This document shows, in pieces, positions 1 to 64,000 of a stretch of 64,000 nucleotides of DNA. This stretch comes from Candidatus Cloacimonadales bacterium. GTDB taxonomy: Bacteria > Cloacimonadota > Cloacimonadia > Cloacimonadales > JAIOQZ01. The position numbers were made by a program, and so were the translations under genes. The stretch spans positions 1,344,001 through 1,408,000 of the forward strand of contig OY762463.1 in the NCBI GenBank assembly GCA_963665815.1, read 5' to 3'. A model generated the notes under the pieces. It had not been told where the DNA came from and ran no database searches. It saw only the letters and a program-made list of their open reading frames with translations. Position 1 is the stretch's first letter. Each line of letters starts with the position of its first letter.

Positions 1-815
1 GTTTCACCGATTTCTGAACTTATATCGTAGTCCGGGCATCTTCTGTCAGGTAATCCGTTGAATTCCCATGGGAAGAATACTTTCTTGGAGAAATTACCTG
101 TTCTTGATGAATGCCAGTTAATTGAATAAACTATACACTGCTCATCGCAGAATGCTTTAAGAGCTTGTAATTCACTCTCAGACATCGGAGCAGGTCCTCT
201 ATAGTAATCATAAAGTTCAAAAGCATTACTGGAAAGGAATCTGTTTCCATGAATCCAACCGAAATCGTAATTCCTGTTCAGGTCAACGCCATCTTCATCG
301 CTACCTTCCTGTACAATATATGAAAAAGTTCCATCATTGTTACAATCTCTTGTGTTTTTCCTGTATGTAACATCAAGACCGTCTCTTACAACAACATTAT
401 GTCCCGCAGGATTTATTGTCGGAGCAATCCAGATTTCAAGATTCTCAATCCATTGTCTGTAAGGAGCAACGCCTCTGTTAGCAAGGATTTCTTTGAATAA
501 TTCTACAGTTTCTTCAACACCTGTGATTTCCTCTGCATGACATTGTCCTACAAAAAGAAGCCCGGGTTCTCTATTATTTTCGTTTGAATCCACATTATCT
601 GATATTTTCATCACTACAATTGGAACAGGATCAGACCATGGATTATCTTCTGAATATCCTAATGTGTCAAGCTTTGCTATATCGCTGTGTGCTGCAACAG
701 AATCAGCCATTTCCTGCACAATTTCATCATAAGTATGATAATAAGCAGGAAGCACCGCCTGTGCACTGAGCATACAGCAAAGTCCAACAAATAAAATTAT
801 TAAATAGGTTTTCAT
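1..815 (-). CDS. Secreted M14 zinc carboxypeptidase (runs off window edge)
   Basis: Translated by hand from ATG at 815 (AGAGG SD): MKTYLIILFVGLCCMLSAQ signal peptide, YHTYDEI, GQCHAEE (HxxE Zn motif), GVDLNRNYD, YHSSRTG. Absent from the ORF track because it is truncated. Confidence 0.88.
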   Translation of the reverse strand, partial: MKTYLIILFVGLCCMLSAQAVLPAYYHTYDEIVQEMADSVAAHSDIAKLDTLGYSEDNPWSDPVPIVVMKISDNVDSNENNREPGLLFVGQCHAEEITGVEETVELFKEILANRGVAPYRQWIENLEIWIAPTINPAGHNVVVRDGLDVTYRKNTRDCNNDGTFSYIVQEGSDEDGVDLNRNYDFGWIHGNRFLSSNAFELYDYYRGPAPMSESELQALKAFCDEQCIVYSINWHSSRTGNFSKKVFFPWEFNGLPDRRCPDYDISSEIGE

Positions 816-841
816 TTTTGCCTCTTGTAATTCCATTTAAC

Positions 842-865
842 AAAAGAGGGAGAATTATCTCCCTC
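842..865 (-). terminator. Intrinsic terminator after the propeller-protein gene
   Basis: GAGGGAGA-TAAT-TCTCCCTC stem followed by TTTT on the minus strand. Confidence 0.6.
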
Positions 866-881
866 CCAATAATATATATTA

Positions 882-3800
882 CTATTTAAGTAACAGCATT
901 TTTTTAACTTCAGTTTTCTCATTTGTGTTGAGTTTGTAGAAATACATTCCTGATGCAACAGGTTTATCGTTATCATCTACACCTTTCCAGGTAATACTGT
1001 AGTTATCTGCTTCCAGTTGACCTTTCACAAGAGTTTTTACTTTCTGACCTTTAATGTTATATACACTGAGTTCAACATCACCTGTTCTCTTAATTGAGAA
1101 ATCTATGTTTGTTTCAGGATTGAAAGGATTAGGATAGTTTTGTCCAAGTGTGAAATCAGCACTATTTACATCTTCAGTTGTTGGAACACCATCAAACTGC
1201 ACTCTCTGAGCAAAAATGTTAATAGCATCATCTTTACCACTTGCCCTTGCATCAAGCCATCCGATAAGAGCATAAGCATTACTTCTTGTATTTTCCATTA
1301 CTCTTACAACTCGAGGTTCTTTTTGATCGCGGTAAGCATCACAGATAACCAATTCATCTCTGTATGTATCACCTGTATTACCATAATCTTTGATCATGTT
1401 AGCCTTGATATCGCCATATGAGCTTTGATAGTCAGCCCAGCAGGCTAAAACTTTTTCTTCGTATTGTAGCATTACAAGTTCAGATTGGGATGAATCAGCC
1501 TGAGCAAACATTACATCATTATCCCAAGCAGGAGTAATTGATGTTCCGGTGATATTGAATTTCTGCATTGCAATATCATTATCTGCTCCATTTCTGAAGT
1601 CAACCCAGCCAAGATAAAGATCATTTCCGTTAGCAACGAGTTTTGCAGAATACTGGTCATTAAGGAATTCAACAAGTGGAGTTCCATCAACACCATTCCA
1701 GTCTAAACTTACGGTTGTTCCGTCTTCAGTTAACAGATTAGCATAAATATCTTTGTCACCATTGTCATTTCTTGAATCTTCCCAGTATACAATGAGTCCA
1801 AGATCGTGTTCAATAGCCTTAATCTTTCTCTGAATAATCATATCGTCATCATCAATTGTGCTGTCCCAGGAAACCTTTACAGGTTCTGGCCATACAGTAG
1901 TCATTGTTGAATAATCCATCTTTTGAACATAAACATCATCATCTGTTTTGAAAAGGAAATATTCACCAACAATATCACTGAGGATCGCATCGTATTTTGT
2001 TCCATTTTCAATTATTTCAGCTACAAGAACACCCTGATCATCGTTTACGGTACCGTTTGTAATTTTCTGTGCAAAAATCTTATAAATCATCACACCAAAT
2101 CCTTCTCGAACCATGTTTGACCAGCCAATAACTGTTGAGCCATCATCAAGCATTATTATCTTAGCATGATCCTGATCGTAGTTTCTTGTACTGACTTCAA
2201 CAGGAGTATTTCCCCAGAGAGGATCTCCATTACTATCTATTGCCTGAGCAAATATTTTTGGATATCCAAGTCCTCCACCTCTACATTCAAATACAGTTTC
2301 AATTCCACCGTTTGCGTCCGCAACAACAGCAGCGTTTGACTGATTATATCCCATGTCAGAAGTAAATGGTTTGCCTTGTTCATAAGCTCCATCACCAGAT
2401 TGATCGTCTATAAATTGTTTTGATCCATCTGCTGGATCAAGATATTGAACGTATAATCTTGAACCGGTAATATGTCTTGGATCTATCCATGTAAAAGCAA
2501 CTTTTCCATCAGATAAATTAGTCAGTTCCAGTTCAGATACGTTCCCGTCAATTTGCCATTCAACAAGATTACCATCAGAGTTAAACCCTGCTGCAGGAGA
2601 ACCGTTTGTATCAATAACAATTGAGTAAAGGCCATTTGATCCGTTTCTTGCATCAAGCCATACAGCTGATACATTACCATTGGCAGATGCTCTCAGGAGT
2701 CCATCTCCCTGTCTTCCAGGAGAAGAACTTAAAGCAATACCGTCTGCAGCAAATACAGGATTTCCTGATGAATCGATTCTTTGGAGAAATACATCTGAAT
2801 CTGCTGATCCGTTTCTGTAATCATCCCAGATAACATAAACATCGCCACTTGTTCCAGCAGCAAGCCTTGGTTGCTCCTGGTGACCGCTTGCACTACAAAC
2901 TACAACACCATCAGCATTCCAGTTAAGAGTACCGTCTGACGCTACAGCCTGAATAAATATATCTCTTTCACTTGTTGTGTCCATGGTTAATCTTCTATCT
3001 TGCCATGCTACGTACATTATTCCGTTACCGTCTGTTGCAACACGAGGATTTTCCTGAATAGCAGGTCCTACATAAAGAGGCATTCCCTGTGGATATGCAG
3101 ATATGACTTTATTTCCTTGAAGATCAAGAATTTGAGCATAAATATCTCCACTGTTTTCGTTTCTTCTGTCTCTCCACGCAATACCGTAAGTATCGTTACC
3201 AAGATTAATAAGCTTTGCAGACTCCTGAATTGCGTCCTGACCGGTAGATGATGTTGCGTCACAAAGAACGATATATCCGTCTGTTCCACCCCAGAGCATA
3301 CTTCCGTCAGCACCAAATCTTCTTGCATAGAGATCACTGTCACTTGTCACCTGACGGTAAATCACAACAGCTCCACCATGTCCGTCTTTTCGGAATGTGT
3401 GTGAAGTCTGAATGTCTTGTCCACCAGCAACAGGCATACCTGTAGCTGTCCAGAGGTTAGCTCCGGTGTTATCAATATGAGCACCATAAATATCTGTACT
3501 GTTTCCAGGATTTCTCTGGTCATTCCATATAAGGAATACACCACCATTATCATCAGAAACAATATTCAGTGAAATCTGAATAAAATTGTCTTCAACAATA
3601 ACAATACCGCCATCATCATTATCATGCCATTGAAGATTTCCGTTAATATCAAGCATTTGAGTCCTGATATCACCTTTATCACTGTTTCTGAAATCAATCC
3701 AGGCAAAAATCAGATTATCTTCTGATGTTGCCATTACAACCGGATCTTCCTGTCTTCCATGTTTTCCACATACAAGAACGGATTCTCCGTTGTTCCACAT

Positions 3801-4028
3801 GTTTGTGCCATCCACTCCAACTCTCTGAGCATAAACATCTCTGTCACCGTTTCTGGTGTCTGACCATGTATATACTGTTGATCCGTCTGATAAACGTGTT
3901 GCAGATCTGTACCATTCAATATAGCCATTCTGCCTGATTTGAATTCCATTGTCCTGCCAGTTACTAACTAAACCGAAAAGACAAGAACTCACGATTAATA
4001 AAGTTGCCATAATTACAGCAATTCGCAT
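882..4028 (-). CDS. Secreted beta-propeller repeat protein with FlgD-Ig/T9SS-like C-terminal domain
   Basis: Signal peptide; about 16 repeats of W-x-D-x-R...D-I-Y-A-Q; C-terminal GQNYPNPFNPET...KKMLLLK. Confidence 0.85.
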   Translation of the reverse strand: MRIAVIMATLLIVSSCLFGLVSNWQDNGIQIRQNGYIEWYRSATRLSDGSTVYTWSDTRNGDRDVYAQRVGVDGTNMWNNGESVLVCGKHGRQEDPVVMATSEDNLIFAWIDFRNSDKGDIRTQMLDINGNLQWHDNDDGGIVIVEDNFIQISLNIVSDDNGGVFLIWNDQRNPGNSTDIYGAHIDNTGANLWTATGMPVAGGQDIQTSHTFRKDGHGGAVVIYRQVTSDSDLYARRFGADGSMLWGGTDGYIVLCDATSSTGQDAIQESAKLINLGNDTYGIAWRDRRNENSGDIYAQILDLQGNKVISAYPQGMPLYVGPAIQENPRVATDGNGIMYVAWQDRRLTMDTTSERDIFIQAVASDGTLNWNADGVVVCSASGHQEQPRLAAGTSGDVYVIWDDYRNGSADSDVFLQRIDSSGNPVFAADGIALSSSPGRQGDGLLRASANGNVSAVWLDARNGSNGLYSIVIDTNGSPAAGFNSDGNLVEWQIDGNVSELELTNLSDGKVAFTWIDPRHITGSRLYVQYLDPADGSKQFIDDQSGDGAYEQGKPFTSDMGYNQSNAAVVADANGGIETVFECRGGGLGYPKIFAQAIDSNGDPLWGNTPVEVSTRNYDQDHAKIIMLDDGSTVIGWSNMVREGFGVMIYKIFAQKITNGTVNDDQGVLVAEIIENGTKYDAILSDIVGEYFLFKTDDDVYVQKMDYSTMTTVWPEPVKVSWDSTIDDDDMIIQRKIKAIEHDLGLIVYWEDSRNDNGDKDIYANLLTEDGTTVSLDWNGVDGTPLVEFLNDQYSAKLVANGNDLYLGWVDFRNGADNDIAMQKFNITGTSITPAWDNDVMFAQADSSQSELVMLQYEEKVLACWADYQSSYGDIKANMIKDYGNTGDTYRDELVICDAYRDQKEPRVVRVMENTRSNAYALIGWLDARASGKDDAINIFAQRVQFDGVPTTEDVNSADFTLGQNYPNPFNPETNIDFSIKRTGDVELSVYNIKGQKVKTLVKGQLEADNYSITWKGVDDNDKPVASGMYFYKLNTNEKTEVKKMLLLK

Positions 4029-4338
4029 AGTGATTCCTCCGTAGTTAATTTTATACTTGTTATGTTATAGTTTTTTAAAAAACTTAAATCTTTTTCCGTG
4101 ATAATCAAACCTTTATTTTCTAATATTTATCGTTGCAAAATCGGTTAATTTCGGTTATGATATTACTAAGCAATTTTCAAACCGAAAATTTAGTCAAAAA
4201 AACAGTAATTATTAAAAAATTGACAACAATAAAATTAAAAAAATGTTGTTCTAATGTATTCTAATTGGAATAGTTCGTGAGTTATAACACTCACATGAAA
4301 GAAGTTAACACCTTAAAATGAATGGCGGATAATTATTT

Positions 4339-5376
4339 ATGAATAACTTAAAATGGATCAATATCACATTAGGAATTATTTCTATGGCTATCATAGTTAC
4401 TATCCTGCAAAAGCTACAGGCAATATTTATACCCCTGACTTTTGCAATAATTCTCGCCTTCCTCTTTACACCGTTCGAAAACTTACTCATCAGAAAGAAA
4501 TTTCCACGTTTTCTTACTGCAATAATTCTTATTCTTGTAATTTTCGTGTCTCTTACTGCTGTGGGTACTCTTGTTTATACCGGATTAGCTTCTTTCAGAA
4601 ATGATTTCTCAGAATATGAGATGAAAATCGTTAATACAATTAACGACCTTTCTGCAAGATTCGAACTACCTCTCGACAGCGTTAAAAAATACATTGAAGA
4701 CGAAGTTGACTGGCAGGAAGTTTTTGATAAAGTTCCGGTTACAAGATATATTACTAAGACGATGGGTACATTCGTAGATTTTGTTGTTAAGCTTATCCTG
4801 ACGATCGTACTTTTTATGTTCATAATGGCAGGAAAAAACAGATTAGGTGTAAGAATGGAAAAAATACTTACACTTGAAGAAGTAGAGCACTCCAGCCATA
4901 TTATAAATAAAGTTAAAACACAGATTATCAGGTATTTATTCAGTAAAACCATTATCAGTTTGTCAACTGCGTTGACAGGTATGTTTTTTGTCTACATATT
5001 TGGTATTGACTTCGTGATTGTATCCGGGCTTCTACTATTCCTGTTAAATTTCATACCGAACTTCGGTTCCATTATGGCTTCATTATTCCCTATTACCGTT
5101 TGCCTTTTCCAATATGGCTTTGGCTGGCAGTTGTTTGCTATAATAGGTGCTATGATTCTTATACAGATGGCTTTTGGAGTAATCATAGAACCTAAGTATT
5201 TTGGTTCAGAACTGAACATATCTCCTGTTCTCATACTTTCAGCATTGATTTTCTGGGCTTGGGTCTGGGGACCTGTCGGCATGTTTCTCGCTGTTCCTCT
5301 TACTGCAACAATGAATATTATTTTCAAGGAATTCAAGACATTCGAAATTGTATCCGCCCTGATAAGTGATGATTAA
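4339..5376 (+). CDS. AI-2E family transporter
   Basis: Polytopic membrane protein; LLNFIPNFGS, IIEPK..G..LNISP and WGPVGMFLAVPLT motifs. Confidence 0.9.
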   Translation: MNNLKWINITLGIISMAIIVTILQKLQAIFIPLTFAIILAFLFTPFENLLIRKKFPRFLTAIILILVIFVSLTAVGTLVYTGLASFRNDFSEYEMKIVNTINDLSARFELPLDSVKKYIEDEVDWQEVFDKVPVTRYITKTMGTFVDFVVKLILTIVLFMFIMAGKNRLGVRMEKILTLEEVEHSSHIINKVKTQIIRYLFSKTIISLSTALTGMFFVYIFGIDFVIVSGLLLFLLNFIPNFGSIMASLFPITVCLFQYGFGWQLFAIIGAMILIQMAFGVIIEPKYFGSELNISPVLILSALIFWAWVWGPVGMFLAVPLTATMNIIFKEFKTFEIVSALISDD

Positions 5377-5385
5377 AGGAATAAT

Positions 5386-6636
5386 ATGGCTGTAAAAATA
5401 AAATCCGTTTCAAGTGATTGTATTGCATATGAAAGTGGTATCAGAAAAGGCGATTTTATAATTGAGATAAATGGAAATGCTGTGGAAAACTTCATAGACT
5501 TTCAATATTATACAAGCACAAATGATCTCACAATTAATATCAGAAGAGGAATCGAAAACCTTACAATTGAGTTCGAACGAGACTGGGAAGATGTTCTTGG
5601 AATAGAACTGGAGGATCACAGATGCAGAACCTGTATAAACAAATGTATATTCTGTTTCATTGATCAAATGCCGCCCGGTGTTCGTGACAGCCTGCATGTA
5701 AAAGACGATGACCATCTATTCTCATTCGTTTTTGGGAATTTTATCACTCTTACTAATATCACAAACAGAGATATTGATAAAATCATAAACCAGAACCTTA
5801 ACCCTCTTTATGTATCTGTTCATACAACAAACCCCGAGCTGCATAAAAAAATGCTGAGGTACAACAAAGACTTTGATATTCTCGACACACTTGAGTTTCT
5901 CGACAGTAATATGATTGATATGCATACACAGATTGTAGTTGTTCCCGGATGGAATGATGGAAAAGAACTCGAGTACACAATCAACACATTGACTGATTTG
6001 GAGTCTGTACTCTCCATTGGTATCGTTCCTGTCGGGCTTACAAAATTCCGAGATAGACTGACTCATCTGAATAATGTAGATAAAGATAGTGCCCTTGAAA
6101 TTCTGAATATTGTTAACAGAATAAGAAATGCAAAGAATGTTGATTATATCTGGCCTTCCGATGAGATATTTCTGCTGGCAGAACAATCACTCCCCGGTGC
6201 AGATTTTTATCAAGATTACAGTCAATTAGAAAATGGTATTGGTATGATCAGATTGTTTACTGAAAACTGGAACGAAAACCTGCAAGAATTCAGGAGCTTC
6301 ATGACTGAAACAGGTAAAATTCCACATTTTGTAACAGGTAAACTTTTCTTCAATACTCTGAGAGACCTGGTAAATATAGCTGATGTAAACTGGCAGTGCA
6401 GTTATATATCCAACAAGTATCTCGGAGAAATGGTTACTGTTGCAGGGCTTATCAGCAGTGTAGATTTACTTGATCAAGTTACATTATCTGAGAACGAAAT
6501 TCTTGTATTACCTTCCAATATGTTCAATCCGGATGGATACACGATTGATGGATTACATGAAAACAAGCTTTTGGAGAAATTCGGCAGCTACATTATTGCA
6601 GATGAACAGTTCAGTCAATGGATGCTGATTAATTAG
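5386..6636 (+). CDS. PDZ + radical SAM, DUF512 family Fe-S protein
   Basis: N-terminal PDZ-like segment, CxxxCxxC (CINKCIFC), FIDQMPPG.R.SL..KDDD, GNFITLTN, QLENGIGM. Confidence 0.9.
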   Translation: MAVKIKSVSSDCIAYESGIRKGDFIIEINGNAVENFIDFQYYTSTNDLTINIRRGIENLTIEFERDWEDVLGIELEDHRCRTCINKCIFCFIDQMPPGVRDSLHVKDDDHLFSFVFGNFITLTNITNRDIDKIINQNLNPLYVSVHTTNPELHKKMLRYNKDFDILDTLEFLDSNMIDMHTQIVVVPGWNDGKELEYTINTLTDLESVLSIGIVPVGLTKFRDRLTHLNNVDKDSALEILNIVNRIRNAKNVDYIWPSDEIFLLAEQSLPGADFYQDYSQLENGIGMIRLFTENWNENLQEFRSFMTETGKIPHFVTGKLFFNTLRDLVNIADVNWQCSYISNKYLGEMVTVAGLISSVDLLDQVTLSENEILVLPSNMFNPDGYTIDGLHENKLLEKFGSYIIADEQFSQWMLIN

Positions 6637-6758
6637 TTTTTTTAAGTCAGTATTATTTCTGATCTTAACGTGTTACAAAAGATTTTTTTAACAAATATAT
6701 TGACTAATAACCAATTCTGAGAATCCTTCAGGAAGATTTGCAGTTCACATTACTAACC

Positions 6759-6842
6759 ATGTGTTCAATAGAAAGAAATGCATGTGCGTTTGTAAACCAA
6801 TATGATTACTGTGCAAATATTATGAGAAAATGGAGGTGTTGA
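6759..6842 (+). CDS. Putative 27-aa leader peptide (uORF) MCSIERNACAFVNQYDYCANIMRKWRC
   Basis: Open frame whose TGA (6840-6842) directly abuts the GNAT gene ATG (6843); no SD of its own. Confidence 0.35.
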   Translation: MCSIERNACAFVNQYDYCANIMRKWRC

Positions 6843-9800
6843 ATGGATTTCAAAGTAGTAGAATATAATGACTCTTATGCGGAAAAAGTGGCAGATATGT
6901 GGATTAACAGTAAAGAAGGCTGGAATGGACAGATAATGTTCGACTCGGCAGATGCTGTTATCAGGGAAGAAAAATCTACTGCCAGACTTAAACTATGGCT
7001 TGCGATTATTGACAACAAAGTAGCAGGATACTGCAGAATATCAAAATATGCTGCAGAAGATGCTCTTTATATAGGATTGTTAAATGTCAGAACAGAGTTT
7101 CAAGGCAATAAAATTGGAAAAAAGCTTTTGCTCAGGGCAATAGAAGAAGCAGGAAATAGAGGCCACTCAAGAATAGACCTTCATACATGGCCAGGAAACA
7201 TTTCAGCTGTCCCACTGTATAAGAAATGTGGATTCATGTGGGAGAAATCTAACAGAGGAACACATTTGTTTAACCTTATACCGGGTTTCGTAAAAACTGA
7301 ATTGTTCAAAGACTTTTTCGAAGATATTGACTGGTATTCCGACAGTACACGTGAAATTAAAGTTGAACCGGATGAATTAAAAGAAGAAGACTTGAAGTAT
7401 TTCGTCTATAGATGGGATAAAAACAAGAAGTTTCTTGAACTGGAAGTCAACAAATTTGGACGAAGCATTCACGCAGTGAAAACAAATGGTTTGAGTCTTC
7501 GGTTAAATATTGAAAATCCTGTATGCGTTATAGGTTCAACCAACAAGTTCTCAATAGATATCGAAAACACTTCAGAAAAACCTATTGATCTCGGAGTTGA
7601 GAGTGTTTCTTCTGAAAGTATAAAATGTGATTATTCGGAGAAGACAATTGTTGATAGCAGTGCAAAACTATCAGGAGAGTTTACAGTCAATCCGACCGAT
7701 AATGAAGATATGGACTTCGATGTATTCAAAAAACTGGAGCTTAAAGTAAAGGTTAATGGAAAATCGGTTGTACTCTCCACAGGTATTAAAAGAAAATTCG
7801 CAGCAACTTTTAGTTTTGAAGGAGCAAAATCTGTCCACAGACACAGTGACAAATGCCATGGCTATGTAACTGTGAATAATCCAGGGAAACAGGAAATGAA
7901 CTGTATATTCACTTTGCCACAGACAGATGTTGTAAAATTCAGTGATAGTGAATTAAACATACATATCCCTGCCGAGAGCAAATATATCATGGAATGTGAT
8001 TATGAAGTCATTAAAGGTGGATACGAAGTATCATATTTTCCGGTGAAGACGACATACTCCGATGGAAGAAAATTTGAGTTTAAAGGTAAGCTTGAGTTAG
8101 GTGTTCAAACCCTGACAGATTGTGCATCCGGTACTAATCGTTATTCTCATTTTGCATTAACCGGTCAGATACGAAGTTATCTTTCAATTGAAAACAGAAA
8201 GAATATCTTTGAGCTTGGTACTAGAATAGGCTCTCAGTATATAAGAATGCCACATCCGGCATTGGGTCTTCCTTACTCGGATGAGTTTCAGAATATTTTA
8301 CCGGAAAATGTTGATATCAGAGAAATACAAGGTGGATCTGAATGGGAGATCGTGTATCTTTCTAAAGCTTACGAGAATGTATCTCTTATTCGTAGACTTA
8401 AAGTATATACTTCTGGTTTGGCAGAGCAATCCTGGACTGTGATAAACAAAGGTAAAACCTCAATCAAGAAGCTTTACATTCAGGATGAATTTATAACTAA
8501 AGATTTTACAGCCGTTCCAATAGATGACAAAGTACTGATATTAAACGAAGAAGATCGTGTTCAATTTGAAAATATCAAAAGTGACAGAATTACTTCCAAC
8601 TGGTTGTTCTGCAAGAAAGAAAAAGGGAGTACAGGTATATCCTGGAGCAAGGAAAAATCAATTGAGTTCGGTGACTGGTATATTACAATGAATCAGATTA
8701 TTGAGGAACTTAAACCAGGAAAAGCTGTTGATTTAACATCTTTCAGCTATTATTTCAATATGTTTTATGATTACAAGGGATTCTCCAATTTCGTTACAGG
8801 AGAAACTTCTAAACAGCAGGAGATCTATCTACAGGATTTTGCTCCGTCAATGAAACATCCTGTATTGAAAGGGAATTCACTTAAATACGGTCTTTCCGTT
8901 CCGGTTCTATCTCCGGGAAAAGTTATGGTCAAAGTAAACAACCGGCAAATCTGTGAGATCAATCTTGATGATAAAACTAATTCCTGCGAGTTTAAATCTG
9001 ATTTGAAAGAACCAGGCATTGTAACAACAGAATTTAAAAAATCTGATGCAACATATACTAACTCTTATCTTATGCTCCCATATATAAACAAAGAAGTTAA
9101 AAACAAGGCTGAAGACAATAAATTAACCGTGGACAATGGCTGTCTGGAGTTCAGTTCAGACAAAGATTTTGCGCCTGTGATTCACTCATGTAAGCACAAT
9201 GGTAAAGAATGGATTGATTCATCCTATCCTGAGCTTTGTCCAAAAGGCTGGGATAATCCATGGAGTGGTGGTTTTACTGCAATGCCGGCAGGATTTAGAA
9301 CTTCCCATTTACTTGAACAGGAGAACTCAGCAGAATTTTGCAAGCTGAAGGATTCTTATGGAATCACCTGGGAAGGAATCAAAATCATAACAAAGTTTAA
9401 TGATGATTCCGAATTCAGAAAGATGAATCTGGAAACCTTTTATCTTACCTTACCTGAAATGCCAATACTCGTCCAATTATGCCGACTTGTGTCTTCACCA
9501 TATAATAGAGGTCATAATCGATTTATTCTGGGATCTCTGGATCTATCAAATAATGACGGAAAGTTCGAATTATCAACTGCTATGACAAAAGTAGATTCTT
9601 TTAACTATTCTACCAGATTTGACTCAAAAGACATTCTGACGCTCAGCCATACTGATTGCAGCACAAACGCATTCTTTTACAGTACAAATGATGAGTCATA
9701 TCCATTTGTCATGAAAGACATGATCAGCCTGAATGCCGGAAGAATATTCCATGAGATTGAACCGGATTCTAAGCTGAGTAAAATCCTGTCTGTATTGTTC

Positions 9801-9869
9801 TTCTCTGATCTTGATCTTAAAAAGGAAGATTTCAGTCTGTTCAAGAATCTGGAATTCTTCATGCAGTAG
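6843..9869 (+). CDS. Large GNAT N-acetyltransferase domain protein
   Basis: N-terminal GNAT fold (LLNVRTEFQGNKIGKKL, TWPGN..AVPLYKKCGF) followed by about 850 aa of beta-rich sequence of unknown function; GGAGG SD. Confidence 0.85.
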   Translation: MDFKVVEYNDSYAEKVADMWINSKEGWNGQIMFDSADAVIREEKSTARLKLWLAIIDNKVAGYCRISKYAAEDALYIGLLNVRTEFQGNKIGKKLLLRAIEEAGNRGHSRIDLHTWPGNISAVPLYKKCGFMWEKSNRGTHLFNLIPGFVKTELFKDFFEDIDWYSDSTREIKVEPDELKEEDLKYFVYRWDKNKKFLELEVNKFGRSIHAVKTNGLSLRLNIENPVCVIGSTNKFSIDIENTSEKPIDLGVESVSSESIKCDYSEKTIVDSSAKLSGEFTVNPTDNEDMDFDVFKKLELKVKVNGKSVVLSTGIKRKFAATFSFEGAKSVHRHSDKCHGYVTVNNPGKQEMNCIFTLPQTDVVKFSDSELNIHIPAESKYIMECDYEVIKGGYEVSYFPVKTTYSDGRKFEFKGKLELGVQTLTDCASGTNRYSHFALTGQIRSYLSIENRKNIFELGTRIGSQYIRMPHPALGLPYSDEFQNILPENVDIREIQGGSEWEIVYLSKAYENVSLIRRLKVYTSGLAEQSWTVINKGKTSIKKLYIQDEFITKDFTAVPIDDKVLILNEEDRVQFENIKSDRITSNWLFCKKEKGSTGISWSKEKSIEFGDWYITMNQIIEELKPGKAVDLTSFSYYFNMFYDYKGFSNFVTGETSKQQEIYLQDFAPSMKHPVLKGNSLKYGLSVPVLSPGKVMVKVNNRQICEINLDDKTNSCEFKSDLKEPGIVTTEFKKSDATYTNSYLMLPYINKEVKNKAEDNKLTVDNGCLEFSSDKDFAPVIHSCKHNGKEWIDSSYPELCPKGWDNPWSGGFTAMPAGFRTSHLLEQENSAEFCKLKDSYGITWEGIKIITKFNDDSEFRKMNLETFYLTLPEMPILVQLCRLVSSPYNRGHNRFILGSLDLSNNDGKFELSTAMTKVDSFNYSTRFDSKDILTLSHTDCSTNAFFYSTNDESYPFVMKDMISLNAGRIFHEIEPDSKLSKILSVLFFSDLDLKKEDFSLFKNLEFFMQ

Positions 9870-9968
9870 ACTATTTTGAGACCCGGGTTGTTCCTGATTA
9901 TGTTTGGAATGAACCGGGTTGATTATTTTAGTAATGTCAAACGAAAGTCAGCATTAACTCAGAATAAA

Positions 9969-10841
9969 TCACTGAGTCATATACTGGTTAGTTTTTTCCA
10001 GTTCTTCAAAGTACTCTTTACTCATTGTTTCTCTAAAGTAATAATCTATCATACGTTTTGTATGCACTTCAGGATCCTCATCAGATTTCCTCAATAGATA
10101 GTATTTTAGTTTCTTCAGAGAAAAGAGCTTCATCATTTGCCTCAGATATGAAAATAGGTTGAATAGAAACTGAGAATCCTCCAAATGGTGTAGACACAAA
10201 CTTACCATGAACAAGTTTATGATACGCTCTATCAATTATTTGTTTTACAGGAAGAAAAATTAAAACCATCATACTGAAAATCACAATTTGCTTAAAAGAT
10301 TTTCTTAAGAAGATTATTATAAGAATTAGCATTGCGGGTATCAGAAAAAGAAACTGACCTCTCACGAGCAATAGAAACAGAACAGTAACTAATCCAGAAA
10401 CAAAATGTTTAGTATTTTTATTCTTTATCCACTTGATTACATATGACATAAATAACAAAAAAAGATGGACAGATAAAGCTTCTGATAAAATAAATCCTGT
10501 ATTTTTTATTAAAAACATCATACTTATCAGAGAAGCACTTAAAGAAATTGTGTATACTCTTCTTAAGCCAAAACACTCTTTTAAGGTCTTCAAAAAGTAT
10601 ATGCATGCTATACAATAGATTGATGTCTGAATCAATAAAATCAATATAGTATGATGCCCCCTCCAATCAGTTTTATAGGATTGACAAATAGAGGATACAA
10701 AGATGTCCTGAAAGCTTCAAAATTAATGTAACTATTTGTATCATTTGCAAATCGGGAATGTTTAAAAACTATTACGTAAATTACGAAAATGCGATCAACA
10801 GTATGTAATGCAATTTTGAAAAAATTTACTTTTAAATTCAT
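9969..10841 (-). pseudogene. Frameshifted, truncated GT-C-fold membrane glycosyltransferase-like gene
   Basis: Three overlapping fragments (10641-10841, 10081-10644, 9969-10235) read as one protein: DTNSY..F...R..LYPLF, ILSEAL, LLVRGQFLF; AT-rich. Confidence 0.55.
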
Positions 10842-11256
10842 TATCTCTCATATTAACATCCATGAAATTAAATCTTAAATCGAAAAATATAATACCTTAT
10901 CTATTCAAAATTAAGACTTCATCTGATGAGAACCAAATGACACCATAACCGTGAGTTTTCAAGATTATGCTTAAATTTTGTTATTTTTTTTTGATTGTCA
11001 AGCATACACTTGGGATTTAAATCATGACATATGTTTCCAAAGAGTATACTTTCCTTTAATATTGTATCGAGTCCTTATGTTCAAATCTTTGAAGAGTTCC
11101 TTAATCACCGATAATATTCTGTAATAATTAATTTCTGTGAATTTGCTTGCTTCTTAGTACATTCTAAGTTATTTTCTATAAGTATTTATAAGTAAAAGAA
11201 TAGAAAATATAGTGTGTTATTTTTAAAGCAACTCTTGCATCAAGTAAGGAGATATT

Positions 11257-13572
11257 ATGAATAAATTTATTATAACTTTAGTGTTTACTATTTTCACCTT
11301 AAGCTTGTTTTCTCAAACTGGAATTGCTCCATCAGGTCTTGGAACAGAAGCAAGTCCATATCTAATTACATCCTGGCAGAATTTATATTGGGTTAGTCAG
11401 AACTCAAGCTCATGGGATAAGCATTTTCTACAAACAGCCGATATTGATTTTTCAACTGCTTCTCCAGCAATTAACACTTGGAATAGTAATCAGGGCTGGA
11501 CTCCTATTGGAAACTCAGCAATAACCTTTACTGGTATCTATGATGCAGGAGGATACAAAGTGATTAACCTCTACATGAATTATCCGGGGAACGGTGAGCC
11601 AACATCAGTTGTGGAAGCTCAGGCATTACCAGGTAATATTGGTTTATTCGGCTATCTTGAATGCTCGTCATCTGCAGATGCTGTTATACGAAATCTGGGA
11701 ATCCTGAATGCAGATATTACTGGTGGAAGGGCAACAGGGTCATTATTAGGCAGGGCACAGCTTCCGAGTAATGCATCTTTTACAACTATCGTAGAAAACT
11801 GTTATACCGCAGGTACAATAACTGTAAGAGGATTCGGTGCAACAGGTGGTCTCGTAGGTGCAAACAATTCTCAAAAGAAAAATATGGTTCCAATAATCCG
11901 TTATTGTTACTCGAATGCTGACGTAGAAAGTCGCTTTCCAACCAATACAATACAGAATCCAAATGATAATGATGAGCTTTTCAATATCAAATATGGTGGT
12001 CTCGTAGGTTGCAATGAAAATGGACTATCTATGGACAGCTATTCAACAGGTGACGTTTATGGAGGTAAACGAACAGGTGGTATTGCAGGATGCTCTATAC
12101 GTGGAGCAGTAATTCGATGCTATGCAACGGGTCAAATAAGAACAGGATTTCAAAGCCCTCCATTTACAAGTGATACTGATCCTTTTATAGGTGGAATAGT
12201 TGGGCGTATTGATGGGCAACTTCCCCCCGGTTTAGGAGGTTTTCAAGGTAGTGGAGCAATACAGATGTGTTACTGGGATACATCTACATCTGGAAATAGT
12301 ACTTCAGGAGGCGGTACAGGAGTTCAGGGATTAACGACAGCCCAGTTACAAACTCAGTCAACTTATGCAAACTGGAACTTCGATGGCGTATGGCTCATTT
12401 CTGCAAACCAATATCCTCGTTTGGGTTGGCAGGATGGAGTAAATATTAATCCACTTTCCAATACATATGAAGGAATGCTTATTCCTACCATCATTGTTGA
12501 TGTGGCACAGCCTGATCAGCTTTATTCTGCCAGTAGTATCGGTGGTGAAACTGTTTATGTTGGATTTATGCCTGCATCAGACGAAACGGTAAACGTCTCT
12601 ATTTATTCTACTTATTCTGAGAATCCTACCTTTGTAGAAGGTAACTTTCCGAATCCGGAAAATCTTGGAGCTTATTGGCAATTCTATTGTTCTGATGACC
12701 AGGTATTGAGAAATGCTCAGCATCTTGATATCCAGATGCCTGTTCAGTATACTGAAATATGGTATAGATACTCTCGTGACAGTTCAGAAATTCAGTCCTG
12801 GCAAAAAGTTCCCGTTGGTGTTTCAACTTATCTGTCGGGATCTTATATCTATAGAATCACAGTAAGTGGATTATCTCTCCCTGCTCCTGGCAGATCCAGC
12901 GAGCAAGGTGAAGTTGAGTTTGCTGGAGATATTGGAGGAGATGATACACTTCCAATTGAACTTTCATCATTCACAGCATCTCAGATGCAATCCGATTTAG
13001 CATCCATAAATTGGAGTACTGCATCAGAAAGTGCAATGCTTGGTTATTATGTGCTTAGAAACACAGAATCGGACATACAGCATGCATTACGAATAACACC
13101 GGATATCATACCTGCATACAATTCTTCCAGTGGTAGTAATTACGAAACAACAGACAGCGATGTTTCTATTGGAGAAACCTATCATTACTGGCTTGAATCC
13201 ATAGAAATGAGTGGTAATAATAAACTCTATGGTCCTGTTATTCTGACAATTTCTGATGATGATTATAAAGAGGATATACCAGAAGTAATAGCTGTGACTG
13301 AGATTCAATCCATTTATCCAAATCCGTTCAATCCGCAAACAACAATACGTTATTTCCTACAAGATGATAGTGAAGTAAAACTTTCAATTTACAACATAAA
13401 AGGTGAAAAAATTCGTGTTTTTGATAAAGGTATTCAAACAGGTGGTCAGCATCATGAGATTCTCTGGGATGGAATAGATGAAAAAGGTTCAGAGACTTCC
13501 AGTGGAACATATATATTTCAACTTAATGCAGGGAAGGTAAAATACTCACAAAAAGCTGTAATGCTTAAATAG
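11257..13572 (+). CDS. Secreted GLUG-repeat beta-helix protein with FlgD-Ig/T9SS-like C-terminal domain
   Basis: Signal peptide, GLGTEASPYLI, GGLVG/GGIAG repeats, TLPIELSSFTA motif, IYPNPFNPQT C-terminal domain. Confidence 0.85.
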   Translation: MNKFIITLVFTIFTLSLFSQTGIAPSGLGTEASPYLITSWQNLYWVSQNSSSWDKHFLQTADIDFSTASPAINTWNSNQGWTPIGNSAITFTGIYDAGGYKVINLYMNYPGNGEPTSVVEAQALPGNIGLFGYLECSSSADAVIRNLGILNADITGGRATGSLLGRAQLPSNASFTTIVENCYTAGTITVRGFGATGGLVGANNSQKKNMVPIIRYCYSNADVESRFPTNTIQNPNDNDELFNIKYGGLVGCNENGLSMDSYSTGDVYGGKRTGGIAGCSIRGAVIRCYATGQIRTGFQSPPFTSDTDPFIGGIVGRIDGQLPPGLGGFQGSGAIQMCYWDTSTSGNSTSGGGTGVQGLTTAQLQTQSTYANWNFDGVWLISANQYPRLGWQDGVNINPLSNTYEGMLIPTIIVDVAQPDQLYSASSIGGETVYVGFMPASDETVNVSIYSTYSENPTFVEGNFPNPENLGAYWQFYCSDDQVLRNAQHLDIQMPVQYTEIWYRYSRDSSEIQSWQKVPVGVSTYLSGSYIYRITVSGLSLPAPGRSSEQGEVEFAGDIGGDDTLPIELSSFTASQMQSDLASINWSTASESAMLGYYVLRNTESDIQHALRITPDIIPAYNSSSGSNYETTDSDVSIGETYHYWLESIEMSGNNKLYGPVILTISDDDYKEDIPEVIAVTEIQSIYPNPFNPQTTIRYFLQDDSEVKLSIYNIKGEKIRVFDKGIQTGGQHHEILWDGIDEKGSETSSGTYIFQLNAGKVKYSQKAVMLK

Positions 13573-13593
13573 ATTAATTATCTTCAACATAGC

Positions 13594-13620
13594 AGCCGGG
13601 GAATGTTCCTCGGCTTTTTT
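13594..13620 (+). terminator. Intrinsic terminator between convergent genes
   Basis: AGCCGGGGAA-TG-TTCCTCGGCT followed by a T run. Confidence 0.75.
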
Positions 13621-13638
13621 CTTTTGTAAGTCACTTCC

Positions 13639-14805
13639 CTACTTCTTCCCCGTCATAAACGCAAAAGGTACAGCCCCGAGAGCCAGAAATGCAGAGATTT
13701 TGTATGTCAGATCCAAACCCAGTTTATCTGACAGCAGTCCAACCAGAATCACCATCAGAGAGCTGATAAAAAAATTGATCGTCATATAGACACCATTCAC
13801 CAGAGAGGAATGCTCCGAGTCTCGTTCGTGCACAAGTGCGAGAAGAACCGGTGAACTTGCCATCAGGAACACACCTGAGACAATCAGCAGAGGAATAACC
13901 CAGATTCCGCTGGCATGGACAAACAGCCACATCAGAACCGGACAGGCAACCGTAACAGCCACAAGCACTTTTCGTCTGCCAAACCTGTCTGAAAGATACC
14001 CCGCAGCAAATGTACCTGCTGCCCCGGAGAACTGCAGTATCGCCAAAGATATGCCTGCCAGCCAGAGAGAAAAGTCTTTATTCGTCAGATACACAGGTAA
14101 ATATATGGTTAAAGCCGATTTCATTGCTGCCCTGAAAGTAATAACTCCCGCAGTGATAACAAACACAGGCATCATTTTCTTCATTACAGCCATTTTGCTT
14201 TCAGAAATCACCTTTTTCTTCTGATTCTTCACTTCAACTTTGCTGAGTTGGAAGTAGATAAATACGGAGGAAGCCAGAGCTATCGGGATTAATCTCCAGG
14301 AATTATCCAGTCCCCACAACGATATCGAGCCCAGAATAAGCAGAGGTCCCAAAGATCGAGCCAACTCACCGCCAACCATGTAGAAACTCATTCCAAAGCC
14401 AATTCTGCCATACGAAACCTTCTTCATCATTCCGGGAGACGGCACATGAAAAACAGCCGATGACATCCCCGAAATAAATATGAGGAAAACAAGCATAGCA
14501 TAGTTGTCCACCAACCCTGCCAGACACATGACAACTGCCGTCACGGTTGGTGCTGCAACAATGAACCATTTTGGATTAAATCTGTCTGCCAATATTCCAA
14601 CAAAGGGATTAGAAAGTGAGGGAATTCGTCGCACAACATCAAGCAGCCCTGCCAGAAAAATTGTTATTCCAATTTTATCAATCATTAGTGGCAGTAACGG
14701 TGCCAGAAATGCAGAATATGTATCGTGTATAAGATGAGCATAGGCAATCGTCAGTACTTTTTTCAGGTCGAATTCTTTTCTATCTGTCATAGACTCTACT
14801 TTCAA
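13639..14805 (-). CDS. MFS transporter (Fsr/fosmidomycin-resistance-like)
   Basis: 12-TM pattern; AHLIHDTY, G.LADR, SAVFHVP, GYLSDRFGRRKV. Confidence 0.85.
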   Translation of the reverse strand: MKVESMTDRKEFDLKKVLTIAYAHLIHDTYSAFLAPLLPLMIDKIGITIFLAGLLDVVRRIPSLSNPFVGILADRFNPKWFIVAAPTVTAVVMCLAGLVDNYAMLVFLIFISGMSSAVFHVPSPGMMKKVSYGRIGFGMSFYMVGGELARSLGPLLILGSISLWGLDNSWRLIPIALASSVFIYFQLSKVEVKNQKKKVISESKMAVMKKMMPVFVITAGVITFRAAMKSALTIYLPVYLTNKDFSLWLAGISLAILQFSGAAGTFAAGYLSDRFGRRKVLVAVTVACPVLMWLFVHASGIWVIPLLIVSGVFLMASSPVLLALVHERDSEHSSLVNGVYMTINFFISSLMVILVGLLSDKLGLDLTYKISAFLALGAVPFAFMTGKK

Positions 14806-14836
14806 TTAGTTTGCTTCATTTATGGATATTCTGAGC

Positions 14837-15769
14837 TTACTTCACAGGCTTTATAAAATCACCTGTTTCCAGTGATTCAATATATATGATATTTTCTTTT
14901 ACCAGTTCATCAATTACGTTATCAAGTTCATGAGGATGAATCTCAAAAACTGCCAGCAGATCAATCTTTGTAACAGGACGTCGCCAGATTGTTTTGATTA
15001 TCTTGTTACGTATTTCTTCCCCGGACACTCTCTGAGTTTTCTTCATCTTGTTTCGGGAGATAATCTCAACGTTCAAAGGTTTAAAGAACTCAGCAATTTC
15101 CTCGAGTCGACTGTAATCCAGAGGTTTAATCCAGTCTACAGATCCTGGTCTATCGAGTGTATTCAGTTGAACACTGTCCGGATTTATCTTCATGATTGCA
15201 TCTTTCAGCTTCTTCAGCTCTTCAGGTGTATCATTTATACCGGGGCAGAAGAAAACTTCCAGCCACATCGTGCCTTTCATTTCCTGCTTAAGCTTTGTCA
15301 GACCTTCAATCATGCTTTCTGCATTCAAACTGTCAAAGGGTCTGTTAATCTGCTGGAATAACTTATTGGAAACAGCATCAAGAGAAGGTAAAATTAAATC
15401 CACATCAGCTACTTCTCTCCGCAGGCTCTCATCATGAAACAGGGTTCCGTTGGTTATCAGGGCAAGCTTCAGGTGTGAATAATTATCTTTTATGAAACGA
15501 ACAACTTTCCCCAGCCCGGAATTAAGAGTTGGCTCTCCCTGACCGGAAAACGTTACGTAATCCAGTTCCGGGTTTGTACTGAGATATTCTTTGATCTCCT
15601 CAATAACTTCATCAATGGGAATATAGTTATCCCTTATAACTGTTAGATTTGTTGTATCTCCTGATTCGCAGTAAACACAACTGAGTGTGCATACCTTGAA
15701 GGGAACAAGATCTACTCCGAGAGACAATCCAAGCCGTCTTGATGATACAGGACCAAAAAGATATTTCAT
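14837..15769 (-). CDS. Radical SAM Fe-S oxidoreductase
   Basis: FGPVSSRRLGLSLGVD, CTLSCVYC, TFSGQGEPTL; start moved to ATG 15769 (GGAGG SD). Confidence 0.88.
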   Translation of the reverse strand: MKYLFGPVSSRRLGLSLGVDLVPFKVCTLSCVYCESGDTTNLTVIRDNYIPIDEVIEEIKEYLSTNPELDYVTFSGQGEPTLNSGLGKVVRFIKDNYSHLKLALITNGTLFHDESLRREVADVDLILPSLDAVSNKLFQQINRPFDSLNAESMIEGLTKLKQEMKGTMWLEVFFCPGINDTPEELKKLKDAIMKINPDSVQLNTLDRPGSVDWIKPLDYSRLEEIAEFFKPLNVEIISRNKMKKTQRVSGEEIRNKIIKTIWRRPVTKIDLLAVFEIHPHELDNVIDELVKENIIYIESLETGDFIKPVK

Positions 15770-15933
15770 TTTTTCCTCCAAAGCATTTATAGTACTAAAC
15801 AAATATAATGCTGCCTGTAGTCAATGAAAATCAGATCAATAAAATATTTCATTTGTGTAAATGCAGGTTTGGAGTTACTATATAATATGTTACTTTATAC
15901 GTAGTGTCTCAAAAAGTAGTAAGGAGTTTTATC

Positions 15934-16914
15934 TTGAAAAAACACCTGTTAATAATAATTTTCCTCCTGTCTTCATTGCTATTTTCGATCAAGAATGATA
16001 ATACTGTCCTTATAATAGGAAGCTATCACCCGGAGCTGGCATGGGTTGATCAGTGCGAAGAAGGTATAGAATCATCTATAGATTCAAATATTCAAGTAGT
16101 AAAATTCTATATGGATACAAAACGTATACCGGAATCGTCTTTTAATCAGAAAGTAATTGAAGCCCTGAGATTAATTGAGGAAGTTAAACCTGACCTGATT
16201 ATGCTGGGTGATGACAATGCTTTGAAACTAATCGGACCTGAGCTGGCAGGAAAAGAAATTCCGGTTGTTTTTTTCGGAATAAACACGAATCCAAGACACT
16301 ATTTCGAAAACTTAGTCCTCCCATCAAACTTCACTGGTGTTTTGGAACATTTTGTTGTTATTCCATGGATAGGACATTTGAAAAAGATTATGCCTGATGC
16401 TGAAAAAGCTTTAGTCATGTTTGATCATAGTTCAACGACTGAGGCTATTATTCATACATCATTTTATGATAGTAATGTAATCAATATTGCAGGACTTGAA
16501 ATTGAATACAATATTCTTCCCGATTGGAATAATTGGAAACAGTGTGTGCAGAACTGTTCAGAATTTGATATGATAATCCTCCCAACATTCCATGCTGTAA
16601 AGGACAAAGACAAGGCTATTGATTATAATGAGGTTATCAGATGGACTTCCCGAAATACAAAGATACCTCTTTTTACTTTTCAGGATTATGCCGTACGTGA
16701 TGATGGTTGTACAGGAGCATTTGTTCTGCATGGAGTCTCACATGGGAAAGTTGCAGGAGAAATGGTACAGATGATTCTGATAGATAAAAAACCTCCTGGC
16801 AAAATTGTACCTGTCCCTGATACAAGTGGTAAATTCTTCTTCAATAAAAAACAATTAAAAAGATTCTCCATAGCTTTGCCGGAATACATAAAGAATGATG
16901 CGATATTCAAGTAA
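15934..16914 (+). CDS. ABC-type substrate-binding protein (orphan)
   Basis: Signal peptide; VLIIGSYHPELAW, YMDTKR, DDNAL, PVVFFGIN; TTG start with AAGGAG SD. Confidence 0.75.
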   Translation: MKKHLLIIIFLLSSLLFSIKNDNTVLIIGSYHPELAWVDQCEEGIESSIDSNIQVVKFYMDTKRIPESSFNQKVIEALRLIEEVKPDLIMLGDDNALKLIGPELAGKEIPVVFFGINTNPRHYFENLVLPSNFTGVLEHFVVIPWIGHLKKIMPDAEKALVMFDHSSTTEAIIHTSFYDSNVINIAGLEIEYNILPDWNNWKQCVQNCSEFDMIILPTFHAVKDKDKAIDYNEVIRWTSRNTKIPLFTFQDYAVRDDGCTGAFVLHGVSHGKVAGEMVQMILIDKKPPGKIVPVPDTSGKFFFNKKQLKRFSIALPEYIKNDAIFK

Positions 16915-17168
16915 TAAATGCAAACAGCCATCTTGATGCGTTGGGCTGAGTATTGTGTTTTTCGAATTTCATACCCTATCTCAAGCATTGTAACTCTGCA
17001 CTAATAAAAAACTTCTTCGCACAGCAATATCTGTTATCAAGAGTTAATATTATCAAATGCTTTTTAATGCTATAAGTATTATCCTTTTTCATTGACAGAA
17101 TTCAACCTGAATTGCTTAGTTATTCACTGAAATAAATAAACACGTAATCATTTGATTAAAGGTAGCTT

Positions 17169-18797
17169 ATGTCATACATAGTTTTAGCAAGAAAATACAG
17201 ACCACAGAATTTTGAAGAAGTTTATGCTCAGGATCATGTAACTAAAACACTGAGAAATGCTATTGATTCCGACAGGATAGCCCATGCTTACCTGTTTACC
17301 GGTTCAAGAGGTGTTGGTAAGACTTCTCTTGCTCGTATCATGGCTAAAAGTCTTAATTGTAAAGAAGGTCCGACTTCTACTCCATGCAATGTCTGCGAAA
17401 ACTGCCACGAGATTACTGACGGAATATCACCTGATGTAATTGAGATTGACGGTGCGTCTAATACAGGTGTTGACGACATCAGAGACTTACAGAAAGAACT
17501 GATGTATACTGCTTCCAAATCAAAGTATAAAATATACATTATCGATGAGGTTCACATGCTCTCCAAAAGTGCTTTCAATGCACTTCTCAAAACACTTGAA
17601 GAGCCACCTCAAAATGTAATATTCATTTTTGCTACAACCGAACCCCATAAGCTTCCCCCTACAATTATATCAAGATGTCAAAGATACGATTTCAAGAGAA
17701 TCCCAATTGATGCCATTGTCGCAAGACTACAGGATATTGTCGAAAAAGAGAAGATCACAATCTCAGAAGAATCGCTGTTTATTATAGCGAGAAAAGCCGA
17801 AGGTGGAATGAGGGACGCTCTTTCACTTATGGATCAGGTAATTTCTACAGGTAAAGATAACATTACTACGGAACAGGTGCTTTCTGTCTTCGGAGTGTTA
17901 TCTTCAGAAGTGTATCTCGAAATACTGGCATTTCTAAAGAAGAAACAGTCCACAGCCGTAATAAGAACAATTCATCAGATTTTCGAACGAGGTAACGATG
18001 TTCAGGAATTTCTTAACGGTCTGCTGGAAACAATGAGATCAATTCTTCTGATAAAGGTGGGAATCGTTCTTCCTGAAATACCGGCAAATCTACTGAACAG
18101 GTATAAGCAGCTTTCTGCCGATTACTCGGAAGATGACCTGATGTATCTGATTTCATACTTGATAAAGCTAAAAAATGACATTAAAACAAGCAGTACACCA
18201 ATGCTTCTTGTGGAAATGGTATTCATTAAACTGGCAAGACTGGCAGAAATGCACTCTATTGAAGAACTGATCTCCAATACAGACAAAATTACTGCTATGC
18301 CACAGGCTTCGCAGGCAACCCATGCAGAATACAAAGATGTGACAAAAGAAATACGTCATATTTCTACAGATATAGTCAAAGAAACTATCATAAATGATGT
18401 TCATAAGGAGAAAGAAAAATTCTCTGATCTGACAAAAGAAAAACTGGAAAAAGAATGGCCTAAAATAGCTTCGATGATATCCAAAAAGCATTCTGTTATG
18501 AGTGCATATCTCAAGCAGGCAGAAGTTTATGATATTAAAAATAATTTGATCACTATTACTGTGAATTCTACTCTTGCCAGGGATATGCTCAAAAAAAATC
18601 AAGCTGCTCTTGAGAAAGTATTCTCAGACTATCTTGATAAAGAAGTACAGATTACATACAAACTGATAAAAAAAAAAGTTAAAGAAAAAGTAATAAATCC
18701 AACTGTTCAGCAGATTAGAAAAGATTATCCAGGAATTGCTGATTTTATCGAAGCAAGTGAATCTGAAGTTACAACGGTGATCGAGAAAAAATTCTGA
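17169..18797 (+). CDS. dnaX: DNA polymerase III subunit gamma/tau
   Basis: LARKYRPQ, GSRGVGKT, EIDGASN, IIDEVHMLS, SRCQR. Confidence 0.97.
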   Translation: MSYIVLARKYRPQNFEEVYAQDHVTKTLRNAIDSDRIAHAYLFTGSRGVGKTSLARIMAKSLNCKEGPTSTPCNVCENCHEITDGISPDVIEIDGASNTGVDDIRDLQKELMYTASKSKYKIYIIDEVHMLSKSAFNALLKTLEEPPQNVIFIFATTEPHKLPPTIISRCQRYDFKRIPIDAIVARLQDIVEKEKITISEESLFIIARKAEGGMRDALSLMDQVISTGKDNITTEQVLSVFGVLSSEVYLEILAFLKKKQSTAVIRTIHQIFERGNDVQEFLNGLLETMRSILLIKVGIVLPEIPANLLNRYKQLSADYSEDDLMYLISYLIKLKNDIKTSSTPMLLVEMVFIKLARLAEMHSIEELISNTDKITAMPQASQATHAEYKDVTKEIRHISTDIVKETIINDVHKEKEKFSDLTKEKLEKEWPKIASMISKKHSVMSAYLKQAEVYDIKNNLITITVNSTLARDMLKKNQAALEKVFSDYLDKEVQITYKLIKKKVKEKVINPTVQQIRKDYPGIADFIEASESEVTTVIEKKF

Positions 18798-19891
18798 TGC
18801 TGCTTTTTCTTTATATCTCTACCGCATCCTATTCTCTGTTAATCCTTTCATTTGCAATTGGTGTAATCATGTCTGAAAAAAAAACTCAAGACATACACCC
18901 TCAGAAGATAAGCGTTATTGTTGCTGCCAGAAATGAAGAAAAACACATTCAATCTCTTATTGATGCAACCAAAGCACAATCGTATGATAAAGATAAATTC
19001 GAATTGATAATTGCCGATGATCGTTCAACAGACAGAACAGTAGAAATCATCAAACAGAACCAATTAAACTTCAAAAATCTTAAATATGTTTCAGTTAAAG
19101 ATAATGAACCGGAATATCCGGGCAAAAAATATGCTCTTACAAAAGCAATCAACGCTGCCCAATTTGAAATCCTTGCTTTTACAGATGCAGACTGTCTTCC
19201 TGAAAACAAATGGTTAGAGAGTATAAGCAATAACTTCGACAGCTACACAGATGTGCTTTGCGGATATTCTCCTTTAATCGGTCAGGATAACTTTATAGGA
19301 AAGTTGAAGAATCTGGAAAGGCTCTCAATTTTTGCTCTTTGTGCAGGATCATTCTTCTGGAAATGGGCTATAACATGCAGTGCAAGAAACTGGGCATACA
19401 GGAAATCACTGTTCAGAAAAGTAAATGGATTTTCGGGAATTGATCATATTGCTTCTGGTGATGACGACCTCATGCTGCTTAAGCTGAGAAGAGAGACAAA
19501 TAAATTCAGATTCATGTTTAATCGGGGTGCATCAGTACCTTCATTCGATAAAACAGACATGAAATCTCAGGTTAATCTGGAGACGAGACGTGCTTCTAAA
19601 CTGAAGTTTTATCCTGCTGACCTGAAGCTTATTGTCTTCATTGCCTTATTTTTTTACTCTTCAATTATCATATCTCTGTTTGCAGCCATTATGTCACCGG
19701 ATTTAATTCCTGGTATTATTATTGCAATAAGCTGTAAACTTTTGGTTGAGTTCCTGCTTCTTGGCTCATTTGCAGCAAAAATCAGAAAGCTGAACCTGAT
19801 GAATGTATTCATTCCGGCAGAGATTTTATATATACCTTACTTCATTTTATTCGGGTTAAAGGGAACTTTTGGAAAATACAGGTGGAAATAA
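18797..19891 (+). CDS. GT2 family glycosyltransferase with TM helices
   Basis: SVIVAARNEE, DDRSTD, GKKYAL, FTDADC, SGDDDL. Confidence 0.9.
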   Translation: MLLFLYISTASYSLLILSFAIGVIMSEKKTQDIHPQKISVIVAARNEEKHIQSLIDATKAQSYDKDKFELIIADDRSTDRTVEIIKQNQLNFKNLKYVSVKDNEPEYPGKKYALTKAINAAQFEILAFTDADCLPENKWLESISNNFDSYTDVLCGYSPLIGQDNFIGKLKNLERLSIFALCAGSFFWKWAITCSARNWAYRKSLFRKVNGFSGIDHIASGDDDLMLLKLRRETNKFRFMFNRGASVPSFDKTDMKSQVNLETRRASKLKFYPADLKLIVFIALFFYSSIIISLFAAIMSPDLIPGIIIAISCKLLVEFLLLGSFAAKIRKLNLMNVFIPAEILYIPYFILFGLKGTFGKYRWK

Positions 19892-20437
19892 ATGAACTTA
19901 CAATATCCGGAATTAGAAAAATTCAGAGAGCAAAGCAATAATATCAGACGCCTTTGGAATATTGATGAAAAACTGGCTGAACTGCTGTATATGTTTGTAC
20001 GTATCAAAAAACCAATGAACATTCTGGAACTGGGAACATCTAACGGATTCTCAACATTCTATCTTTCAGTAAGTGGAGAACTTACAGAAAGCTGTGTTTA
20101 TTCTATCGAGTTCGATGAAAAAAGACATTTAATGGCAAAGGAAAATCTGAAAAACTGTAATAATATCGAACTGATCAAAGGCAGAATTGAGGACGTAATA
20201 CCTGAGCTTCATATGAATTTTGATATGGTATTTATGGATGCCAACAAATCTTGCTATATAGACTATATATTGAGCCTCGAAAATAAATTGAACAAAGATG
20301 CCCTTATCATTGCTGACAATGTATCATCTCATGAAGAGACTACCGGTGAGTACATAGACTATATTAAAAAAAATCCTCGCTACGACGAAATGATTTTACC
20401 ATATCTCTCGGGATTCTCCATAGCTATTTATAAGTAG
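19892..20437 (+). CDS. O-methyltransferase (YrrM/COMT-like)
   Basis: ILELGTSNGFST, FDMVFMDANK, IIADNV. Confidence 0.85.
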   Translation: MNLQYPELEKFREQSNNIRRLWNIDEKLAELLYMFVRIKKPMNILELGTSNGFSTFYLSVSGELTESCVYSIEFDEKRHLMAKENLKNCNNIELIKGRIEDVIPELHMNFDMVFMDANKSCYIDYILSLENKLNKDALIIADNVSSHEETTGEYIDYIKKNPRYDEMILPYLSGFSIAIYK

Positions 20438-20589
20438 GCTGAATCACAAGAACAGCTGAATTTAATCTTGCATTATTCCCACATGTTATAAAAATTCAAT
20501 TAAAAAATTAACTCTGAATACAATTATATACTTGCTCATAATACTTTTGTTATGTATCTTTTATTTAAACAAATTATAAGGAAGATATT

Positions 20590-21324
20590 ATGACAACGAA
20601 AAAATTACTGGCTCTATTTTTTGCTCTTATAGCCGTAATAGTATCCGCAGCTGATTTACAATTATATACCGAAGAATACCCACCATACAATTTCAAAAAG
20701 GACGGAAAGCTTCAGGGAATCGCAATTGATATGATGGAGTTGATTCTTGAGGAAGCAGGAACCGGCTTAACTAAATCAGACATCCAGCTTGTTCCATGGT
20801 CAAGAGGTTATGCTCTAGTACAGAGGGACGCAAATGTGTGTCTTTTCTCAATGACTCGTTCTAAGGAAAGAGAGAACATGTTTAAATGGGTTGGTCCTGT
20901 AGCAAAAACTACAATCGTTTTGTACGCATTGAAAGACAGCGGTATTAAAATCAGTTCAGAAGCTGATATTCCCAAATACACAACAACGGTTGTTAAAGAT
21001 GATATCGGACAACAACTTGTTGGAAAAGCCGTTTCCGATGAAAGTAAAATTGATGTTTCTGCCAATAATATTGCCTGCGTCAGAAAACTCTATAATAAAA
21101 GAGTCAATCTCTGGGCTTATGAGAGCAATGTAGGTAAATGGGTTGCAAAGAGCAATAATTTTGATACATCAAAACTTGAACCTGTATACACACTATCCGA
21201 AGCTGAATTACATTTTGCATTCAGCAAAAAAACTGATGATGCAACGATTCAAAAGTTTCAGCAAGCTTATGATAAACTTAAGAAATCAGGAAAATTCGAT
21301 GCTATAATGAAGGCTTATCAATAA
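20590..21324 (+). CDS. Polar amino-acid-type periplasmic binding protein (SBP_bac_3)
   Basis: Signal peptide; TEEYPPYNF, PWSRG, RSKERE..FKWVGP. Confidence 0.88.
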   Translation: MTTKKLLALFFALIAVIVSAADLQLYTEEYPPYNFKKDGKLQGIAIDMMELILEEAGTGLTKSDIQLVPWSRGYALVQRDANVCLFSMTRSKERENMFKWVGPVAKTTIVLYALKDSGIKISSEADIPKYTTTVVKDDIGQQLVGKAVSDESKIDVSANNIACVRKLYNKRVNLWAYESNVGKWVAKSNNFDTSKLEPVYTLSEAELHFAFSKKTDDATIQKFQQAYDKLKKSGKFDAIMKAYQ

Positions 21325-21345
21325 CTTTACTATATTATTTCAATC

Positions 21346-21376
21346 AGCCTGTTGAGCCTGTCGACAGGCTTTTTTT
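21346..21376 (+). terminator. Intrinsic terminator
   Basis: AGCCTGTTGA-GCCTG-TCGACAGGCT followed by a T run. Confidence 0.75.
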
Positions 21377-21418
21377 CTTTTTAACCTTTTCTTAAATCCT
21401 GAAAGAGCATTACTAAAT

Positions 21419-21611
21419 GAGAGCTTTGCATAACTGAGGTAGTTGACTCGATTTTGCTATAATGCAAAGCTCTATAAATCAATAAAAACTATTTAAGCAA
21501 CAAGTTCTTGACTTTTCCTGCATTAAAACGTAAAAATGCTGAAATGTGAACTTTGCATGATCAAAATTCTTCTTAACAAAAATCATGGATTTCATATGAT
21601 GCAAAGCTCTC
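21419..21611. mobile_element. MITE-like element with IS5/IS1106-like terminal inverted repeats
   Basis: 13-bp perfect IR GAGAGCTTTGCAT (21419-21431) / ATGCAAAGCTCTC (21599-21611); extra internal IR copies at 21462-21473 and about 21551; related element at 26767. Confidence 0.55.
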
Positions 21612-21632
21612 AAAAATATTTCAGGAGGATCA

Positions 21633-22262
21633 ATGAACAAGCCCGTTGTCATTGGTATAGCCGGAGGAACAGGCTCCGGAAAAACAACAATTGCCGAAGC
21701 TATTAAAGCAGATATCAGGGAGAATATAACAGTTATCCCGCAGGATGCTTACTATAAATCATTTGAGTCATTACCACTTGAAGAAAGAAACCAGATAAAC
21801 TTTGACCATCCTTCGGTATTTGACAATAAACTATTAGTCAACCACATAAAATCTCTTAAACAATTAGTACCAATAGAATTACCGGTATATGATTACTCTA
21901 CTCACCTTCGCAAAGAAGAAACTATCCTGAAAAAACCTGAAAAAATCATTATCATAGAAGGTATTCTTATCTTCGAGAACAAAGAGCTCAGAAATGAAAT
22001 GGATATAAAAATATTTGTGGATACTGACTCTGACATCAGAATTCTTCGGCGAATTGAACGTGACATGAAAGAGCGAGGCAGAAGCCTTGGATCCGTTATT
22101 GATCAGTATCGAAAGACTGTACGTCCAATGCATATTGAGTTTGTTGAACCCACAAAAAGATTCGCAGACATTATTATTCCCGAAGGTGGGAAAAACCATG
22201 TAGCAATTGATATGGTTTCCACAAAACTAAAAAATATCTTAACTAAAGCAAAACCAATATAA
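21633..22262 (+). CDS. udk: Uridine kinase
   Basis: IGIAGGTGSGKTT, QDAYY, NFDHP, RRIERD..ERGR, FVEPTKRFADIIIPEGG. Confidence 0.96.
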   Translation: MNKPVVIGIAGGTGSGKTTIAEAIKADIRENITVIPQDAYYKSFESLPLEERNQINFDHPSVFDNKLLVNHIKSLKQLVPIELPVYDYSTHLRKEETILKKPEKIIIIEGILIFENKELRNEMDIKIFVDTDSDIRILRRIERDMKERGRSLGSVIDQYRKTVRPMHIEFVEPTKRFADIIIPEGGKNHVAIDMVSTKLKNILTKAKPI

Positions 22263-22314
22263 CGAAAATTATAGAACACGAGATGTAAATCTGTTTAATA
22301 TCATTGGAGGATAA

Positions 22315-23670
22315 ATGAAAAAGATAATACTTATTTTAATGGTTGTGAGTTGTCTGTCTTTGACAGCTCTGGAAGATTTGACAATATTCAATAATAATCT
22401 GGTTCTCGTGAAAACTGGAATCAAGCTGAATCTTAAAAAGGGAACTCAGTCGATCTTTTATGATGAAATCCCTTCCGGTATCGATCCTGCATCCGTTATT
22501 CTTAAAAATGATAACACTAATATTTCTCTACTGACTCAGAACTATGAGTATGATATTGCTTCAGCGGAAAAGATCCTGATGAAATATATTGGAGAGCAGA
22601 TTACTGTTCACACCAAAGATAACAAACAGCTAAAAGGAGATCTCCAATTTGCAGGCTTCAGCAATATTGGGATAATAGACAATACAACTAAGAAACTGTA
22701 TGTTCTCTCAGATAAACAGATCAACTATATTGAATACCCGGGTGTACCGGACAATTTTTATCTCAAACCAACCCTGCAATGGCTGATAGGTTCAGACAAA
22801 AAAGGAAAAGCTGACTTTGATTTTTCCTACCTTTCTTCAGGAATGAGCTGGGAAGTAACATACAATTGTGTATACAATGAAAAAAATGAGAAACTAAGTA
22901 TTACTCCATGGGTAACAATTAACAACAGAACAGGAAAAGCCTTCAGTGATGCCAGAATTAAACTGATGGCTGGTGATGTAAAAAAAGTTCAGGAATACGG
23001 CAGAGCTAAAGGTGGAAGAGGATATAAGTCCTTGGAATTTGCAGATGCATCACAGTCTTTCAATGAAATGGAATTCGAAGAAAAAAGCTTTGCTGATTAC
23101 CATCTTTATACATTGAACCAGAGAGTTAATGTTGCAAATAATCAGGTTAAGCAAATTACGATGTTCCCTGAGAAATCAGTTAAAGCAGAAAAAATATACA
23201 AATATACTACTCATGCTCAGAAGCTTAAATCCGTAATCAGATTTAAGAATACCGAAGAAAACGGACTTGGTCTTCCCCTACCTAAAGGCACAGTAAAAAT
23301 GTATCAGGAAGACAAAGCTGATAACCAGATGGAATTCATTGGTGAAGACAGAATAGACCATACACCAAAGAAAGAGAAAGTCGATCTTGTTACAGGTTCA
23401 CCTTTTGACATAATAGCTAAAACAACTGTGCTGAATACAAACAATACACGTCATTCCACAACTTCTGATTATAAGGTTGTTGTAAAAAACAGATCTGACA
23501 AGAAAGTGAAAGTATTCATTGAACACTATATTTATGGGGACTGGAATGTAAGTAATTACAAAGCAAAATTCAAAAAGCTTAATGCACGTACTATTCAGTT
23601 TGAAATTGAACTTGCACCGGACAGTGAAAAGGAAGTAACCTGGACACAGAGAATAGAAAACAGATATTAA
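22315..23670 (+). CDS. DUF4139/DUF4140 domain secreted protein, copy 1
   Basis: LTIFNNNLVLV, QNYEYD, KPTLQW, YHLYTL, GLGLPLPKG.V..YQ.D, FIGEDRIDHTP. Confidence 0.85.
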   Translation: MKKIILILMVVSCLSLTALEDLTIFNNNLVLVKTGIKLNLKKGTQSIFYDEIPSGIDPASVILKNDNTNISLLTQNYEYDIASAEKILMKYIGEQITVHTKDNKQLKGDLQFAGFSNIGIIDNTTKKLYVLSDKQINYIEYPGVPDNFYLKPTLQWLIGSDKKGKADFDFSYLSSGMSWEVTYNCVYNEKNEKLSITPWVTINNRTGKAFSDARIKLMAGDVKKVQEYGRAKGGRGYKSLEFADASQSFNEMEFEEKSFADYHLYTLNQRVNVANNQVKQITMFPEKSVKAEKIYKYTTHAQKLKSVIRFKNTEENGLGLPLPKGTVKMYQEDKADNQMEFIGEDRIDHTPKKEKVDLVTGSPFDIIAKTTVLNTNNTRHSTTSDYKVVVKNRSDKKVKVFIEHYIYGDWNVSNYKAKFKKLNARTIQFEIELAPDSEKEVTWTQRIENRY

Positions 23671-23694
23671 AAGCATCCATTTTGTGGTGAGTAA

Positions 23695-25047
23695 ATGAAA
23701 AAAATAATACTTATTTTAATGGTTGTGAGCTGTCTGTCATTGATAGCCCTGGAAGATCTGACAATATTCAATAATGATCTTGTTCTGGTGAAAACAGGAA
23801 TAGAGCTGGAACTCAAAAAGGGAACTCAGTCAATCTTTTATGATGAAATTCCTTTTGGAATAGATCCAGCTTCAGTCATTCTTAAAAACGATAACAATAA
23901 TATTTCTCTGTTGACCCAAAACTATGAATATGACATAGCTTCTGCCCAGAAAATCCTGATGAAGTACATCGGTGAGCAAATCACTATTCATACCAAAGAT
24001 GATAAAAAACTGAAAGGCGAACTCCAATTTGCAGGATTCAGTAACATTGGGATAATAGACAATACATCTAAAAAACTGTATGTTCTTTCCGACAAGCAGA
24101 TAAACTATATTGAGTATCCCGGAGTTCCGGATAATTTCTATCTTAAGCCTACTCTGCAATGGCTGATTGGTTCAAACAAAAAAGGTAAAACTAATTTCGA
24201 TTTTTCTTATCTGTCATATGGAATGAGATGGGAAGTTACATACAATTGCGTATATAATGAGAAGACAGAGAAACTGAGTATAACTCCCTGGGTAACAATA
24301 GACAATAGATCAGGAAAAGCCTATTATAATGCCAGAATAAAACTGATGGCTGGTGATGTTAAAAAAAATTATGACAATGATAAGTCTACAGGTGGAATAA
24401 GACATGAAGAAGAAGAAATGGATTTATTGTATTCTATACCACCAATGGCATTCGAAGAAAAGAGCTTTGCAGATTACCACCTCTACACTCTGAACCAGAG
24501 AGTTGATGTTGCAAACAATCAGGTGAAACAAATTACCATGTTCCCTGAGAAATCAGTTAAAGCTGAAAAAGTATACAAATACACTACTCATGCTCAGAAA
24601 CTTAAATCAGTAATCAGATTCGAAAATACCGAAGAAAACGGACTTGGTCTTCCTCTACCAAAAGGTATTGTAAAAATGTATCAGGAAGACAAAGCCGATA
24701 ACCAGATGGAATTCATTGGTGAAGATAGAATTGACCATACACCAAAGAAAGAGAAAGTCGATCTTATTACAGGTTCACCTTTTGATATCATAGCTAAAAC
24801 AACTGTGCTGAATACAAATAATACTCGCCACTCAAGAACCTCTGACTATAAAGTTGTTGTAAAAAACAGATCCGACAAGAAAGTTAAAGTCTTTATCGAG
24901 CACTACATCTATGGAGACTGGAATGTAAGCAATTACAAAGCTAAGTTCAAGAAGCTCAATGCACGCACTATCCAGTTTGAAATTGAACTTGCACCAGATA
25001 GTGAAAAGGAAGTGACTTGGACTCAGAAGATTAATAACAGAGATTAA
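23695..25047 (+). CDS. DUF4139/DUF4140 domain secreted protein, copy 2 (tandem paralog)
   Basis: Nearly identical to copy 1 except for a central segment. Confidence 0.85.
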   Translation: MKKIILILMVVSCLSLIALEDLTIFNNDLVLVKTGIELELKKGTQSIFYDEIPFGIDPASVILKNDNNNISLLTQNYEYDIASAQKILMKYIGEQITIHTKDDKKLKGELQFAGFSNIGIIDNTSKKLYVLSDKQINYIEYPGVPDNFYLKPTLQWLIGSNKKGKTNFDFSYLSYGMRWEVTYNCVYNEKTEKLSITPWVTIDNRSGKAYYNARIKLMAGDVKKNYDNDKSTGGIRHEEEEMDLLYSIPPMAFEEKSFADYHLYTLNQRVDVANNQVKQITMFPEKSVKAEKVYKYTTHAQKLKSVIRFENTEENGLGLPLPKGIVKMYQEDKADNQMEFIGEDRIDHTPKKEKVDLITGSPFDIIAKTTVLNTNNTRHSRTSDYKVVVKNRSDKKVKVFIEHYIYGDWNVSNYKAKFKKLNARTIQFEIELAPDSEKEVTWTQKINNRD

Positions 25048-25220
25048 AAAACATAAATCTCTTACTGTATTACTGTAAAACGTTCGGAATGTCATAAATT
25101 CGCAAAATTATGAAATTCTATTTGATAAAACGCTGATTTTGAGTAATATATCTATAAGAAGACAATTTCGGATCCGAATAAACAGGTTCTCGAAATATTA
25201 TTGTCCCGCAGGAGGTTATA

Positions 25221-26177
25221 ATGAACCTGAAGATAACAAAGTTTGATGAGCTGATGAGAAATCTACTCACAACAGCAAATCTGGAAAAAAGTCTTAGCCT
25301 GATTGTCAGAGATATTACTCAGGAGTTTGAGTTCCAAAGCCTCGGGATATATACTTTTGATGACCAGAACGACGTTCATCTACAGATCAGCAGAAATTTA
25401 AGCCACTCATTCAGAAAATCCCGCAACTTTCAACCTGATGCCTTTTTCATGAAAAAGCTTAATCTTATGCAGGTGTTTGATCTGGATCAACCTGATATGA
25501 TAAAGTTCGAGTATGATTACAAGCATCTTATTGTCACTCCACTCCAGTTTGATAATACTCTGTTGGGATTCATGTTTATCGATAAAGAAGATGGTCATTT
25601 TGATCTCGATGAGATGTACAAATTCGAGATGTTCGGAGGTTTGGTATCTCTTATTATACATATACAGAATCAGAAACACACAATTGAGAAGTTATCACAG
25701 ATAGATGAAAATACTGGTCTCTACACAATGAAAGCGTTTATTGAGCGAGCCCAGTTAATATTCACACGTTCAGTTCGTTACGGAAGAAATATCACGTTAA
25801 TAATCTTACAGATTTCCGAATACAAGAAAATGATTCGAACTAACGGAAAAGATGAGACAAAAGTGTATGTAAACAAAATAGCAAATATCCTTAAAACAAG
25901 ACTGAGATCATTCGAGATTATAGGTTACAGATATCCCGACACTTTTGCAGTGCTTCTGAGTGAAACTGATAAAGAGCAGAATATGCATATTGTCAGAAGA
26001 CTTACACAGGATATTCTGGACATATCTCCATCTCTCAAGAAAGACTATTTTTCATGGGGAATCAGCTCAAGTCTGCAAAATTGTGATTGCATGGAAACTC
26101 TGCTTAATAACACTGAAACCGCTGCTTTTGAAGCATCAAGAAAAGAAAAACACATTGTATTTACTGAAGAATTATAA
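25221..26177 (+). CDS. GAF + degenerate GGDEF domain protein
   Basis: GAF-like N-terminus; DENTGLY entry motif; active-site position reads YRYPDTF rather than RxGGDEF. Confidence 0.75.
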   Translation: MNLKITKFDELMRNLLTTANLEKSLSLIVRDITQEFEFQSLGIYTFDDQNDVHLQISRNLSHSFRKSRNFQPDAFFMKKLNLMQVFDLDQPDMIKFEYDYKHLIVTPLQFDNTLLGFMFIDKEDGHFDLDEMYKFEMFGGLVSLIIHIQNQKHTIEKLSQIDENTGLYTMKAFIERAQLIFTRSVRYGRNITLIILQISEYKKMIRTNGKDETKVYVNKIANILKTRLRSFEIIGYRYPDTFAVLLSETDKEQNMHIVRRLTQDILDISPSLKKDYFSWGISSSLQNCDCMETLLNNTETAAFEASRKEKHIVFTEEL

Positions 26178-26198
26178 ATATCATTTTAAGGAGAATAT

Positions 26199-26645
26199 AT
26201 GAGTGATCGTATTTTTAACAATCTGCGCGGAATTCAAAAGGATATGCTTAAAATTCTCGGCGAGGTTACAACACTTGCTGCGAATCCTCTTGCAGTACAT
26301 CATGGAGAAAATGAAGTCTGGGAACCAAAATGCGATGTATTCGGAACAAATAGCGAGATAAATATTATTGTTGATCTTGCGGGTGTGGATAAGAAATCAA
26401 TTCATATTTCCAGATCAAAAGATTACATCAAAGTGACAGGCTCAAGAGAACTTAATTTCGATTGCGACAAACTGTGCTACTATAACATGGAGATTGAGAC
26501 TGGAAGCTTTGAAAGAAAAATTTATCTCCCGGAACTCAATCTCAGCCACGACGATCCATCAGTAAAGTTTGAAAATGGATTTCTCTATATTAAGTTTACA
26601 CTAAGGCAGCCTAAAGAAAAAGTAATTGAAGTAGAGATAGAATAA
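26199..26645 (+). CDS. Hsp20/alpha-crystallin small heat-shock protein
   Basis: WEPKCDV, VDLAGVDK, MEIETGSFERKI.LP, FENGFLYI. Confidence 0.9.
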   Translation: MSDRIFNNLRGIQKDMLKILGEVTTLAANPLAVHHGENEVWEPKCDVFGTNSEINIIVDLAGVDKKSIHISRSKDYIKVTGSRELNFDCDKLCYYNMEIETGSFERKIYLPELNLSHDDPSVKFENGFLYIKFTLRQPKEKVIEVEIE

Positions 26646-26766
26646 TTTATAAAAAAATCAATCCCACTCAATAAGGTGTCTGTAATTTTTTGCAGGCACT
26701 TTTTTGATAAATCACTCAATCTATTGACAGAATTTTCCAGATAATGAAGTTTCGGTAAAAATAAAT

Positions 26767-26952
26767 GAGCTTTGCATAAAAGCAAAATCAAGCATCTTTG
26801 GTTAAATAGTATTGATGAGATTTTTGAATTCATCATGAAAACTTCTCAGGAAAATTGATTTTGAGTCAGATCATAATGAATTCTGGAATAGAATCAACTA
26901 GTATTTTCTGTAAAATATGAGCAAAGAATTACTCCAATTATGCAAAGGTCTC
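26767..26952. mobile_element. MITE-like element, same terminal-repeat family as 21419
   Basis: GAGCTTTGCATAA ... TTATGCAAAGGTCTC ends, 186 bp, non-coding. Confidence 0.55.
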
Positions 26953-26967
26953 TAATGATGAGGAATC

Positions 26968-27762
26968 ATGCAGGAACGACACGTAAACAGATCGCGTTAT
27001 TTTAATGAGCAGTCTATTACAACAGAGAAATATGTAATTCCATATATAGAAGAAGTTAAGACAATCTGCTGCCGCATGAATGTTCTGGAAATTGGTTGTG
27101 GAGAAGGTGGAAATCTTGTGCCTTTCATTAAAAGAAATTGTAAAGTTACCGGAATTGATCTTTCAGAAAAGAAAATTGATAATGCCAAAATCTTTCTGAA
27201 AGAATTCATGGATGATGATAAAGATATTGAGTTGTTTCTGGAAGACATATATGAGCATGATTTCAGCGAAGAATATGATATTATAATAATGCGGGATGTA
27301 ATTGAGCACATACCTGAACAGTCTAAACTAATGAAATTCATCAAATCAATACTGAAAGATGACGGACTTGTATTCATTGCGTTTCCTCCCTGGCATAATC
27401 CATTCGGAGGACATCAGCAGATATGTAATAACAAGATTCTTTCACACCTCCCTTATTACCATATACTCCCGGTTCCATTATACAAAGCACTGCTAAAAGC
27501 AGGTAAAGAGCCTTCAGATAAAATCGAATCCTTGCTGGAGATCAAGGAAACGGGTATAAGCATCAATCGTTTTCTAAGCATCCTGAAATCAGAAGACTAC
27601 AGAATAAAAAAGTTGGATTACTACTTCATAAACCCGAACTACGAAGTAAAATTCGGTCTGACACCAAGACTTCAAACAGGATTAGTTGCTTCCATACCAT
27701 TTTTAAGAGATTTCCTTACTACTTCAGTTTACGCTATAATCAGTAAAAAATCAGAAAAGTGA
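26968..27762 (+). CDS. Class I SAM-dependent methyltransferase
   Basis: VLEIGCGEGG, YDIIIMRDVIEH, FPPWHNPFGGHQ. Confidence 0.88.
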   Translation: MQERHVNRSRYFNEQSITTEKYVIPYIEEVKTICCRMNVLEIGCGEGGNLVPFIKRNCKVTGIDLSEKKIDNAKIFLKEFMDDDKDIELFLEDIYEHDFSEEYDIIIMRDVIEHIPEQSKLMKFIKSILKDDGLVFIAFPPWHNPFGGHQQICNNKILSHLPYYHILPVPLYKALLKAGKEPSDKIESLLEIKETGISINRFLSILKSEDYRIKKLDYYFINPNYEVKFGLTPRLQTGLVASIPFLRDFLTTSVYAIISKKSEK

Positions 27763-29913
27763 TTCCGCTTTTCGGATAAGCTTATTACTATTTACACTAA
27801 GCTGAATCCTCTTCCTCTGCAGATCTAAACGGTTAATCACAACATCCAGTACTAAGCCGACATAGCATGTATCATACATCTCTTTTACAGATCTGAACTC
27901 TGACTTATGAATCAGTCCATCCGTTTTTACTCCAAGATCAACAAAGACTCCGAAATCAACAACATTCTTAACCTGCCCCTGCAATTCCATTCCTTCAAAG
28001 AAATTTTCTTCTGACATACTTCCTGTTTTATACATAACAGAATCAAGCAATACTGAATTTACTTTACTTTCGCTCAATGCATCTCTTACAAACTCCAGTT
28101 TTTCATTTGACATTCCCAGTTCTTGAGAAACGGAAGCTATATCGATCTCTTTAAGTACAGCACCAAGCTTCTCAATGTTCTTCACTTTAAGAGTCTTTAT
28201 GAGTTTTTTTACCAGTTTATAATCTTCAGGGTGTATAATTGTTTTATCGAGATACTCCTCTGAATCATTTACAATACAGAATCCTGCTGCATTATTGAAT
28301 TTTGCTGCCCCTAAACCCTTAACTTTCATCAATTGTTTTCTATTCTTGAAGTTACCGTTGCTTTCCCGGTACTCTACAATATTCTCTGCCACTGACTTGT
28401 TGAATCCGGAAACATATTGTAGTAAATACCTGGAAGCATAGTTTATATCAACTCCTATGGCACTTACAACATTGGATATTGATGACACGATTTTCTCAGT
28501 AAGCAATGCTTTGGGTATATCATGCTGGTACATTCCAACGCCCAGAGCTTCTACAGGGACTTTGACATACTCATCTATCGGTGACTGGATTCGTCTTGCA
28601 ATTGTTACAGCGCCTCTGACAACTGCATCAAGATCCGGGAATTCTTCCCTTGCACATTCAGATGCAGAATACACTGATGCTCCGGTTTCCGGAATTATTA
28701 TGCATTCAATATCAGAACGACCATAAGTAATATATTTTGTAACAAATTCCGCAGTCTCCTGAGAAGCTGTTCCATTGCCAATTGCAATCAGATTGACTTT
28801 GAACTTCTTTATATTACTCAGAACTTGTTCAATTGTCATATTTAATCGATGCTTATCAAGCGGGAATATCGTCTCGAAATGTTCAAGTTTCCCTTTTTCG
28901 TCAATGTAGGCAGTCTTACACCCGGTTCTGAATCCGGGATCAATCCCCAGAACTCTTATATCTTTTCTTGGCTTTGCAAGTAGCAGGTACTTAACATTTT
29001 CACTGAAGATATCGGCGGATCTTTTATGAGCACTATCAGTCATATTATTCCGTACCTCACGTTCCATTGATGGATATATAAGTCTTTTGAGAGAATCCGT
29101 AATAACTTCATCGAGAAACTCTCTGTAAGGATGAAATCTGGCAATATGCATTATAATTGCAACGCTTTTAATTGGGTGAAACGGAATCTCAACACTTACT
29201 TTCAGGCATTCTTCCTGTTCTCCCCGATTCAGAGCAAGCACTCTGAAATCAGGCATATATTTTACTTTCTGCGAAAACTCAAAGTAGTCTCTGTATTTTG
29301 CTGTTTTATCAGCATCTGCTTTCTTACTAAGTTCCGACTTCACTATTCCTTTTTCGAAGTACATTTCCCTGCACATCTTTCTAACTTCCTGATCAAGTGA
29401 AATCATCTCAGCAATAATATCTCCGGCTGCAGCCATAGCAGCTTTTCTACTTTCAAAATTCCTGTTCCTGTTCACAAAGTTATCAATAAATTGATCATTC
29501 TTAGATCTCGCTTTGAGTATAAACTCGGCAAGAGGCAATGCTCCGTTTTCTTTTGCTTTATCTGCTCTGGTTTTTCTTTTTTTCTTGAATGGCAGATACA
29601 AATCTTCGAGAGTTTCTAAATCCTCAGCAACCAGAATTTTATTCTTAAGGATATCATTGAGAAGACCTTGTTTTTCAAGTCCTGACAAAATATCTTCTCG
29701 ACGCTTTTCTATTTTCTTCCAAAGTTCATAGAGCTCGCTTATCTTCCCTATCTCTACTTCATTCAGCCCACCCGTTCGTTCTTTCCTGTACCTCGTTATG
29801 AATGGGATTGTAGCCCCTTCTTCAAGCAGAATTATCGTTTGTTGAATCTGCTCATGTTTGAAGTCTGTTTTACCTAAAGTATAAGCAACTGCGGTAGTTA
29901 TGGCATTCGTCAT
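27751..29913 (-). CDS. tex: Tex family transcription accessory protein (YqgF, HhH, S1 domains)
   Basis: EGATIPFITRYRKE, GIDPGFRTGCK, IGNGTAS.ET, GASVYSAS..AREEFPDLD, S1 domain NVVDFGVFVDLGVK.DGLIH. Confidence 0.93.
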   Translation of the reverse strand: MTNAITTAVAYTLGKTDFKHEQIQQTIILLEEGATIPFITRYRKERTGGLNEVEIGKISELYELWKKIEKRREDILSGLEKQGLLNDILKNKILVAEDLETLEDLYLPFKKKRKTRADKAKENGALPLAEFILKARSKNDQFIDNFVNRNRNFESRKAAMAAAGDIIAEMISLDQEVRKMCREMYFEKGIVKSELSKKADADKTAKYRDYFEFSQKVKYMPDFRVLALNRGEQEECLKVSVEIPFHPIKSVAIIMHIARFHPYREFLDEVITDSLKRLIYPSMEREVRNNMTDSAHKRSADIFSENVKYLLLAKPRKDIRVLGIDPGFRTGCKTAYIDEKGKLEHFETIFPLDKHRLNMTIEQVLSNIKKFKVNLIAIGNGTASQETAEFVTKYITYGRSDIECIIIPETGASVYSASECAREEFPDLDAVVRGAVTIARRIQSPIDEYVKVPVEALGVGMYQHDIPKALLTEKIVSSISNVVSAIGVDINYASRYLLQYVSGFNKSVAENIVEYRESNGNFKNRKQLMKVKGLGAAKFNNAAGFCIVNDSEEYLDKTIIHPEDYKLVKKLIKTLKVKNIEKLGAVLKEIDIASVSQELGMSNEKLEFVRDALSESKVNSVLLDSVMYKTGSMSEENFFEGMELQGQVKNVVDFGVFVDLGVKTDGLIHKSEFRSVKEMYDTCYVGLVLDVVINRLDLQRKRIQLSVNSNKLIRKAESLF

Positions 29914-29936
29914 TTATTTTAGATTGTCCTTTGCTT

Positions 29937-32474
29937 TTATTTGTTTTCAGTATCCATGCTTTCCAGAGTAAGGTAGAATGTTGAACCTTTCTCAGGAATG
30001 CTTTCATAATCAATATAACCATTATTCATCTCAGCGAACTTCTTGGCAATAATCAAACCTAATCCAACTCCGGGAGATAAATGTCCTTTTGCCCCTTTTT
30101 TCAGACTGCCAATATCTTCAGCAATTTCTTCAGTAATTCCAAGTCCGCTATCGCTTACGGAAATAATGTTTTTGTTCCCTTTAATTTCATGATTAACTGT
30201 AACTGTACCACCTTCAAAAGAATATTTAATAGCATTAGAAATGAAGTTCCTTACAATTGTAGAAATCATTTTATTATCTGCAAAAAGCGTAACATTCTCA
30301 TTAATATCATTTACTATCTTAATGTTCTTAGATTCCGCATTCCAGGAATATATCTGAATCGCATCTGAGACTTTTTTGTGGAGATTTATCATTGTCGGCT
30401 TAATGTGGATACCTTTGCTCTCAGTTTTCGTCCACTGGAGCAGATTATCAAGCAATTCTTTAATCCTGTTTGCTGAAATATGAACTTTCTTAGCATATTT
30501 CAAAATTTTCTGATCACTTATTGAGCTTATAGAGTTACAGAGAAGCTCAGAGCCAAGCGACAGTACATTCATCGGTTCCTTGAGATCGTGTCCAATAACG
30601 GTAAGAAGTATATCTTTAGCATCATTTGATGATTTCAGTTCAATCTGTGAATCTCTGAGTTCTTTTTCAATATTCTTCAGTGTTGTTATATCAATCATCA
30701 CACTGAGAACACCGATAACATTGTTATCCGCATCGAAAAATGGAGCTTTGTTTATTATGTATACTCTTGAGCTGCCTGCAGGATTTGTTATTGTCCGTTC
30801 GTACTGAATTGATTCCTTATTGGCAATAACATGCTCGTCCTCTTTATGAAGTCTTTCTGCTTCCTTTTCATCCATCAGATCAAACACATTCTTATTAATC
30901 AATTCATCAGGTGTTTTCTCCTGATACTTAGAAAAAGCTTTATTGCATCCCATATAAAAGCCTTTAAGATCTTTGTAGGATATGGGAAAAGGAATATTAT
31001 CAAGAATTGACTGAGTCAGATGATGCTGATTTTCCAATTCTGTTTTTTGGCTCATTATCATCAGATTTTTATCTTTCAGCTCGTTATTAAGATCTACAAG
31101 CTCAACATTTTTTAATCGGTATATTTCAGCTTCTTGTCTCTTGATAGCAGTTTCATGCCTGTTCTGTATCTGCACAAGTTTACTTTTCAGCTCAGAACTG
31201 AACGTCTTATTTGTTTCTACTGACAGCTGTTTCTGGTACTTCAAGGCAGCCTGCATATATTCTACAGCTTTTCCCGGTTCATTGTTATCCAGACTTTGCT
31301 TTGCAAGGCTCTCATTAATGTATGTAAACAACTCAAACAGGTGCTTTTTCACGAGACCGAAATTGGACTTCTCAGAAATTTCCAGACTTTTCTTCAGGAG
31401 ATCAACTGATTTATCGAAATTACCTTTTCGAATTTCAATTTCACCAAGATTTGCATACGAATTAGCTAATCCAAACTGAGAATTTATGTGTTGTCTTATT
31501 TCCAGAGCATTGTTGTGGTATTTTTCTGCAAGCTCAAAGTCACCCTGTTCAAGATAAAGATTACCAATATTATTATATGAATTAGCTCGTTTTTCAAAGT
31601 TTGCATCATTATTTCTAATATTCAGTGACTTAAAATAGTATTCTGCCGCTTTATCAAATTCCTGTCGTTCCTTGTAAACAAGCCCAATGTTGTTATACGT
31701 ATCTCCAAGTGCACTTGAAGCATCGTTCTTCTCTTCTATTTCAACAGCAATCCTGAAATGATGCAAAGCCTTATCATGCTGCTCCAACCTTAAATACACT
31801 GTTCCAATAGAGTTGTTAGTAATTGCAATCCCTGCTTCGTTCCCAACCCGAGTATATATATTCAAAGCAAGAAACTCATATTCCAGTGCATTATGGTAAT
31901 CCTCAATTTTCTTATAAACTATTCCAATCCAGTAAAGCACTCTGGCAGATAAAGTTTCATCTTCTTTTTCATCTTTAACAACATTATATGCCAGTTTAAA
32001 GTAATATAATGCATCAAAAAAATTACTTAGACGATTATAAAACACACCTTTTTTAAAGAAAATCCGACATTGAGTCAGGTGATCAGTTGTGTTATCAATA
32101 TTATTCTGCGCACTATCCAGATATATTTTTGATTTATCCAAATTATTCAGTTTAAGATAAAATTCTGCAATCTGAAGAGCTGTCTGTATAATGTTTTCAT
32201 TGTTTTTCAGGCTTTCAGCAATATCATAAGCTTTTTTAAAGTCATCAAGATAGTCACTACATTTATTCCTGAATTTTAAAATACCTTTAAAGCTGTTTAT
32301 GTAAAATTTTGCCTGTTGACTACGGTTTTCGTCAAGAAGCTTCTCAGCTTGAAGCAATATCTTATACTGATCTTCTATGTTACTGCTATCCTCCATACGA
32401 TCAATTACAGATTTCAGATACTTATCTGAAGAAGCAACATTTTTCAAGTAATTATAGAAATAACTTTTGGGCAT
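29937..32474 (-). CDS. Cytoplasmic TPR-PAS sensor histidine kinase
   Basis: TPR repeats (YNNIG), PAS domain, H-box GHDLKEP, N-box RNFISNAIKYS, G boxes; no TM segment. Confidence 0.88.
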   Translation of the reverse strand: MPKSYFYNYLKNVASSDKYLKSVIDRMEDSSNIEDQYKILLQAEKLLDENRSQQAKFYINSFKGILKFRNKCSDYLDDFKKAYDIAESLKNNENIIQTALQIAEFYLKLNNLDKSKIYLDSAQNNIDNTTDHLTQCRIFFKKGVFYNRLSNFFDALYYFKLAYNVVKDEKEDETLSARVLYWIGIVYKKIEDYHNALEYEFLALNIYTRVGNEAGIAITNNSIGTVYLRLEQHDKALHHFRIAVEIEEKNDASSALGDTYNNIGLVYKERQEFDKAAEYYFKSLNIRNNDANFEKRANSYNNIGNLYLEQGDFELAEKYHNNALEIRQHINSQFGLANSYANLGEIEIRKGNFDKSVDLLKKSLEISEKSNFGLVKKHLFELFTYINESLAKQSLDNNEPGKAVEYMQAALKYQKQLSVETNKTFSSELKSKLVQIQNRHETAIKRQEAEIYRLKNVELVDLNNELKDKNLMIMSQKTELENQHHLTQSILDNIPFPISYKDLKGFYMGCNKAFSKYQEKTPDELINKNVFDLMDEKEAERLHKEDEHVIANKESIQYERTITNPAGSSRVYIINKAPFFDADNNVIGVLSVMIDITTLKNIEKELRDSQIELKSSNDAKDILLTVIGHDLKEPMNVLSLGSELLCNSISSISDQKILKYAKKVHISANRIKELLDNLLQWTKTESKGIHIKPTMINLHKKVSDAIQIYSWNAESKNIKIVNDINENVTLFADNKMISTIVRNFISNAIKYSFEGGTVTVNHEIKGNKNIISVSDSGLGITEEIAEDIGSLKKGAKGHLSPGVGLGLIIAKKFAEMNNGYIDYESIPEKGSTFYLTLESMDTENK

Positions 32475-32476
32475 AA

Positions 32477-34945
32477 CTAAACCTCTTTATTTGTAACCGG
32501 AATCTTTATGACTACAGAAGTACCTTTATCCGGTTCACTATCAACATCTATTGAACCATTATGTATTGAAACTAACTCTTTGCTCAGCATAAAGCCAAGT
32601 CCTGATCCCTGTTCATTGTCTGTTCCTGTTCTCACTACATTATCATCAATCCTGTAAAGCTTTTCCACTTGCTCAGATGTCATTCCAATACCTGTATCAG
32701 AAACTGATATCTTATGAATACCCTCTTCGCATACATAATCCACACTGATTTTCCCACCTTGTCGGGTGAACTTAACAGCATTAGTCATCATATTAAGAAA
32801 AACTGTCTTCATCATGTTTCCATCAACCATAATCTGAATATCATCCGGTAATGCTATACTTAAGTCAATCCCCTTTCTTTCTGTCTGAATAAGGATCAAT
32901 GGGGCAATCTCTTTAAAAATATCTGCAATGCCAATCAGTTCCGGGTTAAACTTAAATGAACCGGTCTGAGTTTTCGCCCATTGCAGAAGATTCTGCAATA
33001 AATTCAGAACATGACGAATTCCTTTATGAATCTGACCAACCATATTTGTGATTTTCTCTTTGTCGAATCTATCATAGTGTTTTTCTACCATTTCAGCAGA
33101 TAACAGCAGTACCCCAAGCGGATTTTTCAAATCGTGAGCAATTATTGAGAACAATCTATCTTTTGCAGCATTAAGCTCAATCAGATTTTTTTCTGAAGCT
33201 TTTAAAGCAATCTCCGTATTTCGTATCTCAGTAATATTCTGCAGAAGAACAATATCACCGGCATATTCTGACTTATGGTCTTCATAACAGGAAAGATGAA
33301 TCAGAAAATACTGTACACCATGATTTTTGCTAACATACTCTCCGGAAAAAATTCTATCATCTTTATCACATCCTGCAGCATATTCGTAACCTAACATTGA
33401 TAAAATATCACTTGTTGTCATATCTCCTGCATCACCAGATGAAATTCCCAACAATTCATTTAACCTGCTATTGCTTCCAATTATCCTATGTTCCGAATTT
33501 GTATAAAACAGAGGATTAGCAACATTTTGCAGAATTCTTGTAAGGAGAGTATGCTTATCTTTAAGAATATCATTACTTAGTGTTATTTCTTCATTCTTAA
33601 AAGTTAATTCTTCTTTCTGATCAGTTATAAGAGCATTCTTCTCCAATAAATCCTGACTCAACAAGCTCTTAATCCTGTATCTACTGTAAGTGAGAAACAA
33701 AAGTAATAGTATCAGAAAGGCAATTACAAAAAAGAAAATAGTCCTTATTCTGATGGATCTCCTCTCATGCTCAAGTTCTTGTTCTTTTTTAGCAGTTTCA
33801 TATTGAACTTCCAGTTCGTTTATACTCCGTTCACTATCTCTGGTAAAAAGAGAATCCGAAAGCCTTATGTATTTGTCTCTGAACGTTACTGCTTTTTCGA
33901 GAGATTTCATTCTTTTTTTGTTTTCCTTATGCAGATGATAATGTTCGGATTTAACATCATAAAGATTACTCATTGCAGAATACAACTCAAGAATCTCATA
34001 TTGAAGATCAATCTCATTCATAACCTTCAATGCATCATACAACATAGATTCTGCTTTATTCAGGTATCTTTCATCATCCTCATTTTGTCCCTTTATCAGC
34101 AATAAAGCAGATATATTTTTTTTAAACATCGCAACAGATTCAATATCATTAAGTTTCATTGCTATTGCCAGTGCCATTGTATAATAATGAAATGCTTGCT
34201 CATGATCCTGCTCTGTACGATAAATTGCTGCCAGATTATTGTAGTTTGCTGCAACACCTTCAATATTATCAAGTGCTTTATCTATCTCCAGAGATTTTTC
34301 ATAGTATTTTTTTGCTGTATTCAAATCTCCGGAATCATGAGCAAAAATTCCAAGATTAGTATAAACACCAGACATGCCCATTTTATAATTGTGGTTTTCA
34401 AAGAATATTAAAGCTTGGTTAAAGTATCTTTTAGCCAGTTCAATTTTACTCAGTTCATAGTACATTGTTCCAATGTTTTGTAAGGATTCGCCTTCTGCGA
34501 TTTCATCTTCCAGCTGTTGAGCAATTTTTACAGATTTCTGGTAATACTCAAGTGCTGATTCATAATTTCCGAGATACTTATTTGCCAATCCCAGATTGTT
34601 AAATATCCTGTTCTTTTGTCTCAAGTTGTTTAACTTATCAGCATCTCCTAATGCATCAAGATAAATCTGCTCTGATCTTCGAAACTGAGACAGTCGCAAA
34701 TACGCATTCCCAAGCAGTATTTTAATATCCAGAACATCTTCATTATCTCGTGTTCTTCGTGCATCATCCAAAGCTGCTTTAATGTATTTCACAGCATCAG
34801 ACGGATTCTCATTTTTTATGTTCTCTGCTTTTTCCAGCATCTGTTTCCAGGATTCTTCCCTGGTCTTGTCGTTGTCTGCATGCAGAGGCAGCATCAACAG
34901 ATAGACTATGATTGATAAAAGTACCAGAGTCCTGTTTTTACACAT
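32477..34945 (-). CDS. Membrane TPR-TM-PAS sensor histidine kinase
   Basis: Signal peptide, extracytoplasmic TPRs, one TM, PAS-like domain, AHDLKNP, NMMTNAVKFT, DTGIGM, GSGLGF; start uncertain (34945-34984). Confidence 0.88.
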   Translation of the reverse strand: MCKNRTLVLLSIIVYLLMLPLHADNDKTREESWKQMLEKAENIKNENPSDAVKYIKAALDDARRTRDNEDVLDIKILLGNAYLRLSQFRRSEQIYLDALGDADKLNNLRQKNRIFNNLGLANKYLGNYESALEYYQKSVKIAQQLEDEIAEGESLQNIGTMYYELSKIELAKRYFNQALIFFENHNYKMGMSGVYTNLGIFAHDSGDLNTAKKYYEKSLEIDKALDNIEGVAANYNNLAAIYRTEQDHEQAFHYYTMALAIAMKLNDIESVAMFKKNISALLLIKGQNEDDERYLNKAESMLYDALKVMNEIDLQYEILELYSAMSNLYDVKSEHYHLHKENKKRMKSLEKAVTFRDKYIRLSDSLFTRDSERSINELEVQYETAKKEQELEHERRSIRIRTIFFFVIAFLILLLLFLTYSRYRIKSLLSQDLLEKNALITDQKEELTFKNEEITLSNDILKDKHTLLTRILQNVANPLFYTNSEHRIIGSNSRLNELLGISSGDAGDMTTSDILSMLGYEYAAGCDKDDRIFSGEYVSKNHGVQYFLIHLSCYEDHKSEYAGDIVLLQNITEIRNTEIALKASEKNLIELNAAKDRLFSIIAHDLKNPLGVLLLSAEMVEKHYDRFDKEKITNMVGQIHKGIRHVLNLLQNLLQWAKTQTGSFKFNPELIGIADIFKEIAPLILIQTERKGIDLSIALPDDIQIMVDGNMMKTVFLNMMTNAVKFTRQGGKISVDYVCEEGIHKISVSDTGIGMTSEQVEKLYRIDDNVVRTGTDNEQGSGLGFMLSKELVSIHNGSIDVDSEPDKGTSVVIKIPVTNKEV

Positions 34946-35807
34946 GTTTTTCATCCTGATATATCTTGTTGTATATCTGTTCAAGAGTAATCTTGTTTTC
35001 AGAAATTGATAATGAATGATTGTTCTCCGATTTTATTTCATTCAGTAATTCTGTTAGAACTAACTCGTTTTCGACTTTCTTATTTATTGTCTTTCCATTA
35101 ATAACATAAGACACTTCAAAACTTTTGTACAGGCTATATTTTTTAAATAAATTACTAAGATTATCCGACTCTATTTTTTTCCCTTGCTTCATTATCGTTA
35201 CTTTTTCACAGACAGACTCAACTTCATGAAGATTATGTGAAGAAATAATAATGGTTTTTCCCATATCTTGTCGATAACTCTTCAGTATCCCGGAAACTTC
35301 TTTAACAATAACGGGATCAAGTCCGGCAAAAGGCTCATCAAGGAATATTATATCCGGATCATTCAGGAATGTAACAGCAATAAGAGTCTTCTTATACATC
35401 CCTGTAGACAGTTTCTTGATCTTTTTCTTCAAAAACTCTGATAAATCAAACAATTCGACCAGCTCTGAGATTTTATTTTTTCTGTTTTCAATTTTGAATA
35501 TTGATGAAAAGAAATCCAGAACATCTTTCACATTAAGATCTTCATATAGTTTCAGTTTTTCAGTAAGAAAACCAATTTTTCTCTTTTCAACTTTCTTGAT
35601 TGTAGACAGCTTCCTGCCTTTAAAAAGCACTTCACCACTCGAAAAGGGTATAACTCCGTTTGCAATCATAAAAGCTGTTGTTTTACCGGCTCCATTATGA
35701 CCGAGAAGTGCCTGAATTCTACCTTCTTCAATACTCCAGGAAAAATCATCCAGAGCATTTGTCTCTTTATACTTTTTTGTTACATTTCTGAATTCTATTA
35801 ATGACAT
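34938..35807 (-). CDS. ABC-2 type exporter ATP-binding protein
   Basis: GHNGAGKT, LSTGM, IFLDEPF, ISSH. Confidence 0.9.
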   Translation of the reverse strand: MSLIEFRNVTKKYKETNALDDFSWSIEEGRIQALLGHNGAGKTTAFMIANGVIPFSSGEVLFKGRKLSTIKKVEKRKIGFLTEKLKLYEDLNVKDVLDFFSSIFKIENRKNKISELVELFDLSEFLKKKIKKLSTGMYKKTLIAVTFLNDPDIIFLDEPFAGLDPVIVKEVSGILKSYRQDMGKTIIISSHNLHEVESVCEKVTIMKQGKKIESDNLSNLFKKYSLYKSFEVSYVINGKTINKKVENELVLTELLNEIKSENNHSLSISENKITLEQIYNKIYQDEKHV

Positions 35808-35846
35808 ATATATCCTGCTTGATATTTAATTTGGGGGTTTGACAAC

Positions 35847-36851
35847 TTACATTGACTTGATTATTGTCCTTTTCATAAGAATCAAACTGAGGAAAAACAA
35901 CACAACTGTCAAAATACCGATCATAATTACAAGATTTATGGAGACATCATTTCTGATAATTTGTTCTACTAATTCTGTAATAAGAATCAAAGGATCAAGC
36001 TTGAGAATGAACTCCACAACAGAGTTAAGAGATTCCTTTATAACTGAATAAAATATAGTCGGGAACCATAGCAGCATTGGCAGATATCCCTTTATCATTT
36101 CGTTCGCAGTAACTGATGCGAAAAACAATCCGACCATTGCTGTTGGAATTACAACAACCGGTAGATAGATTAACAATGAAAAACTGAATGTAAGCATACC
36201 TGTTGCAATCGCAAGAGAATAGAATAACCCGAATGAAACAATTTGAATCAACAGAACACATACGAGCTTGCTTAACAAAAGCTCAGCTTTGGATATTCCT
36301 GATTTAAGCACAAGCAGAATGTTGTGTTTCTGAATCTCATGATGCAGCATTGATGTCCCGTAGTTCATTGATGAAAGCAATAAAAGGAAGTTAAGTACAA
36401 TAGTCAACAAAGCATAGTTCATACTGAATTTTTTCTTCAACGTAAACCTTTTCTCAGTAATCGGATAAAATTTATCTTTCAACAGAGCATATATTAACCC
36501 GGACTTCTCCTTGTTCGTATTCAAATAGACAACCTTCTCTTCTCCATCCATGTAATAGATTATTGGTAACTTCCCTTTTTCAAACTCCATAAGAAGAGAA
36601 TCTCTTCTCACATACTCAATATTGAGAGGAATTGGAGATTCAAGATATTCAAGAGTGATTTCATCTTTACCACCGAATTCTTGTGATAGTTCTTTCTGAA
36701 CATGAAGTTTGAGATTGTCTCCAGATGAATTCATCATAAAATTGAACAGAAACAAGTACAGAATTGGTATCCCAAGTGAAAATATCAGGACAACAGGATT
36801 CTTGTAGAGAATTTTAATGTCCTTAACTATCAACGCTATGTATTTACTCAT
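35847..36851 (-). CDS. ABC-2 type exporter permease
   Basis: N-terminal KDIKILYKN + TM, extracellular loop, then further TMs; adjacent to the ATPase. Confidence 0.8.
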   Translation of the reverse strand: MSKYIALIVKDIKILYKNPVVLIFSLGIPILYLFLFNFMMNSSGDNLKLHVQKELSQEFGGKDEITLEYLESPIPLNIEYVRRDSLLMEFEKGKLPIIYYMDGEEKVVYLNTNKEKSGLIYALLKDKFYPITEKRFTLKKKFSMNYALLTIVLNFLLLLSSMNYGTSMLHHEIQKHNILLVLKSGISKAELLLSKLVCVLLIQIVSFGLFYSLAIATGMLTFSFSLLIYLPVVVIPTAMVGLFFASVTANEMIKGYLPMLLWFPTIFYSVIKESLNSVVEFILKLDPLILITELVEQIIRNDVSINLVIMIGILTVVLFFLSLILMKRTIIKSM

Positions 36852-36911
36852 TATTCAACCTAAAAAAAAATAATGATTTAAAAATCCAGTTACCTATTGA
36901 TAAGTCAAGGA

Positions 36912-37322
36912 ATTTAGGAACTCAATTTGGCATCCCCCGTTTTTTCTTGAAAATCTGACTTCAAGAAAATTGGAAGGATTTTTAGCAGACATTTCTTAGA
37001 AAAATGCACTCTTCATTTTCTTTGGTGCCAAAGAAAACGAAACAAAAGAAAGGCACTCTTTTTAAAATGTATTTCCAGTAAACTGGAACCATAAATTTTT
37101 CCTAAAATCCTTCCAAGGCTTCAGGATTTCTTAACGGTTAAATTTATTATACAGTAAAAAAGAGAAATTGCTATCATCAATGCAAAACAATCATACTTAG
37201 TTCAAAGCTATTACATTGATTCATATTTTCCACTGATTTACTGTTTCAATACTTTTATTTATAATAAGTTATACATACATTGTATTTGGGTTTCGGGGGG
37301 ATGCATGATTTAGGAACTCAAT
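36912..37322. mobile_element. Non-autonomous insertion element (MITE-like, 381 bp) flanked by 15-bp direct repeats
   Basis: ATTTAGGAACTCAAT at 36912-36926 and 37308-37322; IR GCATCCCCC/GGGGGATGC each 3 nt inside the ends; several internal hairpins. Confidence 0.7.
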
Positions 37323-37364
37323 AAGATTGCAACAAAAATTGTATAAATAACTTGTAAAATAAAC

Positions 37365-37414
37365 AAAAACAGCATATCCAACTCTATATACTTAAAGAAC
37401 CGGATATGCCGTTT
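37365..37414 (-). terminator. Intrinsic terminator of the Cache gene
   Basis: Minus strand AAACGGCATATCC ... GGATATGCTGTTT then TT; loop is long (22 nt). Confidence 0.5.
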
Positions 37415-37448
37415 AATTTTGCTAATGTGCAAAACTCTAACATATATT

Positions 37449-37937
37449 TCATTTTTTTAAAATTTTTTCTACATCTTCCTTTGTATAATCATATATACCA
37501 GCAGCTACAATGTAATCTGTACCAGGGACTTTTTTTACATAAGAAACTTTGTCAGATACTTCGTTTTCACCTGCTTTAGGCCACTCATATTGTACCCAGC
37601 CAGCACCTTCACCTATACCAACCTTCACCATTTCAATCGCCCAGTAATTACCGTTTCTGTCTTTTGTAGTTTTAACATCTAATCCGACAAGGGTCGAATT
37701 CATAGGATGTGCAGCAATTCTGAGCGTCTTAGTGTTTATTACAAATACGTATGAATCTTTCCAGACAAATTGCCCATTTTTATTATTAATTTCTGTTAAA
37801 GCGGCATCTCCCTTTTCTTCAATCAGTTTACTGGCTTCCTCACATTTCTTTATAAGTTCCTGTGGTGTTGCTTTTTCAGTAGAAGCTGCAAGTAAACCTA
37901 CAGAAAGCAGGATAACCAGAATAATCATATTTCTCAT
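37449..37937 (-). CDS. Stand-alone periplasmic single Cache (sCache_2-like) protein
   Basis: Signal peptide; G.FVWKDSYVFV, AHPMN..LVG, GWVQYEWPK, K.SYV, VAAGIY; GGAG SD before ATG 37937. Confidence 0.85.
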   Translation of the reverse strand: MRNMIILVILLSVGLLAASTEKATPQELIKKCEEASKLIEEKGDAALTEINNKNGQFVWKDSYVFVINTKTLRIAAHPMNSTLVGLDVKTTKDRNGNYWAIEMVKVGIGEGAGWVQYEWPKAGENEVSDKVSYVKKVPGTDYIVAAGIYDYTKEDVEKILKK

Positions 37938-38118
37938 AAATAACTCCTTTATTCTAAAAAATAATGTAATATTATGGCTAAACAAATAAAAAATTATACT
38001 GACTCATAAAGCATGTCTTAAATTTTGAATCATGACTCAGAATGGATTAATATAATCTGAAACTTGGATTTACGGTAATTTCTTGACATCTGAAAGCAAT
38101 AATGAAATTGATGCATTA

Positions 38119-38207
38119 TCGCCGAATAGTGTTACCTAAACATTTGCATGGAGCACTATCGATAGGGTTGTTCTGGAAACGGAACTGCCTCCCGTTTGGA
38201 AAGGCGA
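38119..38207 (+). ncRNA. Moco-family riboswitch lacking P3 (predicted tungsten-cofactor, Tuco, subtype)
   Basis: P1 UCGCC/GGCGA; P2 AUAGUGUU/AGCACUAU enclosing a CCUAA...AUGG tetraloop receptor; P4 AGGG..GUUCUG-GAAA-CGGAAC..CCU; 3' GCCUCCCGUUUGGAAAGG matching the moaA-leader consensus; no P3. Confidence 0.9.
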
Positions 38208-38265
38208 GGAAGAAATAACGTACAATTCGTATCTTTCTTGCCTTCAAAAAAATATTTTTTGGAGG
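38201..38265 (+). promoter_or_regulatory. Riboswitch expression platform (anti-sequestrator and SD sequestrator)
   Basis: 38201-38213 can pair with 38232-38244; alternatively CCUUCAAAAAA (38241-38251) pairs with UUUUUUGGAGG (38255-38265), covering the SD. Confidence 0.7.
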
Positions 38266-38269
38266 ATTA

Positions 38270-40099
38270 ATGAAAAAATTAAATCTTTTACTTTTAACGG
38301 CGTTACTTATGTTTATGCTTGCAATAGGTGCATGCAGCGAAGACGACAATGATGATAACAATAATGATGTTGTTGTTGAACCGACTTTTACTTTTACTAT
38401 GCCTGACAGCTCAGAACTCGCAATAAGCTTTATAGCTTCAGTTGTTGATTATGACGGTACAGATGTAACAGGTTATTCACTTGATCAATTTATTCCGGAA
38501 GATCCTTACGATCTTGAAATCTCCAGAGCTGTTGGCGATGATATTTTTGATGATGATGTGAGAAATCTTTTTGTTTACGAACTGCTTGGCGAAGATGGTT
38601 TTACACCTTATGAAAACGGTGAAAAACATCTTGCCTGGGAAGTATTCAAAACAGGATACTTTCTTCCAACTGAAAAATCCAAGGCATTCTTTGCAGATGA
38701 AGAAATTGTTAAAGCATATAATGTGAGATACTTGGATAAGTTTAACCTTTACAGAGCTTTCAGAGTCTCTAAAATGGATATAGAAACAACATTCTTAACA
38801 GGTGCATATTCAAATTCAAATGTTTCTTTCACTGATAGAAAAGATAATGCCGTAACCTACGAAGGCTTTAAACTTGAAGATATGATTAATCCTGATGTAA
38901 CAACCACTCCTGAGAACTACACTTACTACGTTGGTGCTGTTGACGGCTGGATTAATGACGATACAAACAACACATTCACATGGGCACAAATGCAGAATGC
39001 TTATTTCTTCCCTGAAGAAAACAGAGTATGCTTCATTGAAAACGGTACAGAAGTTTTCAAACCTGTAAAAAGCCCATACTCCATTGAACTTACCGAAACA
39101 AACCCTCCAAGTATTGCTGCCCCAACAGATCTTACTGTAAACACAGATTCAGACATCGTTCTTTCATGGACTGATAACAGTGACAACGAAACAGGTTTCA
39201 CAATTGAAAGAAAATACGATTCCGAAGATGCTTTTGTAGCTGTTGACAGCGTAGATGCCAATGTAACAACCTATACTGATACTAATGCAGATTTTGCTCA
39301 GCAAATTAAATACAGAGTCGCTGCACACAATTCAGAAGAAATGTCCTACTATACTAATGAAGTTACTTTAGATGCTTCAGCTACTCCACCAGCTCTGGCG
39401 GACACGACTAAAATCGCTGTTCAATTTGAGCTTGATTTCACAGATTTGTCTTCTTACACTTCAGAAACAATCACTGTTGAAGGTGCAGATGTAACTGCTT
39501 ATAAACTTGACCAGTTTATTGATCAGTCTGAAGTAACAGCTCTCTACGGTGAAGACGGTGTAGACTGTAGAGCATTCTACTGTTACCATCTTGTCGCTGC
39601 TGACAGCTGGTCACCAAGAGACAAAGATAACAGAGACCTTACATGGGCTGAATTCAGTTCAGGTTACTGGCTTGAAGGTGATCAGAAAGCTTACTTCCCA
39701 TCAGAGGATATTTCAAGACAGTTTGATGTGGGAGATCTTAAATATGTTAATCTTTATAACACAATAAACATCTCTGATGCAGATGGTAACCTCATCACTC
39801 CATTTGAATACTTGGGAGCTGAAACACAAAGCATTACTTATATTCACCATGAAGAAGAATACACAGAAGATGCTGTTCCTTTGACATCAATCATTACATC
39901 TTACGTTACAACTGACCCTGCAAGCTATACTTACGATTTTGCAGCAGCAGACGGTTGGGAAACAGATCCTGTAACTTGGGAAAACATGCAGAAAGGTTAC
40001 TGGCTTGTTAATGCAAACAAAGCTGTATTCATTGATGCAGCCGGAAATCAGGTTATTACCGGAATCAAAAGCGTTGTAGGAATTCAGTTAATACAGTAA
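38270..40099 (+). CDS. Acidic lipoprotein: two pairs of molybdopterin-binding-like domains around an FN3 domain
   Basis: Lipobox AIGA-C; four repeats of G(Y/F)xLxxxI...Y...AxDG(W/F)...W...GY(F/W)L...F; FN3 segment APTDL...LSWTDNSDNETGF..ER. Confidence 0.7.
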   Translation: MKKLNLLLLTALLMFMLAIGACSEDDNDDNNNDVVVEPTFTFTMPDSSELAISFIASVVDYDGTDVTGYSLDQFIPEDPYDLEISRAVGDDIFDDDVRNLFVYELLGEDGFTPYENGEKHLAWEVFKTGYFLPTEKSKAFFADEEIVKAYNVRYLDKFNLYRAFRVSKMDIETTFLTGAYSNSNVSFTDRKDNAVTYEGFKLEDMINPDVTTTPENYTYYVGAVDGWINDDTNNTFTWAQMQNAYFFPEENRVCFIENGTEVFKPVKSPYSIELTETNPPSIAAPTDLTVNTDSDIVLSWTDNSDNETGFTIERKYDSEDAFVAVDSVDANVTTYTDTNADFAQQIKYRVAAHNSEEMSYYTNEVTLDASATPPALADTTKIAVQFELDFTDLSSYTSETITVEGADVTAYKLDQFIDQSEVTALYGEDGVDCRAFYCYHLVAADSWSPRDKDNRDLTWAEFSSGYWLEGDQKAYFPSEDISRQFDVGDLKYVNLYNTINISDADGNLITPFEYLGAETQSITYIHHEEEYTEDAVPLTSIITSYVTTDPASYTYDFAAADGWETDPVTWENMQKGYWLVNANKAVFIDAAGNQVITGIKSVVGIQLIQ

Positions 40100-40100
40100 A

Positions 40101-40631
40101 ATGTTCAAAAAAAAACTCAAAACAATAGATATATTATATATTGCTGTTTTTGCAGCTTTAGGACTGGCGGTTAAACCAATCGTCAGTCCTCTTAACAAAC
40201 TGGTACCAATCCCCGGAGGTTCGCTTGCCGGTGGATTCTATATGATGTGGATGGCTATTGCCGTTGCTTGTGTCAAAAGATTCGGAACCGGATTGCTTTT
40301 CGGAGTAGTGCAAATGCTTGTTGTATTATCAATTGGCTTCTTCGGCAATCATGGATTAGTATCTTTGATCACATACACCCTCCCAGGACTGGTTATGGAC
40401 ATTGCAGGATTGTTCATGAAAACAGGAAAAAGTCCGGTTGAACAAGTTATTCTGTGCACAACAGGAAATATGACAGGTGCAGCAATCGTGGCATTTCTGG
40501 TTATGCGACTTGCAATGATACCTCTGATGATTTCACTTACCGCTGCTGCTGTTTCCGGAATAATTGGTGGACTGACATCATATTACATATTGAAACAACT
40601 ACAAAAATACGAACTTATGCAGGAATTATGA
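40101..40631 (+). CDS. ECF transporter S component (YkoE/HMP-thiamine-permease-like family)
   Basis: 176 aa, hydrophobic, D.LYIAVFAAL AxxxA motif, PGGSLAGGFYMMW; same operon as EcfA, EcfA' and EcfT. Confidence 0.8.
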   Translation: MFKKKLKTIDILYIAVFAALGLAVKPIVSPLNKLVPIPGGSLAGGFYMMWMAIAVACVKRFGTGLLFGVVQMLVVLSIGFFGNHGLVSLITYTLPGLVMDIAGLFMKTGKSPVEQVILCTTGNMTGAAIVAFLVMRLAMIPLMISLTAAAVSGIIGGLTSYYILKQLQKYELMQEL

Positions 40632-41527
40632 AAAAAATAATTATCTTATTAACTATAATGGCTGTTTTTATGAATATTGCCGCCTTAAAGGTAGGAAGCA
40701 AAGAATATTCTCTCGAAGCATTGAAAAAACTTGATCAGCAGAAAGTCAAAACAGAATATGAGAAAAGAGGTGAACTTAGAAAGAACACCTGGAGTGGCAT
40801 ACCTGTGAAACTTTTATTGAAAGAATCCGACATCTGGAAAGATAACTCTGAATTCGTGTTTCAGTCTGCTGACAACTATCTTGTAAGACTCAATTCGGAA
40901 GATCTACCATCTGACAAAGCAATAATCGCACTGACAAAAGATGGAGAAGAACTTGATGAAGAACATATCAGGCTTATTGTTAAGGACATGAGAGATATGT
41001 TCTGGATTCGTGGAATAGCAAAAATTTCAAGAACAGAACCCAATGAGATTCAATTACCGGAATATGTATTTAATGGAGAAAATTTCATTAAGATCTATAA
41101 TTTTGACAATGATCCCGGTAAGTTTAAAAACGATGAAGGCTATAAGCTTGCTGATTTTCTGAACAAAGCATTTCCATCAACTGAAGGTGAATTTACAATC
41201 TTCGGAAAAGATGGTGTTAATCACACACTGGATTTCGATCAATTTCTTAAAAATGCCCGAATCCTTAAAGATGAAAAGTCATTTTCACTCAAAAGTGAAG
41301 ATATGCCAGGTGGAATGTGGATTAAGAATCTGATATGCGTATTCCGAAACAATCGCGTTATATTCTTCACAACTAACTATGAAGAAGTAGAATCTGTATT
41401 TGCGAAAATCTTTGACAATAAGAAATTGGAATACAAAATCTATATGAATCTTGAAAACTCAGAAATCAATATTGATAAAGGTGAAGAAGCAGAATTATGG
41501 AAAAACGCTTTATTGTTCCGACAATAG
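40628..41527 (+). CDS. Periplasmic protein with two sulfite-oxidase-type molybdopterin-binding-like domains
   Basis: Start at ATG 40628 with signal peptide; WSGIPVKLLL..FVFQSADNY..IIAL.KDGEEL..IRLIV...FWIRGIAKI; second copy EGYKLADFL..GKDG..GMWIKNL. Confidence 0.7.
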   Translation: MKKIIILLTIMAVFMNIAALKVGSKEYSLEALKKLDQQKVKTEYEKRGELRKNTWSGIPVKLLLKESDIWKDNSEFVFQSADNYLVRLNSEDLPSDKAIIALTKDGEELDEEHIRLIVKDMRDMFWIRGIAKISRTEPNEIQLPEYVFNGENFIKIYNFDNDPGKFKNDEGYKLADFLNKAFPSTEGEFTIFGKDGVNHTLDFDQFLKNARILKDEKSFSLKSEDMPGGMWIKNLICVFRNNRVIFFTTNYEEVESVFAKIFDNKKLEYKIYMNLENSEINIDKGEEAELWKNALLFRQ

Positions 41528-42768
41528 CAGTAATTATTCTTGTACTTGTATCTGGATGCGGAAATAAAAATCTAAGAATCAACGGCAATCTTGATACCAG
41601 AATAATCATTTCCGAGAGTATACAGCTTAATGATGCTCTTAAAAGAGAAAGATTTGAGAACATACTTATTGAAGGCGACAACGGCGTTGCTGCATTAATT
41701 TCAGCAGATACTGCCAGAGAAATCGCAATTGAGAGATTAGAAAAAGGTTTTTCAGCTGATTCTGATGGGTTACCTCCTGTATGTAACATCAATAATATCT
41801 CAAGCATTTCAGTATATGCATCCTGTTACGATTACGAGATCAGATTTTTTGATGGGATAAATGAAATAGAGCGTCTCACTCCATTCAATTATATGATGAA
41901 AGAATTTGATTTTCTTGGAGAGTCCAGTAAAAATGGACATTCTGCCAGAAAATTCAAACGCAAATCGGATTATCTTCATAACTGGATGAAAGAAGATTCT
42001 ATTCTCGTCATAACTGAAAAAGAGACTAACAAAATACTGCAAAAACCAGAGTTCGAGGAGATTATCTTTGATGGTAAACAATTAGTTTATAATAATGAAA
42101 GAATAATTGGGCTATGGGCTAATCCTCCTCTCAGAATGGAGCAACTTACCGGTATCTTTGAGGATTCACTTGTTAACAGTAATTTAATGGTGATTTTCAT
42201 CGATGGTCTCGGAGTAAAATATATTGATCAGAACTCAGAAGCTGTAAAACTATTTACTGAAGACTATACTTTCAGTCCTCTGCTTTCAGCATACCCATCT
42301 AAGACAAAAAAAAATAGCTGGGTCATGATGTCTGGGAAAGATCATAAGCTTGAGGGAAGAAAAGTTCTGGAAGAATTTGAGGTTCACGAATCAATACTTG
42401 TTGAAGGAGATCATGTTTACAACACATCAGCTATTCCTATGATCCAATGTACTGATATGGATAAAGACGGATTCATTGATGAAGAGATTTTTGAAGCTGC
42501 TCGAGAGGCAGTCAAAAAGAAACCTGATTTTCTGATAGTACATTTCCACTCATTTGATGATTTTGGTCATGAAACAGGGGCATATTCTCCTGAAAGAGAT
42601 TCCATTCTTGCATTGAATTACAAATATGTTAAATCATTAACAGATAACTGGAATGGTAAAGTGATGCTTGTATCAGATCATGGAATGCACACAAAATCTA
42701 ATGGTAAAGGAACGCATGGAAGCCTTATGCTGGATGACATGTTGGCAATAAAAGGAGAAACAAAATGA
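41497..42768 (+). CDS. Lipoprotein with C-terminal alkaline-phosphatase superfamily (NPP-like) domain
   Basis: Lipobox LVSG-C; VIFIDGLG, YPSKT, HFHSFDDFGH..G, VSDHGMH, GTHG. Confidence 0.8.
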   Translation: MEKRFIVPTIAVIILVLVSGCGNKNLRINGNLDTRIIISESIQLNDALKRERFENILIEGDNGVAALISADTAREIAIERLEKGFSADSDGLPPVCNINNISSISVYASCYDYEIRFFDGINEIERLTPFNYMMKEFDFLGESSKNGHSARKFKRKSDYLHNWMKEDSILVITEKETNKILQKPEFEEIIFDGKQLVYNNERIIGLWANPPLRMEQLTGIFEDSLVNSNLMVIFIDGLGVKYIDQNSEAVKLFTEDYTFSPLLSAYPSKTKKNSWVMMSGKDHKLEGRKVLEEFEVHESILVEGDHVYNTSAIPMIQCTDMDKDGFIDEEIFEAAREAVKKKPDFLIVHFHSFDDFGHETGAYSPERDSILALNYKYVKSLTDNWNGKVMLVSDHGMHTKSNGKGTHGSLMLDDMLAIKGETK

Positions 42769-43166
42769 AATACATTATTGGTATACTTGTAGCTTTGATA
42801 TTACTTTTAACAGCACTGATTATGTACAAACAATCAGAGAAACTTGTTGATCTTGGTACCAGAATTCACTTTGATAAATACTATGCTCAAATGCAGAATA
42901 TCAAATCTGAAAAAGTTTCTTACAACGCTAAAGAATTAGAAGTTATCAAAGTTAATGATGTGCTTGGTTTATTCGAAGTAGACAAAAAAGGATTATCTTC
43001 CATCACATTCTTTGCCAATGATGGAGGTTCTTTGAAAGTTGATTCAAACGAACTGGATAACCTTTATTTACAGGCTATGGAAAACGGAACTTACAGACTT
43101 GTTATTCCGAGTGATCAATTTAAACAAAGATGGCTTAAAAACATTGCAAGTATAGAATGCCAGTAA
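42765..43166 (+). CDS. Membrane-anchored single molybdopterin-binding-like domain protein
   Basis: N-terminal TM; ITFFANDGG..., YRLVIPSDQFKQRWLKNIASIE. Confidence 0.65.
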   Translation: MKYIIGILVALILLLTALIMYKQSEKLVDLGTRIHFDKYYAQMQNIKSEKVSYNAKELEVIKVNDVLGLFEVDKKGLSSITFFANDGGSLKVDSNELDNLYLQAMENGTYRLVIPSDQFKQRWLKNIASIECQ

Positions 43167-43167
43167 A

Positions 43168-43833
43168 ATGTCATTGATCAGTATTTCCAATCTCAATTTC
43201 CGCTACAACCTTTCCGGAAATCATATTATACGTAACTTTTCAGCAGAATTGGAAAAGGGGAAAATTTATGGAATTTCAGGAGAGAGCGGTTCGGGAAAAT
43301 CTACTTTGTTAAAGCTTATTAGTGGAATTATACCGGAATACTTCAACGGAATCGTAGAAGGAATAGTAAAACTGGCAGATAAACCTGTTAAAGAATATGA
43401 ATCTTTCAATCTTGGTAAGACTCTGCAATTCGTTATGCAGGAACCTGATCATCAGTTGTTTCTGCCAACCGTACTGGATGAACTAATATTCAGCAGTGAA
43501 AACTACTCCTTTTCAAGAGAACAGATTCAGCAGAATCTAAACAGAGTATTAAATATATTTCCACTACAGGACTTTCTGAACACCTATACTAACAAATTGT
43601 CGTATGGCACCAAAAGACTGGTTAACATAGCATCAGCAGAGATGATAAGACCGGATATTATTATCATTGATGAACCTTTCAGTGGATTGTCAGGTAAAAT
43701 GATCACACTGCTTAAGAAGTTCTTCCTGCAGATTAAGTCTGATAACAGAACAGTGATACTGACAGATCATCATATTGAGAATGAAAATATATGTGATACC
43801 GTATTCTCCCCCGAAGATTTCTGTAAGGAATGA
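43168..43833 (+). CDS. ECF transporter ATPase (EcfA)
   Basis: GESGSGKST, GIIPEYFNG...G, Q-loop QEPDHQLF..TV.DEL, LSYG, IIDEPF. Confidence 0.85.
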   Translation: MSLISISNLNFRYNLSGNHIIRNFSAELEKGKIYGISGESGSGKSTLLKLISGIIPEYFNGIVEGIVKLADKPVKEYESFNLGKTLQFVMQEPDHQLFLPTVLDELIFSSENYSFSREQIQQNLNRVLNIFPLQDFLNTYTNKLSYGTKRLVNIASAEMIRPDIIIIDEPFSGLSGKMITLLKKFFLQIKSDNRTVILTDHHIENENICDTVFSPEDFCKE

Positions 43834-44459
43834 TTATGCTCAGAATAAGCAACCTTTCATGCGGATTCAAAGATAAACTTTTACTTAAAAACAGCAAATT
43901 AACGGCTGAACCTGGCAATATAATCAGGATTTCAGGAGATAACGGTATAGGTAAATCAACCTTTCTGCAATGCCTTATAGGGCTGCACGAAGCTTCCGAT
44001 GGTACAGTAATACTCAATTCAACTGATCTGCTTAACTCTCCTACTGAAAAATGTGCAGAAACTGTTTTCTACCAGAGACAGAAGCCCTATGACAATGTGC
44101 TGTTCACGACACCATTACAGGAAATGTGCTTTTTTACAGATCAGAACAAAGCTGAAGGCATACTGAAGAAATATAACCTTTATGAAGTTCGGAACTCACC
44201 TGTATGGAATCTCAGTTACGGGCAGGTAAAGAGAATCACTTTTAGTGTCATGGACACAATGAATAAAGAGCTGTATTTACTTGACGAGCCTTTTGCAGGT
44301 CTCGACAGAACCAATGCCGAAATTGTTGCTTCATCTGTTGATCAACTGGCTGGTAACGGAAAAATAGTAATTATTATAAGTCACAACGATAAAATTTGTT
44401 CTAACCTTAACGCAATAAAATTTGAAATAAGAAACAGGCAATTCATTGCTGTTGAATAG
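43830..44459 (+). CDS. ECF transporter ATPase (EcfA')
   Basis: GDNGIGKST, LSYGQVKR, LLDEPFAGLD, ISHN. Confidence 0.85.
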   Translation: MIMLRISNLSCGFKDKLLLKNSKLTAEPGNIIRISGDNGIGKSTFLQCLIGLHEASDGTVILNSTDLLNSPTEKCAETVFYQRQKPYDNVLFTTPLQEMCFFTDQNKAEGILKKYNLYEVRNSPVWNLSYGQVKRITFSVMDTMNKELYLLDEPFAGLDRTNAEIVASSVDQLAGNGKIVIIISHNDKICSNLNAIKFEIRNRQFIAVE

Positions 44460-44469
44460 AGGATATTAA

Positions 44470-46419
44470 ATGAAAAAACATGTAATTTTTGTGTGTATCT
44501 TTCTGATTACCTGTATGTTAGTTGCAGAAGATAACCAGAAAAAACCTGAATACGAAATGCAATATGTAAATGAGGATTCTACAAAACTTGTTAAAGTATA
44601 CAAAATGGAGAGCATCCGGGTTGTCGAAGCTAAATCAAAATCCAGCTTCAGTAAGCCTGTTATTAAAACGATCCCTGAAAATGAGAGTCCCAAAGACTTA
44701 CAGGCAGCAGATCTGCTTGAAGACATCAATGGTGTTGAACTGCAGACCGGAGGAAAAGACGGTCAACATATCAGCATCCGTGGTTTCAAACAATCTCAGA
44801 TCAAGATACTTGTTGATGGCAGACCTTATGGAAGCGGATACTTCGCGAACATAGATCTGAGTACAATTCCAGTCTCTGAGATTAAGGAAGTAAGAGTTAT
44901 AAAAGGGCCTGTAGCATCAGTATATGGTTCTGACACCATGGGCGGAGTTGTAAATATTATTACTAAATCTCCAGATGATAAGAAATGGGGTAATGTTGGA
45001 GTAATAGTTAAAAGAAATGTCACTAACAAGGAGTATATCTCTGTGTCCCACGATTTTGACTCATTTGATTTCTGGGTGTATGGCAGCAGAAATCAGAGAA
45101 CAGGATTCATGCTGTCTGAAGACTTTGAACCGACTCCGAATGAAAATGGTAATGTAAGAAATAACATGGATTCCGAACAATATGACTTCATGTCAAAATT
45201 TAATTACGAAGCAACTGAGAAACTCAATCTTGGATTAGATGCAAGCTTTTCCTATGCTGCAGACAAAGAGATTCCTTCCAGTATAGATGATAAACTATAC
45301 AGAAAATTCACAGATGTAAAAAGATTTCAGGAATCAGTTTTTGCAAAATATATGGTAAACGACTACTGGATATGTGATTTCAACAGTTATTTTGACTACA
45401 ATGAAGACAGCTATGCTGAGTACAGTGATGAAGATCTGACTGATATGAATTCCAGCTGGCCATCAAAACTGAAACACTCTACGCTTGGTTTTACACAGAA
45501 CAATACTTACACAATGCTGAATGAAAATGTTATAGCTTTTGGATTCCGTTTCGAGAACCAGACTTACAATCGAAAAGGTGGAACTAATTACGAAGACTGG
45601 GTTTCCAATAATTACTCTTACATTAACGGATTCCTCCAGTACACTCATAAGATTTCTGATTTCAGAATTATTGGAGGCACAGGAGTTTCCATGTTTACTC
45701 TTAACGATGAATTTGATTTCAATACTCATTTCGAACCGTCAATTTCCGTTAACTATTCTACTCAGAAAACGGAGAATTCAATAAGCTATGCAATAAATAC
45801 AAAATTTCCATCCCTGCAAAACCTTTACGGCAGTTCAAGCGGGAATGAAGATTTGACTGAGCAGAAAGCTCATAGAGCAGAATATTCATTCAGCTATTCA
45901 GATGTTATTAATACAGGTTCAGTAAGTGTCCCTGTGAACTATTCCACACAAGTTTTTTATAACAGGATTGAGGATGAGATTCAGGAAATAAATAACACAT
46001 ATGAAAATGTATCAGAATATGAGTCTTACGGTTTTGATTCAAGCCTGAAGTTTAAGCTTCTTACTTCTCACACAATAGAATACTCATTTCTTAAACTGCA
46101 TGACAGCCCGAAAGAGCTTCCGATTCCATCGAGAAACTCGGTAAAAGTTGTGGAGTCATATGAGTTTGAACCAATCAGAGATATGAAAGCTTCTGTTTTC
46201 GGTGAGTTTCAATACAAGGATATCGTAACAGACTTTGACTATGATGTTGTGGATGTAATCTCTCCATATTGGATTCTTAACTCAGGATTTAACACAAAGT
46301 TCCTGCAATACAAATTTTCATTTGAAGTTGAGAATATCCTGGATACAGACTATGAAACAAGAATCGGCTATCCAATGCCGGGAATCAACTACATATTGTC
46401 TATGGAGTACTCGTTTTAA
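44470..46419 (+). CDS. TonB-dependent outer-membrane receptor (BtuB/CirA-like)
   Basis: Signal peptide; plug ISIRGF...ILVDGRP...VIKGPVASVYGSDTMGGVVNIITK; C-terminal ENILD..Y....GYPMPG..Y....EYSF. Confidence 0.92.
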   Translation: MKKHVIFVCIFLITCMLVAEDNQKKPEYEMQYVNEDSTKLVKVYKMESIRVVEAKSKSSFSKPVIKTIPENESPKDLQAADLLEDINGVELQTGGKDGQHISIRGFKQSQIKILVDGRPYGSGYFANIDLSTIPVSEIKEVRVIKGPVASVYGSDTMGGVVNIITKSPDDKKWGNVGVIVKRNVTNKEYISVSHDFDSFDFWVYGSRNQRTGFMLSEDFEPTPNENGNVRNNMDSEQYDFMSKFNYEATEKLNLGLDASFSYAADKEIPSSIDDKLYRKFTDVKRFQESVFAKYMVNDYWICDFNSYFDYNEDSYAEYSDEDLTDMNSSWPSKLKHSTLGFTQNNTYTMLNENVIAFGFRFENQTYNRKGGTNYEDWVSNNYSYINGFLQYTHKISDFRIIGGTGVSMFTLNDEFDFNTHFEPSISVNYSTQKTENSISYAINTKFPSLQNLYGSSSGNEDLTEQKAHRAEYSFSYSDVINTGSVSVPVNYSTQVFYNRIEDEIQEINNTYENVSEYESYGFDSSLKFKLLTSHTIEYSFLKLHDSPKELPIPSRNSVKVVESYEFEPIRDMKASVFGEFQYKDIVTDFDYDVVDVISPYWILNSGFNTKFLQYKFSFEVENILDTDYETRIGYPMPGINYILSMEYSF

Positions 46420-46421
46420 CA

Positions 46422-47153
46422 ATGAAATCTCTGGATGTACGCACAAAAATATCTCTGGTAATGCTGGTTACATCACTATCGGTAATATATCAGAATCTTA
46501 TACTGCAGTCGGTTCTGCTGGCTGCAGCGTTTCTGCTTGTATTGCTTCTTGCTGAGACGAGAGAAGGACGCAAAGGAATGAGTCCTTTCAGAATGTTAAA
46601 GACTATTACTATTATCTTCTTTGCCCAAATATTTTTCAGGCAAACAGGAGACATCCTGTTTCAATACTCGTTTATAAAAATCACAACTGACGGACTCGTC
46701 TATGCAGGGAGTTCCACCAGTCGTCTTCTGATTATCTTCATGTCTGCTAAGATCCTGTTTGGTGTTCCTTTAACCGAGTTTGTCATAGCCTTTCGTAAAT
46801 GGAAGATTCCTTATGTAATCTCGTTTATGGTAGCAATGGTAATTCACCTGATTCCGGATTTCAGTCATAAAGTAAGAAATAAAATGGAACTGCTCAAAAT
46901 CCGTGGTCATGCCTTCGGTTCCATGTCTCTCTCAGAGAAGATTAAGATAATCTCAAGAATCATTGTCCCGATTGTAGGCGAAGCACTCTCTCAGGCACGC
47001 TACAGAGTTGTATCTCTGGAAATGCGAGGATTTCACAGCTCCGGTAGACGCACCTACTTTAAAGACAAATCACTCTCCCCTATTGACTATGCTATTCAGA
47101 TTCCTGTTCTTGTTGTGTTTGTGGCTGGGATTGTCGGAGGTTTTCAAATGTAA
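46422..47153 (+). CDS. ECF transporter T component (EcfT/CbiQ)
   Basis: LDVRTK start, TM helices, two conserved Arg motifs (KIRG, EMRGF). Confidence 0.88.
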   Translation: MKSLDVRTKISLVMLVTSLSVIYQNLILQSVLLAAAFLLVLLLAETREGRKGMSPFRMLKTITIIFFAQIFFRQTGDILFQYSFIKITTDGLVYAGSSTSRLLIIFMSAKILFGVPLTEFVIAFRKWKIPYVISFMVAMVIHLIPDFSHKVRNKMELLKIRGHAFGSMSLSEKIKIISRIIVPIVGEALSQARYRVVSLEMRGFHSSGRRTYFKDKSLSPIDYAIQIPVLVVFVAGIVGGFQM

Positions 47154-48036
47154 TTCCCTGATTATGCCATGCACTTGGATGTGATTCTGTTTCAAAGTAA
47201 ATGATGTTTTTATTTTTAGTTTCATTTAATAGAGTCCGAATTGCATCTCTTACTTGGACAAAACATGTCTTATTATTCCCAGATTTACTTCTAGTGCATG
47301 CATTAACAATAATTTGGAGATTTTCTCCACCAAGATAATCTTTCATTCTAACAAGAAATTTTTCTTTCTGACCTTTTTCAAATAGGAAGTTCCACACATT
47401 ATTTCTCACAGACTTATCTATACCATTCTTATGAATATAGTTCAATGATGCTTGAAGTTGTACTGGATTGCTTATAATAACGCTTATTTTGTTTGGCAAA
47501 TCATGATTGTTTTCTTTGCATTTATTAATTAGTTTTGGCAATATATAATACTGAAATTTGCACATGAAATAGTTATCTATATTATCTCCAGTGTTTTTCA
47601 TAGCTGGTCCGATTGGTTCAAAGTTTTCATCAAATTCATGTTCATGAGGTGATTCTATAATCAATATGCATTTCACCGGGCTAATATCTGCATGATCGCA
47701 ATTATCATCCCCAAATCGATTATTGAAATATGGATTACAATCGTTACTATAAAGATCAGACTCATATTGGTTTTGACCATTTACCCTATAAATATCATAT
47801 CTCCACACATCAGGTACTTTTTTTCTGAAGAAATCTTCATTCACAACATATATATTATTATTATCTTTTTTGATATAACGACATCTCTCAATGTTTTCTA
47901 AAACTTCCTCTGAGTTTTTATCTTTAATATTATATTCAATAGTCATTTCATTTCCATTGTATTTCAATTTAAAATTTAATGAGTTTAATTTCCCATTTTT
48001 CTTGGAACTCTTTACTTTTTTAATACTCATTATCAC
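47092..48036 (-). CDS. Hypothetical protein, possible uracil-DNA-glycosylase-like fold
   Basis: ILIIESPH.HEF...GPA...TG, N.VQLQAS and C-terminal HPSAW resemble UDG motifs A and B; very AT-rich. Confidence 0.45.
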   Translation of the reverse strand: MIMSIKKVKSSKKNGKLNSLNFKLKYNGNEMTIEYNIKDKNSEEVLENIERCRYIKKDNNNIYVVNEDFFRKKVPDVWRYDIYRVNGQNQYESDLYSNDCNPYFNNRFGDDNCDHADISPVKCILIIESPHEHEFDENFEPIGPAMKNTGDNIDNYFMCKFQYYILPKLINKCKENNHDLPNKISVIISNPVQLQASLNYIHKNGIDKSVRNNVWNFLFEKGQKEKFLVRMKDYLGGENLQIIVNACTRSKSGNNKTCFVQVRDAIRTLLNETKNKNIIYFETESHPSAWHNQGITFENLRQSQPQTQQEQESE

Positions 48037-48093
48037 TCCCTTTTATTTATTTCCTCAATCTCCACATAAATCATATTTATTATCAAATGTTTT

Positions 48094-48777
48094 TTATTTC
48101 CTTACCCTCACCACTGCATCTGCACTGCCGTAACCAAGATTTTTCACCCCGGAATCACTTTCCAGAATGTACTCAACCAGTGGATTCTCCACTCCGGCAA
48201 TATTAAGGAACAATTCTGCCAGAACAATATGAGATAAATCTGTTCCGGTGATAATCAGCTCAGTGGGATCTAGTTTATTGCTATGCCCCAGCATAAACAC
48301 AGGTAAATAGTCCGATTCCCCTTGAGCTTTGTACTTCTGCAGAGGATACTTACCTGCAATAGCCTTATTGTATGTATATGAAATATGACCTGCGTGATAA
48401 CTGTCTATAATACAATTTCGGCTGTAGTTGTCTGCACTGAGTTTGATAGACTTAATCCTGCTCAGTGGATTTTCCAGAATAATCCTGCTTTCTGTCCCTT
48501 CATCCTGATAGGGAGGTAAAGAATCGTTATCCCGATGAAAAACCGTGTTGAGAATCCAGAGTGCCAGATTCCTGTAAGACTTCTGACTAAGATGGAAGTC
48601 AAATTTGTGCTTTCTGTAATAAGTGCTTATATTTGCAGATTTGACATCAATAATCATCTCTTTATCCGTGTATAGGTGCTCACAAGGGCTCCACCCGGTA
48701 GATACTCTTATGCTATCAAACCTGCTGTTGAAATTGTTTTCAAAAAGTTTGTCGAATATGGAATTAAAGCTATTCAT
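48094..48777 (-). CDS. Hypothetical protein, paralog of 48770-49468 (Imm32-like C-terminus)
   Basis: Start moved to ATG 48777 (GGAG-type SD); shares F.LS....RNL.L.IL..VF and I.G...S.I.LA...LNI motifs with its neighbour. Confidence 0.6.
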   Translation of the reverse strand: MNSFNSIFDKLFENNFNSRFDSIRVSTGWSPCEHLYTDKEMIIDVKSANISTYYRKHKFDFHLSQKSYRNLALWILNTVFHRDNDSLPPYQDEGTESRIILENPLSRIKSIKLSADNYSRNCIIDSYHAGHISYTYNKAIAGKYPLQKYKAQGESDYLPVFMLGHSNKLDPTELIITGTDLSHIVLAELFLNIAGVENPLVEYILESDSGVKNLGYGSADAVVRVRK

Positions 48778-49468
48778 CGTCTCCCTCCACAACCCCAGAT
48801 ATAATAAAGCATAGTTCTGTACTGTCAGGACCAACCCCTCCCAGATTTTCATCGGAGTCCAGATAGAATTCCTTATGTTGTACATTATCCTGTGATATAT
48901 TCAGCAGGAAATCAGCCAGAGCAATCATTGACTTAGCACTTCCTTCTATTTTTGCAATATCTCTATCAAACCAGTCTTCTTCTGTGTCAATATAGCCTTT
49001 GGAGTTAGTTAAATGGATTACCGGAAGCTGATTTCTGGGATAAAAGTCTTTGGAATAATAGTAGTTCACAATATTCGGATTTTCTTCAAATTTATAGTAT
49101 AATGGTCTTGATTTATAGCCTTTCAGGAGTTCATCCTCATCCTTTCCATTATACCTGATAATGATTTTATGGATGTCATTATTCTCATTATGCAGATTTA
49201 TGGTCATCTCGTTGACTGAATCACTGAATACAACTGCCAGTATAGCCAGACCAAGATTTCGTGCATTTTCTGCAGACAGTTCAAACTTGATATATCCGCG
49301 CATACTGGAAGCTTCACCTACATTGCAGTCTGATACAGTCCTGATCAGATAATCTTCCATTTCTGTCTCTGGAGTCAGGATATCAGGTTCAAACTCCAGA
49401 TTGTAGTACTCAGATTTAAACTCTTCTTCGAACACATTGTTAAACCATTCATTGAAGTCAGTTATCAT
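48770..49468 (-). CDS. Hypothetical acidic protein (Imm32-like C-terminus)
   Basis: GGAGG SD; IEGSAKSMIALADFLLNIS...EFYLD...GVGPDSTEL. Confidence 0.6.
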   Translation of the reverse strand: MITDFNEWFNNVFEEEFKSEYYNLEFEPDILTPETEMEDYLIRTVSDCNVGEASSMRGYIKFELSAENARNLGLAILAVVFSDSVNEMTINLHNENNDIHKIIIRYNGKDEDELLKGYKSRPLYYKFEENPNIVNYYYSKDFYPRNQLPVIHLTNSKGYIDTEEDWFDRDIAKIEGSAKSMIALADFLLNISQDNVQHKEFYLDSDENLGGVGPDSTELCFIISGVVEGDDE

Positions 49469-49611
49469 TTATTCCTCCGACCTTCAGCACACTAAGTTAA
49501 CAGGAATTGTCAATTTAATTATATCTTCTATCTATATCCGAACTATCACTTATCATTTTTTGTTTGACAACGATTACCAGTTCTATTCACGTATGCCACA
49601 AGGGAGATAAT

Positions 49612-50802
49612 ATGAAATCTAAATTCTTATTGATTGTATTACTCATCTTGTGCCCTTGCCTGATGTTCTCACAAGTGATAAGGGAAAGAAAACCTGATCC
49701 CTTCACAAAACCGACTCAGGAAATGGTTACCATAGAAAGAGTAATTAATAACTTGATTGTCAAAGATAATCCTGACGATGCAGGATCGGCAATATTACTT
49801 ACATGGCAAGTTGATGAAGAAAATCTTGAAGGCATTAAATTCATCAGAATCAGACGTGCTGAACCGGGTAAAGATTTTATTGATATTACCAAAGAAGATC
49901 CATCCACAACAAAATTTCTGGATACTCAGAATATTCAGGATGGAGTAACTTACAGATATACTGTCGAACTTGTTGGTTTTATGAATAAAACCTATGCACT
50001 GGAAGGTAGTGAAGCTGTTTCCAAGGCTCAATGGTTTAATCATTCCAAACTACCTATTCTGATAATGCTTCTTCTGCTTAGTGCTGCAATAATCTACTAC
50101 ATTCTATCAGCCAAGAGCGGAAAAGATCTTTACATCAGAAGAATCAGCGGACTTGACTCCATGGACGAAGCTGTTGGACGTGCTACCGAGATGGGACAAC
50201 CAATCTTGTTTGTTCCCGGCATCAATGACCTTGATGATATCCAGACTCTTGCAGGTCTTACTATCCTGGGTCAGCTTGCCCAGAAAACAGCAGAATATGA
50301 TGCCGAGATTCTCGTTCCTGTTTCCAAGTCGATGGTAATGTCCACAGCAAGAGAAGTTGTGAAAGAAGCATATCTTAAAGCAGGGAGATCCGACTCATTC
50401 AATCCTGATTGTGTATTCTACCTTACTGATGATCAGTTTGGATTTGTTGCCGGAGTAGATGGTATTATGGTCAGAGAAAAACCTGCTGCGAATTTCTTCC
50501 TCGGTGCTTTTTATGCAGAATCCCTGATTCTTGCCGAGACCGGTTTCTCAAGCGGATCAATCCAAACCGCCGGAACAGCGATGCCAAGTCAGCTGCCATT
50601 CTTTGTTGCAGCGTGTGACTATACACTTATTGGGGAAGAACTGTTTGCTGCCTCAGCTTACCTTTCCAAAGATCCGCATCAACTGGGAAGTCTTAAAGGA
50701 CAGGATATTGGAAAAGCATTGTTTATCATTGTCGTAATTATTGGAATTACCCTGGAAATTGCCGGATATAGCGGTTTTAAGAATTTCCTGATGGGATTAT
50801 AA
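49612..50802 (+). CDS. FN3 + DUF6754-like membrane protein
   Basis: Start at ATG 49612 (GGGAG SD); signal peptide, FN3-like domain, TM, IRRISGL...DEAVGRATEMG.P, AESLILAE.G, QLPFFVAACDYTLIGEELFAASAYL. Confidence 0.75.
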   Translation: MKSKFLLIVLLILCPCLMFSQVIRERKPDPFTKPTQEMVTIERVINNLIVKDNPDDAGSAILLTWQVDEENLEGIKFIRIRRAEPGKDFIDITKEDPSTTKFLDTQNIQDGVTYRYTVELVGFMNKTYALEGSEAVSKAQWFNHSKLPILIMLLLLSAAIIYYILSAKSGKDLYIRRISGLDSMDEAVGRATEMGQPILFVPGINDLDDIQTLAGLTILGQLAQKTAEYDAEILVPVSKSMVMSTAREVVKEAYLKAGRSDSFNPDCVFYLTDDQFGFVAGVDGIMVREKPAANFFLGAFYAESLILAETGFSSGSIQTAGTAMPSQLPFFVAACDYTLIGEELFAASAYLSKDPHQLGSLKGQDIGKALFIIVVIIGITLEIAGYSGFKNFLMGL

Positions 50803-50812
50803 GGGAGAATTT

Positions 50813-51499
50813 ATGAAAAGACGAATACCTTTACTGATAACATTCTTTATTGGATTGATCATCATATTATCAAACTTTATCCCTCATAAGCCATTTGGTC
50901 AGATTCAATCCAGTCTGGAAACCTGGTTTATTATTATCTCTTCATTTGCAATTGTGCTGGGTAACCTGAACTTACTTAAAATGAACTTTTTGAAAATCAA
51001 ATATAAACAGACAAACTGGAAGTACTATATATTCACTGTTGCCAGCTTCTTCCTGATGATAATTCTCGGACTTGTCTGGGGAACTAAAAGTCAGGCTGGT
51101 ATGGCAGGACATGGTGAAGCGATCACGGCTGTACTTGGAGCGAAGCCTTTTGACTACCTTTTCAGCAATGTCTATGAACACCTGCAGGCAACTATGTTTT
51201 CGCTGCTGGCATTCTATATAGCATCAGCTGCCTACAGAGCTTTTGTGGGAAGATCTATAGAATCCAATCTTCTGCTCGGAGCGGCAATACTGGTGATGCT
51301 GGGAAATACAAGTATAGGAACATTCCTTACTGCTAAACTTCCTCCGTTTCTGCAGCTTTCACTGATAACAGAATTTATTATGAAGTACCTCAATACTGCC
51401 GGTCAACGTGCTATAATGATTTGTGCCGGGCTGGGTATTATCGGAAGTTCACTCCGTATTATCATCGGAATTGAACGTTCTTATCTGGGAGGTGAGTAA
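50813..51499 (+). CDS. Conserved membrane protein of the DUF6754 module
   Basis: About 6 TMs; ATMFSLLAFYIASAAYRAF, AGQRAI, LRIIIGIERSYLG. Confidence 0.75.
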   Translation: MKRRIPLLITFFIGLIIILSNFIPHKPFGQIQSSLETWFIIISSFAIVLGNLNLLKMNFLKIKYKQTNWKYYIFTVASFFLMIILGLVWGTKSQAGMAGHGEAITAVLGAKPFDYLFSNVYEHLQATMFSLLAFYIASAAYRAFVGRSIESNLLLGAAILVMLGNTSIGTFLTAKLPPFLQLSLITEFIMKYLNTAGQRAIMICAGLGIIGSSLRIIIGIERSYLGGE

Positions 51500-52320
51500 T
51501 GAATAAAGCACTTTTGACTCGCAGAATAATTTTCACACTGATGTTCCTCGGAGTTCTGCTTCCACTTATATTCAAAATCGGTCTCCCTGTTGTAACCACG
51601 GAAAACGTGAGAAACGTGCATAAACTGGTTGAGTCAGCTAAACCAGGAGATAGAGTTATCTTCTCATTTGACTTTGATCCTGCTTCCAAACCTGAACTCT
51701 ATCCCATGGTTAAATCCCTTATGAAGCACTGCTTCGACAAACAGATCAATATTGTTGCAGTTGCCTTATGGCCCATGGGTGTCCAAATGTGTGATGATGC
51801 TTATAAAGAACTCAAAGTAGATTATCCACAGATTGAGTATGGAAAAAACTTTGCCAATCTTGGATACAAAACAGGCGGTATTGTTACTCTCCAGAAAATG
51901 GGTAAAGACTTCAGAGACATTTTTCCTAAGGATCAGGAAGGGACATCAATTGATGAACTTGAAATAATGAATGGAGTAACAAACTTCAACGCCTTCAGTT
52001 TTGCTGTTTCCTTTTCTGCCGGTGTACCGGGGATAACAGACTGGGTTATGGTTGGTCATGATGAATACAAGCTCAGGGTTGCCGGATGTACAACCGCGGT
52101 AAATGCCCCTACAATCATGCCTTATATAAATGAACAGAATCAGCTGATCGGACTACTTGGTGGTCTTAAAGCTGCCGCAGAATATGAAAAGCTGATTGAT
52201 ACTCCTGGAAATGCAACTCAGGGAATGGATGCTCAATCGATTGCCCATCTCGTTATCATTGCATTCATTGTCATAAATAATATCAACTACTGGCGTAATA
52301 AGAAAAGGGAGGAAAAGTAA
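51499..52320 (+). CDS. Membrane-anchored protein of the DUF6754 module
   Basis: TM, DFDPASKPEL.P, YGKNFANLGYK.G, GLLGGLKAAAEYE, MDAQSIAH, C-terminal TM. Confidence 0.75.
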   Translation: MNKALLTRRIIFTLMFLGVLLPLIFKIGLPVVTTENVRNVHKLVESAKPGDRVIFSFDFDPASKPELYPMVKSLMKHCFDKQINIVAVALWPMGVQMCDDAYKELKVDYPQIEYGKNFANLGYKTGGIVTLQKMGKDFRDIFPKDQEGTSIDELEIMNGVTNFNAFSFAVSFSAGVPGITDWVMVGHDEYKLRVAGCTTAVNAPTIMPYINEQNQLIGLLGGLKAAAEYEKLIDTPGNATQGMDAQSIAHLVIIAFIVINNINYWRNKKREEK

Positions 52321-52321
52321 C

Positions 52322-52987
52322 ATGACAGGATTTTTTGACGCTCTCGGAATCTGGCTTGGATTCTTCGTTACAATAGCAATATTCAGTTTCCTCTACAAAG
52401 ATAATCCATTCTACAAAATCGCTGAACAGATTTTTGTCGGACTCTCGGCCGGTTACTGGTTTATATATACTTTCTTTAACGTTCTTAAACCAAACCTTAT
52501 AGATAAACTTTCATCTGATTTTACAGGGAATGCTATTCTACTCATCCCTGCATTCCTGGGACTGCTGATGCTCTTGAGACTGATACCCAAAATGGAATGG
52601 CTCAGTCGTTACCCAATTTCGCTGCTTATTGGTACAACTGCCAGTATCGGAATGCTCAGATACTTAAAATCCAACGTTATTAATCAGATGACAGCTACAA
52701 TGATCAATCCTTTTGCAAGTGGATCGGCTGTTGAAATAATCGGTTCAATCCTTCTTATTGTGGGGACACTGACCGGCATTGTTTATTTCTACTTCAGCTC
52801 AAAGCATGAAGGAATAATGGGAGTGACGGCTAAAACAGGTATTTACTTCCTGATGATCAGTTTTGGTGCAGCTTTCGGATATACAGCAATGGCACGTATT
52901 TCCCTCCTGATCGGAAGAGTCCAGTTCCTTAAAAACGACTGGTTTGAAAGCTTCTGGATGATTATTCAAAAGATATTCGGAGTATAA
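52322..52987 (+). CDS. Conserved membrane protein of the DUF6754 module
   Basis: TIAIFSFLYKDNPFYKIAEQIFVG.SAGY; LMISFGAAFGYTAMARISLLIGR.QFL. Confidence 0.75.
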   Translation: MTGFFDALGIWLGFFVTIAIFSFLYKDNPFYKIAEQIFVGLSAGYWFIYTFFNVLKPNLIDKLSSDFTGNAILLIPAFLGLLMLLRLIPKMEWLSRYPISLLIGTTASIGMLRYLKSNVINQMTATMINPFASGSAVEIIGSILLIVGTLTGIVYFYFSSKHEGIMGVTAKTGIYFLMISFGAAFGYTAMARISLLIGRVQFLKNDWFESFWMIIQKIFGV

Positions 52988-53740
52988 ATGAAAGTTTTTT
53001 GTGTTGCCGGTTATCATCATACCGGAAAAACGTCTATGACTGTAGCTCTGTTACGTGAGCTGAGAAAAAGAGGATTCTCCGTAAGTTCAATCAAGGATAT
53101 TCATAACGAACAGTTTACAATGGAGAAACCTGGGTCAAACTCCTGGAGACACTGGGAAGCAAGTCAGTCCACAGTTATTGCCAGAGGTTTAACTGAGACA
53201 TACCAGATATGGCATGAACAGCTTAATCTGATACAGATGCTGAGTCATCTCGACTCTGAATACGTGATTGTTGAAGGAATGAAGTCAGCAGCCCTCCCAA
53301 AAGTAATCTGCGCAGAATCTGAAGAACAGCTGGAAGAACTCGTTGACGGCAGAACTATTGCCATTGCCGGTAAATATTCTGATAATCACGATTCATATAA
53401 ACATCTGATGTGTTATAATCATGCAAAAGATGCTGCAGCTCTTGCTGATCTTGTGATTGAAAAAGTTTTTGAAGTGCTTCCTCAAGCTGAACCGGAATGC
53501 TGCTCAAACTGCGGGTTAAACTGTCATGAAATGGTTTCAGCTATTCTGAGTGGCGAGAAAACCAGAGATGATTGTAAAACTGATAGAAACGAAGATATAG
53601 AAGTTCTTATTAACGGAAAAAAGCTTAACATTGTTCCTTACGTACAGAACACGTTTAAAGATGTAGTTGTTGCTTTTTTACTTAATCTCAAAGGGGTTAC
53701 CAAAGACTCCGATATTGAAATAAAAATCAGGCAGAAATAA
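52988..53740 (+). CDS. mobB: Molybdopterin-guanine dinucleotide biosynthesis protein B with C-terminal Fe-S domain
   Basis: Walker A GYHHTGKT, V.SIKDIH, VIVEGMK, CCSNCGLNC...C cluster. Confidence 0.8.
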   Translation: MKVFCVAGYHHTGKTSMTVALLRELRKRGFSVSSIKDIHNEQFTMEKPGSNSWRHWEASQSTVIARGLTETYQIWHEQLNLIQMLSHLDSEYVIVEGMKSAALPKVICAESEEQLEELVDGRTIAIAGKYSDNHDSYKHLMCYNHAKDAAALADLVIEKVFEVLPQAEPECCSNCGLNCHEMVSAILSGEKTRDDCKTDRNEDIEVLINGKKLNIVPYVQNTFKDVVVAFLLNLKGVTKDSDIEIKIRQK

Positions 53741-53742
53741 TA

Positions 53743-54339
53743 TTGAAATCAGAATTATACTTTGACTATGAAAATCTTATAGTTGTTAAAACAGTAAACA
53801 CAAAAGAAGAATATAATAAGGAAATGCTTGTTTACGGCAGGCATTTCTCTTTTGTCCCGGAAATTATAAATCGTGATGATGAACTTTCTTTTTCCATGGA
53901 AATGATTCAAGGGCATAACATTAGCGAAGGTTCAGACTTTCATGTGATCGGTGAACACTTTTCTCAATTGCACTCTGTAAAATCCGGTGATTTATCTCTG
54001 TGTCATCAGGACACAAATCCCAAGAACTACATGTATTCACTTGGGGAATACTATTTCATAGATTTTGCTGAGTCTGACTTTAATTACCCGGAGTATGATC
54101 TTATTCATTTTCTGTTGTTTTGGGCTGAAATCGCCGAAGCTGAAGCATTTAAGACCATTATAAACAACTTTATAAAAGGTTATAAAAGAAAAGGTAAGAT
54201 TTGTAAGAATAAGTGGACTGAATTGTTTCCGCAAATCGTACAGATGTTTGATGATCGCAGACTGAAATATGAAAAACCAAATATCATCTCTGAAAACACT
54301 CAGATCAACAGAAAACGAATTGAAATGTACAAGGTGTAA
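53743..54339 (+). CDS. APH/choline-kinase-like phosphotransferase
   Basis: F.QLH, LCHQDTNPKNY (HxDxxxxN), FIDF, PEYDL; TTG start. Confidence 0.7.
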   Translation: MKSELYFDYENLIVVKTVNTKEEYNKEMLVYGRHFSFVPEIINRDDELSFSMEMIQGHNISEGSDFHVIGEHFSQLHSVKSGDLSLCHQDTNPKNYMYSLGEYYFIDFAESDFNYPEYDLIHFLLFWAEIAEAEAFKTIINNFIKGYKRKGKICKNKWTELFPQIVQMFDDRRLKYEKPNIISENTQINRKRIEMYKV

Positions 54340-54340
54340 T

Positions 54341-56500
54341 CTACTTCAGTAAAATCATCTTCCCTGTTCTGTTCAGTTTATCAGTTTTGATTTTATAGAA
54401 ATATACTCCGGCAGCAACTTCTTTCCCGAAGTGATCATTACCGTTCCACTTAACGAGATGTTTTCCCTGACTGAACTCATCCCTGCAAAGAGTTTTTACT
54501 TTCTGACCGATAACATTGTATATGGTCAATTCCACGTTTTGCCTTTCTGAAAGCGAAAAACTGATTGATGTTTCAGGATTAAACGGATTTGGAAAATTCC
54601 CCAGTAACTCATCCTTGAACACACTTACATCATCGCTTTCCATAACCTGCTCAATAGTTATATAGACAGGTTCACTCAATCCTGAAGAATAGACACTTTG
54701 AATAGATATATTGTAGGAAGATTGACTGTTATCAATAATGTTTCCCAAAAACAGGGATGTTGAATCTATATCTGATCTGTATTGTCCGTTATTTATTTCT
54801 ACCCTGAATCCTACAAAGCTTCTGGATTCATCAGCAGGATGCTCCCAACTGAGCATCATTGAGCTTGAATCAAATTCCGGATTCTGAGGAGTAATCCTTA
54901 TCTCATTCAATGTAATATTGTAAGAATATTCGTCGTAAAAATCAACATTGACAGAATCAATAGTGTAATCATTGAATCCCTGCTTACTTACTACAATATT
55001 GTATATATCATTTTCAATACTGTCAATTGCAGTATACCCGTTTTGACAAAAGTATGCATAATTATGAATGAGACCATTCAAGATAATCATATAATTAGTA
55101 TTTTCACCAGCATCATCATCTATATCAAATACTATTTCACCATATTTAACAAGCTGACAGTTGAGTTCAGTATTATTATCTGAAACAGTCTGTACCGCAT
55201 AAAATATCGAGTCAATACAACCTTCTTTGGAAAATAATACATCATAAGTTCCATCATTAAGATTTGATATTGTGTACTGACCATTGGAATCAGTTTTCTC
55301 TGTCTGATTCCCTGCGGTTACATTCACGCCTCTTATTGGTTCACCATAAACCGTTTGAACCGTACCGGCAATCAATCCTCCATCTTCAAGAACAAAGTTC
55401 TTCACAACAAGTTTTTCAGAACTGTAAACATTGGCATATGATGATTCAGCATTATGCATGAATTTTCGAGTTGAAATTGCATACATCCCAACTGGTACAT
55501 AAGGTAGATAATACATACCATGAGCATCAGCATAAGCTGTTTGACCTGTTTCTACAATTGTGATTATTGACTCGTCCAGAGGATTTCCATTGCCATCAAA
55601 GATATAGCCGTATATCCCGGATGATTCAGCGGCAATGCTGACATTGAGTGGTGCAGTTACATTATTTGTATTATCCATATCATTTGCCATAACAATCTTA
55701 CCATACAAATTATGGAAACCGACAAAAGAAGAATCCGGATTTACAAGAAAAACATAATCTTTTATTTCCTGATTTGCTATATTGTAGCCACTCATAGAGG
55801 CAATCTGAGTATCATCTAAAAATAATTTAACCTGATATTGCCCTTCAATTTGAAGTCCCCTGTTTTCCACAGTTAAATGATAGCGTGCATCAAGCCCAGC
55901 CATAGCATTAGCCGGTCCCAGAACAGAAATAGCCATTAAATCATGATCAAGTACAAGATAAGAAGATATACCCACATCATCCAGAAAAAGATCAGGTCCA
56001 AAACCAGTTGAGGCATGAAACCGAATTTTAACAACACTATTAGTAAAGCCGGTTAGGTCAATAGTTTCCTGAATAAATGAACCGGGGGAATTTGATGTAG
56101 CTCCATCATTAGAATCCAATTGTTCTGCAGACTTACTCCAAACAGGCTGCCAGCTTGTTCCATCTGTAGATACATGTACTTCGAGAGCATCCCCGGAATA
56201 TGCTGATGAATAATTATGAGACCATCTGAAAACAAGATAGGAATTGTAACTTAACTGAACAGCAGGAGATACGAGATCCGAACTTCCCATACTCTGTGAC
56301 CAAAACGGCGCTATCGCACATCCGTGAGTAGAATCATGAGACCAGTCCCAGTCTCCATTTACCTGCCAACCGGAAGGTAACCAGCTGTCAAATGATTCCA
56401 CCCAGGGTAATACGCTGATAGTATCACTCTGAGAAAACAAAGATAAGCTCAACATCAGCAGAACTATAACTATAAAAACACTTTTATTCAGTGTTCTCAT
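54341..56500 (-). CDS. Secreted multidomain protein (jelly-roll/MAM-like, CARDB, carboxypeptidase-regulatory-like repeats, FlgD-Ig/T9SS-like C-terminal domain)
   Basis: Signal peptide; PWVESFD..LPSGW, LVSP, ..IRF..LFLDDV; DL.A.S..GP; GTV...GEPI.GV.V; GNFPNPFNPET. Confidence 0.8.
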   Translation of the reverse strand: MRTLNKSVFIVIVLLMLSLSLFSQSDTISVLPWVESFDSWLPSGWQVNGDWDWSHDSTHGCAIAPFWSQSMGSSDLVSPAVQLSYNSYLVFRWSHNYSSAYSGDALEVHVSTDGTSWQPVWSKSAEQLDSNDGATSNSPGSFIQETIDLTGFTNSVVKIRFHASTGFGPDLFLDDVGISSYLVLDHDLMAISVLGPANAMAGLDARYHLTVENRGLQIEGQYQVKLFLDDTQIASMSGYNIANQEIKDYVFLVNPDSSFVGFHNLYGKIVMANDMDNTNNVTAPLNVSIAAESSGIYGYIFDGNGNPLDESIITIVETGQTAYADAHGMYYLPYVPVGMYAISTRKFMHNAESSYANVYSSEKLVVKNFVLEDGGLIAGTVQTVYGEPIRGVNVTAGNQTEKTDSNGQYTISNLNDGTYDVLFSKEGCIDSIFYAVQTVSDNNTELNCQLVKYGEIVFDIDDDAGENTNYMIILNGLIHNYAYFCQNGYTAIDSIENDIYNIVVSKQGFNDYTIDSVNVDFYDEYSYNITLNEIRITPQNPEFDSSSMMLSWEHPADESRSFVGFRVEINNGQYRSDIDSTSLFLGNIIDNSQSSYNISIQSVYSSGLSEPVYITIEQVMESDDVSVFKDELLGNFPNPFNPETSISFSLSERQNVELTIYNVIGQKVKTLCRDEFSQGKHLVKWNGNDHFGKEVAAGVYFYKIKTDKLNRTGKMILLK

Positions 56501-56754
56501 ATCTCCTCCGTCGCATGCTGGCCAGTTTTTTTATAAAGTAATCGCAAGCATATAATATGCAATTAGTGTTCCAAAGAATAATTTTATTTCAAAAATGTGT
56601 CATTTCTGCTCATAATTTGTAATTAATTACTGATTTTCACATGAATTATGCCAGTCTTGAGAATCTTTAATTTAATCAACGCCTTTACAAGCTGTATATG
56701 AGAGTGTAAACAACGTATCTTTTTATTGAAAACTGTAAACTTGTTTAACTATAC

Positions 56755-56783
56755 AAAAAAGCCCTCCGGTCAATCCGGAAGGC
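56755..56783 (-). terminator. Intrinsic terminator of the DUF2089 operon
   Basis: Minus strand GCCTTCCGG-ATTGA-CCGGAGGGC-TTTTTT. Confidence 0.75.
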
Positions 56784-56809
56784 CTGGAACCCTGATCAGA
56801 TCCCCTAAT

Positions 56810-57184
56810 TTATTGAGAAGGAAAAATGTTTACTATAATCTTTGAGTTGTTTTTAGATGCTACTTCTATTTCTATTCCGTCCTCCAGATCATCACTAATG
56901 AACAGATCCATAATCTCTTTCCATTTGATATAACTAAGATCAAACGAAATATTACCAATCTCTATGTCAGACAAATTGCGAGGGAAAAAGAATGAGCCTG
57001 TCCTTATTACTTCATAAGGTATACTCATCTTGATAATCTGCTTATAATCCTCTTTTGTACTCCTTGAAACGATAATATTCAATTTCTTCCTCACGAAGTT
57101 TTTCTGACCAAGCAGTTTACTTGCTTCTTCCGGAGATATCTTTTTCTCCGACAGCATTTGCAGTATTTTTCTCTGGAAACTCAT
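56810..57184 (-). CDS. SHOCT-like (YvlB/LiaX N-terminal-like) domain protein
   Basis: KILQMLSEKKISPEEASKLL. Confidence 0.65.
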   Translation of the reverse strand: MSFQRKILQMLSEKKISPEEASKLLGQKNFVRKKLNIIVSRSTKEDYKQIIKMSIPYEVIRTGSFFFPRNLSDIEIGNISFDLSYIKWKEIMDLFISDDLEDGIEIEVASKNNSKIIVNIFPSQ

Positions 57185-57191
57185 AACACCT

Positions 57192-58808
57192 CTAAACTGA
57201 TTTTAAGAGTCTGTCTGCTTCATCGACAGAAATCTTGCCATCTTCAAGTAATCTTAAAATCTGCATCTTTACAGAACTTGTGTTTTTTCTACTTTTATCC
57301 TGGTACTCAGTGAATGCTTCATCTGGTTCTTTTATCGATCCAAATCCTCTTTCGTGAGTCCTGTTCAGCATTTCTTTCTTGCGAACAATTCTTTTAACAT
57401 CATGAAGTTTATCTCTCAGCATATCTTTCTTTTTATCTAATTTTATTCTGAGAGCATCAAGTGTATCCTCAGGAATATCCAGATTCCTTAATTCCACCCT
57501 GACCACTTTCTCAGCTTCCTTTATTTCCTCTATAGCTTCACGAATATCAGCTTCTGCTTCTGCAATATCTTCTTTTGCATCCTGAATAGCTTCACGTGCT
57601 TCTTCCCTTGCATCCAGCAGCTCGTCGTCAATTTCGTGTTCAATATCTACAATAATATCGTGAACTTCCTCATCATCTGCATCATCGCAGAATTCATCTA
57701 CACTATCCCCGATCTTCTTTTTCATTTTACGGACAACTTTCTTAATTTTCTTTTCAATCTTGCCCATTTTCTCATCCGGAATATGAAAGTTTTCAATATC
57801 AATATTAAATCTGCTTTTAAGTTTGTTTACTTCATTTACAGCCGTATTGACTGTTTTATTCACGAAATCGGAAATGCCATCCAGATTTATATCAAGATCA
57901 ATATCTTCAAATTTGATCTTAGTTCTTGAATCCTTATCGGTATTGAGATCATCTGTCAGTAGTATACTGCCATTCATATTTTCAACGTTAATATTAAGAT
58001 TTTCTGCTGCTTCACTTCCTGATCTTATACACTCGAGTTTGGATTTACCAACTTTCTTCTCAATTGTACAGTGATCCGGAAGCTTATTCTTGATCCCTCC
58101 ATGCTTGTTTACCGCTGTAAGCTTAAATGTCTGTTCCTCGGGTATTGCAACGTGGATACGCCCATTTTGGTTCGCACAATTTACTTTACCGGAACACTCT
58201 TCCGTTATAACAACAGTAATTCTTCCGTTTTTGTTTGATATATCTGCATCGCTAAAAACAGTGTCGCTGATATTGATAGATCCGTTCATTGACTTTGAAT
58301 TTATTGATGAAACCGAATTTTCAATCTTTGTTCCTCCATTCAGAACCTCGGTAGTAATATTCCCATTCACTTTGTTCAATGTAATAGAACCATTCAAAGT
58401 ATTAGCTTTAACATTACCGAACACAGTTTCTGCGAACACACTGCCGTTTGAAGTATTGACAGCTACTTCTGCTGTCAGATCAGTAACTCTTATGCTTCCG
58501 TTTGACGTGTTAACATCAAGTTTTGTTCCGTGCGGAACTGATGCCTCAACTCTCCCCTTATATTTTCTGAGTTTCAATCCCGGAGCCGGTATTTTTAAAG
58601 ACAGTTCGTTTGCTTCTTCAGAATATTCTGATTCAATTAATCTGTCAGCAGTAAAGTTGTTTTCTTCATTAATTTCAAGATAAACATTAATTTCACAAAT
58701 ATCAGAATCTGACTGCGTAACTTCTGTCTTCAAATTACTACAGGTCAAAACTACTGAAGGTTTCTCCTTCAAATCAAATTTCTGACTAATTTCAATATTA
58801 TTCATCAT
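57192..58808 (-). CDS. DUF4097 beta-strand repeat protein with coiled coil and C-terminal SHOCT-like motif
   Basis: Repeated (T/S)xNG(S/R)I units, heptad AREEAREAIQDAKEDI.., ILRLLEDGKISVDEADRLL. Confidence 0.8.
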   Translation of the reverse strand: MMNNIEISQKFDLKEKPSVVLTCSNLKTEVTQSDSDICEINVYLEINEENNFTADRLIESEYSEEANELSLKIPAPGLKLRKYKGRVEASVPHGTKLDVNTSNGSIRVTDLTAEVAVNTSNGSVFAETVFGNVKANTLNGSITLNKVNGNITTEVLNGGTKIENSVSSINSKSMNGSINISDTVFSDADISNKNGRITVVITEECSGKVNCANQNGRIHVAIPEEQTFKLTAVNKHGGIKNKLPDHCTIEKKVGKSKLECIRSGSEAAENLNINVENMNGSILLTDDLNTDKDSRTKIKFEDIDLDINLDGISDFVNKTVNTAVNEVNKLKSRFNIDIENFHIPDEKMGKIEKKIKKVVRKMKKKIGDSVDEFCDDADDEEVHDIIVDIEHEIDDELLDAREEAREAIQDAKEDIAEAEADIREAIEEIKEAEKVVRVELRNLDIPEDTLDALRIKLDKKKDMLRDKLHDVKRIVRKKEMLNRTHERGFGSIKEPDEAFTEYQDKSRKNTSSVKMQILRLLEDGKISVDEADRLLKSV

Positions 58809-58821
58809 TCCTCCCTGACTT

Positions 58822-59037
58822 TTACACTTCTATGCCTGATGCCGTTACTGTAATATCAATATTATCCGAATCAACATTCATGTCGTTATTCGGAACATCA
58901 CCTTTTACTTCGATATTCAGCTTAATATTATCGCCCGACACAGATTGTGTCACTTCAGCAGCAATATTATTGATCCCTGAGCTGCCACCCTGACTAACCT
59001 CCACATTGTATTCATGATTCATTTCAACCTTTTTCAT
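58822..59037 (-). CDS. Small hypothetical protein in the DUF2089 operon
   Basis: AGGAG SD; fills the gap between co-oriented genes. Confidence 0.55.
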   Translation of the reverse strand: MKKVEMNHEYNVEVSQGGSSGINNIAAEVTQSVSGDNIKLNIEVKGDVPNNDMNVDSDNIDITVTASGIEV

Positions 59038-59046
59038 CTTATTCTC

Positions 59047-59397
59047 CTATAGCTTTTTAAGTTGTTCAAGTGCCTGTTCTACAGACAGGTCACCAAATTC
59101 CAGCTTTTTCAGAATATCCTGCCTGTCTTTTTCTTCAGAATCAACACACAGACACCTCTGAATCTCAGCCAGTTTGTTTTTTACTGTCGGATAGGAAATA
59201 TTCATTTTCTTTTCAACCTCTTTGATGTTTCCTCCGGCACACATGAAAATTTTAACGAATTCCTGTTGGGCAAGGGTCAAGCTGCTTAAAGCTCCAAGCC
59301 CAAAAGTTCCCCTTATCGTAATATCACACTGAGAACACTGATACTCCCTGATTACAAGTTCCTCATTACAGACAGGACATGAGTTAAGACTGTTCAT
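59047..59397 (-). CDS. DUF2089 family Zn-ribbon/HTH protein
   Basis: CPVC..L....C..C.I.I.G.F, F....GNIKEVEK...ISYPTVK.KL, SHOCT-like tail; start at ATG 59397 (AGGAG SD). Confidence 0.88.
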   Translation of the reverse strand: MNSLNSCPVCNEELVIREYQCSQCDITIRGTFGLGALSSLTLAQQEFVKIFMCAGGNIKEVEKKMNISYPTVKNKLAEIQRCLCVDSEEKDRQDILKKLEFGDLSVEQALEQLKKL

Positions 59398-59657
59398 CGC
59401 TACTCCTTTGTTATTTGATCGAGAATCTACATCCTGAATTAATTTTGTCAATTCTTTTATTAATATATTTAATTTTCACATTAATTATATTAATTTAATC
59501 CAATCTTAACTGATTTGAAATATAAAAAACATTGACGACATAAACCTTAAACCGATATTAATACTTTGAAGTTTGATTAAGATCTTCCTGAAACATATTT
59601 ATAACAGATATATTGATTGATCCAATAATCACAAAATAGTCTGCTTAAGGAGAAGCC

Positions 59658-60422
59658 ATGAGTATTCTTAGTAAACCCGAAATATACGATTGGGAGTGCA
59701 GCTTTTTATACCCCCACCTGCTCAAAGATGTTAATTTCTGGATAAACACTCTGAAAAACGAAACTCATCCAATACTGGAAGCCGGAGCAGGCACTGGGAG
59801 AATATCAATTCCACTGGCTGAACAGGGACACAGCATTACAGCCCTTGATATATCAATCGAAATGTTGGAACTTCTCATGACCAAAACAGACAATAAAAAC
59901 GTGGAGATACAACAGGCTGACTTATGCAGATTCGACCTCAATCGCAGATTCGGTTCTGTAATTTTCCCATATACTATCTTCCAGTTGCTTCCTGACTCAG
60001 ATTCAAGAATCTCCTGCCTGAACACACTGAACAATAATCTTGTACCTGAGGGTAAACTTTTTTTTGATTTGGATTTAACTATTCTGGCAAACAAGAACTC
60101 AGAAGATTTCGAGCATCAATATACAGAACAGTACGATAATAATGGAGCAGTTGTCTCACTTTATTCCAAGACAGAAATTGATTTTTCAGATATGTCATGC
60201 ACATGGAACGATGTTTACAGGATATTCCATAATGGTAAGAAGGAAATACTCAGAAACAAAACTACCTTATATGCCCTGTCTCTTGACTACATGGATATGT
60301 TATTTAAGAAATGCGGATTTGTTATATATGATATTAAAGGTGGATACAATCAGGAATCACTGACCCAAGACTCGGAAAGAATGGTAATCTTCGCAGAAAA
60401 AGTATCAGAAGCCTCCGAATAA
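59658..60422 (+). CDS. Class I SAM-dependent methyltransferase
   Basis: ILEAGAGTGRI, LDISIEML, ADLCRFDL..RF, L.PEG.LFFD. Confidence 0.88.
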   Translation: MSILSKPEIYDWECSFLYPHLLKDVNFWINTLKNETHPILEAGAGTGRISIPLAEQGHSITALDISIEMLELLMTKTDNKNVEIQQADLCRFDLNRRFGSVIFPYTIFQLLPDSDSRISCLNTLNNNLVPEGKLFFDLDLTILANKNSEDFEHQYTEQYDNNGAVVSLYSKTEIDFSDMSCTWNDVYRIFHNGKKEILRNKTTLYALSLDYMDMLFKKCGFVIYDIKGGYNQESLTQDSERMVIFAEKVSEASE

Positions 60423-61481
60423 TTCAGATTTTTCTCTCACTTTCTCAAGATATTCTCTTGTTTCCTTATATGGTATGTCTTTTCTCAGCATACTGTATAC
60501 ACCTTTTGCAGTCAGTTTATTGACTCTTTCATTGAAGACTCTGTTTGCTTTCTTAACTCCCGAAAACAGTTTGAGGACTGTACCCGGACCGGAGTTATAA
60601 CCACAGATCATACAGTAATATCTACTTTTAACATTGCTTACTTCTCTAAAGAACCGTTTTTCAATATAAGCCAGATAACCCGTCCCCATTTCAAGATTAA
60701 CATCAACTCTGAACAAACTTGCCTTATCTGGTTCAGAGTCTTTATTATACATGATTTTATTCATTGTTTTTCCTGCGTAACGAGGTACAATCTGCATAAG
60801 ACCAACAGCCCCGCTTTTCCTGTTATATGCCTTAGGATTAAAGTATGACTCCACGTGTATTATCCCCATGACAAGAGCAGGATTCAACTGATATTTCTTG
60901 CATAATTTTTCCACATGCGAAACATACTTTTCAGCCCGAATTCTCAAGTGATCACTTTTCAGTTTCAGTATAATCCTGTAGCTCGTACCCTTTCGATTAA
61001 CACTTTCTGTAATGTTCTGTTTGACAACGTCTTCAATCGCTTTTTGATCAGGAAACTGCTCCAATTTTCCTTTCAGCTGCCTCGTCAGAATCTTTTCTCC
61101 GGTCTCATCCTTTGACTCAATTATTTTTTTAAGGGACTCCCCAAGTTTTCTACCTGCAGCAACTTTTCCTGAAGTAGTAGCAGGATCCCCCACTGTCTCA
61201 ATGATTATTTCACCATTCTTGAAATCTACTATTGATCGTGTATGATTATCATTATAGTATTCCACCCATTGTGATTGTGTACTTTCTCTGAACTCATCCC
61301 AGAGTTTTTCAATCTCAGCTTTATAGTCATTAAACTCAGATTCAGCTTTTCTTTCATGCTCCTTGAATCTATCTTCAGCCATCTTCTTATAAGCAGAAAA
61401 GTTCTCCTCAGCAAAACACTGAAGAGAACTTATTATAATAAGGAATAATATTAATATTTTAGTGACCACAGCTACATTCAT
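60405..61481 (-). CDS. mltC: MltC-like lytic murein transglycosylase (DUF3393 + SLT)
   Basis: RSIVDFKNG.I.IET, IIHVESYFNPKA, AVGLMQIVP, YNSGPG, ETREYL.KV. Confidence 0.75.
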   Translation of the reverse strand: MNVAVVTKILILFLIIISSLQCFAEENFSAYKKMAEDRFKEHERKAESEFNDYKAEIEKLWDEFRESTQSQWVEYYNDNHTRSIVDFKNGEIIIETVGDPATTSGKVAAGRKLGESLKKIIESKDETGEKILTRQLKGKLEQFPDQKAIEDVVKQNITESVNRKGTSYRIILKLKSDHLRIRAEKYVSHVEKLCKKYQLNPALVMGIIHVESYFNPKAYNRKSGAVGLMQIVPRYAGKTMNKIMYNKDSEPDKASLFRVDVNLEMGTGYLAYIEKRFFREVSNVKSRYYCMICGYNSGPGTVLKLFSGVKKANRVFNERVNKLTAKGVYSMLRKDIPYKETREYLEKVREKSELFGGF

Positions 61482-62769
61482 TTTCAGGAGGAAATTCTTC
61501 CAGGTTCTTAATCAGAGCTTTTACAGGTTCAAGCTTAAGAGCTGTTCCCGCCTGAATTGCAGAAAGTATTGTTCCTCCACCTGTGAAGAAATAAAAACTG
61601 CTGTCATTATCAGCTCTGAGATAATATTTTGGAACCAGATATTTAAATTCCTGAATAGTATCTCCACCACCAAACAACTTTATAGCTTCCTTGTTTCCGC
61701 AAATTCTCTCATACATTTCCTGTGTACCTTCATAAAATAAAGGTGTCAGACCCATAACTGCGTTTGTAAAAATAGTTTTTGCATTAGAAATAGCATCTGA
61801 AATTTTCTCATCATCAAATGATTTAGGATCGATATCCAGAACAAAATTATATTCTTTTTTATCATTAATATGATAAGTTCTACAAGTATCTTCAGATTTT
61901 TCATCAAGAGTATCTGATTCTACAATATACTGAGGTTCAAGCACGGCACCCGGATATTTCTCTGCCATATCAATAAAAGCTTTTGCAGATTTTATATCAT
62001 TTTCCGATATTCCTTTTATCTTTATGCCATATTTTGCACACAGATACGCATTGTAAATTACACCACCAAGAAGAAGGTGGTCTACTTTCTCAAGGAGGAC
62101 TTCCAAAGGACCGATTTTTGTATCGAATTTCGAACCGGCTACAATGGCAAGAAAAGGTTTATCCGCATTGAAAATCTTTTCCAGATTTTCGATTTCCTTT
62201 TGATACAATAGCCCGGCAAAAGACGGGATGAACTTTGCTGGCATAACGGTTGAGACATGAGGTTGCCAGGAACCGAAAGCATCATTCACAAAAATATCTG
62301 CCAGACCGGCAAATTCCCTGCCAAGTTGCTCTGCACGTTCCCCCTTCTCTTCTTCCGCTGTAAACCAACGGCAGTTAGGAAGATAAATACCGTCATACTT
62401 ACCCTGAGCGAGCTCAAGCAAATGAAGATTTATTGACGTATCAATGCAGGAAATTCCTTTAGATGTTACATGCTTAAGTTCCGGAACATAAAAATTCAAA
62501 TTGAACTTCTTTTTCAGATAGTTAACAATAGGCTGTACAGATGTTTTTTCATCAATAGTAATATCACCTGTATTCTTATCTTTTGGTCTGCCAACGTGAG
62601 ACATAAGAACCGGAATTCCCCCATTCTTCAAGATATGGATTATTGTAGCCACTGAAGCATCTATCCTCAGTGCATCTTTAATCTTGCCTTTTTTGACAAC
62701 ATTGTGATCGACTCTGACAAGGACAACTCGTGAAGCAAGATAAGTGTCCTGTATCAACGGTACTTTCAT
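61459..62769 (-). CDS. pgk: Phosphoglycerate kinase (divergent)
   Basis: VLVRVDHNV, LRI, MSHVGRP, FVNDAFG, LDIDP, GGGDT, TGGG. Confidence 0.85.
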   Translation of the reverse strand: MKVPLIQDTYLASRVVLVRVDHNVVKKGKIKDALRIDASVATIIHILKNGGIPVLMSHVGRPKDKNTGDITIDEKTSVQPIVNYLKKKFNLNFYVPELKHVTSKGISCIDTSINLHLLELAQGKYDGIYLPNCRWFTAEEEKGERAEQLGREFAGLADIFVNDAFGSWQPHVSTVMPAKFIPSFAGLLYQKEIENLEKIFNADKPFLAIVAGSKFDTKIGPLEVLLEKVDHLLLGGVIYNAYLCAKYGIKIKGISENDIKSAKAFIDMAEKYPGAVLEPQYIVESDTLDEKSEDTCRTYHINDKKEYNFVLDIDPKSFDDEKISDAISNAKTIFTNAVMGLTPLFYEGTQEMYERICGNKEAIKLFGGGDTIQEFKYLVPKYYLRADNDSSFYFFTGGGTILSAIQAGTALKLEPVKALIKNLEEFPPENECSCGH

Positions 62770-62995
62770 TTTTCCTCCAGAAAGAAATTATTCATTTTTC
62801 ATGTTGAATAACATTAAAATTCTTTAAACATCTGTATTAATATTGTCAAGTTTTATAAGGATATTTCATAAATAAAATATCTTAACCTACGGAAAAGTTA
62901 ATAACATAACTAAATCGTTGTTTTTTACACGATTACAGTTGACTAAAAAACATCACTTAAAAATATTCTGTTCCGAAACCTGTAAGGAGAAACAA

Positions 62996-63967
62996 ATGAG
63001 TTATAAGAAACCTGAAATTATGCTTATGCCTGCATTGAGAATTCTCGGTATTACCGGACTACAGGAAGGTAAAGAAGACGCAATGCCTTTTTTGATGAAT
63101 GAATTGAGAGATATGAAATATCTGGAAAGACTCAATAAGCATACCGAATCAGAAACCTTTTACTATGCTACCTATAACTACAGTTTTGAGAATTCCGGGT
63201 ACTCCACCGAATGCGTTCTTGGGAAAAGAATCTCAAAAGATATACATGTCCCCGAAGGATTAACCATAGTTGATTTCCCGGAACGTCTTGTTGCAAGATT
63301 CCACCATGATGGCAGAATTGAAGGTAAAGAAGATATTTATGACTATATATTCTCTGAATGGATTCCCGATAGTGGGTTTGAGTTTGCCGATATCTTTGAG
63401 ATCGAAGAATTCCGAGTTAATGATGAAACAGGAGAATCAGAAAAAGGCATGTGTATTTGCCTGAGTATTAATCCTGTTGGTGAGCATGTAGATTATCCTG
63501 ATCCTGAAATAGTCTGGCTTGATAAAATGTATGTAGCCGGATTCACAGTTAAGGAACTGCCTTATGAAAATGCATCACTTAAGATGTGGAACAAACTCTA
63601 TAAAACCAATCTAAACCTCAGCAGCAAAGAAGACTTCATTTTAGGCATAAACCATAACATGGAAAAAGACAGTCCCGAAAATATCAGAGATTACCTGATA
63701 GGAAAAATTGTTGATAAAAATCAAAAGCTCCCGGAAGGTATGAGCCTCATAAAAATTCCCAAACAACAATATGCCCGATTTATACTGAAAGGTCACCTTT
63801 CCAAGATTACTGATCTTTATGAATATGCAGTTCTGCAATGGATTGACAACTCTAAATACAAGTACAGCGGTACATTTGAGATTGAGAAATATCCTGCAGA
63901 TTATGACGTAAAATCTGATGAAGCAGAAATGGAGCTCTACATCCCTGTAATGCCAGCAAGATTTTAA
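62996..63967 (+). CDS. Tandem GyrI-like small-molecule-binding domain protein
   Basis: Two repeats of PEG.....P....ARF...G......Y.Y....WI..S......FEIE; start at ATG 62996 (AAGGAG SD). Confidence 0.82.
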   Translation: MSYKKPEIMLMPALRILGITGLQEGKEDAMPFLMNELRDMKYLERLNKHTESETFYYATYNYSFENSGYSTECVLGKRISKDIHVPEGLTIVDFPERLVARFHHDGRIEGKEDIYDYIFSEWIPDSGFEFADIFEIEEFRVNDETGESEKGMCICLSINPVGEHVDYPDPEIVWLDKMYVAGFTVKELPYENASLKMWNKLYKTNLNLSSKEDFILGINHNMEKDSPENIRDYLIGKIVDKNQKLPEGMSLIKIPKQQYARFILKGHLSKITDLYEYAVLQWIDNSKYKYSGTFEIEKYPADYDVKSDEAEMELYIPVMPARF

Positions 63968-64000
63968 TCAAGTGTTAAACTTGTTCAGTTATGAGTATTT

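What the first reader, a model, noticed from the sequence alone, without database searches (positions are those of the whole stretch)
38119..47153. Tuco/Moco-riboswitch-controlled TonB receptor + ECF operon: candidate Mo/W-pterin cofactor scavenging system
Seen: a Moco-family riboswitch heads nine closely coupled genes: lipoprotein, ECF S, periplasmic protein, AlkP lipoprotein, anchored protein, EcfA, EcfA', TonB-dependent receptor, EcfT. Four of the products carry domains resembling the sulfite-oxidase molybdopterin-binding fold. Known: these riboswitches usually control moa/moe/mod/tup or Mo/W-enzyme genes. ECF systems and TonB receptors import vitamins, cofactors and metal complexes, whereas bare molybdate and tungstate normally use ModABC, TupABC or WtpABC. 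Inference: this is a complete outer- and inner-membrane route for capturing, shielding, processing and importing Moco/Wco or a pterin precursor, analogous to BtuB-dependent B12 salvage. I know of no characterised bacterial importer of this cofactor.
Basis: partly seen in the sequence, partly recalled or inferred. Interest (0 to 1): 0.95.

Follow-up and report, generated by a model that had tools for sequence, protein, structure and literature searches.

The report
Tungsten-cofactor scavenging operon in Cloacimonadota
A cofactor-sensing RNA switch controls a nine-gene outer- and inner-membrane uptake system in a bacterium that has tungsten/molybdenum enzymes but lacks the genes to make their pterin cofactor, so the system most likely imports that cofactor ready-made, a route not yet described in bacteria.

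Summary
Rfam finds a Moco/Tuco riboswitch lacking the P3 stem at 38108-38222 (61.6 bits, cut-off 36). Nine tightly coupled genes follow:
- surface lipoprotein
- ECF S component
- SUOX-fold protein
- lipoprotein with an AlkP/phosphodiesterase domain
- anchored SUOX-fold protein
- two ATPases
- TonB-dependent receptor
- EcfT

Three products, not four, carry a cysteine-less sulfite-oxidase/PruR-like pterin-binding fold.

The window's closed genome (98.66% complete) has three AOR-family genes, a formate dehydrogenase and four P3-less riboswitches. It gave no match for MoaA-C, MoaC, MoaE or MoeA, and none for MogA/MoaB or a Mod/Tup/Wtp binding protein. MobA-like, MobB-like and FdhD-like genes remain.

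Across 158 Cloacimonadota genomes, 103 of 115 AOR holders have this S component, 8 have MoaC instead and 4 have neither. Only 2 of the 118 S holders have MoeA.

The riboswitch precedes the operon in 51 of 80 related loci. No TPP or B12 riboswitch was found in the 20 loci scanned.

Best reading, at 0.65: salvage of the W/Mo-pterin cofactor across both membranes. There is no experiment behind this. My literature searches found no bacterial importer of this cofactor. This scan has noted related ECF operons on other DNA before. The receptor arm and the phylum-wide auxotrophy pattern are what this window adds.

The parts
38108..38222 (+). Moco/Tuco-class riboswitch aptamer, P3-less type
   Evidence: RF01055 at 61.6 bits against a cut-off of 36; P3 is deleted in the alignment. 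It is one of four such aptamers in the genome. Covariation supports the structure across 51 homologous leaders.
38202..38265 (+). Predicted expression platform, a translational OFF switch. The 3' strand of P1 (about 38202-38214) can pair instead with 38232-38244. When P1 is closed, 38241-38251 pairs with 38255-38265 and covers the Shine-Dalgarno sequence at 38261-38265.
   Evidence: Fold of the whole leader and of the leader without the P1 strand. Prediction only.
38270..40099 (+). g1: surface lipoprotein, 609 aa. Two modules of a SUOX/PruR-like fold joined by an FN3-like segment. Proposed cofactor-capture partner of the TonB-dependent receptor.
   Evidence: Lipobox. AF2 model of module 2 has pLDDT 92. 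The ten best VIA-align matches are all SUOX or PruR, Z 9.9-6.5, with the next at 5.3. The top five Foldseek matches are PruR, E 0.03-0.1. g1 co-occurs with g8 in 35 of 36 evaluable loci.
40101..40631 (+). g2: ECF S component, 176 aa, YkoE-like family PF09819
   Evidence: Pfam 32.4 bits. 124 homologues, mostly from Cloacimonadota. 343 relatives in species-representative genomes. No PDB sequence match.
40628..41527 (+). g3: anchored or periplasmic protein, 299 aa, with a cysteine-less SUOX/PruR-like domain followed by a second beta domain
   Evidence: PF00174 at 29.7 bits. AF2 model pLDDT 88. Foldseek matches SorA at 1.7e-6, PruR 7kom at TMt 0.70, and YedY. No alignment column reaches 30% Cys.
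41497..42768 (+). g4: lipoprotein, 423 aa. Conserved N-terminal domain of unknown fold, plus a C-terminal AlkP-superfamily phosphodiesterase/pyrophosphatase domain.
   Evidence: PF01663 at 45.9 bits. The N-terminal domain is present in all 36 homologues and the AlkP domain in 11 of 36.
42765..43166 (+). g5: membrane-anchored single SUOX-like domain, 133 aa, a paralogue of the g3 N-terminal domain
   Evidence: hhalign probability 98.9%, E 1.4e-17. No Pfam hit of its own.
43168..43833 (+). g6: ECF ATPase (EcfA)
   Evidence: ABC_tran 86.5 bits; best NCBIfam model ECF_ATPase_1 at 121 bits, below its cut-off.
43830..44459 (+). g7: second ATPase (EcfA')
   Evidence: ABC_tran 74.9 bits.
44470..46419 (+). 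g8: TonB-dependent outer-membrane receptor, 649 aa
   Evidence: Plug domain 69.7 bits. The TonB-B12 model aligns over residues 80-649 at 110 bits, below its cut-off.
46422..47153 (+). g9: ECF T component
   Evidence: CbiQ 60.5 bits.
52988..53740 (+). MobB-domain protein, 250 aa, with a Cys-rich C-terminal half. Probably an associated cytoplasmic handling factor. Here it lies 5.8 kb downstream of EcfT.
   Evidence: PF03205 at 68.8 bits. Its homologue lies within 200 nt downstream of EcfT in 5 Cloacimonadota loci and 8 loci outside the phylum (mostly Bacillota/Clostridia). The family passes its cut-off in 123 of 158 phylum genomes and is absent from the S-less families f6 and g11.
53743..54339 (+). 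APH/choline-kinase-like protein, 198 aa, directly after the MobB-like gene. Possible kinase for the imported molecule.
   Evidence: PF01636 at 30.6 bits. A homologue follows the MobB-like gene in L026, L028, L036 and L039. Its role is speculative.

Best explanation
The operon is a two-membrane salvage route for the tungsten/molybdenum pterin cofactor (molybdopterin-based Wco/Moco), probably taken up at the metal-loaded MPT stage.

Proposed sequence of events (all steps inferred, none measured):
1. The surface lipoprotein g1 captures the cofactor outside the cell with cysteine-less SUOX/PruR-type domains and passes it to the TonB-dependent receptor g8.
2. In the periplasm the anchored SUOX-type proteins g3 and g5, and the lipoprotein g4, hold the labile pterin.
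3. The AlkP-type domain of g4 may trim dinucleotide or phosphate forms.
4. The dedicated ECF transporter (S = g2, T = g9, ATPases g6 and g7) carries it into the cytoplasm.
5. The retained late enzymes (MobA-like, MobB-like, FdhD-like) fit it to the AOR-family enzymes and formate dehydrogenase.
6. When cofactor is plentiful, the P3-less riboswitch closes P1 and a downstream hairpin hides the ribosome-binding site.

Shown here: the parts, their folds, their conservation, the riboswitch link and the gene-content pattern.
Inferred: the ligand, the order of hand-over and the direction of the switch.
For: (1) The riboswitch class senses Moco/Tuco. RF01055 scores 61.6 bits and P3 is absent. The link between P3-less aptamers and the tungsten cofactor comes from passages of Regulski 2008, PMC2408646.

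(2) Own genome: one contig, 98.66% complete.
- Present: 3 AFOR_N genes; formate dehydrogenase alpha, TIGR01591 at 794 bits; 4 riboswitches.
- No match: MoaC, Mob_synth_C, MoeA_N and MoaE. Each control rang in 11 of 14 reference genomes.
- The only MoCF_biosynth hit is CinA. The only PBP_like_2/SBP_bac_11 hit is PstS of pstSCAB.
- Late steps kept: a MobA-like gene next to SelB and an FdhD-like gene, and a MocA-like gene; a MobB-like gene.

(3) Phylum survey of 158 genomes at 90% completeness or more (tabulated).
- Of 115 AOR holders, 103 have S (100 of them without MoaC), 8 have MoaC only and 4 have neither.
- Of 30 genomes with neither S nor MoaC, 26 lack AOR.
- MoeA_N occurs in 12 genomes, only 2 of which have S.
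- Strong ModA/Wtp-like binding proteins (E <= 1e-40) occur in 8 genomes, 7 of them MoaC+MoeA+.
- The single-contig genomes G000, G004, G072 and G087 all show S+, AOR+, MoaC-, MoeA-.

(4) A riboswitch lies on the same strand directly upstream of the operon in 51 of 80 loci. Five of the 29 misses have under 100 nt of upstream sequence. Rfam confirmed 11 of 11 re-tested hits.

(5) Three accessory proteins have the pterin-binding SUOX/PruR fold without a conserved cysteine. PruR is a known periplasmic pterin binder (PMC13259868, passages).

(6) The versions outside the phylum (mostly Bacillota/Clostridia) put SLH-anchored Oxidored_molyb proteins, the S component, AlkP, A, A', T and MobB behind the same riboswitch.

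(7) g1 and g8 are both present (21 loci) or both absent (14 loci) in 35 of 36 evaluable loci.
Against: - No ligand was measured.
- Four of the 5 genomes outside the phylum tested with an S homologue do have MoaC. The system therefore does not always replace synthesis, and those 39-43% identical S components could carry something else.
- Four S-positive Cloacimonadota genomes also have MoaC.
- 14 S-positive genomes show no AOR. Other Mo/W enzymes were not surveyed in them.
- 24 of 75 evaluable loci show no riboswitch.
- One S-positive genome, G094, has strong ModA-like genes.
- PruR's pocket is described as too small for Moco (review PMC13259868). Whether the pockets here are larger was not examined.
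- A MoaD-family gene and a ThiF/MoeB-like gene follow AOR1 without a MoaE, and I cannot explain them.
- The MobA-like and FdhD-like hits are below their curated cut-offs.
- Most of the surveyed genomes are metagenome bins.
- Absence is judged from Pfam models, so non-orthologous replacements cannot be ruled out.
Confidence: 0.65

Rival explanations
1. The system imports a metal-free precursor, either molybdopterin or cyclic pyranopterin monophosphate. The metal is then inserted inside the cell by an unrecognised route.
For: - cPMP is the most stable intermediate of the pathway (recalled from memory).
- A MoaD-family gene and a ThiF/MoeB-like gene sit next to the riboswitch-controlled AOR, which could hint at a sulfur-transfer step.
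- An AlkP domain outside the cell and a kinase-like gene beside the MobB-like gene would suit import of a dephosphorylated pterin.
Against: - No MoaE, MoeA_N, or MogA/MoaB, and no Mod/Tup/Wtp binding protein, in the closed genome.
- MoeA_N occurs in only 2 of 118 S-positive genomes.
- By established knowledge of the pathway, neither conversion of cPMP nor metal insertion would be possible without these genes.
Confidence: 0.17
2. The system is an ECF-type importer of tungstate or molybdate. The riboswitch simply reports cofactor sufficiency, as it does for tupABC and modABC operons.
For: - P3-less and P3-containing Moco RNAs often precede oxyanion transporters (PMC2408646, passages).
- ECF systems for metal ions exist: CbiMNQO and NikMNQO (recalled from memory).
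- Four of 5 genomes outside the phylum with an S homologue do make MPT.
Against: - In this genome, and in 114 of 118 S-positive Cloacimonadota genomes, there is no MoaC, so no pterin to load.
- The accessory proteins have a pterin-binding fold, not an oxyanion-binding fold.
- De novo genomes of the phylum use ModA/Wtp-like binding proteins next to MoeA instead.
Confidence: 0.08
3. The SUOX-fold proteins bind a small non-MPT pterin (neopterin or monapterin type), as PruR does. Alternatively, they form an extracytoplasmic redox system unrelated to cofactor supply.
For: - The nearest small solved structures are PruR proteins, one of them with neopterin bound.
- The operons outside the phylum add FMN_bind and Fer4_5 membrane proteins, which suggest electron transfer.
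Against: - The operon is governed by a Moco/Tuco aptamer.
- Its presence tracks AOR and the absence of MoaC.
- A MobB-like gene follows EcfT in 13 loci.
- No conserved cysteine and no twin-arginine signal are visible in g3 or g5. That argues against exported Mo enzymes.
Confidence: 0.06

Closest known systems
Vitamin B12 salvage in diderm bacteria: B12 riboswitch, TonB-dependent BtuB (with the surface lipoprotein BtuG in Bacteroides), and an inner-membrane importer (BtuFCD or ECF-CbrT). Recalled from memory.
   Same: - A cofactor-sensing riboswitch shuts off the operon.
- A TonB-dependent receptor is paired with a surface lipoprotein, and a dedicated inner-membrane ATP-driven importer follows.
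- It occurs in organisms that use the cofactor but do not make it.
- g8's best NCBIfam model is TonB-B12, though far below its cut-off.
- Cofactor-independent isozymes elsewhere in the genome are under the same riboswitch class.
   Different: - The riboswitch class differs (RF01055).
- The binding proteins use the SUOX/PruR fold rather than the fold of BtuG (recalled as a beta-propeller).
- The S component belongs to PF09819.
- The presumed substrate is an oxygen-labile metal-dithiolene pterin.
YkoEDC, the group I ECF transporter for thiamine/HMP; its S component YkoE is the family model of PF09819
   Same: The S component matches PF09819. S, T and two ATPases are encoded in one dedicated operon under a cofactor riboswitch.
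   Different: - A profile of the S family finds no PDB chain at E <= 1, so it is remote from solved S components.
- No NCBIfam model matches it.
- The riboswitch is Moco/Tuco, not TPP: 0 TPP hits in the 20 loci scanned.
- It is accompanied by extracytoplasmic binding proteins, which ECF importers normally lack (recalled from memory).
PruR, the periplasmic pterin-binding protein of Agrobacterium, Vibrio and Klebsiella (PDB 7kom, 7kou, 7kp2, 7rkb; PMC11194511 seen as listing and abstract; review PMC13259868 seen as passages)
   Same: A small exported SUOX-fold domain without the Mo-ligating cysteine. It is the best or near-best structural match of g3 and g1.
   Different: PruR signals to a diguanylate cyclase/phosphodiesterase and binds monapterin-type pterins. 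Here the domains sit in a transporter operon under a Moco/Tuco riboswitch. They occur as lipoprotein, anchored and multi-domain forms.
Moco/Tuco riboswitch regulons as described by Regulski et al. 2008 (PMC2408646)
   Same: The same aptamer family and the P3-less subtype, found in an organism with tungsten-type enzymes.
   Different: In the passages I read, the described targets are moa/moe/mod/tup genes and Mo/W enzymes. An ECF and TonB uptake operon, and NAD-dependent aldehyde dehydrogenases, are not among them. I did not see the supplementary gene lists.
Gram-positive haem capture relays (Isd/Shr NEAT-domain surface proteins feeding an ABC importer). Recalled from memory.
   Same: In the homologues outside the phylum (mostly Bacillota/Clostridia), several wall-anchored (SLH) proteins carry repeated copies of one cofactor-binding fold upstream of the membrane importer.
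   Different: The fold differs (SUOX, not NEAT), as do the cofactor and the importer type (ECF).

Membership tests
RF01055 Moco/Tuco riboswitch | Covariance-model score above Rfam's gathering score | tested here: met
   61.6 bits against 36, over the full model 1-135.
RF01055 Moco/Tuco riboswitch | Conserved helices supported by covariation in relatives | tested here: met
   Across 51 leaders, 94.1% of cells are paired and 10 of 18 pairs show double changes. 0 of 500 shuffles reach this, and slid controls give 30-46% paired. The alignment was fitted to the model, which leans towards the structure.
RF01055, P3-less ('Tuco') subtype | Absence of the P3 hairpin | tested here: met
   The P3 columns are deleted in the window's aptamer, in the other three aptamers of the genome, and in 4 of 4 homologous leaders shown.
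RF01055 Moco/Tuco riboswitch | Direct binding of the cofactor and ligand-dependent control | not testable with these tools
   Only a predicted pair of alternative structures is available.
Group I (dedicated) ECF transporter | S, T and two ABC ATPases encoded together | tested here: met
   PF09819, PF02361 and two PF00005 hits in one operon. The same set recurs in the related loci.
Group I (dedicated) ECF transporter | ATPases of the EcfA type above curated cut-offs | tested here: inconclusive
   ECF_ATPase_1 is the best model for g6 at 121 bits, below its cut-off of 315. For g7 the best model is CcmA-type and ECF_ATPase_2 scores 65 bits.
TonB-dependent transporter | N-terminal plug domain followed by a beta-barrel | tested here: met
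   Plug domain 69.7 bits. TonB-B12 and haem-receptor models align over residues 78-649.
BtuB (vitamin B12 receptor) | Score above the equivalog cut-off | tested here: not met
   110.6 bits against 599.7 for TIGR01779, and 98 against 836 for NF007926. It works like a BtuB-type receptor but is not a member of the family.
Sulfite-oxidase (SUOX) family molybdoenzymes | SUOX Moco-domain fold | tested here: met
   g3: PF00174 at 29.7 bits, Foldseek SorA at 1.7e-6. g1: VIA-align Z 9.9 to SoxC. g5: hhalign to g3 at 98.9%.
Sulfite-oxidase (SUOX) family molybdoenzymes | Conserved Mo-ligating cysteine (feature taken from PMC13259868) | tested here: not met
   No alignment column of g3 (44 sequences) or g5 (38) reaches 30% Cys, and g1 modules have only the lipobox Cys. 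These proteins are therefore not filed as enzymes of this family.
PruR-type pterin-binding proteins | Exported, small SUOX-fold domain without the cysteine | tested here: met
   Signal or anchor sequences are read.
PruR-type pterin-binding proteins | Pterin binding, and coupling to a DcpA-type regulator | not tested
   Binding cannot be tested here. No DcpA-type regulator gene lies in the operon; the wider neighbourhood was not searched for one.
AlkP-superfamily phosphodiesterase/pyrophosphatase (g4 C-terminal domain) | Pfam match above cut-off | tested here: met
   PF01663 at 45.9 bits against 23, but only over profile positions 147-229. Metal-site and nucleophile motifs look intact by eye, but those motifs are recalled from memory and were not tested.

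The most novel reading that the evidence does not exclude
Most of a bacterial phylum, the Cloacimonadota, treats the tungsten/molybdenum pterin cofactor as a vitamin. These organisms have lost the whole synthetic pathway up to and including metal insertion. They import the intact, metal-loaded cofactor across two membranes through a relay of cysteine-less SUOX-fold binding proteins that feeds an ECF transporter. This would be the first bacterial Moco/Wco importer and the first ECF importer that relies on extracytoplasmic binding proteins. It would also mean that this supposedly too-labile cofactor is exchanged between cells in anaerobic communities.
Probability: 0.45. Interest if true: 0.95.

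Novelty: new variant of a known kind. Interest (0 to 1): 0.88.

Why it matters
Moco/Wco is generally regarded as too unstable to be shared, and as made by every organism that uses it. The only uptake I found in print is dietary Moco in nematodes (listing and abstracts). A 2026 review states that it is unknown how pterins cross bacterial membranes (PMC13259868).

This window offers a defined gene set, a clear prediction and a natural auxotroph background. If the reading is right:
- Metabolic reconstructions of Cloacimonadota and of many anaerobic Bacillota/Clostridia would change.
- Tungsten and molybdenum cofactors would join the list of traded 'vitamins' in syntrophic communities such as anaerobic digesters.
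- It would supply candidate proteins that stabilise and carry the cofactor.
- It would broaden the known mechanisms of ECF transporters.

Tried and rejected
- DUF6754 four-gene membrane cluster (window 49564-52987). It follows EcfT directly in many loci, so I considered it part of the system. PF20539 is present in 151 of 158 phylum genomes, including those without the S component or AOR. I therefore reject it as conserved synteny.
- g4 N-terminal domain as a fourth SUOX-like domain. hhalign gave only 18% against g3 and 27% against g1, the latter over the signal peptide only. Not shown.
- Complex prediction for S with g5 was not available, so no complex was folded.
- The protein-atlas search for the g4 N-terminal domain was unavailable.
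- The look-up of sequencing runs failed once. On the second try it listed three DNA-type holders from one study and no RNA holder. I did not run read laying, because contigs from the probable source sample would add nothing.
- Promoter and terminator scans around both ends of the operon gave nothing above the shuffled expectation that bears on the operon.
- Literature searches for a bacterial Moco importer or for Cloacimonadota cofactor auxotrophy found none (listings and abstracts only). The Cloacimonas genome paper, recalled by DOI, is not held.
- PDB sequence search with the S profile found no hit.
- A relaxed search of the 29 loci without a riboswitch hit gave only two weak matches, E 0.08 and 2.4.
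- First search of earlier findings, by place: nothing.

Full report
WHAT IS THERE

Rfam places a full-length Moco/Tuco aptamer (RF01055) at window 38108-38222 on the + strand, at 61.6 bits against a gathering score of 36. The P3 hairpin columns are deleted. It is the only Rfam match at gathering score in the 64 kb window.

Nine + strand genes follow, with gaps of 1-10 nt or overlaps of 4-31 nt. Genes on the opposite strand bound the block on both sides.

Pfam and NCBIfam give:
- g2: an ECF S component of the YkoE-like family PF09819.
- g3: Oxidored_molyb, 29.7 bits against a cut-off of 24.
- g4: a type I phosphodiesterase/pyrophosphatase domain in its C-terminal third.
- g6 and g7: ABC ATPases. 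For g6 the best models are the ECF type.
- g8: a TonB-dependent receptor, Plug 69.7 bits. Its best full-length model is the B12 receptor, far below that model's cut-off.
- g9: EcfT (CbiQ).
- g1 and g5: no significant family.

g1 and g4 carry lipoboxes. g3 and g5 have a single N-terminal hydrophobic segment (read).

THE ACCESSORY PROTEINS

I collected homologues from 80 related loci and aligned them.

- g5 is a paralogue of the N-terminal domain of g3: hhalign probability 98.9%, E 1.4e-17.
- An AlphaFold2 model of g3 (pLDDT 88) matches sulfite dehydrogenase SorA (Foldseek E 1.7e-6). It also matches YedY and the small periplasmic pterin-binding proteins PruR, with TM up to 0.70 on the PruR length.
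- A model of the second g1 module (pLDDT 92) has PruR as its five best Foldseek matches, at weak E-values of 0.03-0.1.
- In a Foldseek-independent search of 48,161 chains, the ten best matches of the g1 module are all SUOX-fold or PruR chains, Z 9.9-6.5. The next row is at 5.3.
- g1 also aligns to g5 at 85.6% probability.
- No column of the g3 or g5 alignments reaches 30% cysteine, and g1 modules have only the lipobox cysteine. The Mo-ligating cysteine that defines the enzymes is therefore missing, as in PruR (review PMC13259868, passages).
- The N-terminal domain of g4 is present in all 36 homologues, but I could not assign it a fold. Its AlkP-type domain is present in only 11 of 36.
- In most genomes g1 is a single module of about 270-310 aa. 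Here, and in the closest relative, it is duplicated around an FN3-like segment.

THE GENOME DOES NOT MAKE THE COFACTOR IT USES

The window lies in a single-contig genome of 3.96 Mb, 36% G+C and 98.66% completeness. S-component homologues name the lineage as Cloacimonadota.

Cofactor users present:
- Three AOR-family genes.
- A formate dehydrogenase alpha subunit, TIGR01591 at 794 bits, beside selA and a NuoF-like gene.

Synthesis genes with no match:
- MoaC, the MoaA C-terminal domain, MoeA_N and MoaE. Each search rang in 11 of 14 control genomes.
- The only MoCF_biosynth hit is CinA.
- The only PBP_like_2/SBP_bac_11 hit is PstS of a pstSCAB operon. No Mod, Tup or Wtp binding protein was found.

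Late steps kept:
- A MobA-like gene beside SelB and an FdhD-like gene, and a MocA/DVU_1551-like gene. These best hits are below their curated cut-offs.
- A 250-aa MobB-domain protein inside this window at 52988-53740.

PHYLUM-WIDE PATTERN

In 158 Cloacimonadota genomes of at least 90% completeness:
- The S component is present in 119, one of them only weakly.
- MoaC is present in 14.
- MoeA_N is present in 12.
- AFOR_N is present in 116, one of them only weakly.

The cross-table was built from handle lists I copied by hand; the totals match the tools' tallies.

| S | MoaC | AOR | Genomes |
|---|---|---|---|
| + | - | + | 100 |
| + | + | + | 3 |
| + | - | - | 14 |
| + | + | - | 1 |
| - | + | + | 8 |
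| - | + | - | 2 |
| - | - | + | 4 |
| - | - | - | 26 |

So 111 of 115 AOR holders have either the transporter or the pathway, and 100 have the transporter alone. Only 2 of the 118 S holders have MoeA.

Strong ModA/Wtp-like binding proteins (E <= 1e-40) occur in 8 genomes. Seven of these are MoaC+MoeA+, often with the gene next to MoeA. One, G094, is S-positive.

Related genomes are not independent, but the pattern recurs across ten of the sixteen family groups sampled. It includes four single-contig genomes: G000, G004, G072 and G087.

LINK TO THE RIBOSWITCH

A covariance model built from the genome's four aptamers finds an aptamer on the operon strand, directly before the first operon gene, in 51 of 80 loci. 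The spacing to the S gene is:
- 18-360 nt where g1 is absent.
- About 910-1090 nt where a single-module g1 intervenes.
- About 2000 nt in the two-module form.

Rfam's curated model confirmed 11 of 11 re-tested hits, and P3 was absent in all 4 alignments shown. The structure is supported by covariation.

Of the 29 loci without a hit, 5 have under 100 nt of upstream sequence and 24 have at least 399 nt. Nine of these 29 loci were scanned with all of Rfam and showed no other riboswitch. No TPP or B12 riboswitch appeared in any of the 20 loci scanned.

EXPRESSION PLATFORM (PREDICTED)

In the fold of the whole leader, the 3' strand of P1 pairs with 38232-38244 and the Shine-Dalgarno sequence at 38261-38265 is free. 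With the P1 strand removed, as when P1 is closed by ligand, 38241-38251 pairs with 38255-38265 and covers it. That is the logic of a translational OFF switch for an uptake operon.

ARCHITECTURE IN OTHER LINEAGES

Within the phylum the core is S, a g3 and/or g5 type protein, A, A' and T. g1 and g8 are both present in 21 loci, both absent in 14, and split in one. 32 loci are not evaluable. This fits a receptor paired with a surface lipoprotein.

In Clostridia, Syntrophomonas and Anaerovoracaceae records and in a Thermotogaceae bin, the S homologue (39-43% identity) sits with the proteins below; a riboswitch was detected in three of the six loci annotated, L081, L083 and L086:
- SLH-anchored proteins carrying Oxidored_molyb domains.
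- FMN_bind and Fer4_5 membrane proteins.
- An AlkP-type protein.
- A small Oxidored_molyb protein.
- A, A', T and MobB.

Four of 5 such genomes do have MoaC. In them the system would supplement synthesis, or its substrate may differ.

A MobB-like gene lies within 200 nt downstream of EcfT in 5 Cloacimonadota loci and 8 loci outside the phylum. An APH-like gene follows MobB in 4 loci and in this window at 53743-54339.

INTERPRETATION

The simplest reading is salvage of the MPT-based cofactor. Three observations favour a metal-loaded species:
- No pterin synthesis, no metal insertase and no oxyanion transporter.
- Retained MobA, MobB and FdhD type genes.
- Regulation by the cofactor sensor itself.

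An AlkP domain outside the cell and a kinase-like gene inside leave room for a dephosphorylate, import and rephosphorylate scheme, or for trimming of dinucleotide forms. That step is speculative.

The rivals are a metal-free precursor, oxyanion uptake, and another pterin or a redox system. They are weighed in their own sections of this report.

PRIOR KNOWLEDGE

My searches found no bacterial importer of this cofactor (listings and abstracts). I read passages of Regulski 2008, of Sun 2013 and of the 2026 pterin review.

Supplementary tables of the riboswitch papers were not seen. They might list ECF genes among the riboswitch targets.

This scan has already noted related riboswitch-ECF-SUOX operons on other DNA. 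I read those notes after my own tests, and they agree with my reading. This window adds the diderm form with a receptor and surface lipoprotein, and the auxotrophy pattern across a phylum.

Noticed in passing
G000:C1:716557-718383 (L100) and G000:C1:2875521-2877337 (L101), outside the window: Two further P3-less aptamers precede NAD-type aldehyde dehydrogenases. One is L-piperidine-6-carboxylate dehydrogenase (781 bits) and the other is L-glutamate gamma-semialdehyde dehydrogenase (789 bits). They look like tungsten-independent stand-ins for AOR that are repressed when the cofactor is available, much as B12 riboswitches control B12-independent isozymes.
   Followed up: partly
G000:C1:2623925-2627069 (L099): The fourth aptamer sits about 5 nt before the start codon of an AOR gene. 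A MoaD-family gene (92 aa) and a ThiF/MoeB-like gene (229 aa) follow it, although the genome has no MoaE. Two things are unexplained: whether this switch turns the enzyme gene on or off, and what the sulfur-carrier pair does.
   Followed up: partly
window 49564-52987: Four-gene membrane cluster: DUF6754, then proteins of 228, 273 and 221 aa, with several predicted membrane segments. It is highly conserved, often lies next to the ECF operon, and has 1-4 paralogues per genome in 151 of 158 Cloacimonadota genomes. None of the 14 control genomes has it. Function unknown; it appears to be a hallmark of the phylum.
   Followed up: partly
window 47092-49468, - strand: Three ORFs (314, 263 and 232 aa) with no Pfam match lie between EcfT and the DUF6754 cluster. 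In many relatives those two are adjacent. This may be an insertion.
   Followed up: no
window 52988-53740: The MobB-like protein has a Cys-rich C-terminal half, with a CC-x2-C-x3-C pattern read, beyond the P-loop domain. It may be a metal or cluster site in a cofactor-handling protein.
   Followed up: no
L083:8276-9454, L083:6699-8279, L086:366-1427: The operons outside the phylum include a Fer4_5 plus FMN_bind membrane protein and FMN_bind-Oxidored_molyb fusions. This suggests electrons are delivered to the outside, perhaps to keep the captured pterin reduced.
   Followed up: no
L084:13643-17460: One Anaerovoracaceae locus carries a purple acid phosphatase in place of the AlkP-type gene. It also has an SLH protein with a Shr-like haem-binding-related domain.
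   Followed up: no

Follow-up and report, generated by a model that had tools for sequence, protein, structure and literature searches.

Among the closest described counterparts of the RNA reported here is the Moco riboswitch found in the leader of E. coli moaABCDE, likewise a member of RF01055, for which the available text of the original study gives a genetic OFF switch with a platform involving the ribosome binding site (PMC2408646). That RNA has a P3 stem whose mutation abolishes control, and its target is the biosynthetic operon of a cofactor producer, whereas the RNA described here lacks P3 and precedes a putative importer operon in an organism in which the pathway was not found; unlike the E. 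coli leader as that text presents it, it also carries a separate anti-sequestor/sequestor relay after P1. Variants without P3, named 'Tuco', make up 58 of 176 Moco-motif representatives in the same text (Regulski et al. 2008, PMC2408646), where homologs of tupA/tupB or wtpA served as the criterion for tungsten cofactor, and they are placed there before genes for MPT synthesis, tungsten enzymes or tungstate transporters in hosts with tupA or wtpA. The locus analyzed here lies in a 64-kb window (the whole stretch of DNA that was analyzed) from a closed Cloacimonadota genome of 98.66% completeness. It shares with the published Tuco variants the missing P3 and a link to AOR, a family typical of tungsten use, and differs from them in that neither such a transporter nor MPT synthesis genes were found and in that NAD-type aldehyde dehydrogenases and a TonB/ECF operon are also under predicted control. 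To our knowledge the Moco/Tuco riboswitch, the E. coli RNA included, is among the few widespread classes for which ligand binding has never been directly demonstrated, the cofactor being so unstable, and the tungsten role of the P3-less variants reportedly rests on a correlation drawn in 2008.

Rfam cmscan of the window returned RF01055 (Moco/Tuco) at 38108-38222 on the forward strand with 61.6 bits (E 2.2e-12; gathering score 36), and this was the sole Rfam family at its gathering score anywhere in the 64 kb. The match covered the full span of the model (positions 1-135) with the columns of the P3 hairpin deleted, and P1, P2, P4, P5 and the conserved junctions (GCCUCCC, GGAAAGG and the GAAA tetraloop on P4) were all present in the alignment. 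P1 is formed by UCGCC (38119-38123) and GGCGA (38203-38207). The initial annotation of this DNA had read an aptamer without P3, and the alignment bore this out, since CGAU at 38160-38163, followed by A at 38164, is all that joins P2 to P4 (CGAUA, 38160-38164). In an alignment of 28 homologous leaders G91-G96 (GGAAAG) and C81, C82 and C84-C86 of GCCUCCC were invariant, G97 was conserved in at least 90%, and changes on both sides were observed in four of the five P1 pairs. A TTGACA hexamer at 38083-38088 (+ strand) recurs 20-25 nt 5' of the aptamer in the genome's own copies A and B; it is a candidate -35 box of the leader promoter, so worded because a consensus scan called no full promoter there.

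All four aptamer copies in the genome lack P3. The earlier assignment of the RNA to the Tuco class stood as regards the absent P3, while its tungsten part is circumstantial; AOR-family genes are present in the genome. A homologous uptake leader (L064, genome G030) carries the P3 stem, so that P3 is not strictly tied to the type of uptake operon. The genome yielded no protein of the TupA, WtpA or ModA type, the single PBP_like_2/SBP_bac_11 match being PstS-like and heading a pstSCAB-like operon.

Downstream of the aptamer two competing hairpins were found. In the unconstrained minimum free energy (MFE) structure AAGGCGAGGAAGA (38201-38213), which contains the 3' strand of P1, was paired with UCUUUCUUGCCUU (38232-38244) in an anti-P1 (anti-sequestor) hairpin (38201-38244) of 13 pairs, two of them G-U; the initial annotation had proposed this pairing. 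When the five P1 pairs were enforced, CCUUCAAAAAA (38241-38251) was paired with UUUUUUGGAGG (38255-38265) in a sequestor hairpin (38241-38265) of 11 pairs, one of them G-U, which takes in the Shine-Dalgarno sequence GGAGG (38261-38265); AUUA and the ATG at 38270-38272 follow. Since CCUU (38241-38244) is common to both hairpins the two helices are mutually exclusive, and comparison of the two MFE structures showed the CCU of the leader paired with the P1 3' segment if P1 is free and with the Shine-Dalgarno sequence if P1 is engaged. The further claim that formation of P1 frees the strand which buries the Shine-Dalgarno sequence four bases before the ATG was thus reproduced in the constrained fold.

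The MFE of 38108-38280 was -49.8 kcal/mol (z = -4.11), a value reached by none of 200 dinucleotide shuffles, and -46.1 kcal/mol with P1 enforced. Folding with and without the P1 constraint raised the energy needed to open GGAGG from 3.5 kcal/mol (P1 free) to 7.9 kcal/mol (P1 enforced). For the anti-P1 duplex of 38201-38244 the calculated energy was -18.4 kcal/mol with the cognate partner and averaged -10.6 with non-cognate ones. At equilibrium the mean pairing probability of the Shine-Dalgarno sequence without P1 was 0.70 in the isolated 3' domain, a measure on truncated domains that was superseded by the opening energies on full leaders; as the sequence is only partly open without P1 at equilibrium, the switch may depend on co-transcriptional folding. 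No intrinsic terminator was found on the + strand of 37700-38500, both terminator-like sites lying on the - strand.

The same behavior was looked for in 34 uptake leaders from 29 genomes, which are related and do not constitute independent samples. Enforcing P1 raised the opening energy of the Shine-Dalgarno sequence by at least 2 kcal/mol in 29 of the 34 leaders (median +4.3) and lowered it by that amount in none, whereas platform-shuffled controls showed such a rise in 7 of 204 cases (median 0.0). P1 had no effect in the model in the remaining 5 leaders, in a few of which it was poorly located (1-3 pairs), and three leaders gave differing values under the two motif rules. The alignment comprised 28 of the 34 leaders, six having been omitted as atypical by eye, an omission that favors the switch model. 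Within it the P1 and sequestor helices together were 92.1% paired, as opposed to 36-59% when the partners were slid, and none of 500 shuffles equaled this; the sequestor helix by itself was 95.7% paired. In 26 of the 28 leaders GGAGG occupied the Shine-Dalgarno columns of this helix, and the A and the G that follows it were invariant. Avoidance of Shine-Dalgarno-led initiation in this lineage, suspected from its Bacteroidota-like genes, was rejected, as GGAGG lies 4-9 nt before the start in most aligned leaders.

In a partner swap of the anti-P1 helix among the 28 leaders the cognate duplex had a median of -15.2 kcal/mol and the non-cognate duplexes -9.9; the cognate partner outranked all others in 14 leaders and came within the top tenth in 18, so that the sequences of this helix appear lineage-specific. 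Its lower seven pairs are conserved, with weak covariation (26 of 500 shuffles reached the paired percentage and 44 of 500 the covariation score). A narrower swap, in which the variable 10 nt after GGCG were set against the whole spacer, placed the cognate ahead of at least 90% of the non-cognates in only 7 of 32 leaders, a test blurred by shared purine/pyrimidine composition, and when consecutive pairs were counted from an anchor without gaps, the cognate had the longest run in only 5 of 28, a count too rigid for helices with bulges. In isolated 3' domains the two helices shared two or more nucleotides in only 17 of 34 MFE pairs. Taken together, constrained folding, recurrence in the homologous leaders, pairing conservation and the partner swap argue for the OFF-switch architecture that the initial annotation had predicted.

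The genes that follow (38270-47153, + strand) agree with its expectation of an uptake operon, as an ECF transporter and a TonB-dependent receptor are encoded. The first gene (38270-40099) specifies a 609-aa lipoprotein made of two copies of the first-gene lipoprotein domain of about 270 aa (HMM E 1.9e-87 and 2.5e-86), each predicted to have a sulfite-oxidase/PruR-like fold. No Pfam match was obtained for this protein, and the A3 profile gave no meaningful sequence match in the PDB. The N-terminal copy was modeled at pLDDT 88.7. Plain Foldseek returned no match for the domain at E <= 0.001, and only re-alignment with VIA set PruR and sulfite oxidases (SUOX) apart, with Z of 9.3-9.8 for pterin-binding PruR and of 7-9.1 for sulfite oxidases against 5.0 or less for unrelated folds. 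The next gene (40101-40631) encodes a 176-aa membrane protein resembling an ECF S component (PF09819 ABC_cobalt at 32.4 bits, E 1.1e-07, cut-off 25.2).

It is followed by a gene for a 299-aa exported protein (40628-41527) with an N-terminal Moco/pterin-binding (SUOX) fold, matched by Pfam Oxidored_molyb at E 5.7e-07 (29.7 bits, cut-off 24). Its model (pLDDT 89.4) gave VIA Z scores of 16.8 to sulfite oxidase and SoxCD (rmsd 2.7 A over 127 aligned residues for the SUOX fold), 15.6 to PruR and 14.6 to PruR with neopterin, unrelated folds scoring 3.4 or less. Catalysis in the SUOX family needs a conserved metal-ligating cysteine. No invariant cysteine was found among 16 homologs of the 299-aa protein, nor any cysteine in its residues 1-140, and a role as a SUOX-family enzyme was rejected on this ground; the protein is instead read as a putative binding protein of the PruR type.

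The remainder of the operon encodes a 423-aa lipoprotein (41497-42768; lipobox read from the sequence) whose C-terminal part is a type I phosphodiesterase/nucleotide pyrophosphatase domain (PF01663, E 7.6e-12), a 133-aa exported protein of no known family (42765-43166), with proteins of similar size at the same place in relatives, two ECF-type ABC ATPases of 221 and 209 aa (43168-44459; Pfam ABC_tran), a 649-aa TonB-dependent outer-membrane receptor (44470-46419; Pfam Plug, E 3.6e-19) and a 243-aa ECF T component of the CbiQ family (46422-47153; PF02361, E 2.4e-16). Neither the 133-aa protein nor the pyrophosphatase contained a further copy detectable with profiles A2 and A3. A complete ECF set (S, T and two ATPases) is therefore encoded together, and it appears to be a divergent subfamily, as the best NCBIfam matches of the first ATPase (ECF_ATPase models) and the ECF_T_CbiQ match were below the curated cut-offs. 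The best NCBIfam match of the receptor, TonB-B12, scored 110.6 bits, far under its cut-off of 599.7.

The genome contains three AOR-family genes and one gene for a bis-pterin (Molybdopterin/Molydop_binding) enzyme alongside the four aptamer copies, other copies preceding AOR with ThiS- and ThiF-like genes. MoaA, MoaC, MoaE, MoeA, TupA and ModA were not found in it: models of MoaC, the MoaA C-terminal domain, MoaE and MoeA_N gave no match, with controls matched in 11 of 14 genomes, and tblastn of the ModA-like, permease, MoeA, MoaC and MogA-like proteins of a relative gave none either. The sole MoCF_biosynth match was CinA. For MobA (TIGR02665) the best match reached 83.6 bits, short of the 151.85 cut-off; the 14 controls all matched at E <= 0.001. 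The absence of the biosynthetic pathway, which the initial annotation had not noted, changes what the operon probably takes up.

Among 61 related genomes, which through kinship are not independent samples, MoaC was absent from 39 of the 44 that bear the riboswitch. AOR without MoaC occurred in 35 genomes, 33 of which had a marker of the operon, and in all the marker was present in 40 genomes that lack MoaC but in no more than 2 that possess it. Three of the four genomes with both MoaC and MoeA had no marker and carried the riboswitch before ModA/TupA-type transporters instead; in relatives the motif also precedes moa genes. From the riboswitch matches in relatives 13 of 74 were left out, and 65 leaders were examined, of which 5 could not be classified (L041-L044, L096). 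AOR leaders were predicted to be ON switches (4 of 4), leaders of NAD-type aldehyde dehydrogenases OFF (11 of 15) and ModA/TupA leaders OFF (3 of 4). These predicted polarities are consistent with an RNA that senses the finished cofactor.

We consider it probable that the locus is a P3-less translational OFF riboswitch which works by a three-strand relay on an importer operon. As no Moco/Wco biosynthetic genes were found in the organism, the molecule sensed would most likely be the cofactor itself, obtained by scavenging and probably in the tungsten form. Without ligand, 38201-38213 (the P1 3' strand and its extension) would pair with 38232-38244, tying up the anti-Shine-Dalgarno CCUU and leaving GGAGG largely accessible. 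Binding of the pterin cofactor would lock P1 (38119-38123 with 38203-38207) and release 38241-38251, which could then pair with 38255-38265 and bury the Shine-Dalgarno sequence. The operon thus repressed would be an importer spanning the envelope, made up of the TonB receptor, SUOX-fold binding lipoproteins, the pyrophosphatase and the ECF transporter. The aptamer match, the pairings, the modeled energies, the repeated occurrence of the design in relatives, the gene content and the folds are shown; that the RNA binds its ligand, which way control runs in vivo, what is carried and with which metal are inferred.

A cofactor-salvage regulon is the most likely description of the whole, and it points to an undescribed bacterial route for cofactor scavenging. 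At about even odds we would go further and propose that Cloacimonadota make no molybdopterin cofactors and scavenge them from the community by a riboswitch-controlled machine of lipoproteins, TonB receptor, carrier, pyrophosphatase and ECF transporter. Surface lipoproteins with a sulfite-oxidase-like pterin pocket would capture the cofactor, the TonB-dependent receptor would hand it to the periplasmic SUOX-fold carrier, the pyrophosphatase would trim dinucleotide forms and the ECF transporter would import the product, while the same RNA class would switch AOR on and NAD-dependent semialdehyde dehydrogenases off.

Two alternatives concern the switch itself. The pairings might be incidental, with a constitutive Shine-Dalgarno hairpin or an aptamer that is a relic without regulatory function, and the partial pairing of the Shine-Dalgarno sequence without P1 in the equilibrium models would suit this; we regard it as highly improbable, given an aptamer still intact by its Rfam score, a design that recurs in the homologous leaders far beyond the shuffled controls and with lineage-specific helices, and the opposite polarity of the AOR leaders. 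Translational riboswitches often also trigger Rho-dependent termination or RNA decay, and in a leader and gene start that are A/U-rich, control mainly by transcription or RNase attack, with occlusion of the Shine-Dalgarno sequence secondary or irrelevant, is the other alternative. The + strand shows no terminator-like site, however, and the element that has been conserved is the anti-Shine-Dalgarno/Shine-Dalgarno pairing, so that we rate this as quite unlikely.

The other two accept the riboswitch and bear on what is sensed and carried. The operon could import a metal oxyanion (tungstate or molybdate) as ECF CbiMNQO/NikMNQO systems do cobalt and nickel: its S component belongs to a cobalt-named family and its T component is CbiQ-like, relatives with MoaC and MoeA have the same riboswitch class before ModA/TupA transporters, and the available text of a survey of published Moco-riboswitch regulons lists Mo/W transporters and no cofactor transporters (PMC3766115). 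Yet the metal would be useless without MoaA, MoaC, MoaE and MoeA, such an importer has no need of two kinds of pterin/Moco-fold protein and a nucleotide pyrophosphatase, and the marker is concentrated in genomes without MoaC, which makes import of the metal unlikely. A possible reading, less probable than the tungsten cofactor, is that the molecule sensed and imported is the molybdenum form, a metal-free pterin or a precursor, in which case the loss of P3 would be no mark of tungsten here. The missing TupA-, WtpA- and ModA-type proteins, the P3-containing variant before the homologous operon in G030 and a Molybdopterin/Molydop_binding enzyme for which either metal might serve all speak for it, as does the capacity of AOR-family enzymes to carry molybdenum, described for E. 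coli YdhV in the accessible part of PMC9103625. Against it are the lack of P3 in all four copies of the genome, AOR-family enzymes as the dominant users and the occurrence of P3-lacking RNAs with tungsten-cofactor genes in 17 of 19 organisms in the available text of Regulski et al. 2008 (PMC2408646); a metal-free pterin, moreover, would need MoeA to be loaded along the known route, and MoeA was not found.

If the proposed scavenging machine is real, it would rank as the first Moco/Wco importer of bacteria, and its riboswitch would report on tungsten cofactor acquired from outside. A bacterial importer would alter the view of cofactor auxotrophy and cross-feeding in anaerobic digesters, would explain the use of AOR by abundant amino-acid-fermenting syntrophs without moa genes and would supply proteins that bind and stabilize the cofactor. 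The lineage offers short leaders, a readable switch and OFF and ON polarities in one genome, and because there is no endogenous synthesis the supply of ligand could be set entirely from outside. A literature search, which missed most subscription journals and supplements, gave nothing on topic that joins the Moco riboswitch with ECF or TonB; for uptake, import, salvage or transporters of Moco or molybdopterin, the matches listed, again mostly outside subscription journals, dealt with nematodes, eukaryotes or MoaA. Two Cloacimonadota genome surveys made no mention of molybdenum, tungsten, cofactor, riboswitch or TonB.

Among proteins, PruR is an exported pterin binder with the SUOX fold seen in the models of the operon proteins (PDB 7KOM, 7KP2, 7KOS/7KOU, 7RKB); in the available text of PMC11194511 it is a single domain of about 140 residues that signals to a diguanylate cyclase, whereas the proteins described here are larger and carry the domain as one part, within a transporter operon under a Moco riboswitch. 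The structural matches were at Z 14.1-15.6 for the 299-aa protein and 9.3-9.8 for the lipoprotein domain, with marginal sequence similarity to PruR (E 0.0038-0.02). YkoEDC is a thiamine/HMP ECF transporter, and YkoE-type (PF09819) S components belong to the same family as the one found here, which is encoded with a CbiQ-like T component and two ATPases and differs from those systems in riboswitch class and accessory proteins. Cobalamin-riboswitch regulons of B12 auxotrophs contain BtuB-type TonB receptors, surface B12-binding lipoproteins, ECF-CbrT or BtuCDF and B12-independent isozymes. The available text of PMC3766115 likewise lists B12 transporters and 'isozymes of B12-dependent enzymes'. 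The present system differs from the cobalamin regulons in cofactor, in RNA family and in its binding proteins, which here have the SUOX fold, and the likeness is one of functional analogy and not of membership: in both, a cofactor riboswitch would repress uptake across the outer and inner membranes together with cofactor-independent isozymes.

The covariance model of RF01055, the Rfam Moco/Tuco riboswitch motif, matched positions 38108-38222 of the + strand with a score of 61.6 bits (E 2.2e-12; gathering threshold 36) and was the sole Rfam family to reach threshold within the 64-kb window. In the alignment P1, P2, P4, P5 and the conserved junctions were present. The sequence of 38100-38272 described in the initial annotation was confirmed by direct reading, as was the missing P3 by the covariance-model alignment, where the P3 columns are entirely deleted and the P2-P4 linker is just CGAUA. 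The RNA belongs to RF01055 and its P3-lacking subgroup, and taken alone it adds a new member to an established class. The segment 38108-38280 folded at -49.8 kcal/mol (z -4.11), and none of 200 shuffles was equally stable. Three of the four copies in G000, the genome holding the window, have an exact TTGACA 20-25 nt before the aptamer begins (38083-38088 in the window, and copies A and B elsewhere), and no convincing -10 hexamer was seen at the usual spacing in these three leaders. Upstream and divergent on the - strand (32477-37985) are four genes, encoding a small Cache-domain protein, an ABC-2 permease, the permease's ATPase and a TPR-containing histidine kinase, for which no connection to the riboswitch was seen.

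Without constraint, the minimum free energy fold contained a 13-bp hairpin in which AAGGCGAGGAAGA (38201-38213) was paired with UCUUUCUUGCCUU (38232-38244), consuming the P1 3' strand GGCGA; this alternative pairing had been proposed from the sequence and was borne out. When the five P1 pairs were enforced, the best fold was -46.1 kcal/mol, 3.7 above the free minimum, only the upper part of the anti-P1 hairpin remained, and an 11-bp hairpin appeared between CCUUCAAAAAA (38241-38251) and UUUUUUGGAGG (38255-38265). The opening energy of the Shine-Dalgarno (SD) sequence GGAGG (38261-38265) rose from 3.5 to 7.9 kcal/mol, and the proposal that P1 formation leads to an SD hairpin held likewise. CCUU 38241-38244 is common to both hairpins, and in the folding model the mechanism centres on these shared nucleotides. 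Both terminator-like sites in the vicinity fall on the - strand, which makes translational control the simplest reading. The modelled SD was incompletely free at equilibrium even without P1, so co-transcriptional folding may matter.

RF01055 was present in 44 of 61 genomes (G000 and 60 relatives), with 78 matches altogether, four of them, all P3-less, in G000 (a single contig of 3,963,599 bp, 98.66% complete). The relatives account for 74 of the matches; for 61 of these, approximately 4.9 kb of downstream sequence was retrieved, and first genes were classified by Pfam and custom profiles. With the four own copies this gave 65 leaders, which preceded the uptake system (the operon at 38270-47153 and its homologs; 35), NAD-type aldehyde dehydrogenases (15), aldehyde ferredoxin oxidoreductase (AOR) family genes (4), ModA/TupA-type ABC transporters (4) or FeFe hydrogenase genes (2), with five unclassified. 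With P1 enforced, opening the SD cost at least 2 kcal/mol more in 29 of 34 uptake leaders, and in none did the cost drop by that much (median change +4.3 kcal/mol; medians 3.5 free and 8.4 with P1), versus a rise of at least 2 kcal/mol in 7 of 204 controls with a shuffled P1-to-SD spacer (median 0.0).

Twenty-eight of the 34 uptake leaders were aligned with MAFFT, six atypical-looking ones being excluded. P1 and the sequestor helix were 92.1% paired, compared with 36-59% when the 3' partners were slid, and 0 of 500 shuffles matched this value. Because the SD strand hardly varies, just one pair of the sequestor helix had changes in both partners. In the anti-P1 helix the lower seven pairs were 81.1% paired (43-54% slid), a matter of conservation more than of covariation. 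On partner swapping, the anti-P1 duplex had a median of -15.2 kcal/mol with the cognate strand versus -9.9 with other leaders' strands, the cognate strand ranking first in 14 of the 28 leaders and within the top tenth in 18; two cruder cognate-partner tests gave weak results. By these sequence comparisons the variable upper part of the anti-P1 helix covaries. Modelling and comparison across leaders thus support the translational OFF-switch reading of the P3-less leader, which we regard as probable, the observation behind it being confirmed; an SD-sequestering OFF platform is itself an ordinary design.

Several leaders departed from the common arrangement. In L048, L055, L061, L073, L093, L095 and L065 the core GCCUUCC...GAAAAGG replaces GCCUCCC...GGAAAGG, a compensatory exchange of a C-G pair for U-A within the aptamer core. 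In genome G030 a P3-bearing Moco motif (L064:4616-4761, - strand, 73.5 bits) stands ahead of a homologous uptake operon, and MoaC is likewise missing there. Locus L080 (G039, contig C130) carries two Moco motifs on the same strand, separated by approximately 660 nt and each preceding a paralog of the first-gene lipoprotein. In L087 (G012) and L092 (G028) the gene that follows the motif, at a distance of 220-255 nt, encodes an FeFe hydrogenase large subunit, and no AOR was found in these two genomes.

The operon controlled by the window riboswitch (38270-47153, + strand) encodes nine products: lipoproteins of 609 aa and 423 aa (the latter with a type I phosphodiesterase/nucleotide pyrophosphatase domain), an ECF S-component-like protein (PF09819), exported proteins of 299 aa (weak Oxidored_molyb match) and 133 aa, two ECF-type ATPases, a TonB-dependent receptor and a CbiQ-type T component. 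For the first ~140 residues of the 299-aa protein (model pLDDT 89.4), structural superposition gave Z 16.8 with the Moco domains of sulfite oxidase and SoxCD, 14.1-15.6 with PruR pterin-binding proteins and 14.6 with a PruR-neopterin complex, unrelated rows scoring 3.4 at most. As there is no invariant cysteine across 16 homologs and none in the SUOX-like domain of the window protein, it looks like a binding protein, not like an enzyme. In relatives the operon is headed by a ~270-aa lipoprotein, of which the 609-aa lipoprotein is a tandem duplicate; the N-terminal copy (pLDDT 88.7) gave Z 9.3-9.8 with PruR, 7-9.1 with sulfite oxidases and at most 5.0 with unrelated rows, and plain Foldseek gave marginal matches only. 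By the record titles of 80 further loci, the uptake family falls almost wholly within Candidatus Cloacimonadota.

Family searches of the entire G000 genome in six frames gave no match to MoaC, the MoaA C-terminal domain, MoaE or MoeA_N, and the same searches were positive in 11 of 14 control genomes. The single MoCF_biosynth match was a CinA protein. No TupA, WtpA or ModA was found, since the lone PBP_like_2/SBP_bac_11 match heads a pstSCAB-like phosphate operon. In tblastn searches of G000, the ModA-like, permease, MoeA, MoaC and MogA-like proteins of a same-order relative had no match, and from that relative's riboswitch-controlled operon a generic ATPase alone matched. For MobA (TIGR02665) the best match in G000 scored 83.6 bits, short of the 151.85 cut-off, and all 14 control genomes gave matches at E <= 0.001. 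G000 does encode three proteins of the AOR family and one of 918 aa with Molybdopterin, Molydop_binding and Fe4S4 domains. Judged by gene content, the organism cannot make the cofactor, yet encodes enzymes that use it. ThiS-like (MoaD-like) and ThiF-like (MoeB-like) genes downstream of an AOR (L006:2306-3270; G000:C1:2626105-2627069) may serve sulfur transfer in cofactor repair or maturation, though MoaE was not found.

MoaC was absent from 39 of the 44 riboswitch-bearing genomes and from 40 of the 42 carrying a 299-aa protein homolog. This marker was present in 33 of 35 genomes with AOR and no MoaC; the two lacking it have completeness values of 91% and 82%, and in one of them a riboswitch precedes the lipoprotein gene. 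Of the four genomes with both MoaC and MoeA, three were without the marker, the riboswitch standing instead before ModA/TupA transporters. Fourteen of the 61 genomes had none of these features. This linkage of marker and riboswitch to missing MoaC is suggestive and not statistical proof, as related genomes do not count as independent samples.

The cofactor form involved may be the tungsten one. All four G000 copies are P3-less and the main cofactor users are AOR-family enzymes, which favours tungsten, as does the association reported by Regulski et al. (PMC2408646) of P3-less RNAs with organisms having tungsten-cofactor genes (17 of 19 cases). However, no tungstate transporter was found in G000, a P3 is clearly present in one homologous uptake leader (L064), and molybdenum can be the metal in AOR-family enzymes (PMC9103625), all of which argue against a firm tungsten call.

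The riboswitch with its context would be a new form of riboswitch-governed cofactor salvage, and the chances are about even that the system marks the first bacterial importer of the molybdenum or tungsten cofactor. In the literature searched, which included PMC3766115 and two phylum surveys, we found no print record of a Moco-class riboswitch that precedes a TonB/ECF system having binding proteins of the pterin fold, in a pathway-less lineage and combined with isozyme control. This work contributes the switch analysis, the pathway absence, the phyletic pattern and the ON/OFF regulon.

With P1 enforced, the SD opening energy fell by at least 2 kcal/mol in all four AOR leaders (median -5.9). These leaders (G000:C1:2623925-2624041, + strand, outside the window; L040, L075 and L069) lie directly upstream of AOR with the SD within ~15 nt of P1, and look like ON switches in the folding model. 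The same model predicted OFF switches in 11 of 15 leaders of NAD-type dehydrogenases. Two of these P3-less leaders are in G000 outside the window (C1:716557-716678, +; 2877215-2877337, -), before enzymes matching L-piperidine-6-carboxylate dehydrogenase and L-glutamate gamma-semialdehyde dehydrogenase above NCBIfam cut-offs, and 13 further ones precede NAD-type semialdehyde dehydrogenases in relatives. Because AOR leaders are predicted ON and dehydrogenase leaders OFF, the cofactor, when present, would allow the pterin-dependent, ferredoxin-linked enzyme to be made while the importer and the cofactor-independent isozymes would both no longer be made. Together these leaders suggest a cofactor-dependent isozyme switch, and the modelled regulon logic fits an RNA sensing the finished cofactor. 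Cobalamin riboswitches follow the same logic, repressing both the importer and the cofactor-independent isozymes, and the regulon of the Moco leaders described here resembles theirs.

Follow-up and report, generated by a model that had tools for sequence, protein, structure and literature searches.

The closest described counterparts of the proteins analysed here include pterin binders of the sulfite-oxidase (SUOX) fold. PruR is a periplasmic, Cys-less pterin-binding protein of this fold with a solved structure, according to the available text of its description (PMC11194511), with PDB entries 7kos, 7kou, 7kom, 7kp2, and 7rkb from Agrobacterium, Vibrio, and Klebsiella; it resembles the proteins of our operon in being secreted and non-catalytic, with no Mo-ligand Cys. 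It was also the best small structural match to the N-domain of the operon protein p299 (p299N; Z 15.6, rmsd 2.2 Å, 114 of 134 residues) and stood among the ten best for domain B of the operon lipoprotein (Z 9.7 and 9.5). However, PruR is a single domain of about 170 aa, encoded with the c-di-GMP enzyme DcpA and sensing monapterin-type pterins in the same available text, whereas the domains of the operon are in tandem (two to four per protein), in lipoproteins or membrane-anchored proteins, within a transporter operon headed by a Moco/Tuco riboswitch. Sequence identity to PruR was 8–15%, with a PruR Asn replaced by Asp in p299N and the pterin-stacking Tyr missing from most other domains. The SUOX enzymes (SorA, SoxC, chicken SO, and YedY/MsrP; PF00174) share with p299 the fold of their Moco-binding domain (SoxC and chicken SO, Z 16.8, rmsd 2.3–2.5 Å, 125–127 residues), but p299 lacks the hairpin of the Mo-ligand Cys and matches only part of the profile, and the operon's proteins have no dimerisation or haem domain and carry Sec-type signals. 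Cofactor-loaded MsrP is exported by the Tat route.

Regarding transport, the riboswitch-controlled ECF vitamin importers (ThiT, RibU, BioY, and CbrT) also have dedicated S, A, A', and T components, with genes that follow the cognate riboswitch, and their presence substitutes for biosynthesis genes across genomes, the same comparative-genomics logic of assignment as applied here. The S component of our operon differs from theirs in its PF09819-type family and in its proposed substrate, a metal-pterin cofactor. ECF importers usually work without binding proteins outside the cytoplasm, whereas up to four such proteins accompany this S component. TonB-dependent uptake of B12 or haem can involve surface-exposed capture lipoproteins, as in the BtuB-BtuG system of Bacteroides, and our operon similarly encodes a small TonB-dependent receptor along with a lipoprotein potentially able to catch a cofactor in short supply; however, this lipoprotein is made of SUOX-like domains instead of forming a beta-propeller, passage of the inner membrane would fall to an ECF module, and the receptor was found in just 28 of the 49 related genome loci. 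Finally, dietary uptake by Caenorhabditis elegans of ready-made Moco from other organisms is described (PMC9026282) as the sole exception known to the rule that Moco has to be synthesised de novo. That is an animal, with no known transporter and with protein-bound Moco as proposed source, whereas here a defined bacterial gene set is concerned. No bacterial importer of a metal-pterin cofactor was found in the literature searched.

The operon and its riboswitch leader

The window is the whole stretch of 64,000 nucleotides that was analysed. It contains a nine-gene operon in the order lipo609, ECF S, p299, NPP423, p133, ECF A, ECF A', TonB-dependent receptor, and ECF T, spanning 38108–47153 of the + strand together with its riboswitch; the preliminary description had located the genes of lipo609, p299, NPP423, and p133 correctly.

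38108..38222, + strand: Moco/Tuco riboswitch aptamer, RF01055, P3-less variant (Rfam, 61.6 bits)
38223..38269, + strand: expression platform, putative translational OFF switch (folds)
38270..40099, + strand: lipo609, lipoprotein, SUOX-like domains arranged as two A-B pairs (repeats, hhalign, predicted structure)
40101..40631, + strand: ECF S (substrate-capture) component, conserved core of the system (PF09819)
40628..41527, + strand: p299, secreted two-domain protein (PF00174, predicted structure)
41497..42768, + strand: NPP423, lipoprotein, p150 N-domain fused to a nucleotide pyrophosphatase/phosphodiesterase domain (PF01663)
42765..43166, + strand: p133, membrane-anchored, one SUOX-like domain (hhalign to p299)
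43168..43833, + strand: ECF ATPase A (PF00005, E 3e-24)
43830..44459, + strand: ECF ATPase A' (PF00005, E 1e-20)
44470..46419, + strand: TonB-dependent outer-membrane receptor of the BtuB/haem-receptor size class (Plug domain, E 3.6e-19)
46422..47153, + strand: ECF T (transmembrane coupling) component (CbiQ, PF02361, E 2.4e-16)

Judged from these profile matches, the operon is predicted to encode a complete dedicated ECF importer, with S, A, A', and T components. The S component passed the PF09819 cut-off in the Pfam scan (E 1.1e-7) and received no assignment in the NCBIfam scan; ECF A matched NCBIfam ECF_ATPase_1 with E 5e-35, below the curated cut-off of that model. The best-scoring models for the receptor were BtuB and haem receptors, with E 7.8e-32 for the TonB-B12 model, a score far below the model's cut-off.

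Directly 5' of the operon, the RF01055 match scored 61.6 bits (Rfam gathering score, 36; E 2.2e-12 over the 64-kb window), and the P3 positions were deleted in its alignment. Representatives without P3 correlate with Tuco metabolism in the available text of Regulski 2008 (PMC2408646), so the missing P3 stem points to an aptamer of Tuco type. Among the four riboswitch copies of the host genome, compensatory changes were present at 14 of the 26 predicted pairs. In the leader (38223..38269), predicted folds gave a segment of CUUGCCUUC and an A-run alternative partners, namely the 3' strand of P1 or the UUUUGGAGG Shine-Dalgarno, and a GCCUUC...GGAGG arrangement was noticed by eye in six of 14 folded leaders (the window, L083, L105, L112, L088, and L116). 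From these folds, we infer a translational OFF switch: at high cellular levels of cofactor, P1 of the aptamer would form and the freed anti-SD segment would mask the ribosome-binding site. The same riboswitch class also heads MoeA-MoaC clusters in three genomes (G054, G127, and G108).

SUOX-like domains of the exported proteins

About eight domains resembling Oxidored_molyb (sulfite oxidase/MsrP) had been proposed in the four exported proteins, and for most of them the likeness was corroborated by profiles and predicted structures. In single-sequence Pfam scans, p299 was the only one of these proteins to pass the PF00174 cut-off (30.4 bits against 24, profile positions 56–161 of 169). Foldseek ranks 1–45 for its predicted structure (pLDDT 91.8) were all SUOX family or PruR (SorA, E 4.5e-7; PruR 7kom, E 4.7e-6), and VIA-align placed SoxC at Z 16.8 and PruR at Z 15.6, with the next unrelated chain at Z 3.7. 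On this model, the N-domain (about 14–138) matches the SUOX/PruR fold; the second copy proposed in p299, the C-domain (about 146–255), is probably a shortened copy of the SUOX-like domain (hhalign to p299N, 51%).

The four repeats proposed in lipo609 are real. Smith-Waterman comparison against 100 shuffles of its domains A (36–166), B (167–278), A' (373–498), and B' (499–609) gave z scores of 23.8 for A with A', 18.8 for B with B', 8.9 for A' with B', and 6.9 for B with A', and A matched B by hhalign with a probability of 97.9%; the linker (279–372), previously labelled FN3, had no Pfam report at E ≤ 0.1. The model of the A-B unit (pLDDT 86.8) gave no Foldseek match at E ≤ 0.001. VIA-align, run exhaustively against 48,161 chains, ranked ten SUOX/PruR chains first (Z 10.2–6.8; next chain, Z 4.9), aligned to residues about 160–277, that is, domain B; sequence comparison shows homology to it for domain A as well as for A' and B'. 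No member of the lipoprotein family (0 of 29) matched PF00174 in single-sequence Pfam. Inspection of the sequence gave the lipobox AIGAC. Most homologues elsewhere have about 270–300 aa, which corresponds to one A-B unit.

The single copy in p133 was upheld by its profile match to p299 (hhalign probability 98.4%, E 7e-15), accompanied by one to domain B of the lipoprotein (70–87%); in single-sequence Pfam scans, only 2 of 38 family members matched PF00174. An N-terminal hydrophobic anchor was read from its sequence and family alignment, and p133 is the accessory gene retained beside ECF S in reduced operons (L078, L079, and L142–L149). In NPP423 (PF01663, E 7.6e-12), the phosphodiesterase domain (about 225–423) contains the motifs FIDG 234, PSKT 267–270, DDFGH 354, SDHG 393, and THG 406, presumably the catalytic metal/nucleophile motifs, whereas the N-domain p150 (about 20–160), where a further copy had been thought possible, is probably SUOX-like (hhalign to the p299 C-domain, 62–77%). 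Among 44 NPP423-related genes, 30 encode the N-terminal domain only (about 131–215 aa), 13 encode proteins of 386–443 aa, and one a protein of 285 aa. BLASTP revealed no links between the four proteins, and single-sequence Pfam scans only weak ones. Six of the approximately eight domains are well supported, and two, the p299 C-domain and the NPP423 N-domain, are probable.

The preliminary description had noted the lack of a Mo-ligand Cys in the clearest copy (p299) and of a Tat signal in all. Indeed, no conserved Cys was seen in p299 or p133, where no alignment column has it in more than 7 of 52 and 3 of 38 sequences, respectively, or, besides the lipobox, in the lipoprotein family, and none of the four signal peptides has an RR motif. 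Concerning the pterin pocket, the invariant Tyr84 of p299 aligned with the pterin-stacking Tyr of PruR 7kp2, and was kept in p299N only, other residues occupying this position in p133, the p299 C-domain, and the lipoprotein domains.

It is highly improbable that these proteins are periplasmic enzymes or PruR-like sensors with a role in redox chemistry or signalling, merely co-operonic with the transporter. Their fold is that of MsrP/YedY and PruR, and the homologues in metagenome locus L149 adjoin FMN_bind, ApbE, and DUF4405 genes, a neighbourhood suggestive of redox chemistry outside the cytoplasm; but Mo-ligand Cys and Tat motif are absent, profile scans of the operon genes gave no DcpA-like or kinase partner, and the gene order with interleaved ECF genes recurs at 49 loci of genomes and 80 of metagenomes. 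Moreover, riboswitch and ECF genes alone form minimal operons (L076, L077, L102, and L112), with ECF S directly after the riboswitch, which argues that transport is the core function.

Cofactor genes in the host and across the phylum

The host genome is closed in a single contig (98.66% complete). HMM searches of six-frame translations, a loose first look, gave no match there to MoaC, MoaE, or the MoaA C-domain, for each of which control searches were positive in 11 of 14 reference genomes. These searches likewise yielded no MogA/MoaB or MoeA in the host, the sole MoCF_biosynth match being CinA. The same genome encodes three AOR-family enzymes (three AFOR_N matches), an 899-aa FdhA-like protein with Molybdopterin and Molydop_binding domains (formate dehydrogenase), and the late maturation genes MobA-like, MocA-like, and FdhD. 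The host thus seems incapable of pterin synthesis and of metal insertion and, having cofactor-dependent enzymes and no cofactor-making genes found, probably imports the ready-made cofactor. In addition, MoaD-like and ThiF/MoeB-like genes adjoin AOR under a riboswitch, and their retention hints at some residual sulfur chemistry.

In a sample of 151 Cloacimonadota genomes, ECF S homologues (E ≤ 1e-15) were present in 109 and the p299 family in 98, MoaC and MoeA_N in the same 12, and MoaC together with ECF S only in G068 and G108; the transporter and Moco-biosynthesis genes nearly exclude each other across the phylum. The AOR-positive genomes (107) comprised 94 with ECF S, 8 more with MoaC only, one with p299 only, and four with none. 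Nine p299-positive genomes had no AOR match, and a family of nine genomes (f6) gave no match for riboswitch, p299, ECF S, MoaC, MoeA, or AOR. The four AOR-positive genomes with neither the ECF S nor the MoaC system, and the nine p299-positive ones with no AOR match, speak against the uptake reading.

Import of the metal only is unlikely. Tungstate or molybdate, free or metallophore-bound, would then be bound as oxyanion by the SUOX-like domains, and the TonB-dependent receptor would work together with the ECF module in the manner of metal importers of the CbiMNQO/NikMNQO type, a role compatible with RF01055 riboswitches 5' of molybdate/tungstate transporters, known from the available text of PMC2408646, and with the naming of PF09819 as a cobalt-transport permease component. 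A ModA/TupA/WtpA-type binding protein was not found in the host genome either, its sole PBP_like_2/SBP_bac_11 match being PstS, so some metal route would be needed if the host inserted the metal itself. However, with MoaA C-domain, MoaC, MoaE, MogA/MoaB, and MoeA not found, metal alone could not give the cofactor; a metal importer should accompany MoaC/MoeA, whereas in the 151 genomes the system and MoaC/MoeA nearly exclude each other; and the accessory proteins share a pterin-binding fold. Quite unlikely is the import of an earlier, more stable intermediate, finished in the cell, either cPMP, the most stable of the pathway, or metal-free MPT. The MoaD-like and ThiF/MoeB-like genes beside AOR would fit, but MoaE, required with MoaD for cPMP conversion, was not found, MogA/MoaB/MoeA are missing for metal insertion, and all 139 phylum genomes negative for MoaC were negative for MoeA_N as well.

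Among the matches listed, the riboswitch lay within 3 kb 5' of S/p299, on the same strand, in at least 44 of 110 carrier genomes, belonging to many genera, and was not seen beside the operon in 66, many carriers being fragmented MAGs. By nhmmer, it was directly 5' of 42 of 80 metagenome ECF S loci, and Rfam confirmed it in all 14 hand-picked positive loci; in a second metagenomic lineage, 13 of 14 loci tested had no adjacent riboswitch. On L149, a Firmicutes-like metagenome contig, RF01055 (72 bits) heads an operon in which three genes for Oxidored_molyb-like proteins accompany ECF S. A different pterin (monapterin, neopterin, or folate-type) or an unrelated micronutrient (queuosine or thiamine precursor) as ligand, with the riboswitch as incidental cross-regulation, is very unlikely: PruR binds small non-Moco pterins in a truncated pocket (available text of PMC11194511), the stacking Tyr is confined to p299N, and many carriers have no adjacent riboswitch, but the linkage recurs in all these genera, metagenome loci, and the Firmicutes-like lineage, and presence follows AOR, in near-exclusion with Moco biosynthesis.

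A candidate uptake route for the cofactor

With a probability of roughly two in three, judged from comparative evidence, the operon would enable an auxotroph to take up (salvage) a molybdopterin-type cofactor, under repression by the riboswitch, the likeliest substrate being the tungsten or molybdenum cofactor as such. The preliminary interpretation, in which the SUOX fold, free of cofactor, has been put to new use in a relay of proteins that bind an oxygen-labile cofactor, is supported by sequences and models, and the riboswitch, the missing early Moco genes, and the near-exclusion tie the operon to the molybdenum/tungsten cofactor; the order of the relay and ligand binding itself we infer. 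Related compounds are also conceivable as ligand, among them metal-free MPT, degradation products, and oxyanions. According to the available text of PMC11194511 and PMC13259868, the pocket of PruR is so truncated that it would not accommodate Moco. Because of the chemical instability of free Moco (PMC9026282), the true substrate may be bound to a protein or modified.

In the proposed salvage route, the lipoprotein, at the surface or in the periplasm, would catch free or released cofactor, which the TonB-dependent receptor would move through the outer membrane. Periplasmic p299 and membrane-anchored p133 would shield the labile pterin-dithiolene and hand it to the ECF S component for ATP-driven import. 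The phosphodiesterase fused to a SUOX-like domain, a fusion that occurs in a minority of operons, may cleave MGD/MCD dinucleotides back to the mononucleotide. Inside the cell, MobA and FdhD would tailor the cofactor for formate dehydrogenase, and the AOR enzymes would take the non-nucleotide form. Such import of a ready-made cofactor, if true, would be a mode of acquisition not described so far for bacteria.

SUOX-like proteins within a transporter operon

ORF listing together with Pfam and NCBIfam searches revealed a single operon at 38270-47153 (+), encoding four exported proteins with domains that resemble the sulfite-oxidase fold binding the molybdenum cofactor (the SUOX fold and Moco, respectively). 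Since these proteins lie inside a transporter operon, they are treated here as accessory genes of the transporter. We read the whole operon, with a probability of roughly two in three, as a system for the uptake of a molybdopterin-type cofactor, most likely in a metal-loaded W or Mo form. Its genes, all on the (+) strand, are the following:

lipo609 (+): 609-aa lipoprotein
ECF S (+): ECF transporter S component, 176 aa; PF09819
p299 (+): 299-aa secreted protein; PF00174 Oxidored_molyb, 30.4 bits (cut-off 24), covering profile positions 56-161 of 169
NPP423 (+): 423-aa lipoprotein; phosphodiesterase/nucleotide-pyrophosphatase domain PF01663, E 7.6e-12
p133 (+): 133 aa, membrane-anchored; no Pfam match
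Two ECF-type ABC ATPases (+): 2 x PF00005; ECF ATPase models are the top NCBIfam matches for A1
TonB-dependent receptor (+): 649 aa; Plug domain, E 3.6e-19
ECF T (+): ECF transporter T component, CbiQ

The S component, the two ATPases and the T component are encoded together, as in a group I ECF module, and the order of the ECF genes was kept across the genome and metagenome loci compared. Neither an NCBIfam family nor a PDB sequence relative at E ≤ 10 was found for ECF S, whose substrate is suggested solely by its context; prediction of its complex with p133 gave a score of 0.01, which speaks neither for nor against pairing. The receptor showed a plug domain plus a barrel, as a TonB-dependent transporter should, and aligned end-to-end to the TonB-B12 model (E 7.8e-32), under the equivalog cut-off; its best NCBIfam models were BtuB and haem receptors, all far below their cut-offs. 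A B12 system was ruled out, as Rfam detected no cobalamin riboswitch in the window. In NPP423, the PF01663 match (45.9 bits against a cut-off of 23) aligned residues 330-405 only, and residues D236, T270, D354/H358, D394/H395 and H407 were located, which are presumably the metal and nucleophile motifs of this family.

The preliminary description had counted about eight SUOX-like domains in the four proteins, with lipo609 organized as A-B-linker-A'-B'. The internal repeats of lipo609 were unambiguous in Smith-Waterman comparisons against 100 shuffles, with z of 23.8 for A~A', 18.8 for B~B', 8.9 for A'~B' and 6.9 for B~A'. Shuffled Smith-Waterman comparisons were needed because these repeats are invisible to BLASTP, which among five proteins gave no significant internal or cross-protein match; as it left the different proteins unconnected, family alignments were built. 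They were drawn from a protein search (17 matches) and from 49 genome loci that the p299 profile had recovered, and covered p299 (A1, A6), p133 (A4), the lipoprotein A-B unit (A5), the NPP423 N-domain (A7) and ECF S (A8). The FN3 linker formerly proposed for lipo609 was not reported by Pfam.

hhalign comparisons among the SUOX-like families and their domains (p299N and p299C, N- and C-domain of p299; lipoA and lipoB, domains A and B of the lipo609 family).
p133 vs p299: 98.4%, E 7e-15
lipoprotein vs p133, on domain B: 87%, E 4e-6
lipoA~lipoB: 97.9%
p299N~p133: 97.5%
p299C~NPP423 N-domain: 77% (62% with full alignments)
p133~lipoB: 70%
p299N~p299C: 51%

Of the four proteins, p299 alone passes PF00174, with no match in lipo609, p133 or NPP423; within the families (E ≤ 0.1), 2/38 p133 members and 0/29 lipoprotein members matched this model. 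Single-sequence PDB searches gave a best E of 2.1 for p299 and no matches for ECF S, and PDB profile searches with the p133 (A4) and lipoprotein (A5) families retrieved unrelated or signal-peptide matches only. Other profile searches of PDB sequences recovered SorA (E 0.003) and the periplasmic pterin-binding protein PruR (7kp2, E 0.0025; 7kom, E 0.0056).

The AlphaFold2 model of p299 (pLDDT 91.8, pTM 0.82) matched sulfite-oxidase-family enzymes or PruR at all Foldseek ranks from 1 to 45, including SorA (E 4.5e-7) and PruR 7kom (E 4.7e-6, TM 0.71 on target). VIA-align superposed it on SoxC (Z 16.8, rmsd 2.3 A, 125 residues), chicken sulfite oxidase (Z 16.8) and PruR 7kom (Z 15.6, rmsd 2.2 A, 114/134 residues, on p299 18-136); the next unrelated chain scored only 3.7, and the SUOX and PruR matches lay mainly on residues 14-138. 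For the lipoprotein A-B unit (pLDDT 86.8, pTM 0.77), Foldseek gave nothing at E ≤ 0.001 (best E 0.11) and no SUOX chain, and the fold came out only with an exhaustive VIA-align search against 48,161 representative chains. There, the top ten were all SUOX or PruR (SoxC, Z 10.2; PruR, 9.7 for 7kp2 and 9.5; SorA, 9.2; down to 6.8), all on residues about 160-277, followed by ubiquitin-like folds at Z 4.9. An ESM Atlas match of residues 30-278 (0.76-0.78), with one cluster carrying PF00174 on 19% of its members, serves as a lead only. Six of the roughly eight proposed domains are thereby supported as SUOX-like, p299N and lipoB by their predicted structures and p133, lipoA, A' and B' through their homology to these two; the C-domain of p299 and the N-domain of NPP423 are probable members only.

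The proposed lack of a molybdenum ligand and of a Tat signal was borne out. No conserved Cys other than that of the lipobox was found in the p299, p133 and lipoprotein alignments, the highest count in any column being 7/52 sequences in p299 and 3/38 in p133, and the PF00174 match of p299 begins at profile position 56, downstream of what we take to be the Cys region of the model. Moreover, no twin arginine is present within the first 35 residues of any of the four proteins. Tat signals are an export feature of folded, cofactor-loaded periplasmic members of the sulfite-oxidase family. Compared with PF00174 enzymes, the Moco-binding fold is common to both, whereas the conserved Mo-ligating Cys and the Tat signal are absent here, and a catalytic MsrP-like enzyme was ruled out on these two grounds. 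In the NPP423 N-domain family (A7), Cys is present in 31/37 sequences within an LPPVCNI motif (LPPVCN at residues 92-97, window 41770-41787); unlike the other SUOX-like domains, this one could touch metal or dithiolene through its Cys.

PruR, as described in PMC11194511, is a periplasmic, Cys-less SUOX-fold protein that binds monapterin-type pterins, held between a Tyr and a Trp with an additional Asn hydrogen bond (an Asn-x-Tyr plus Trp triad; At N102, Y104, W160), and controls DcpA, a c-di-GMP enzyme. There, and in the review PMC13259868, the PruR pocket is described as too truncated for Moco. p299N and the lipoprotein resemble PruR as secreted SUOX folds devoid of the Cys hairpin. When p299 is aligned to 7kp2 by HMMER, the Tyr of the triad falls on Tyr84 of p299 and the Asn on Asp82, both of them invariant in p299, and the Trp equivalent (possibly W126) lies outside the alignment. 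The stacking Tyr is missing from the p133, p299C and lipoprotein alignments, so that pocket conservation is partial, with the Tyr kept by p299N alone. That the operon handles another pterin or a vitamin seems very unlikely to us, and an enzymatic or sensory role of the SUOX-like proteins, the fold of which is found both in enzymes and in the regulator PruR, is highly improbable. Unlike PruR, whose operon partner is a DcpA-type enzyme, the proteins described here are accompanied by ECF and TonB-dependent transporter genes, with no DcpA-type c-di-GMP enzyme or sensor in the operon.

Riboswitch and cofactor economy of the source genome

An Rfam search over the whole window gave one match:

38108-38222 (+): Moco/tungsten-cofactor (Tuco) riboswitch RF01055, 61.6 bits against a gathering threshold of 36, model positions 1-135, 3' end 48 nt before the lipoprotein start codon

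As the P3 stem positions are deleted in the cmscan alignment, this riboswitch was classed as a P3-lacking, Tuco-associated variant; according to PMC2408646, RF01055 members without P3 correlate with tungsten-cofactor metabolism, the presence of P3 suggesting a Moco type and its absence a Tuco type. Downstream of the aptamer, CUUGCCUUC plus an A-run can pair either with the P1 3' strand or with the UUUUGGAGG ribosome-binding site, an arrangement seen in 6/14 leaders folded, and on these predicted pairings the element would be an OFF switch.

Four RF01055 copies were found in the genome (61.6-82.3 bits), among which 14/26 RNAalifold pairs showed compensatory changes on both sides, a covariation that supports the structure, albeit in a small sample; a trimmed realignment (A3) was left out because P2 was scrambled. 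In addition to the window copy, three Tuco-type riboswitches were noted with the genes they precede, in the regions 716557-718383 (+), 2875521-2877337 (-) and 2623925-2627069 (+) of the contig (G000:C1). Two of these head genes of 515 and 542 aa, by eye NAD-dependent aldehyde dehydrogenases (ALDH), and one heads a gene for an aldehyde:ferredoxin oxidoreductase (AOR), after which come genes resembling MoaD and ThiF. To judge from the gene products, this looks like a cofactor-sparing switch between a tungsten-dependent AOR and a cofactor-free ALDH.

The genome, a single contig of 3,963,599 bp (98.66% complete), was then searched for cofactor users and biosynthesis. Three AFOR_N (AOR-family) genes were found, as well as an 899-aa formate-dehydrogenase-like protein with Molybdopterin and Molydop_binding domains adjoining SelA. 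A MobA-like protein is encoded next to SelB and FdhD, and a further protein is MocA/YgfJ-like. Whole-genome family searches found no MoaC, MoaE or MoaA C-terminal domain (controls positive in 11/14 reference genomes), and the sole MoCF_biosynth match was CinA, which left MogA, MoaB and MoeA undetected. Late tailoring steps and cofactor users have thus been retained in this genome, and the steps of pterin synthesis and of inserting the metal appear to be missing. Uptake of cPMP or MPT is quite unlikely, as it conflicts with the missing MoaE and MoeA. The sole periplasmic oxyanion-binding-type protein found was PstS.

In the surroundings of the operon, a cluster 2.4 kb downstream (window 49564-54339, +) encodes a DUF6754 protein (412 aa), three ORFs without a Pfam match, a P-loop protein with a MobB domain (52988-53740; PF03205, E 6e-19) and a protein resembling APH; the name MobB refers to the synthesis of MGD. 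Just upstream, on the opposite strand, are two large TPR-histidine-kinase genes and a gene for a small secreted sCache_2 protein (29937-34984 and 37449-37985, -), which showed no connection with the operon. Derivation from a phage or mobile element was discarded, as no such genes were seen nearby.

Distribution in Cloacimonadota and beyond

All phyletic searches were carried out on the same sample of 151 Cloacimonadota genomes.

Genomes with each feature in the Cloacimonadota sample.
RF01055 riboswitch: 105/151
p299 family: 98/151
ECF S homologue (E ≤ 1e-15): 109/151
AFOR_N: 107/151
MoaC: 12/151
MoeA_N: 12/151, the same genomes as MoaC

By cross-reading of the rows listed, MoaC and ECF S coincided in G068 and G108 only. 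Among the 107 AOR-positive genomes, 94 carried ECF S, 8 more MoaC/MoeA only, 1 p299 only and 4 none of these; the latter (G091, G098, G126, G145) may be incomplete bins or use another route. Nine p299-positive genomes had no AOR match, and one family (f6; nine genomes, mostly closed) gave zero for all six features. In at least 44/110 carriers, the S or p299 gene was preceded within 3 kb by the riboswitch in the same orientation, a lower bound since many MAGs are fragmented and nine riboswitch matches stand outside those listed. In the MoaC-positive genomes G054, G127 and G108, the same riboswitch class precedes a MoeA-MoaC cluster, and in several genomes it precedes AOR. One regulon covers biosynthesis or the transporter, and the transporter replaces biosynthesis. 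Vitamin ECF transporters were historically assigned in this manner, from a transporter that replaces biosynthesis under one riboswitch. Uptake of the metal only is unlikely, as it conflicts both with the missing pterin pathway and with this near-exclusion with MoaC/MoeA.

The gene order was kept across 49 genome loci, with variation in the accessory genes. Lipoprotein homologues are mostly single A-B units, the duplicated 609-aa form being present only in the window and L001, and the receptor gene was found in 28/49 loci. The phosphodiesterase is an optional add-on, because 30/44 NPP423 homologues consist of the N-terminal domain alone (about 131-215 aa), 13 being of 386-443 aa and one of 285 aa. 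Four genomes without p299 showed the riboswitch directly followed by ECF S-A-A'-T: G029 and G040 with no SUOX-like gene, G021 with a p133-like gene only, and G101 with genes like those for NPP423 and p133, as well as a riboswitch-lipoprotein unit standing apart. This retention identifies the ECF module with its S component as the core and the SUOX-like proteins and receptor as added layers. In genus g4 (e.g., G116:C100:6387-7366, G058:C22:130606-131573, G003:C1:1542361-1543740), a further p299 paralogue with a weaker match (E 1e-23 to 1e-34) is encoded at a distance of 100-400 nt from a Moco riboswitch and is transcribed divergently from it; the main operon there has no adjacent riboswitch.

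A metagenome scan with the ECF S profile yielded 80 loci, 42 of them with the riboswitch directly upstream by our own nhmmer profile; Rfam confirmed it in all 14 riboswitch-positive loci picked. A second lineage (L142-L149, L151, L155) encodes A-A-T together with ECF S and a single SUOX-like protein (about 175 aa), with no adjacent Rfam riboswitch in 13/14 loci tested. The exception, L149, carries an RF01055 match of 72 bits, cut by the contig end, heading a ten-gene operon (L149:1-8166) with a surface protein, two larger Oxidored_molyb-like proteins (one fused to FMN_bind), DUF4405, ApbE, ECF S, a 175-aa Oxidored_molyb-like protein and A-A-T. A large-type SRP RNA on this contig suggests a Firmicute. 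ApbE is a flavin transferase, and FMN_bind, DUF4405 and ApbE suggest a possible extracytoplasmic flavin-based redox step on the substrate. In L144 (14-4986), a 1145-aa SLH-anchored protein with Oxidored_molyb (E 1e-10) and a 481-aa SLH protein are encoded directly upstream of ECF S, and may be the monoderm counterpart of the capture lipoprotein. Finally, an exhaustive profile search recovered p299 relatives in 905 representative clusters at E ≤ 0.001; tandem arrays of the SUOX-like domain are widespread among them, as seen in P0145 (1556 aa, 10 matched stretches) and P0088-P0092 (about 510 aa, three stretches each, one from a Clostridium).

Proposed uptake of a molybdopterin-type cofactor

In the proposed uptake system, the cofactor would be captured by the lipoprotein and pass through the TonB-dependent receptor, after which p299 and p133 would protect it and hand it over to be imported by the ECF module; MobA and FdhD would then tailor it. 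Dinucleotide forms may be trimmed by the SUOX-phosphodiesterase fusion in operons that have it. The scheme is built on gene content, folds, the riboswitch and the phyletic pattern; binding, the sequence of hand-over steps and the target of the phosphodiesterase are its conjectural parts. On balance, and with somewhat less confidence than for the operon itself, we consider most Cloacimonadota and at least one Firmicutes-like lineage to be Moco/Tuco auxotrophs that would import a metal-loaded pterin from the anoxic community via a riboswitch-controlled ECF transporter, assisted by SUOX-fold binders and, in diderms, by a TonB-dependent receptor.

The architecture is a known one, that of a riboswitch-controlled ECF importer with a TonB-dependent receptor and a capture lipoprotein in diderms; what is new is the substrate proposed, along with the SUOX-fold binder family. 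In the literature searched (mostly non-subscription journals), we found neither a bacterial importer of Moco, Tuco or molybdopterin nor a report of cofactor auxotrophy in Cloacimonadota. The sole bacterial mention among the texts found was one sentence of bioRxiv 10.1101/2024.09.26.615229, which speculates that some T11SS proteins might act in molybdopterin uptake, and PMC13119186, on CbiMNQO, proved irrelevant to bacterial cofactor import. A prior prediction elsewhere, e.g., in comparative-genomics databases, is possible.

If true, the system would be the first importer of Moco/Tuco in bacteria, and the cofactor would be traded as a "vitamin" within anaerobic microbiomes. A 2021 review states that, because the free cofactor is unstable, all organisms other than C. 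elegans, the sole one known to take Moco up, have to synthesise it de novo (PMC9026282); the uptake gene set would overturn this rule for a phylum abundant in anaerobic digesters and sediments. Uptake would also account for how tungsten-dependent AOR and formate dehydrogenase can run in these bacteria with no pathway for making the cofactor, and the range of cross-fed vitamins would gain an oxygen-labile metal cofactor. The cofactor-binding and -transporting proteins might be usable to stabilise or deliver Moco, a matter relevant to human Moco deficiency (PMC9026282). In addition, a function would be provided for an uncharacterised ECF S family and for the proteins of the 905 clusters, annotated as "molybdopterin-dependent oxidoreductase".
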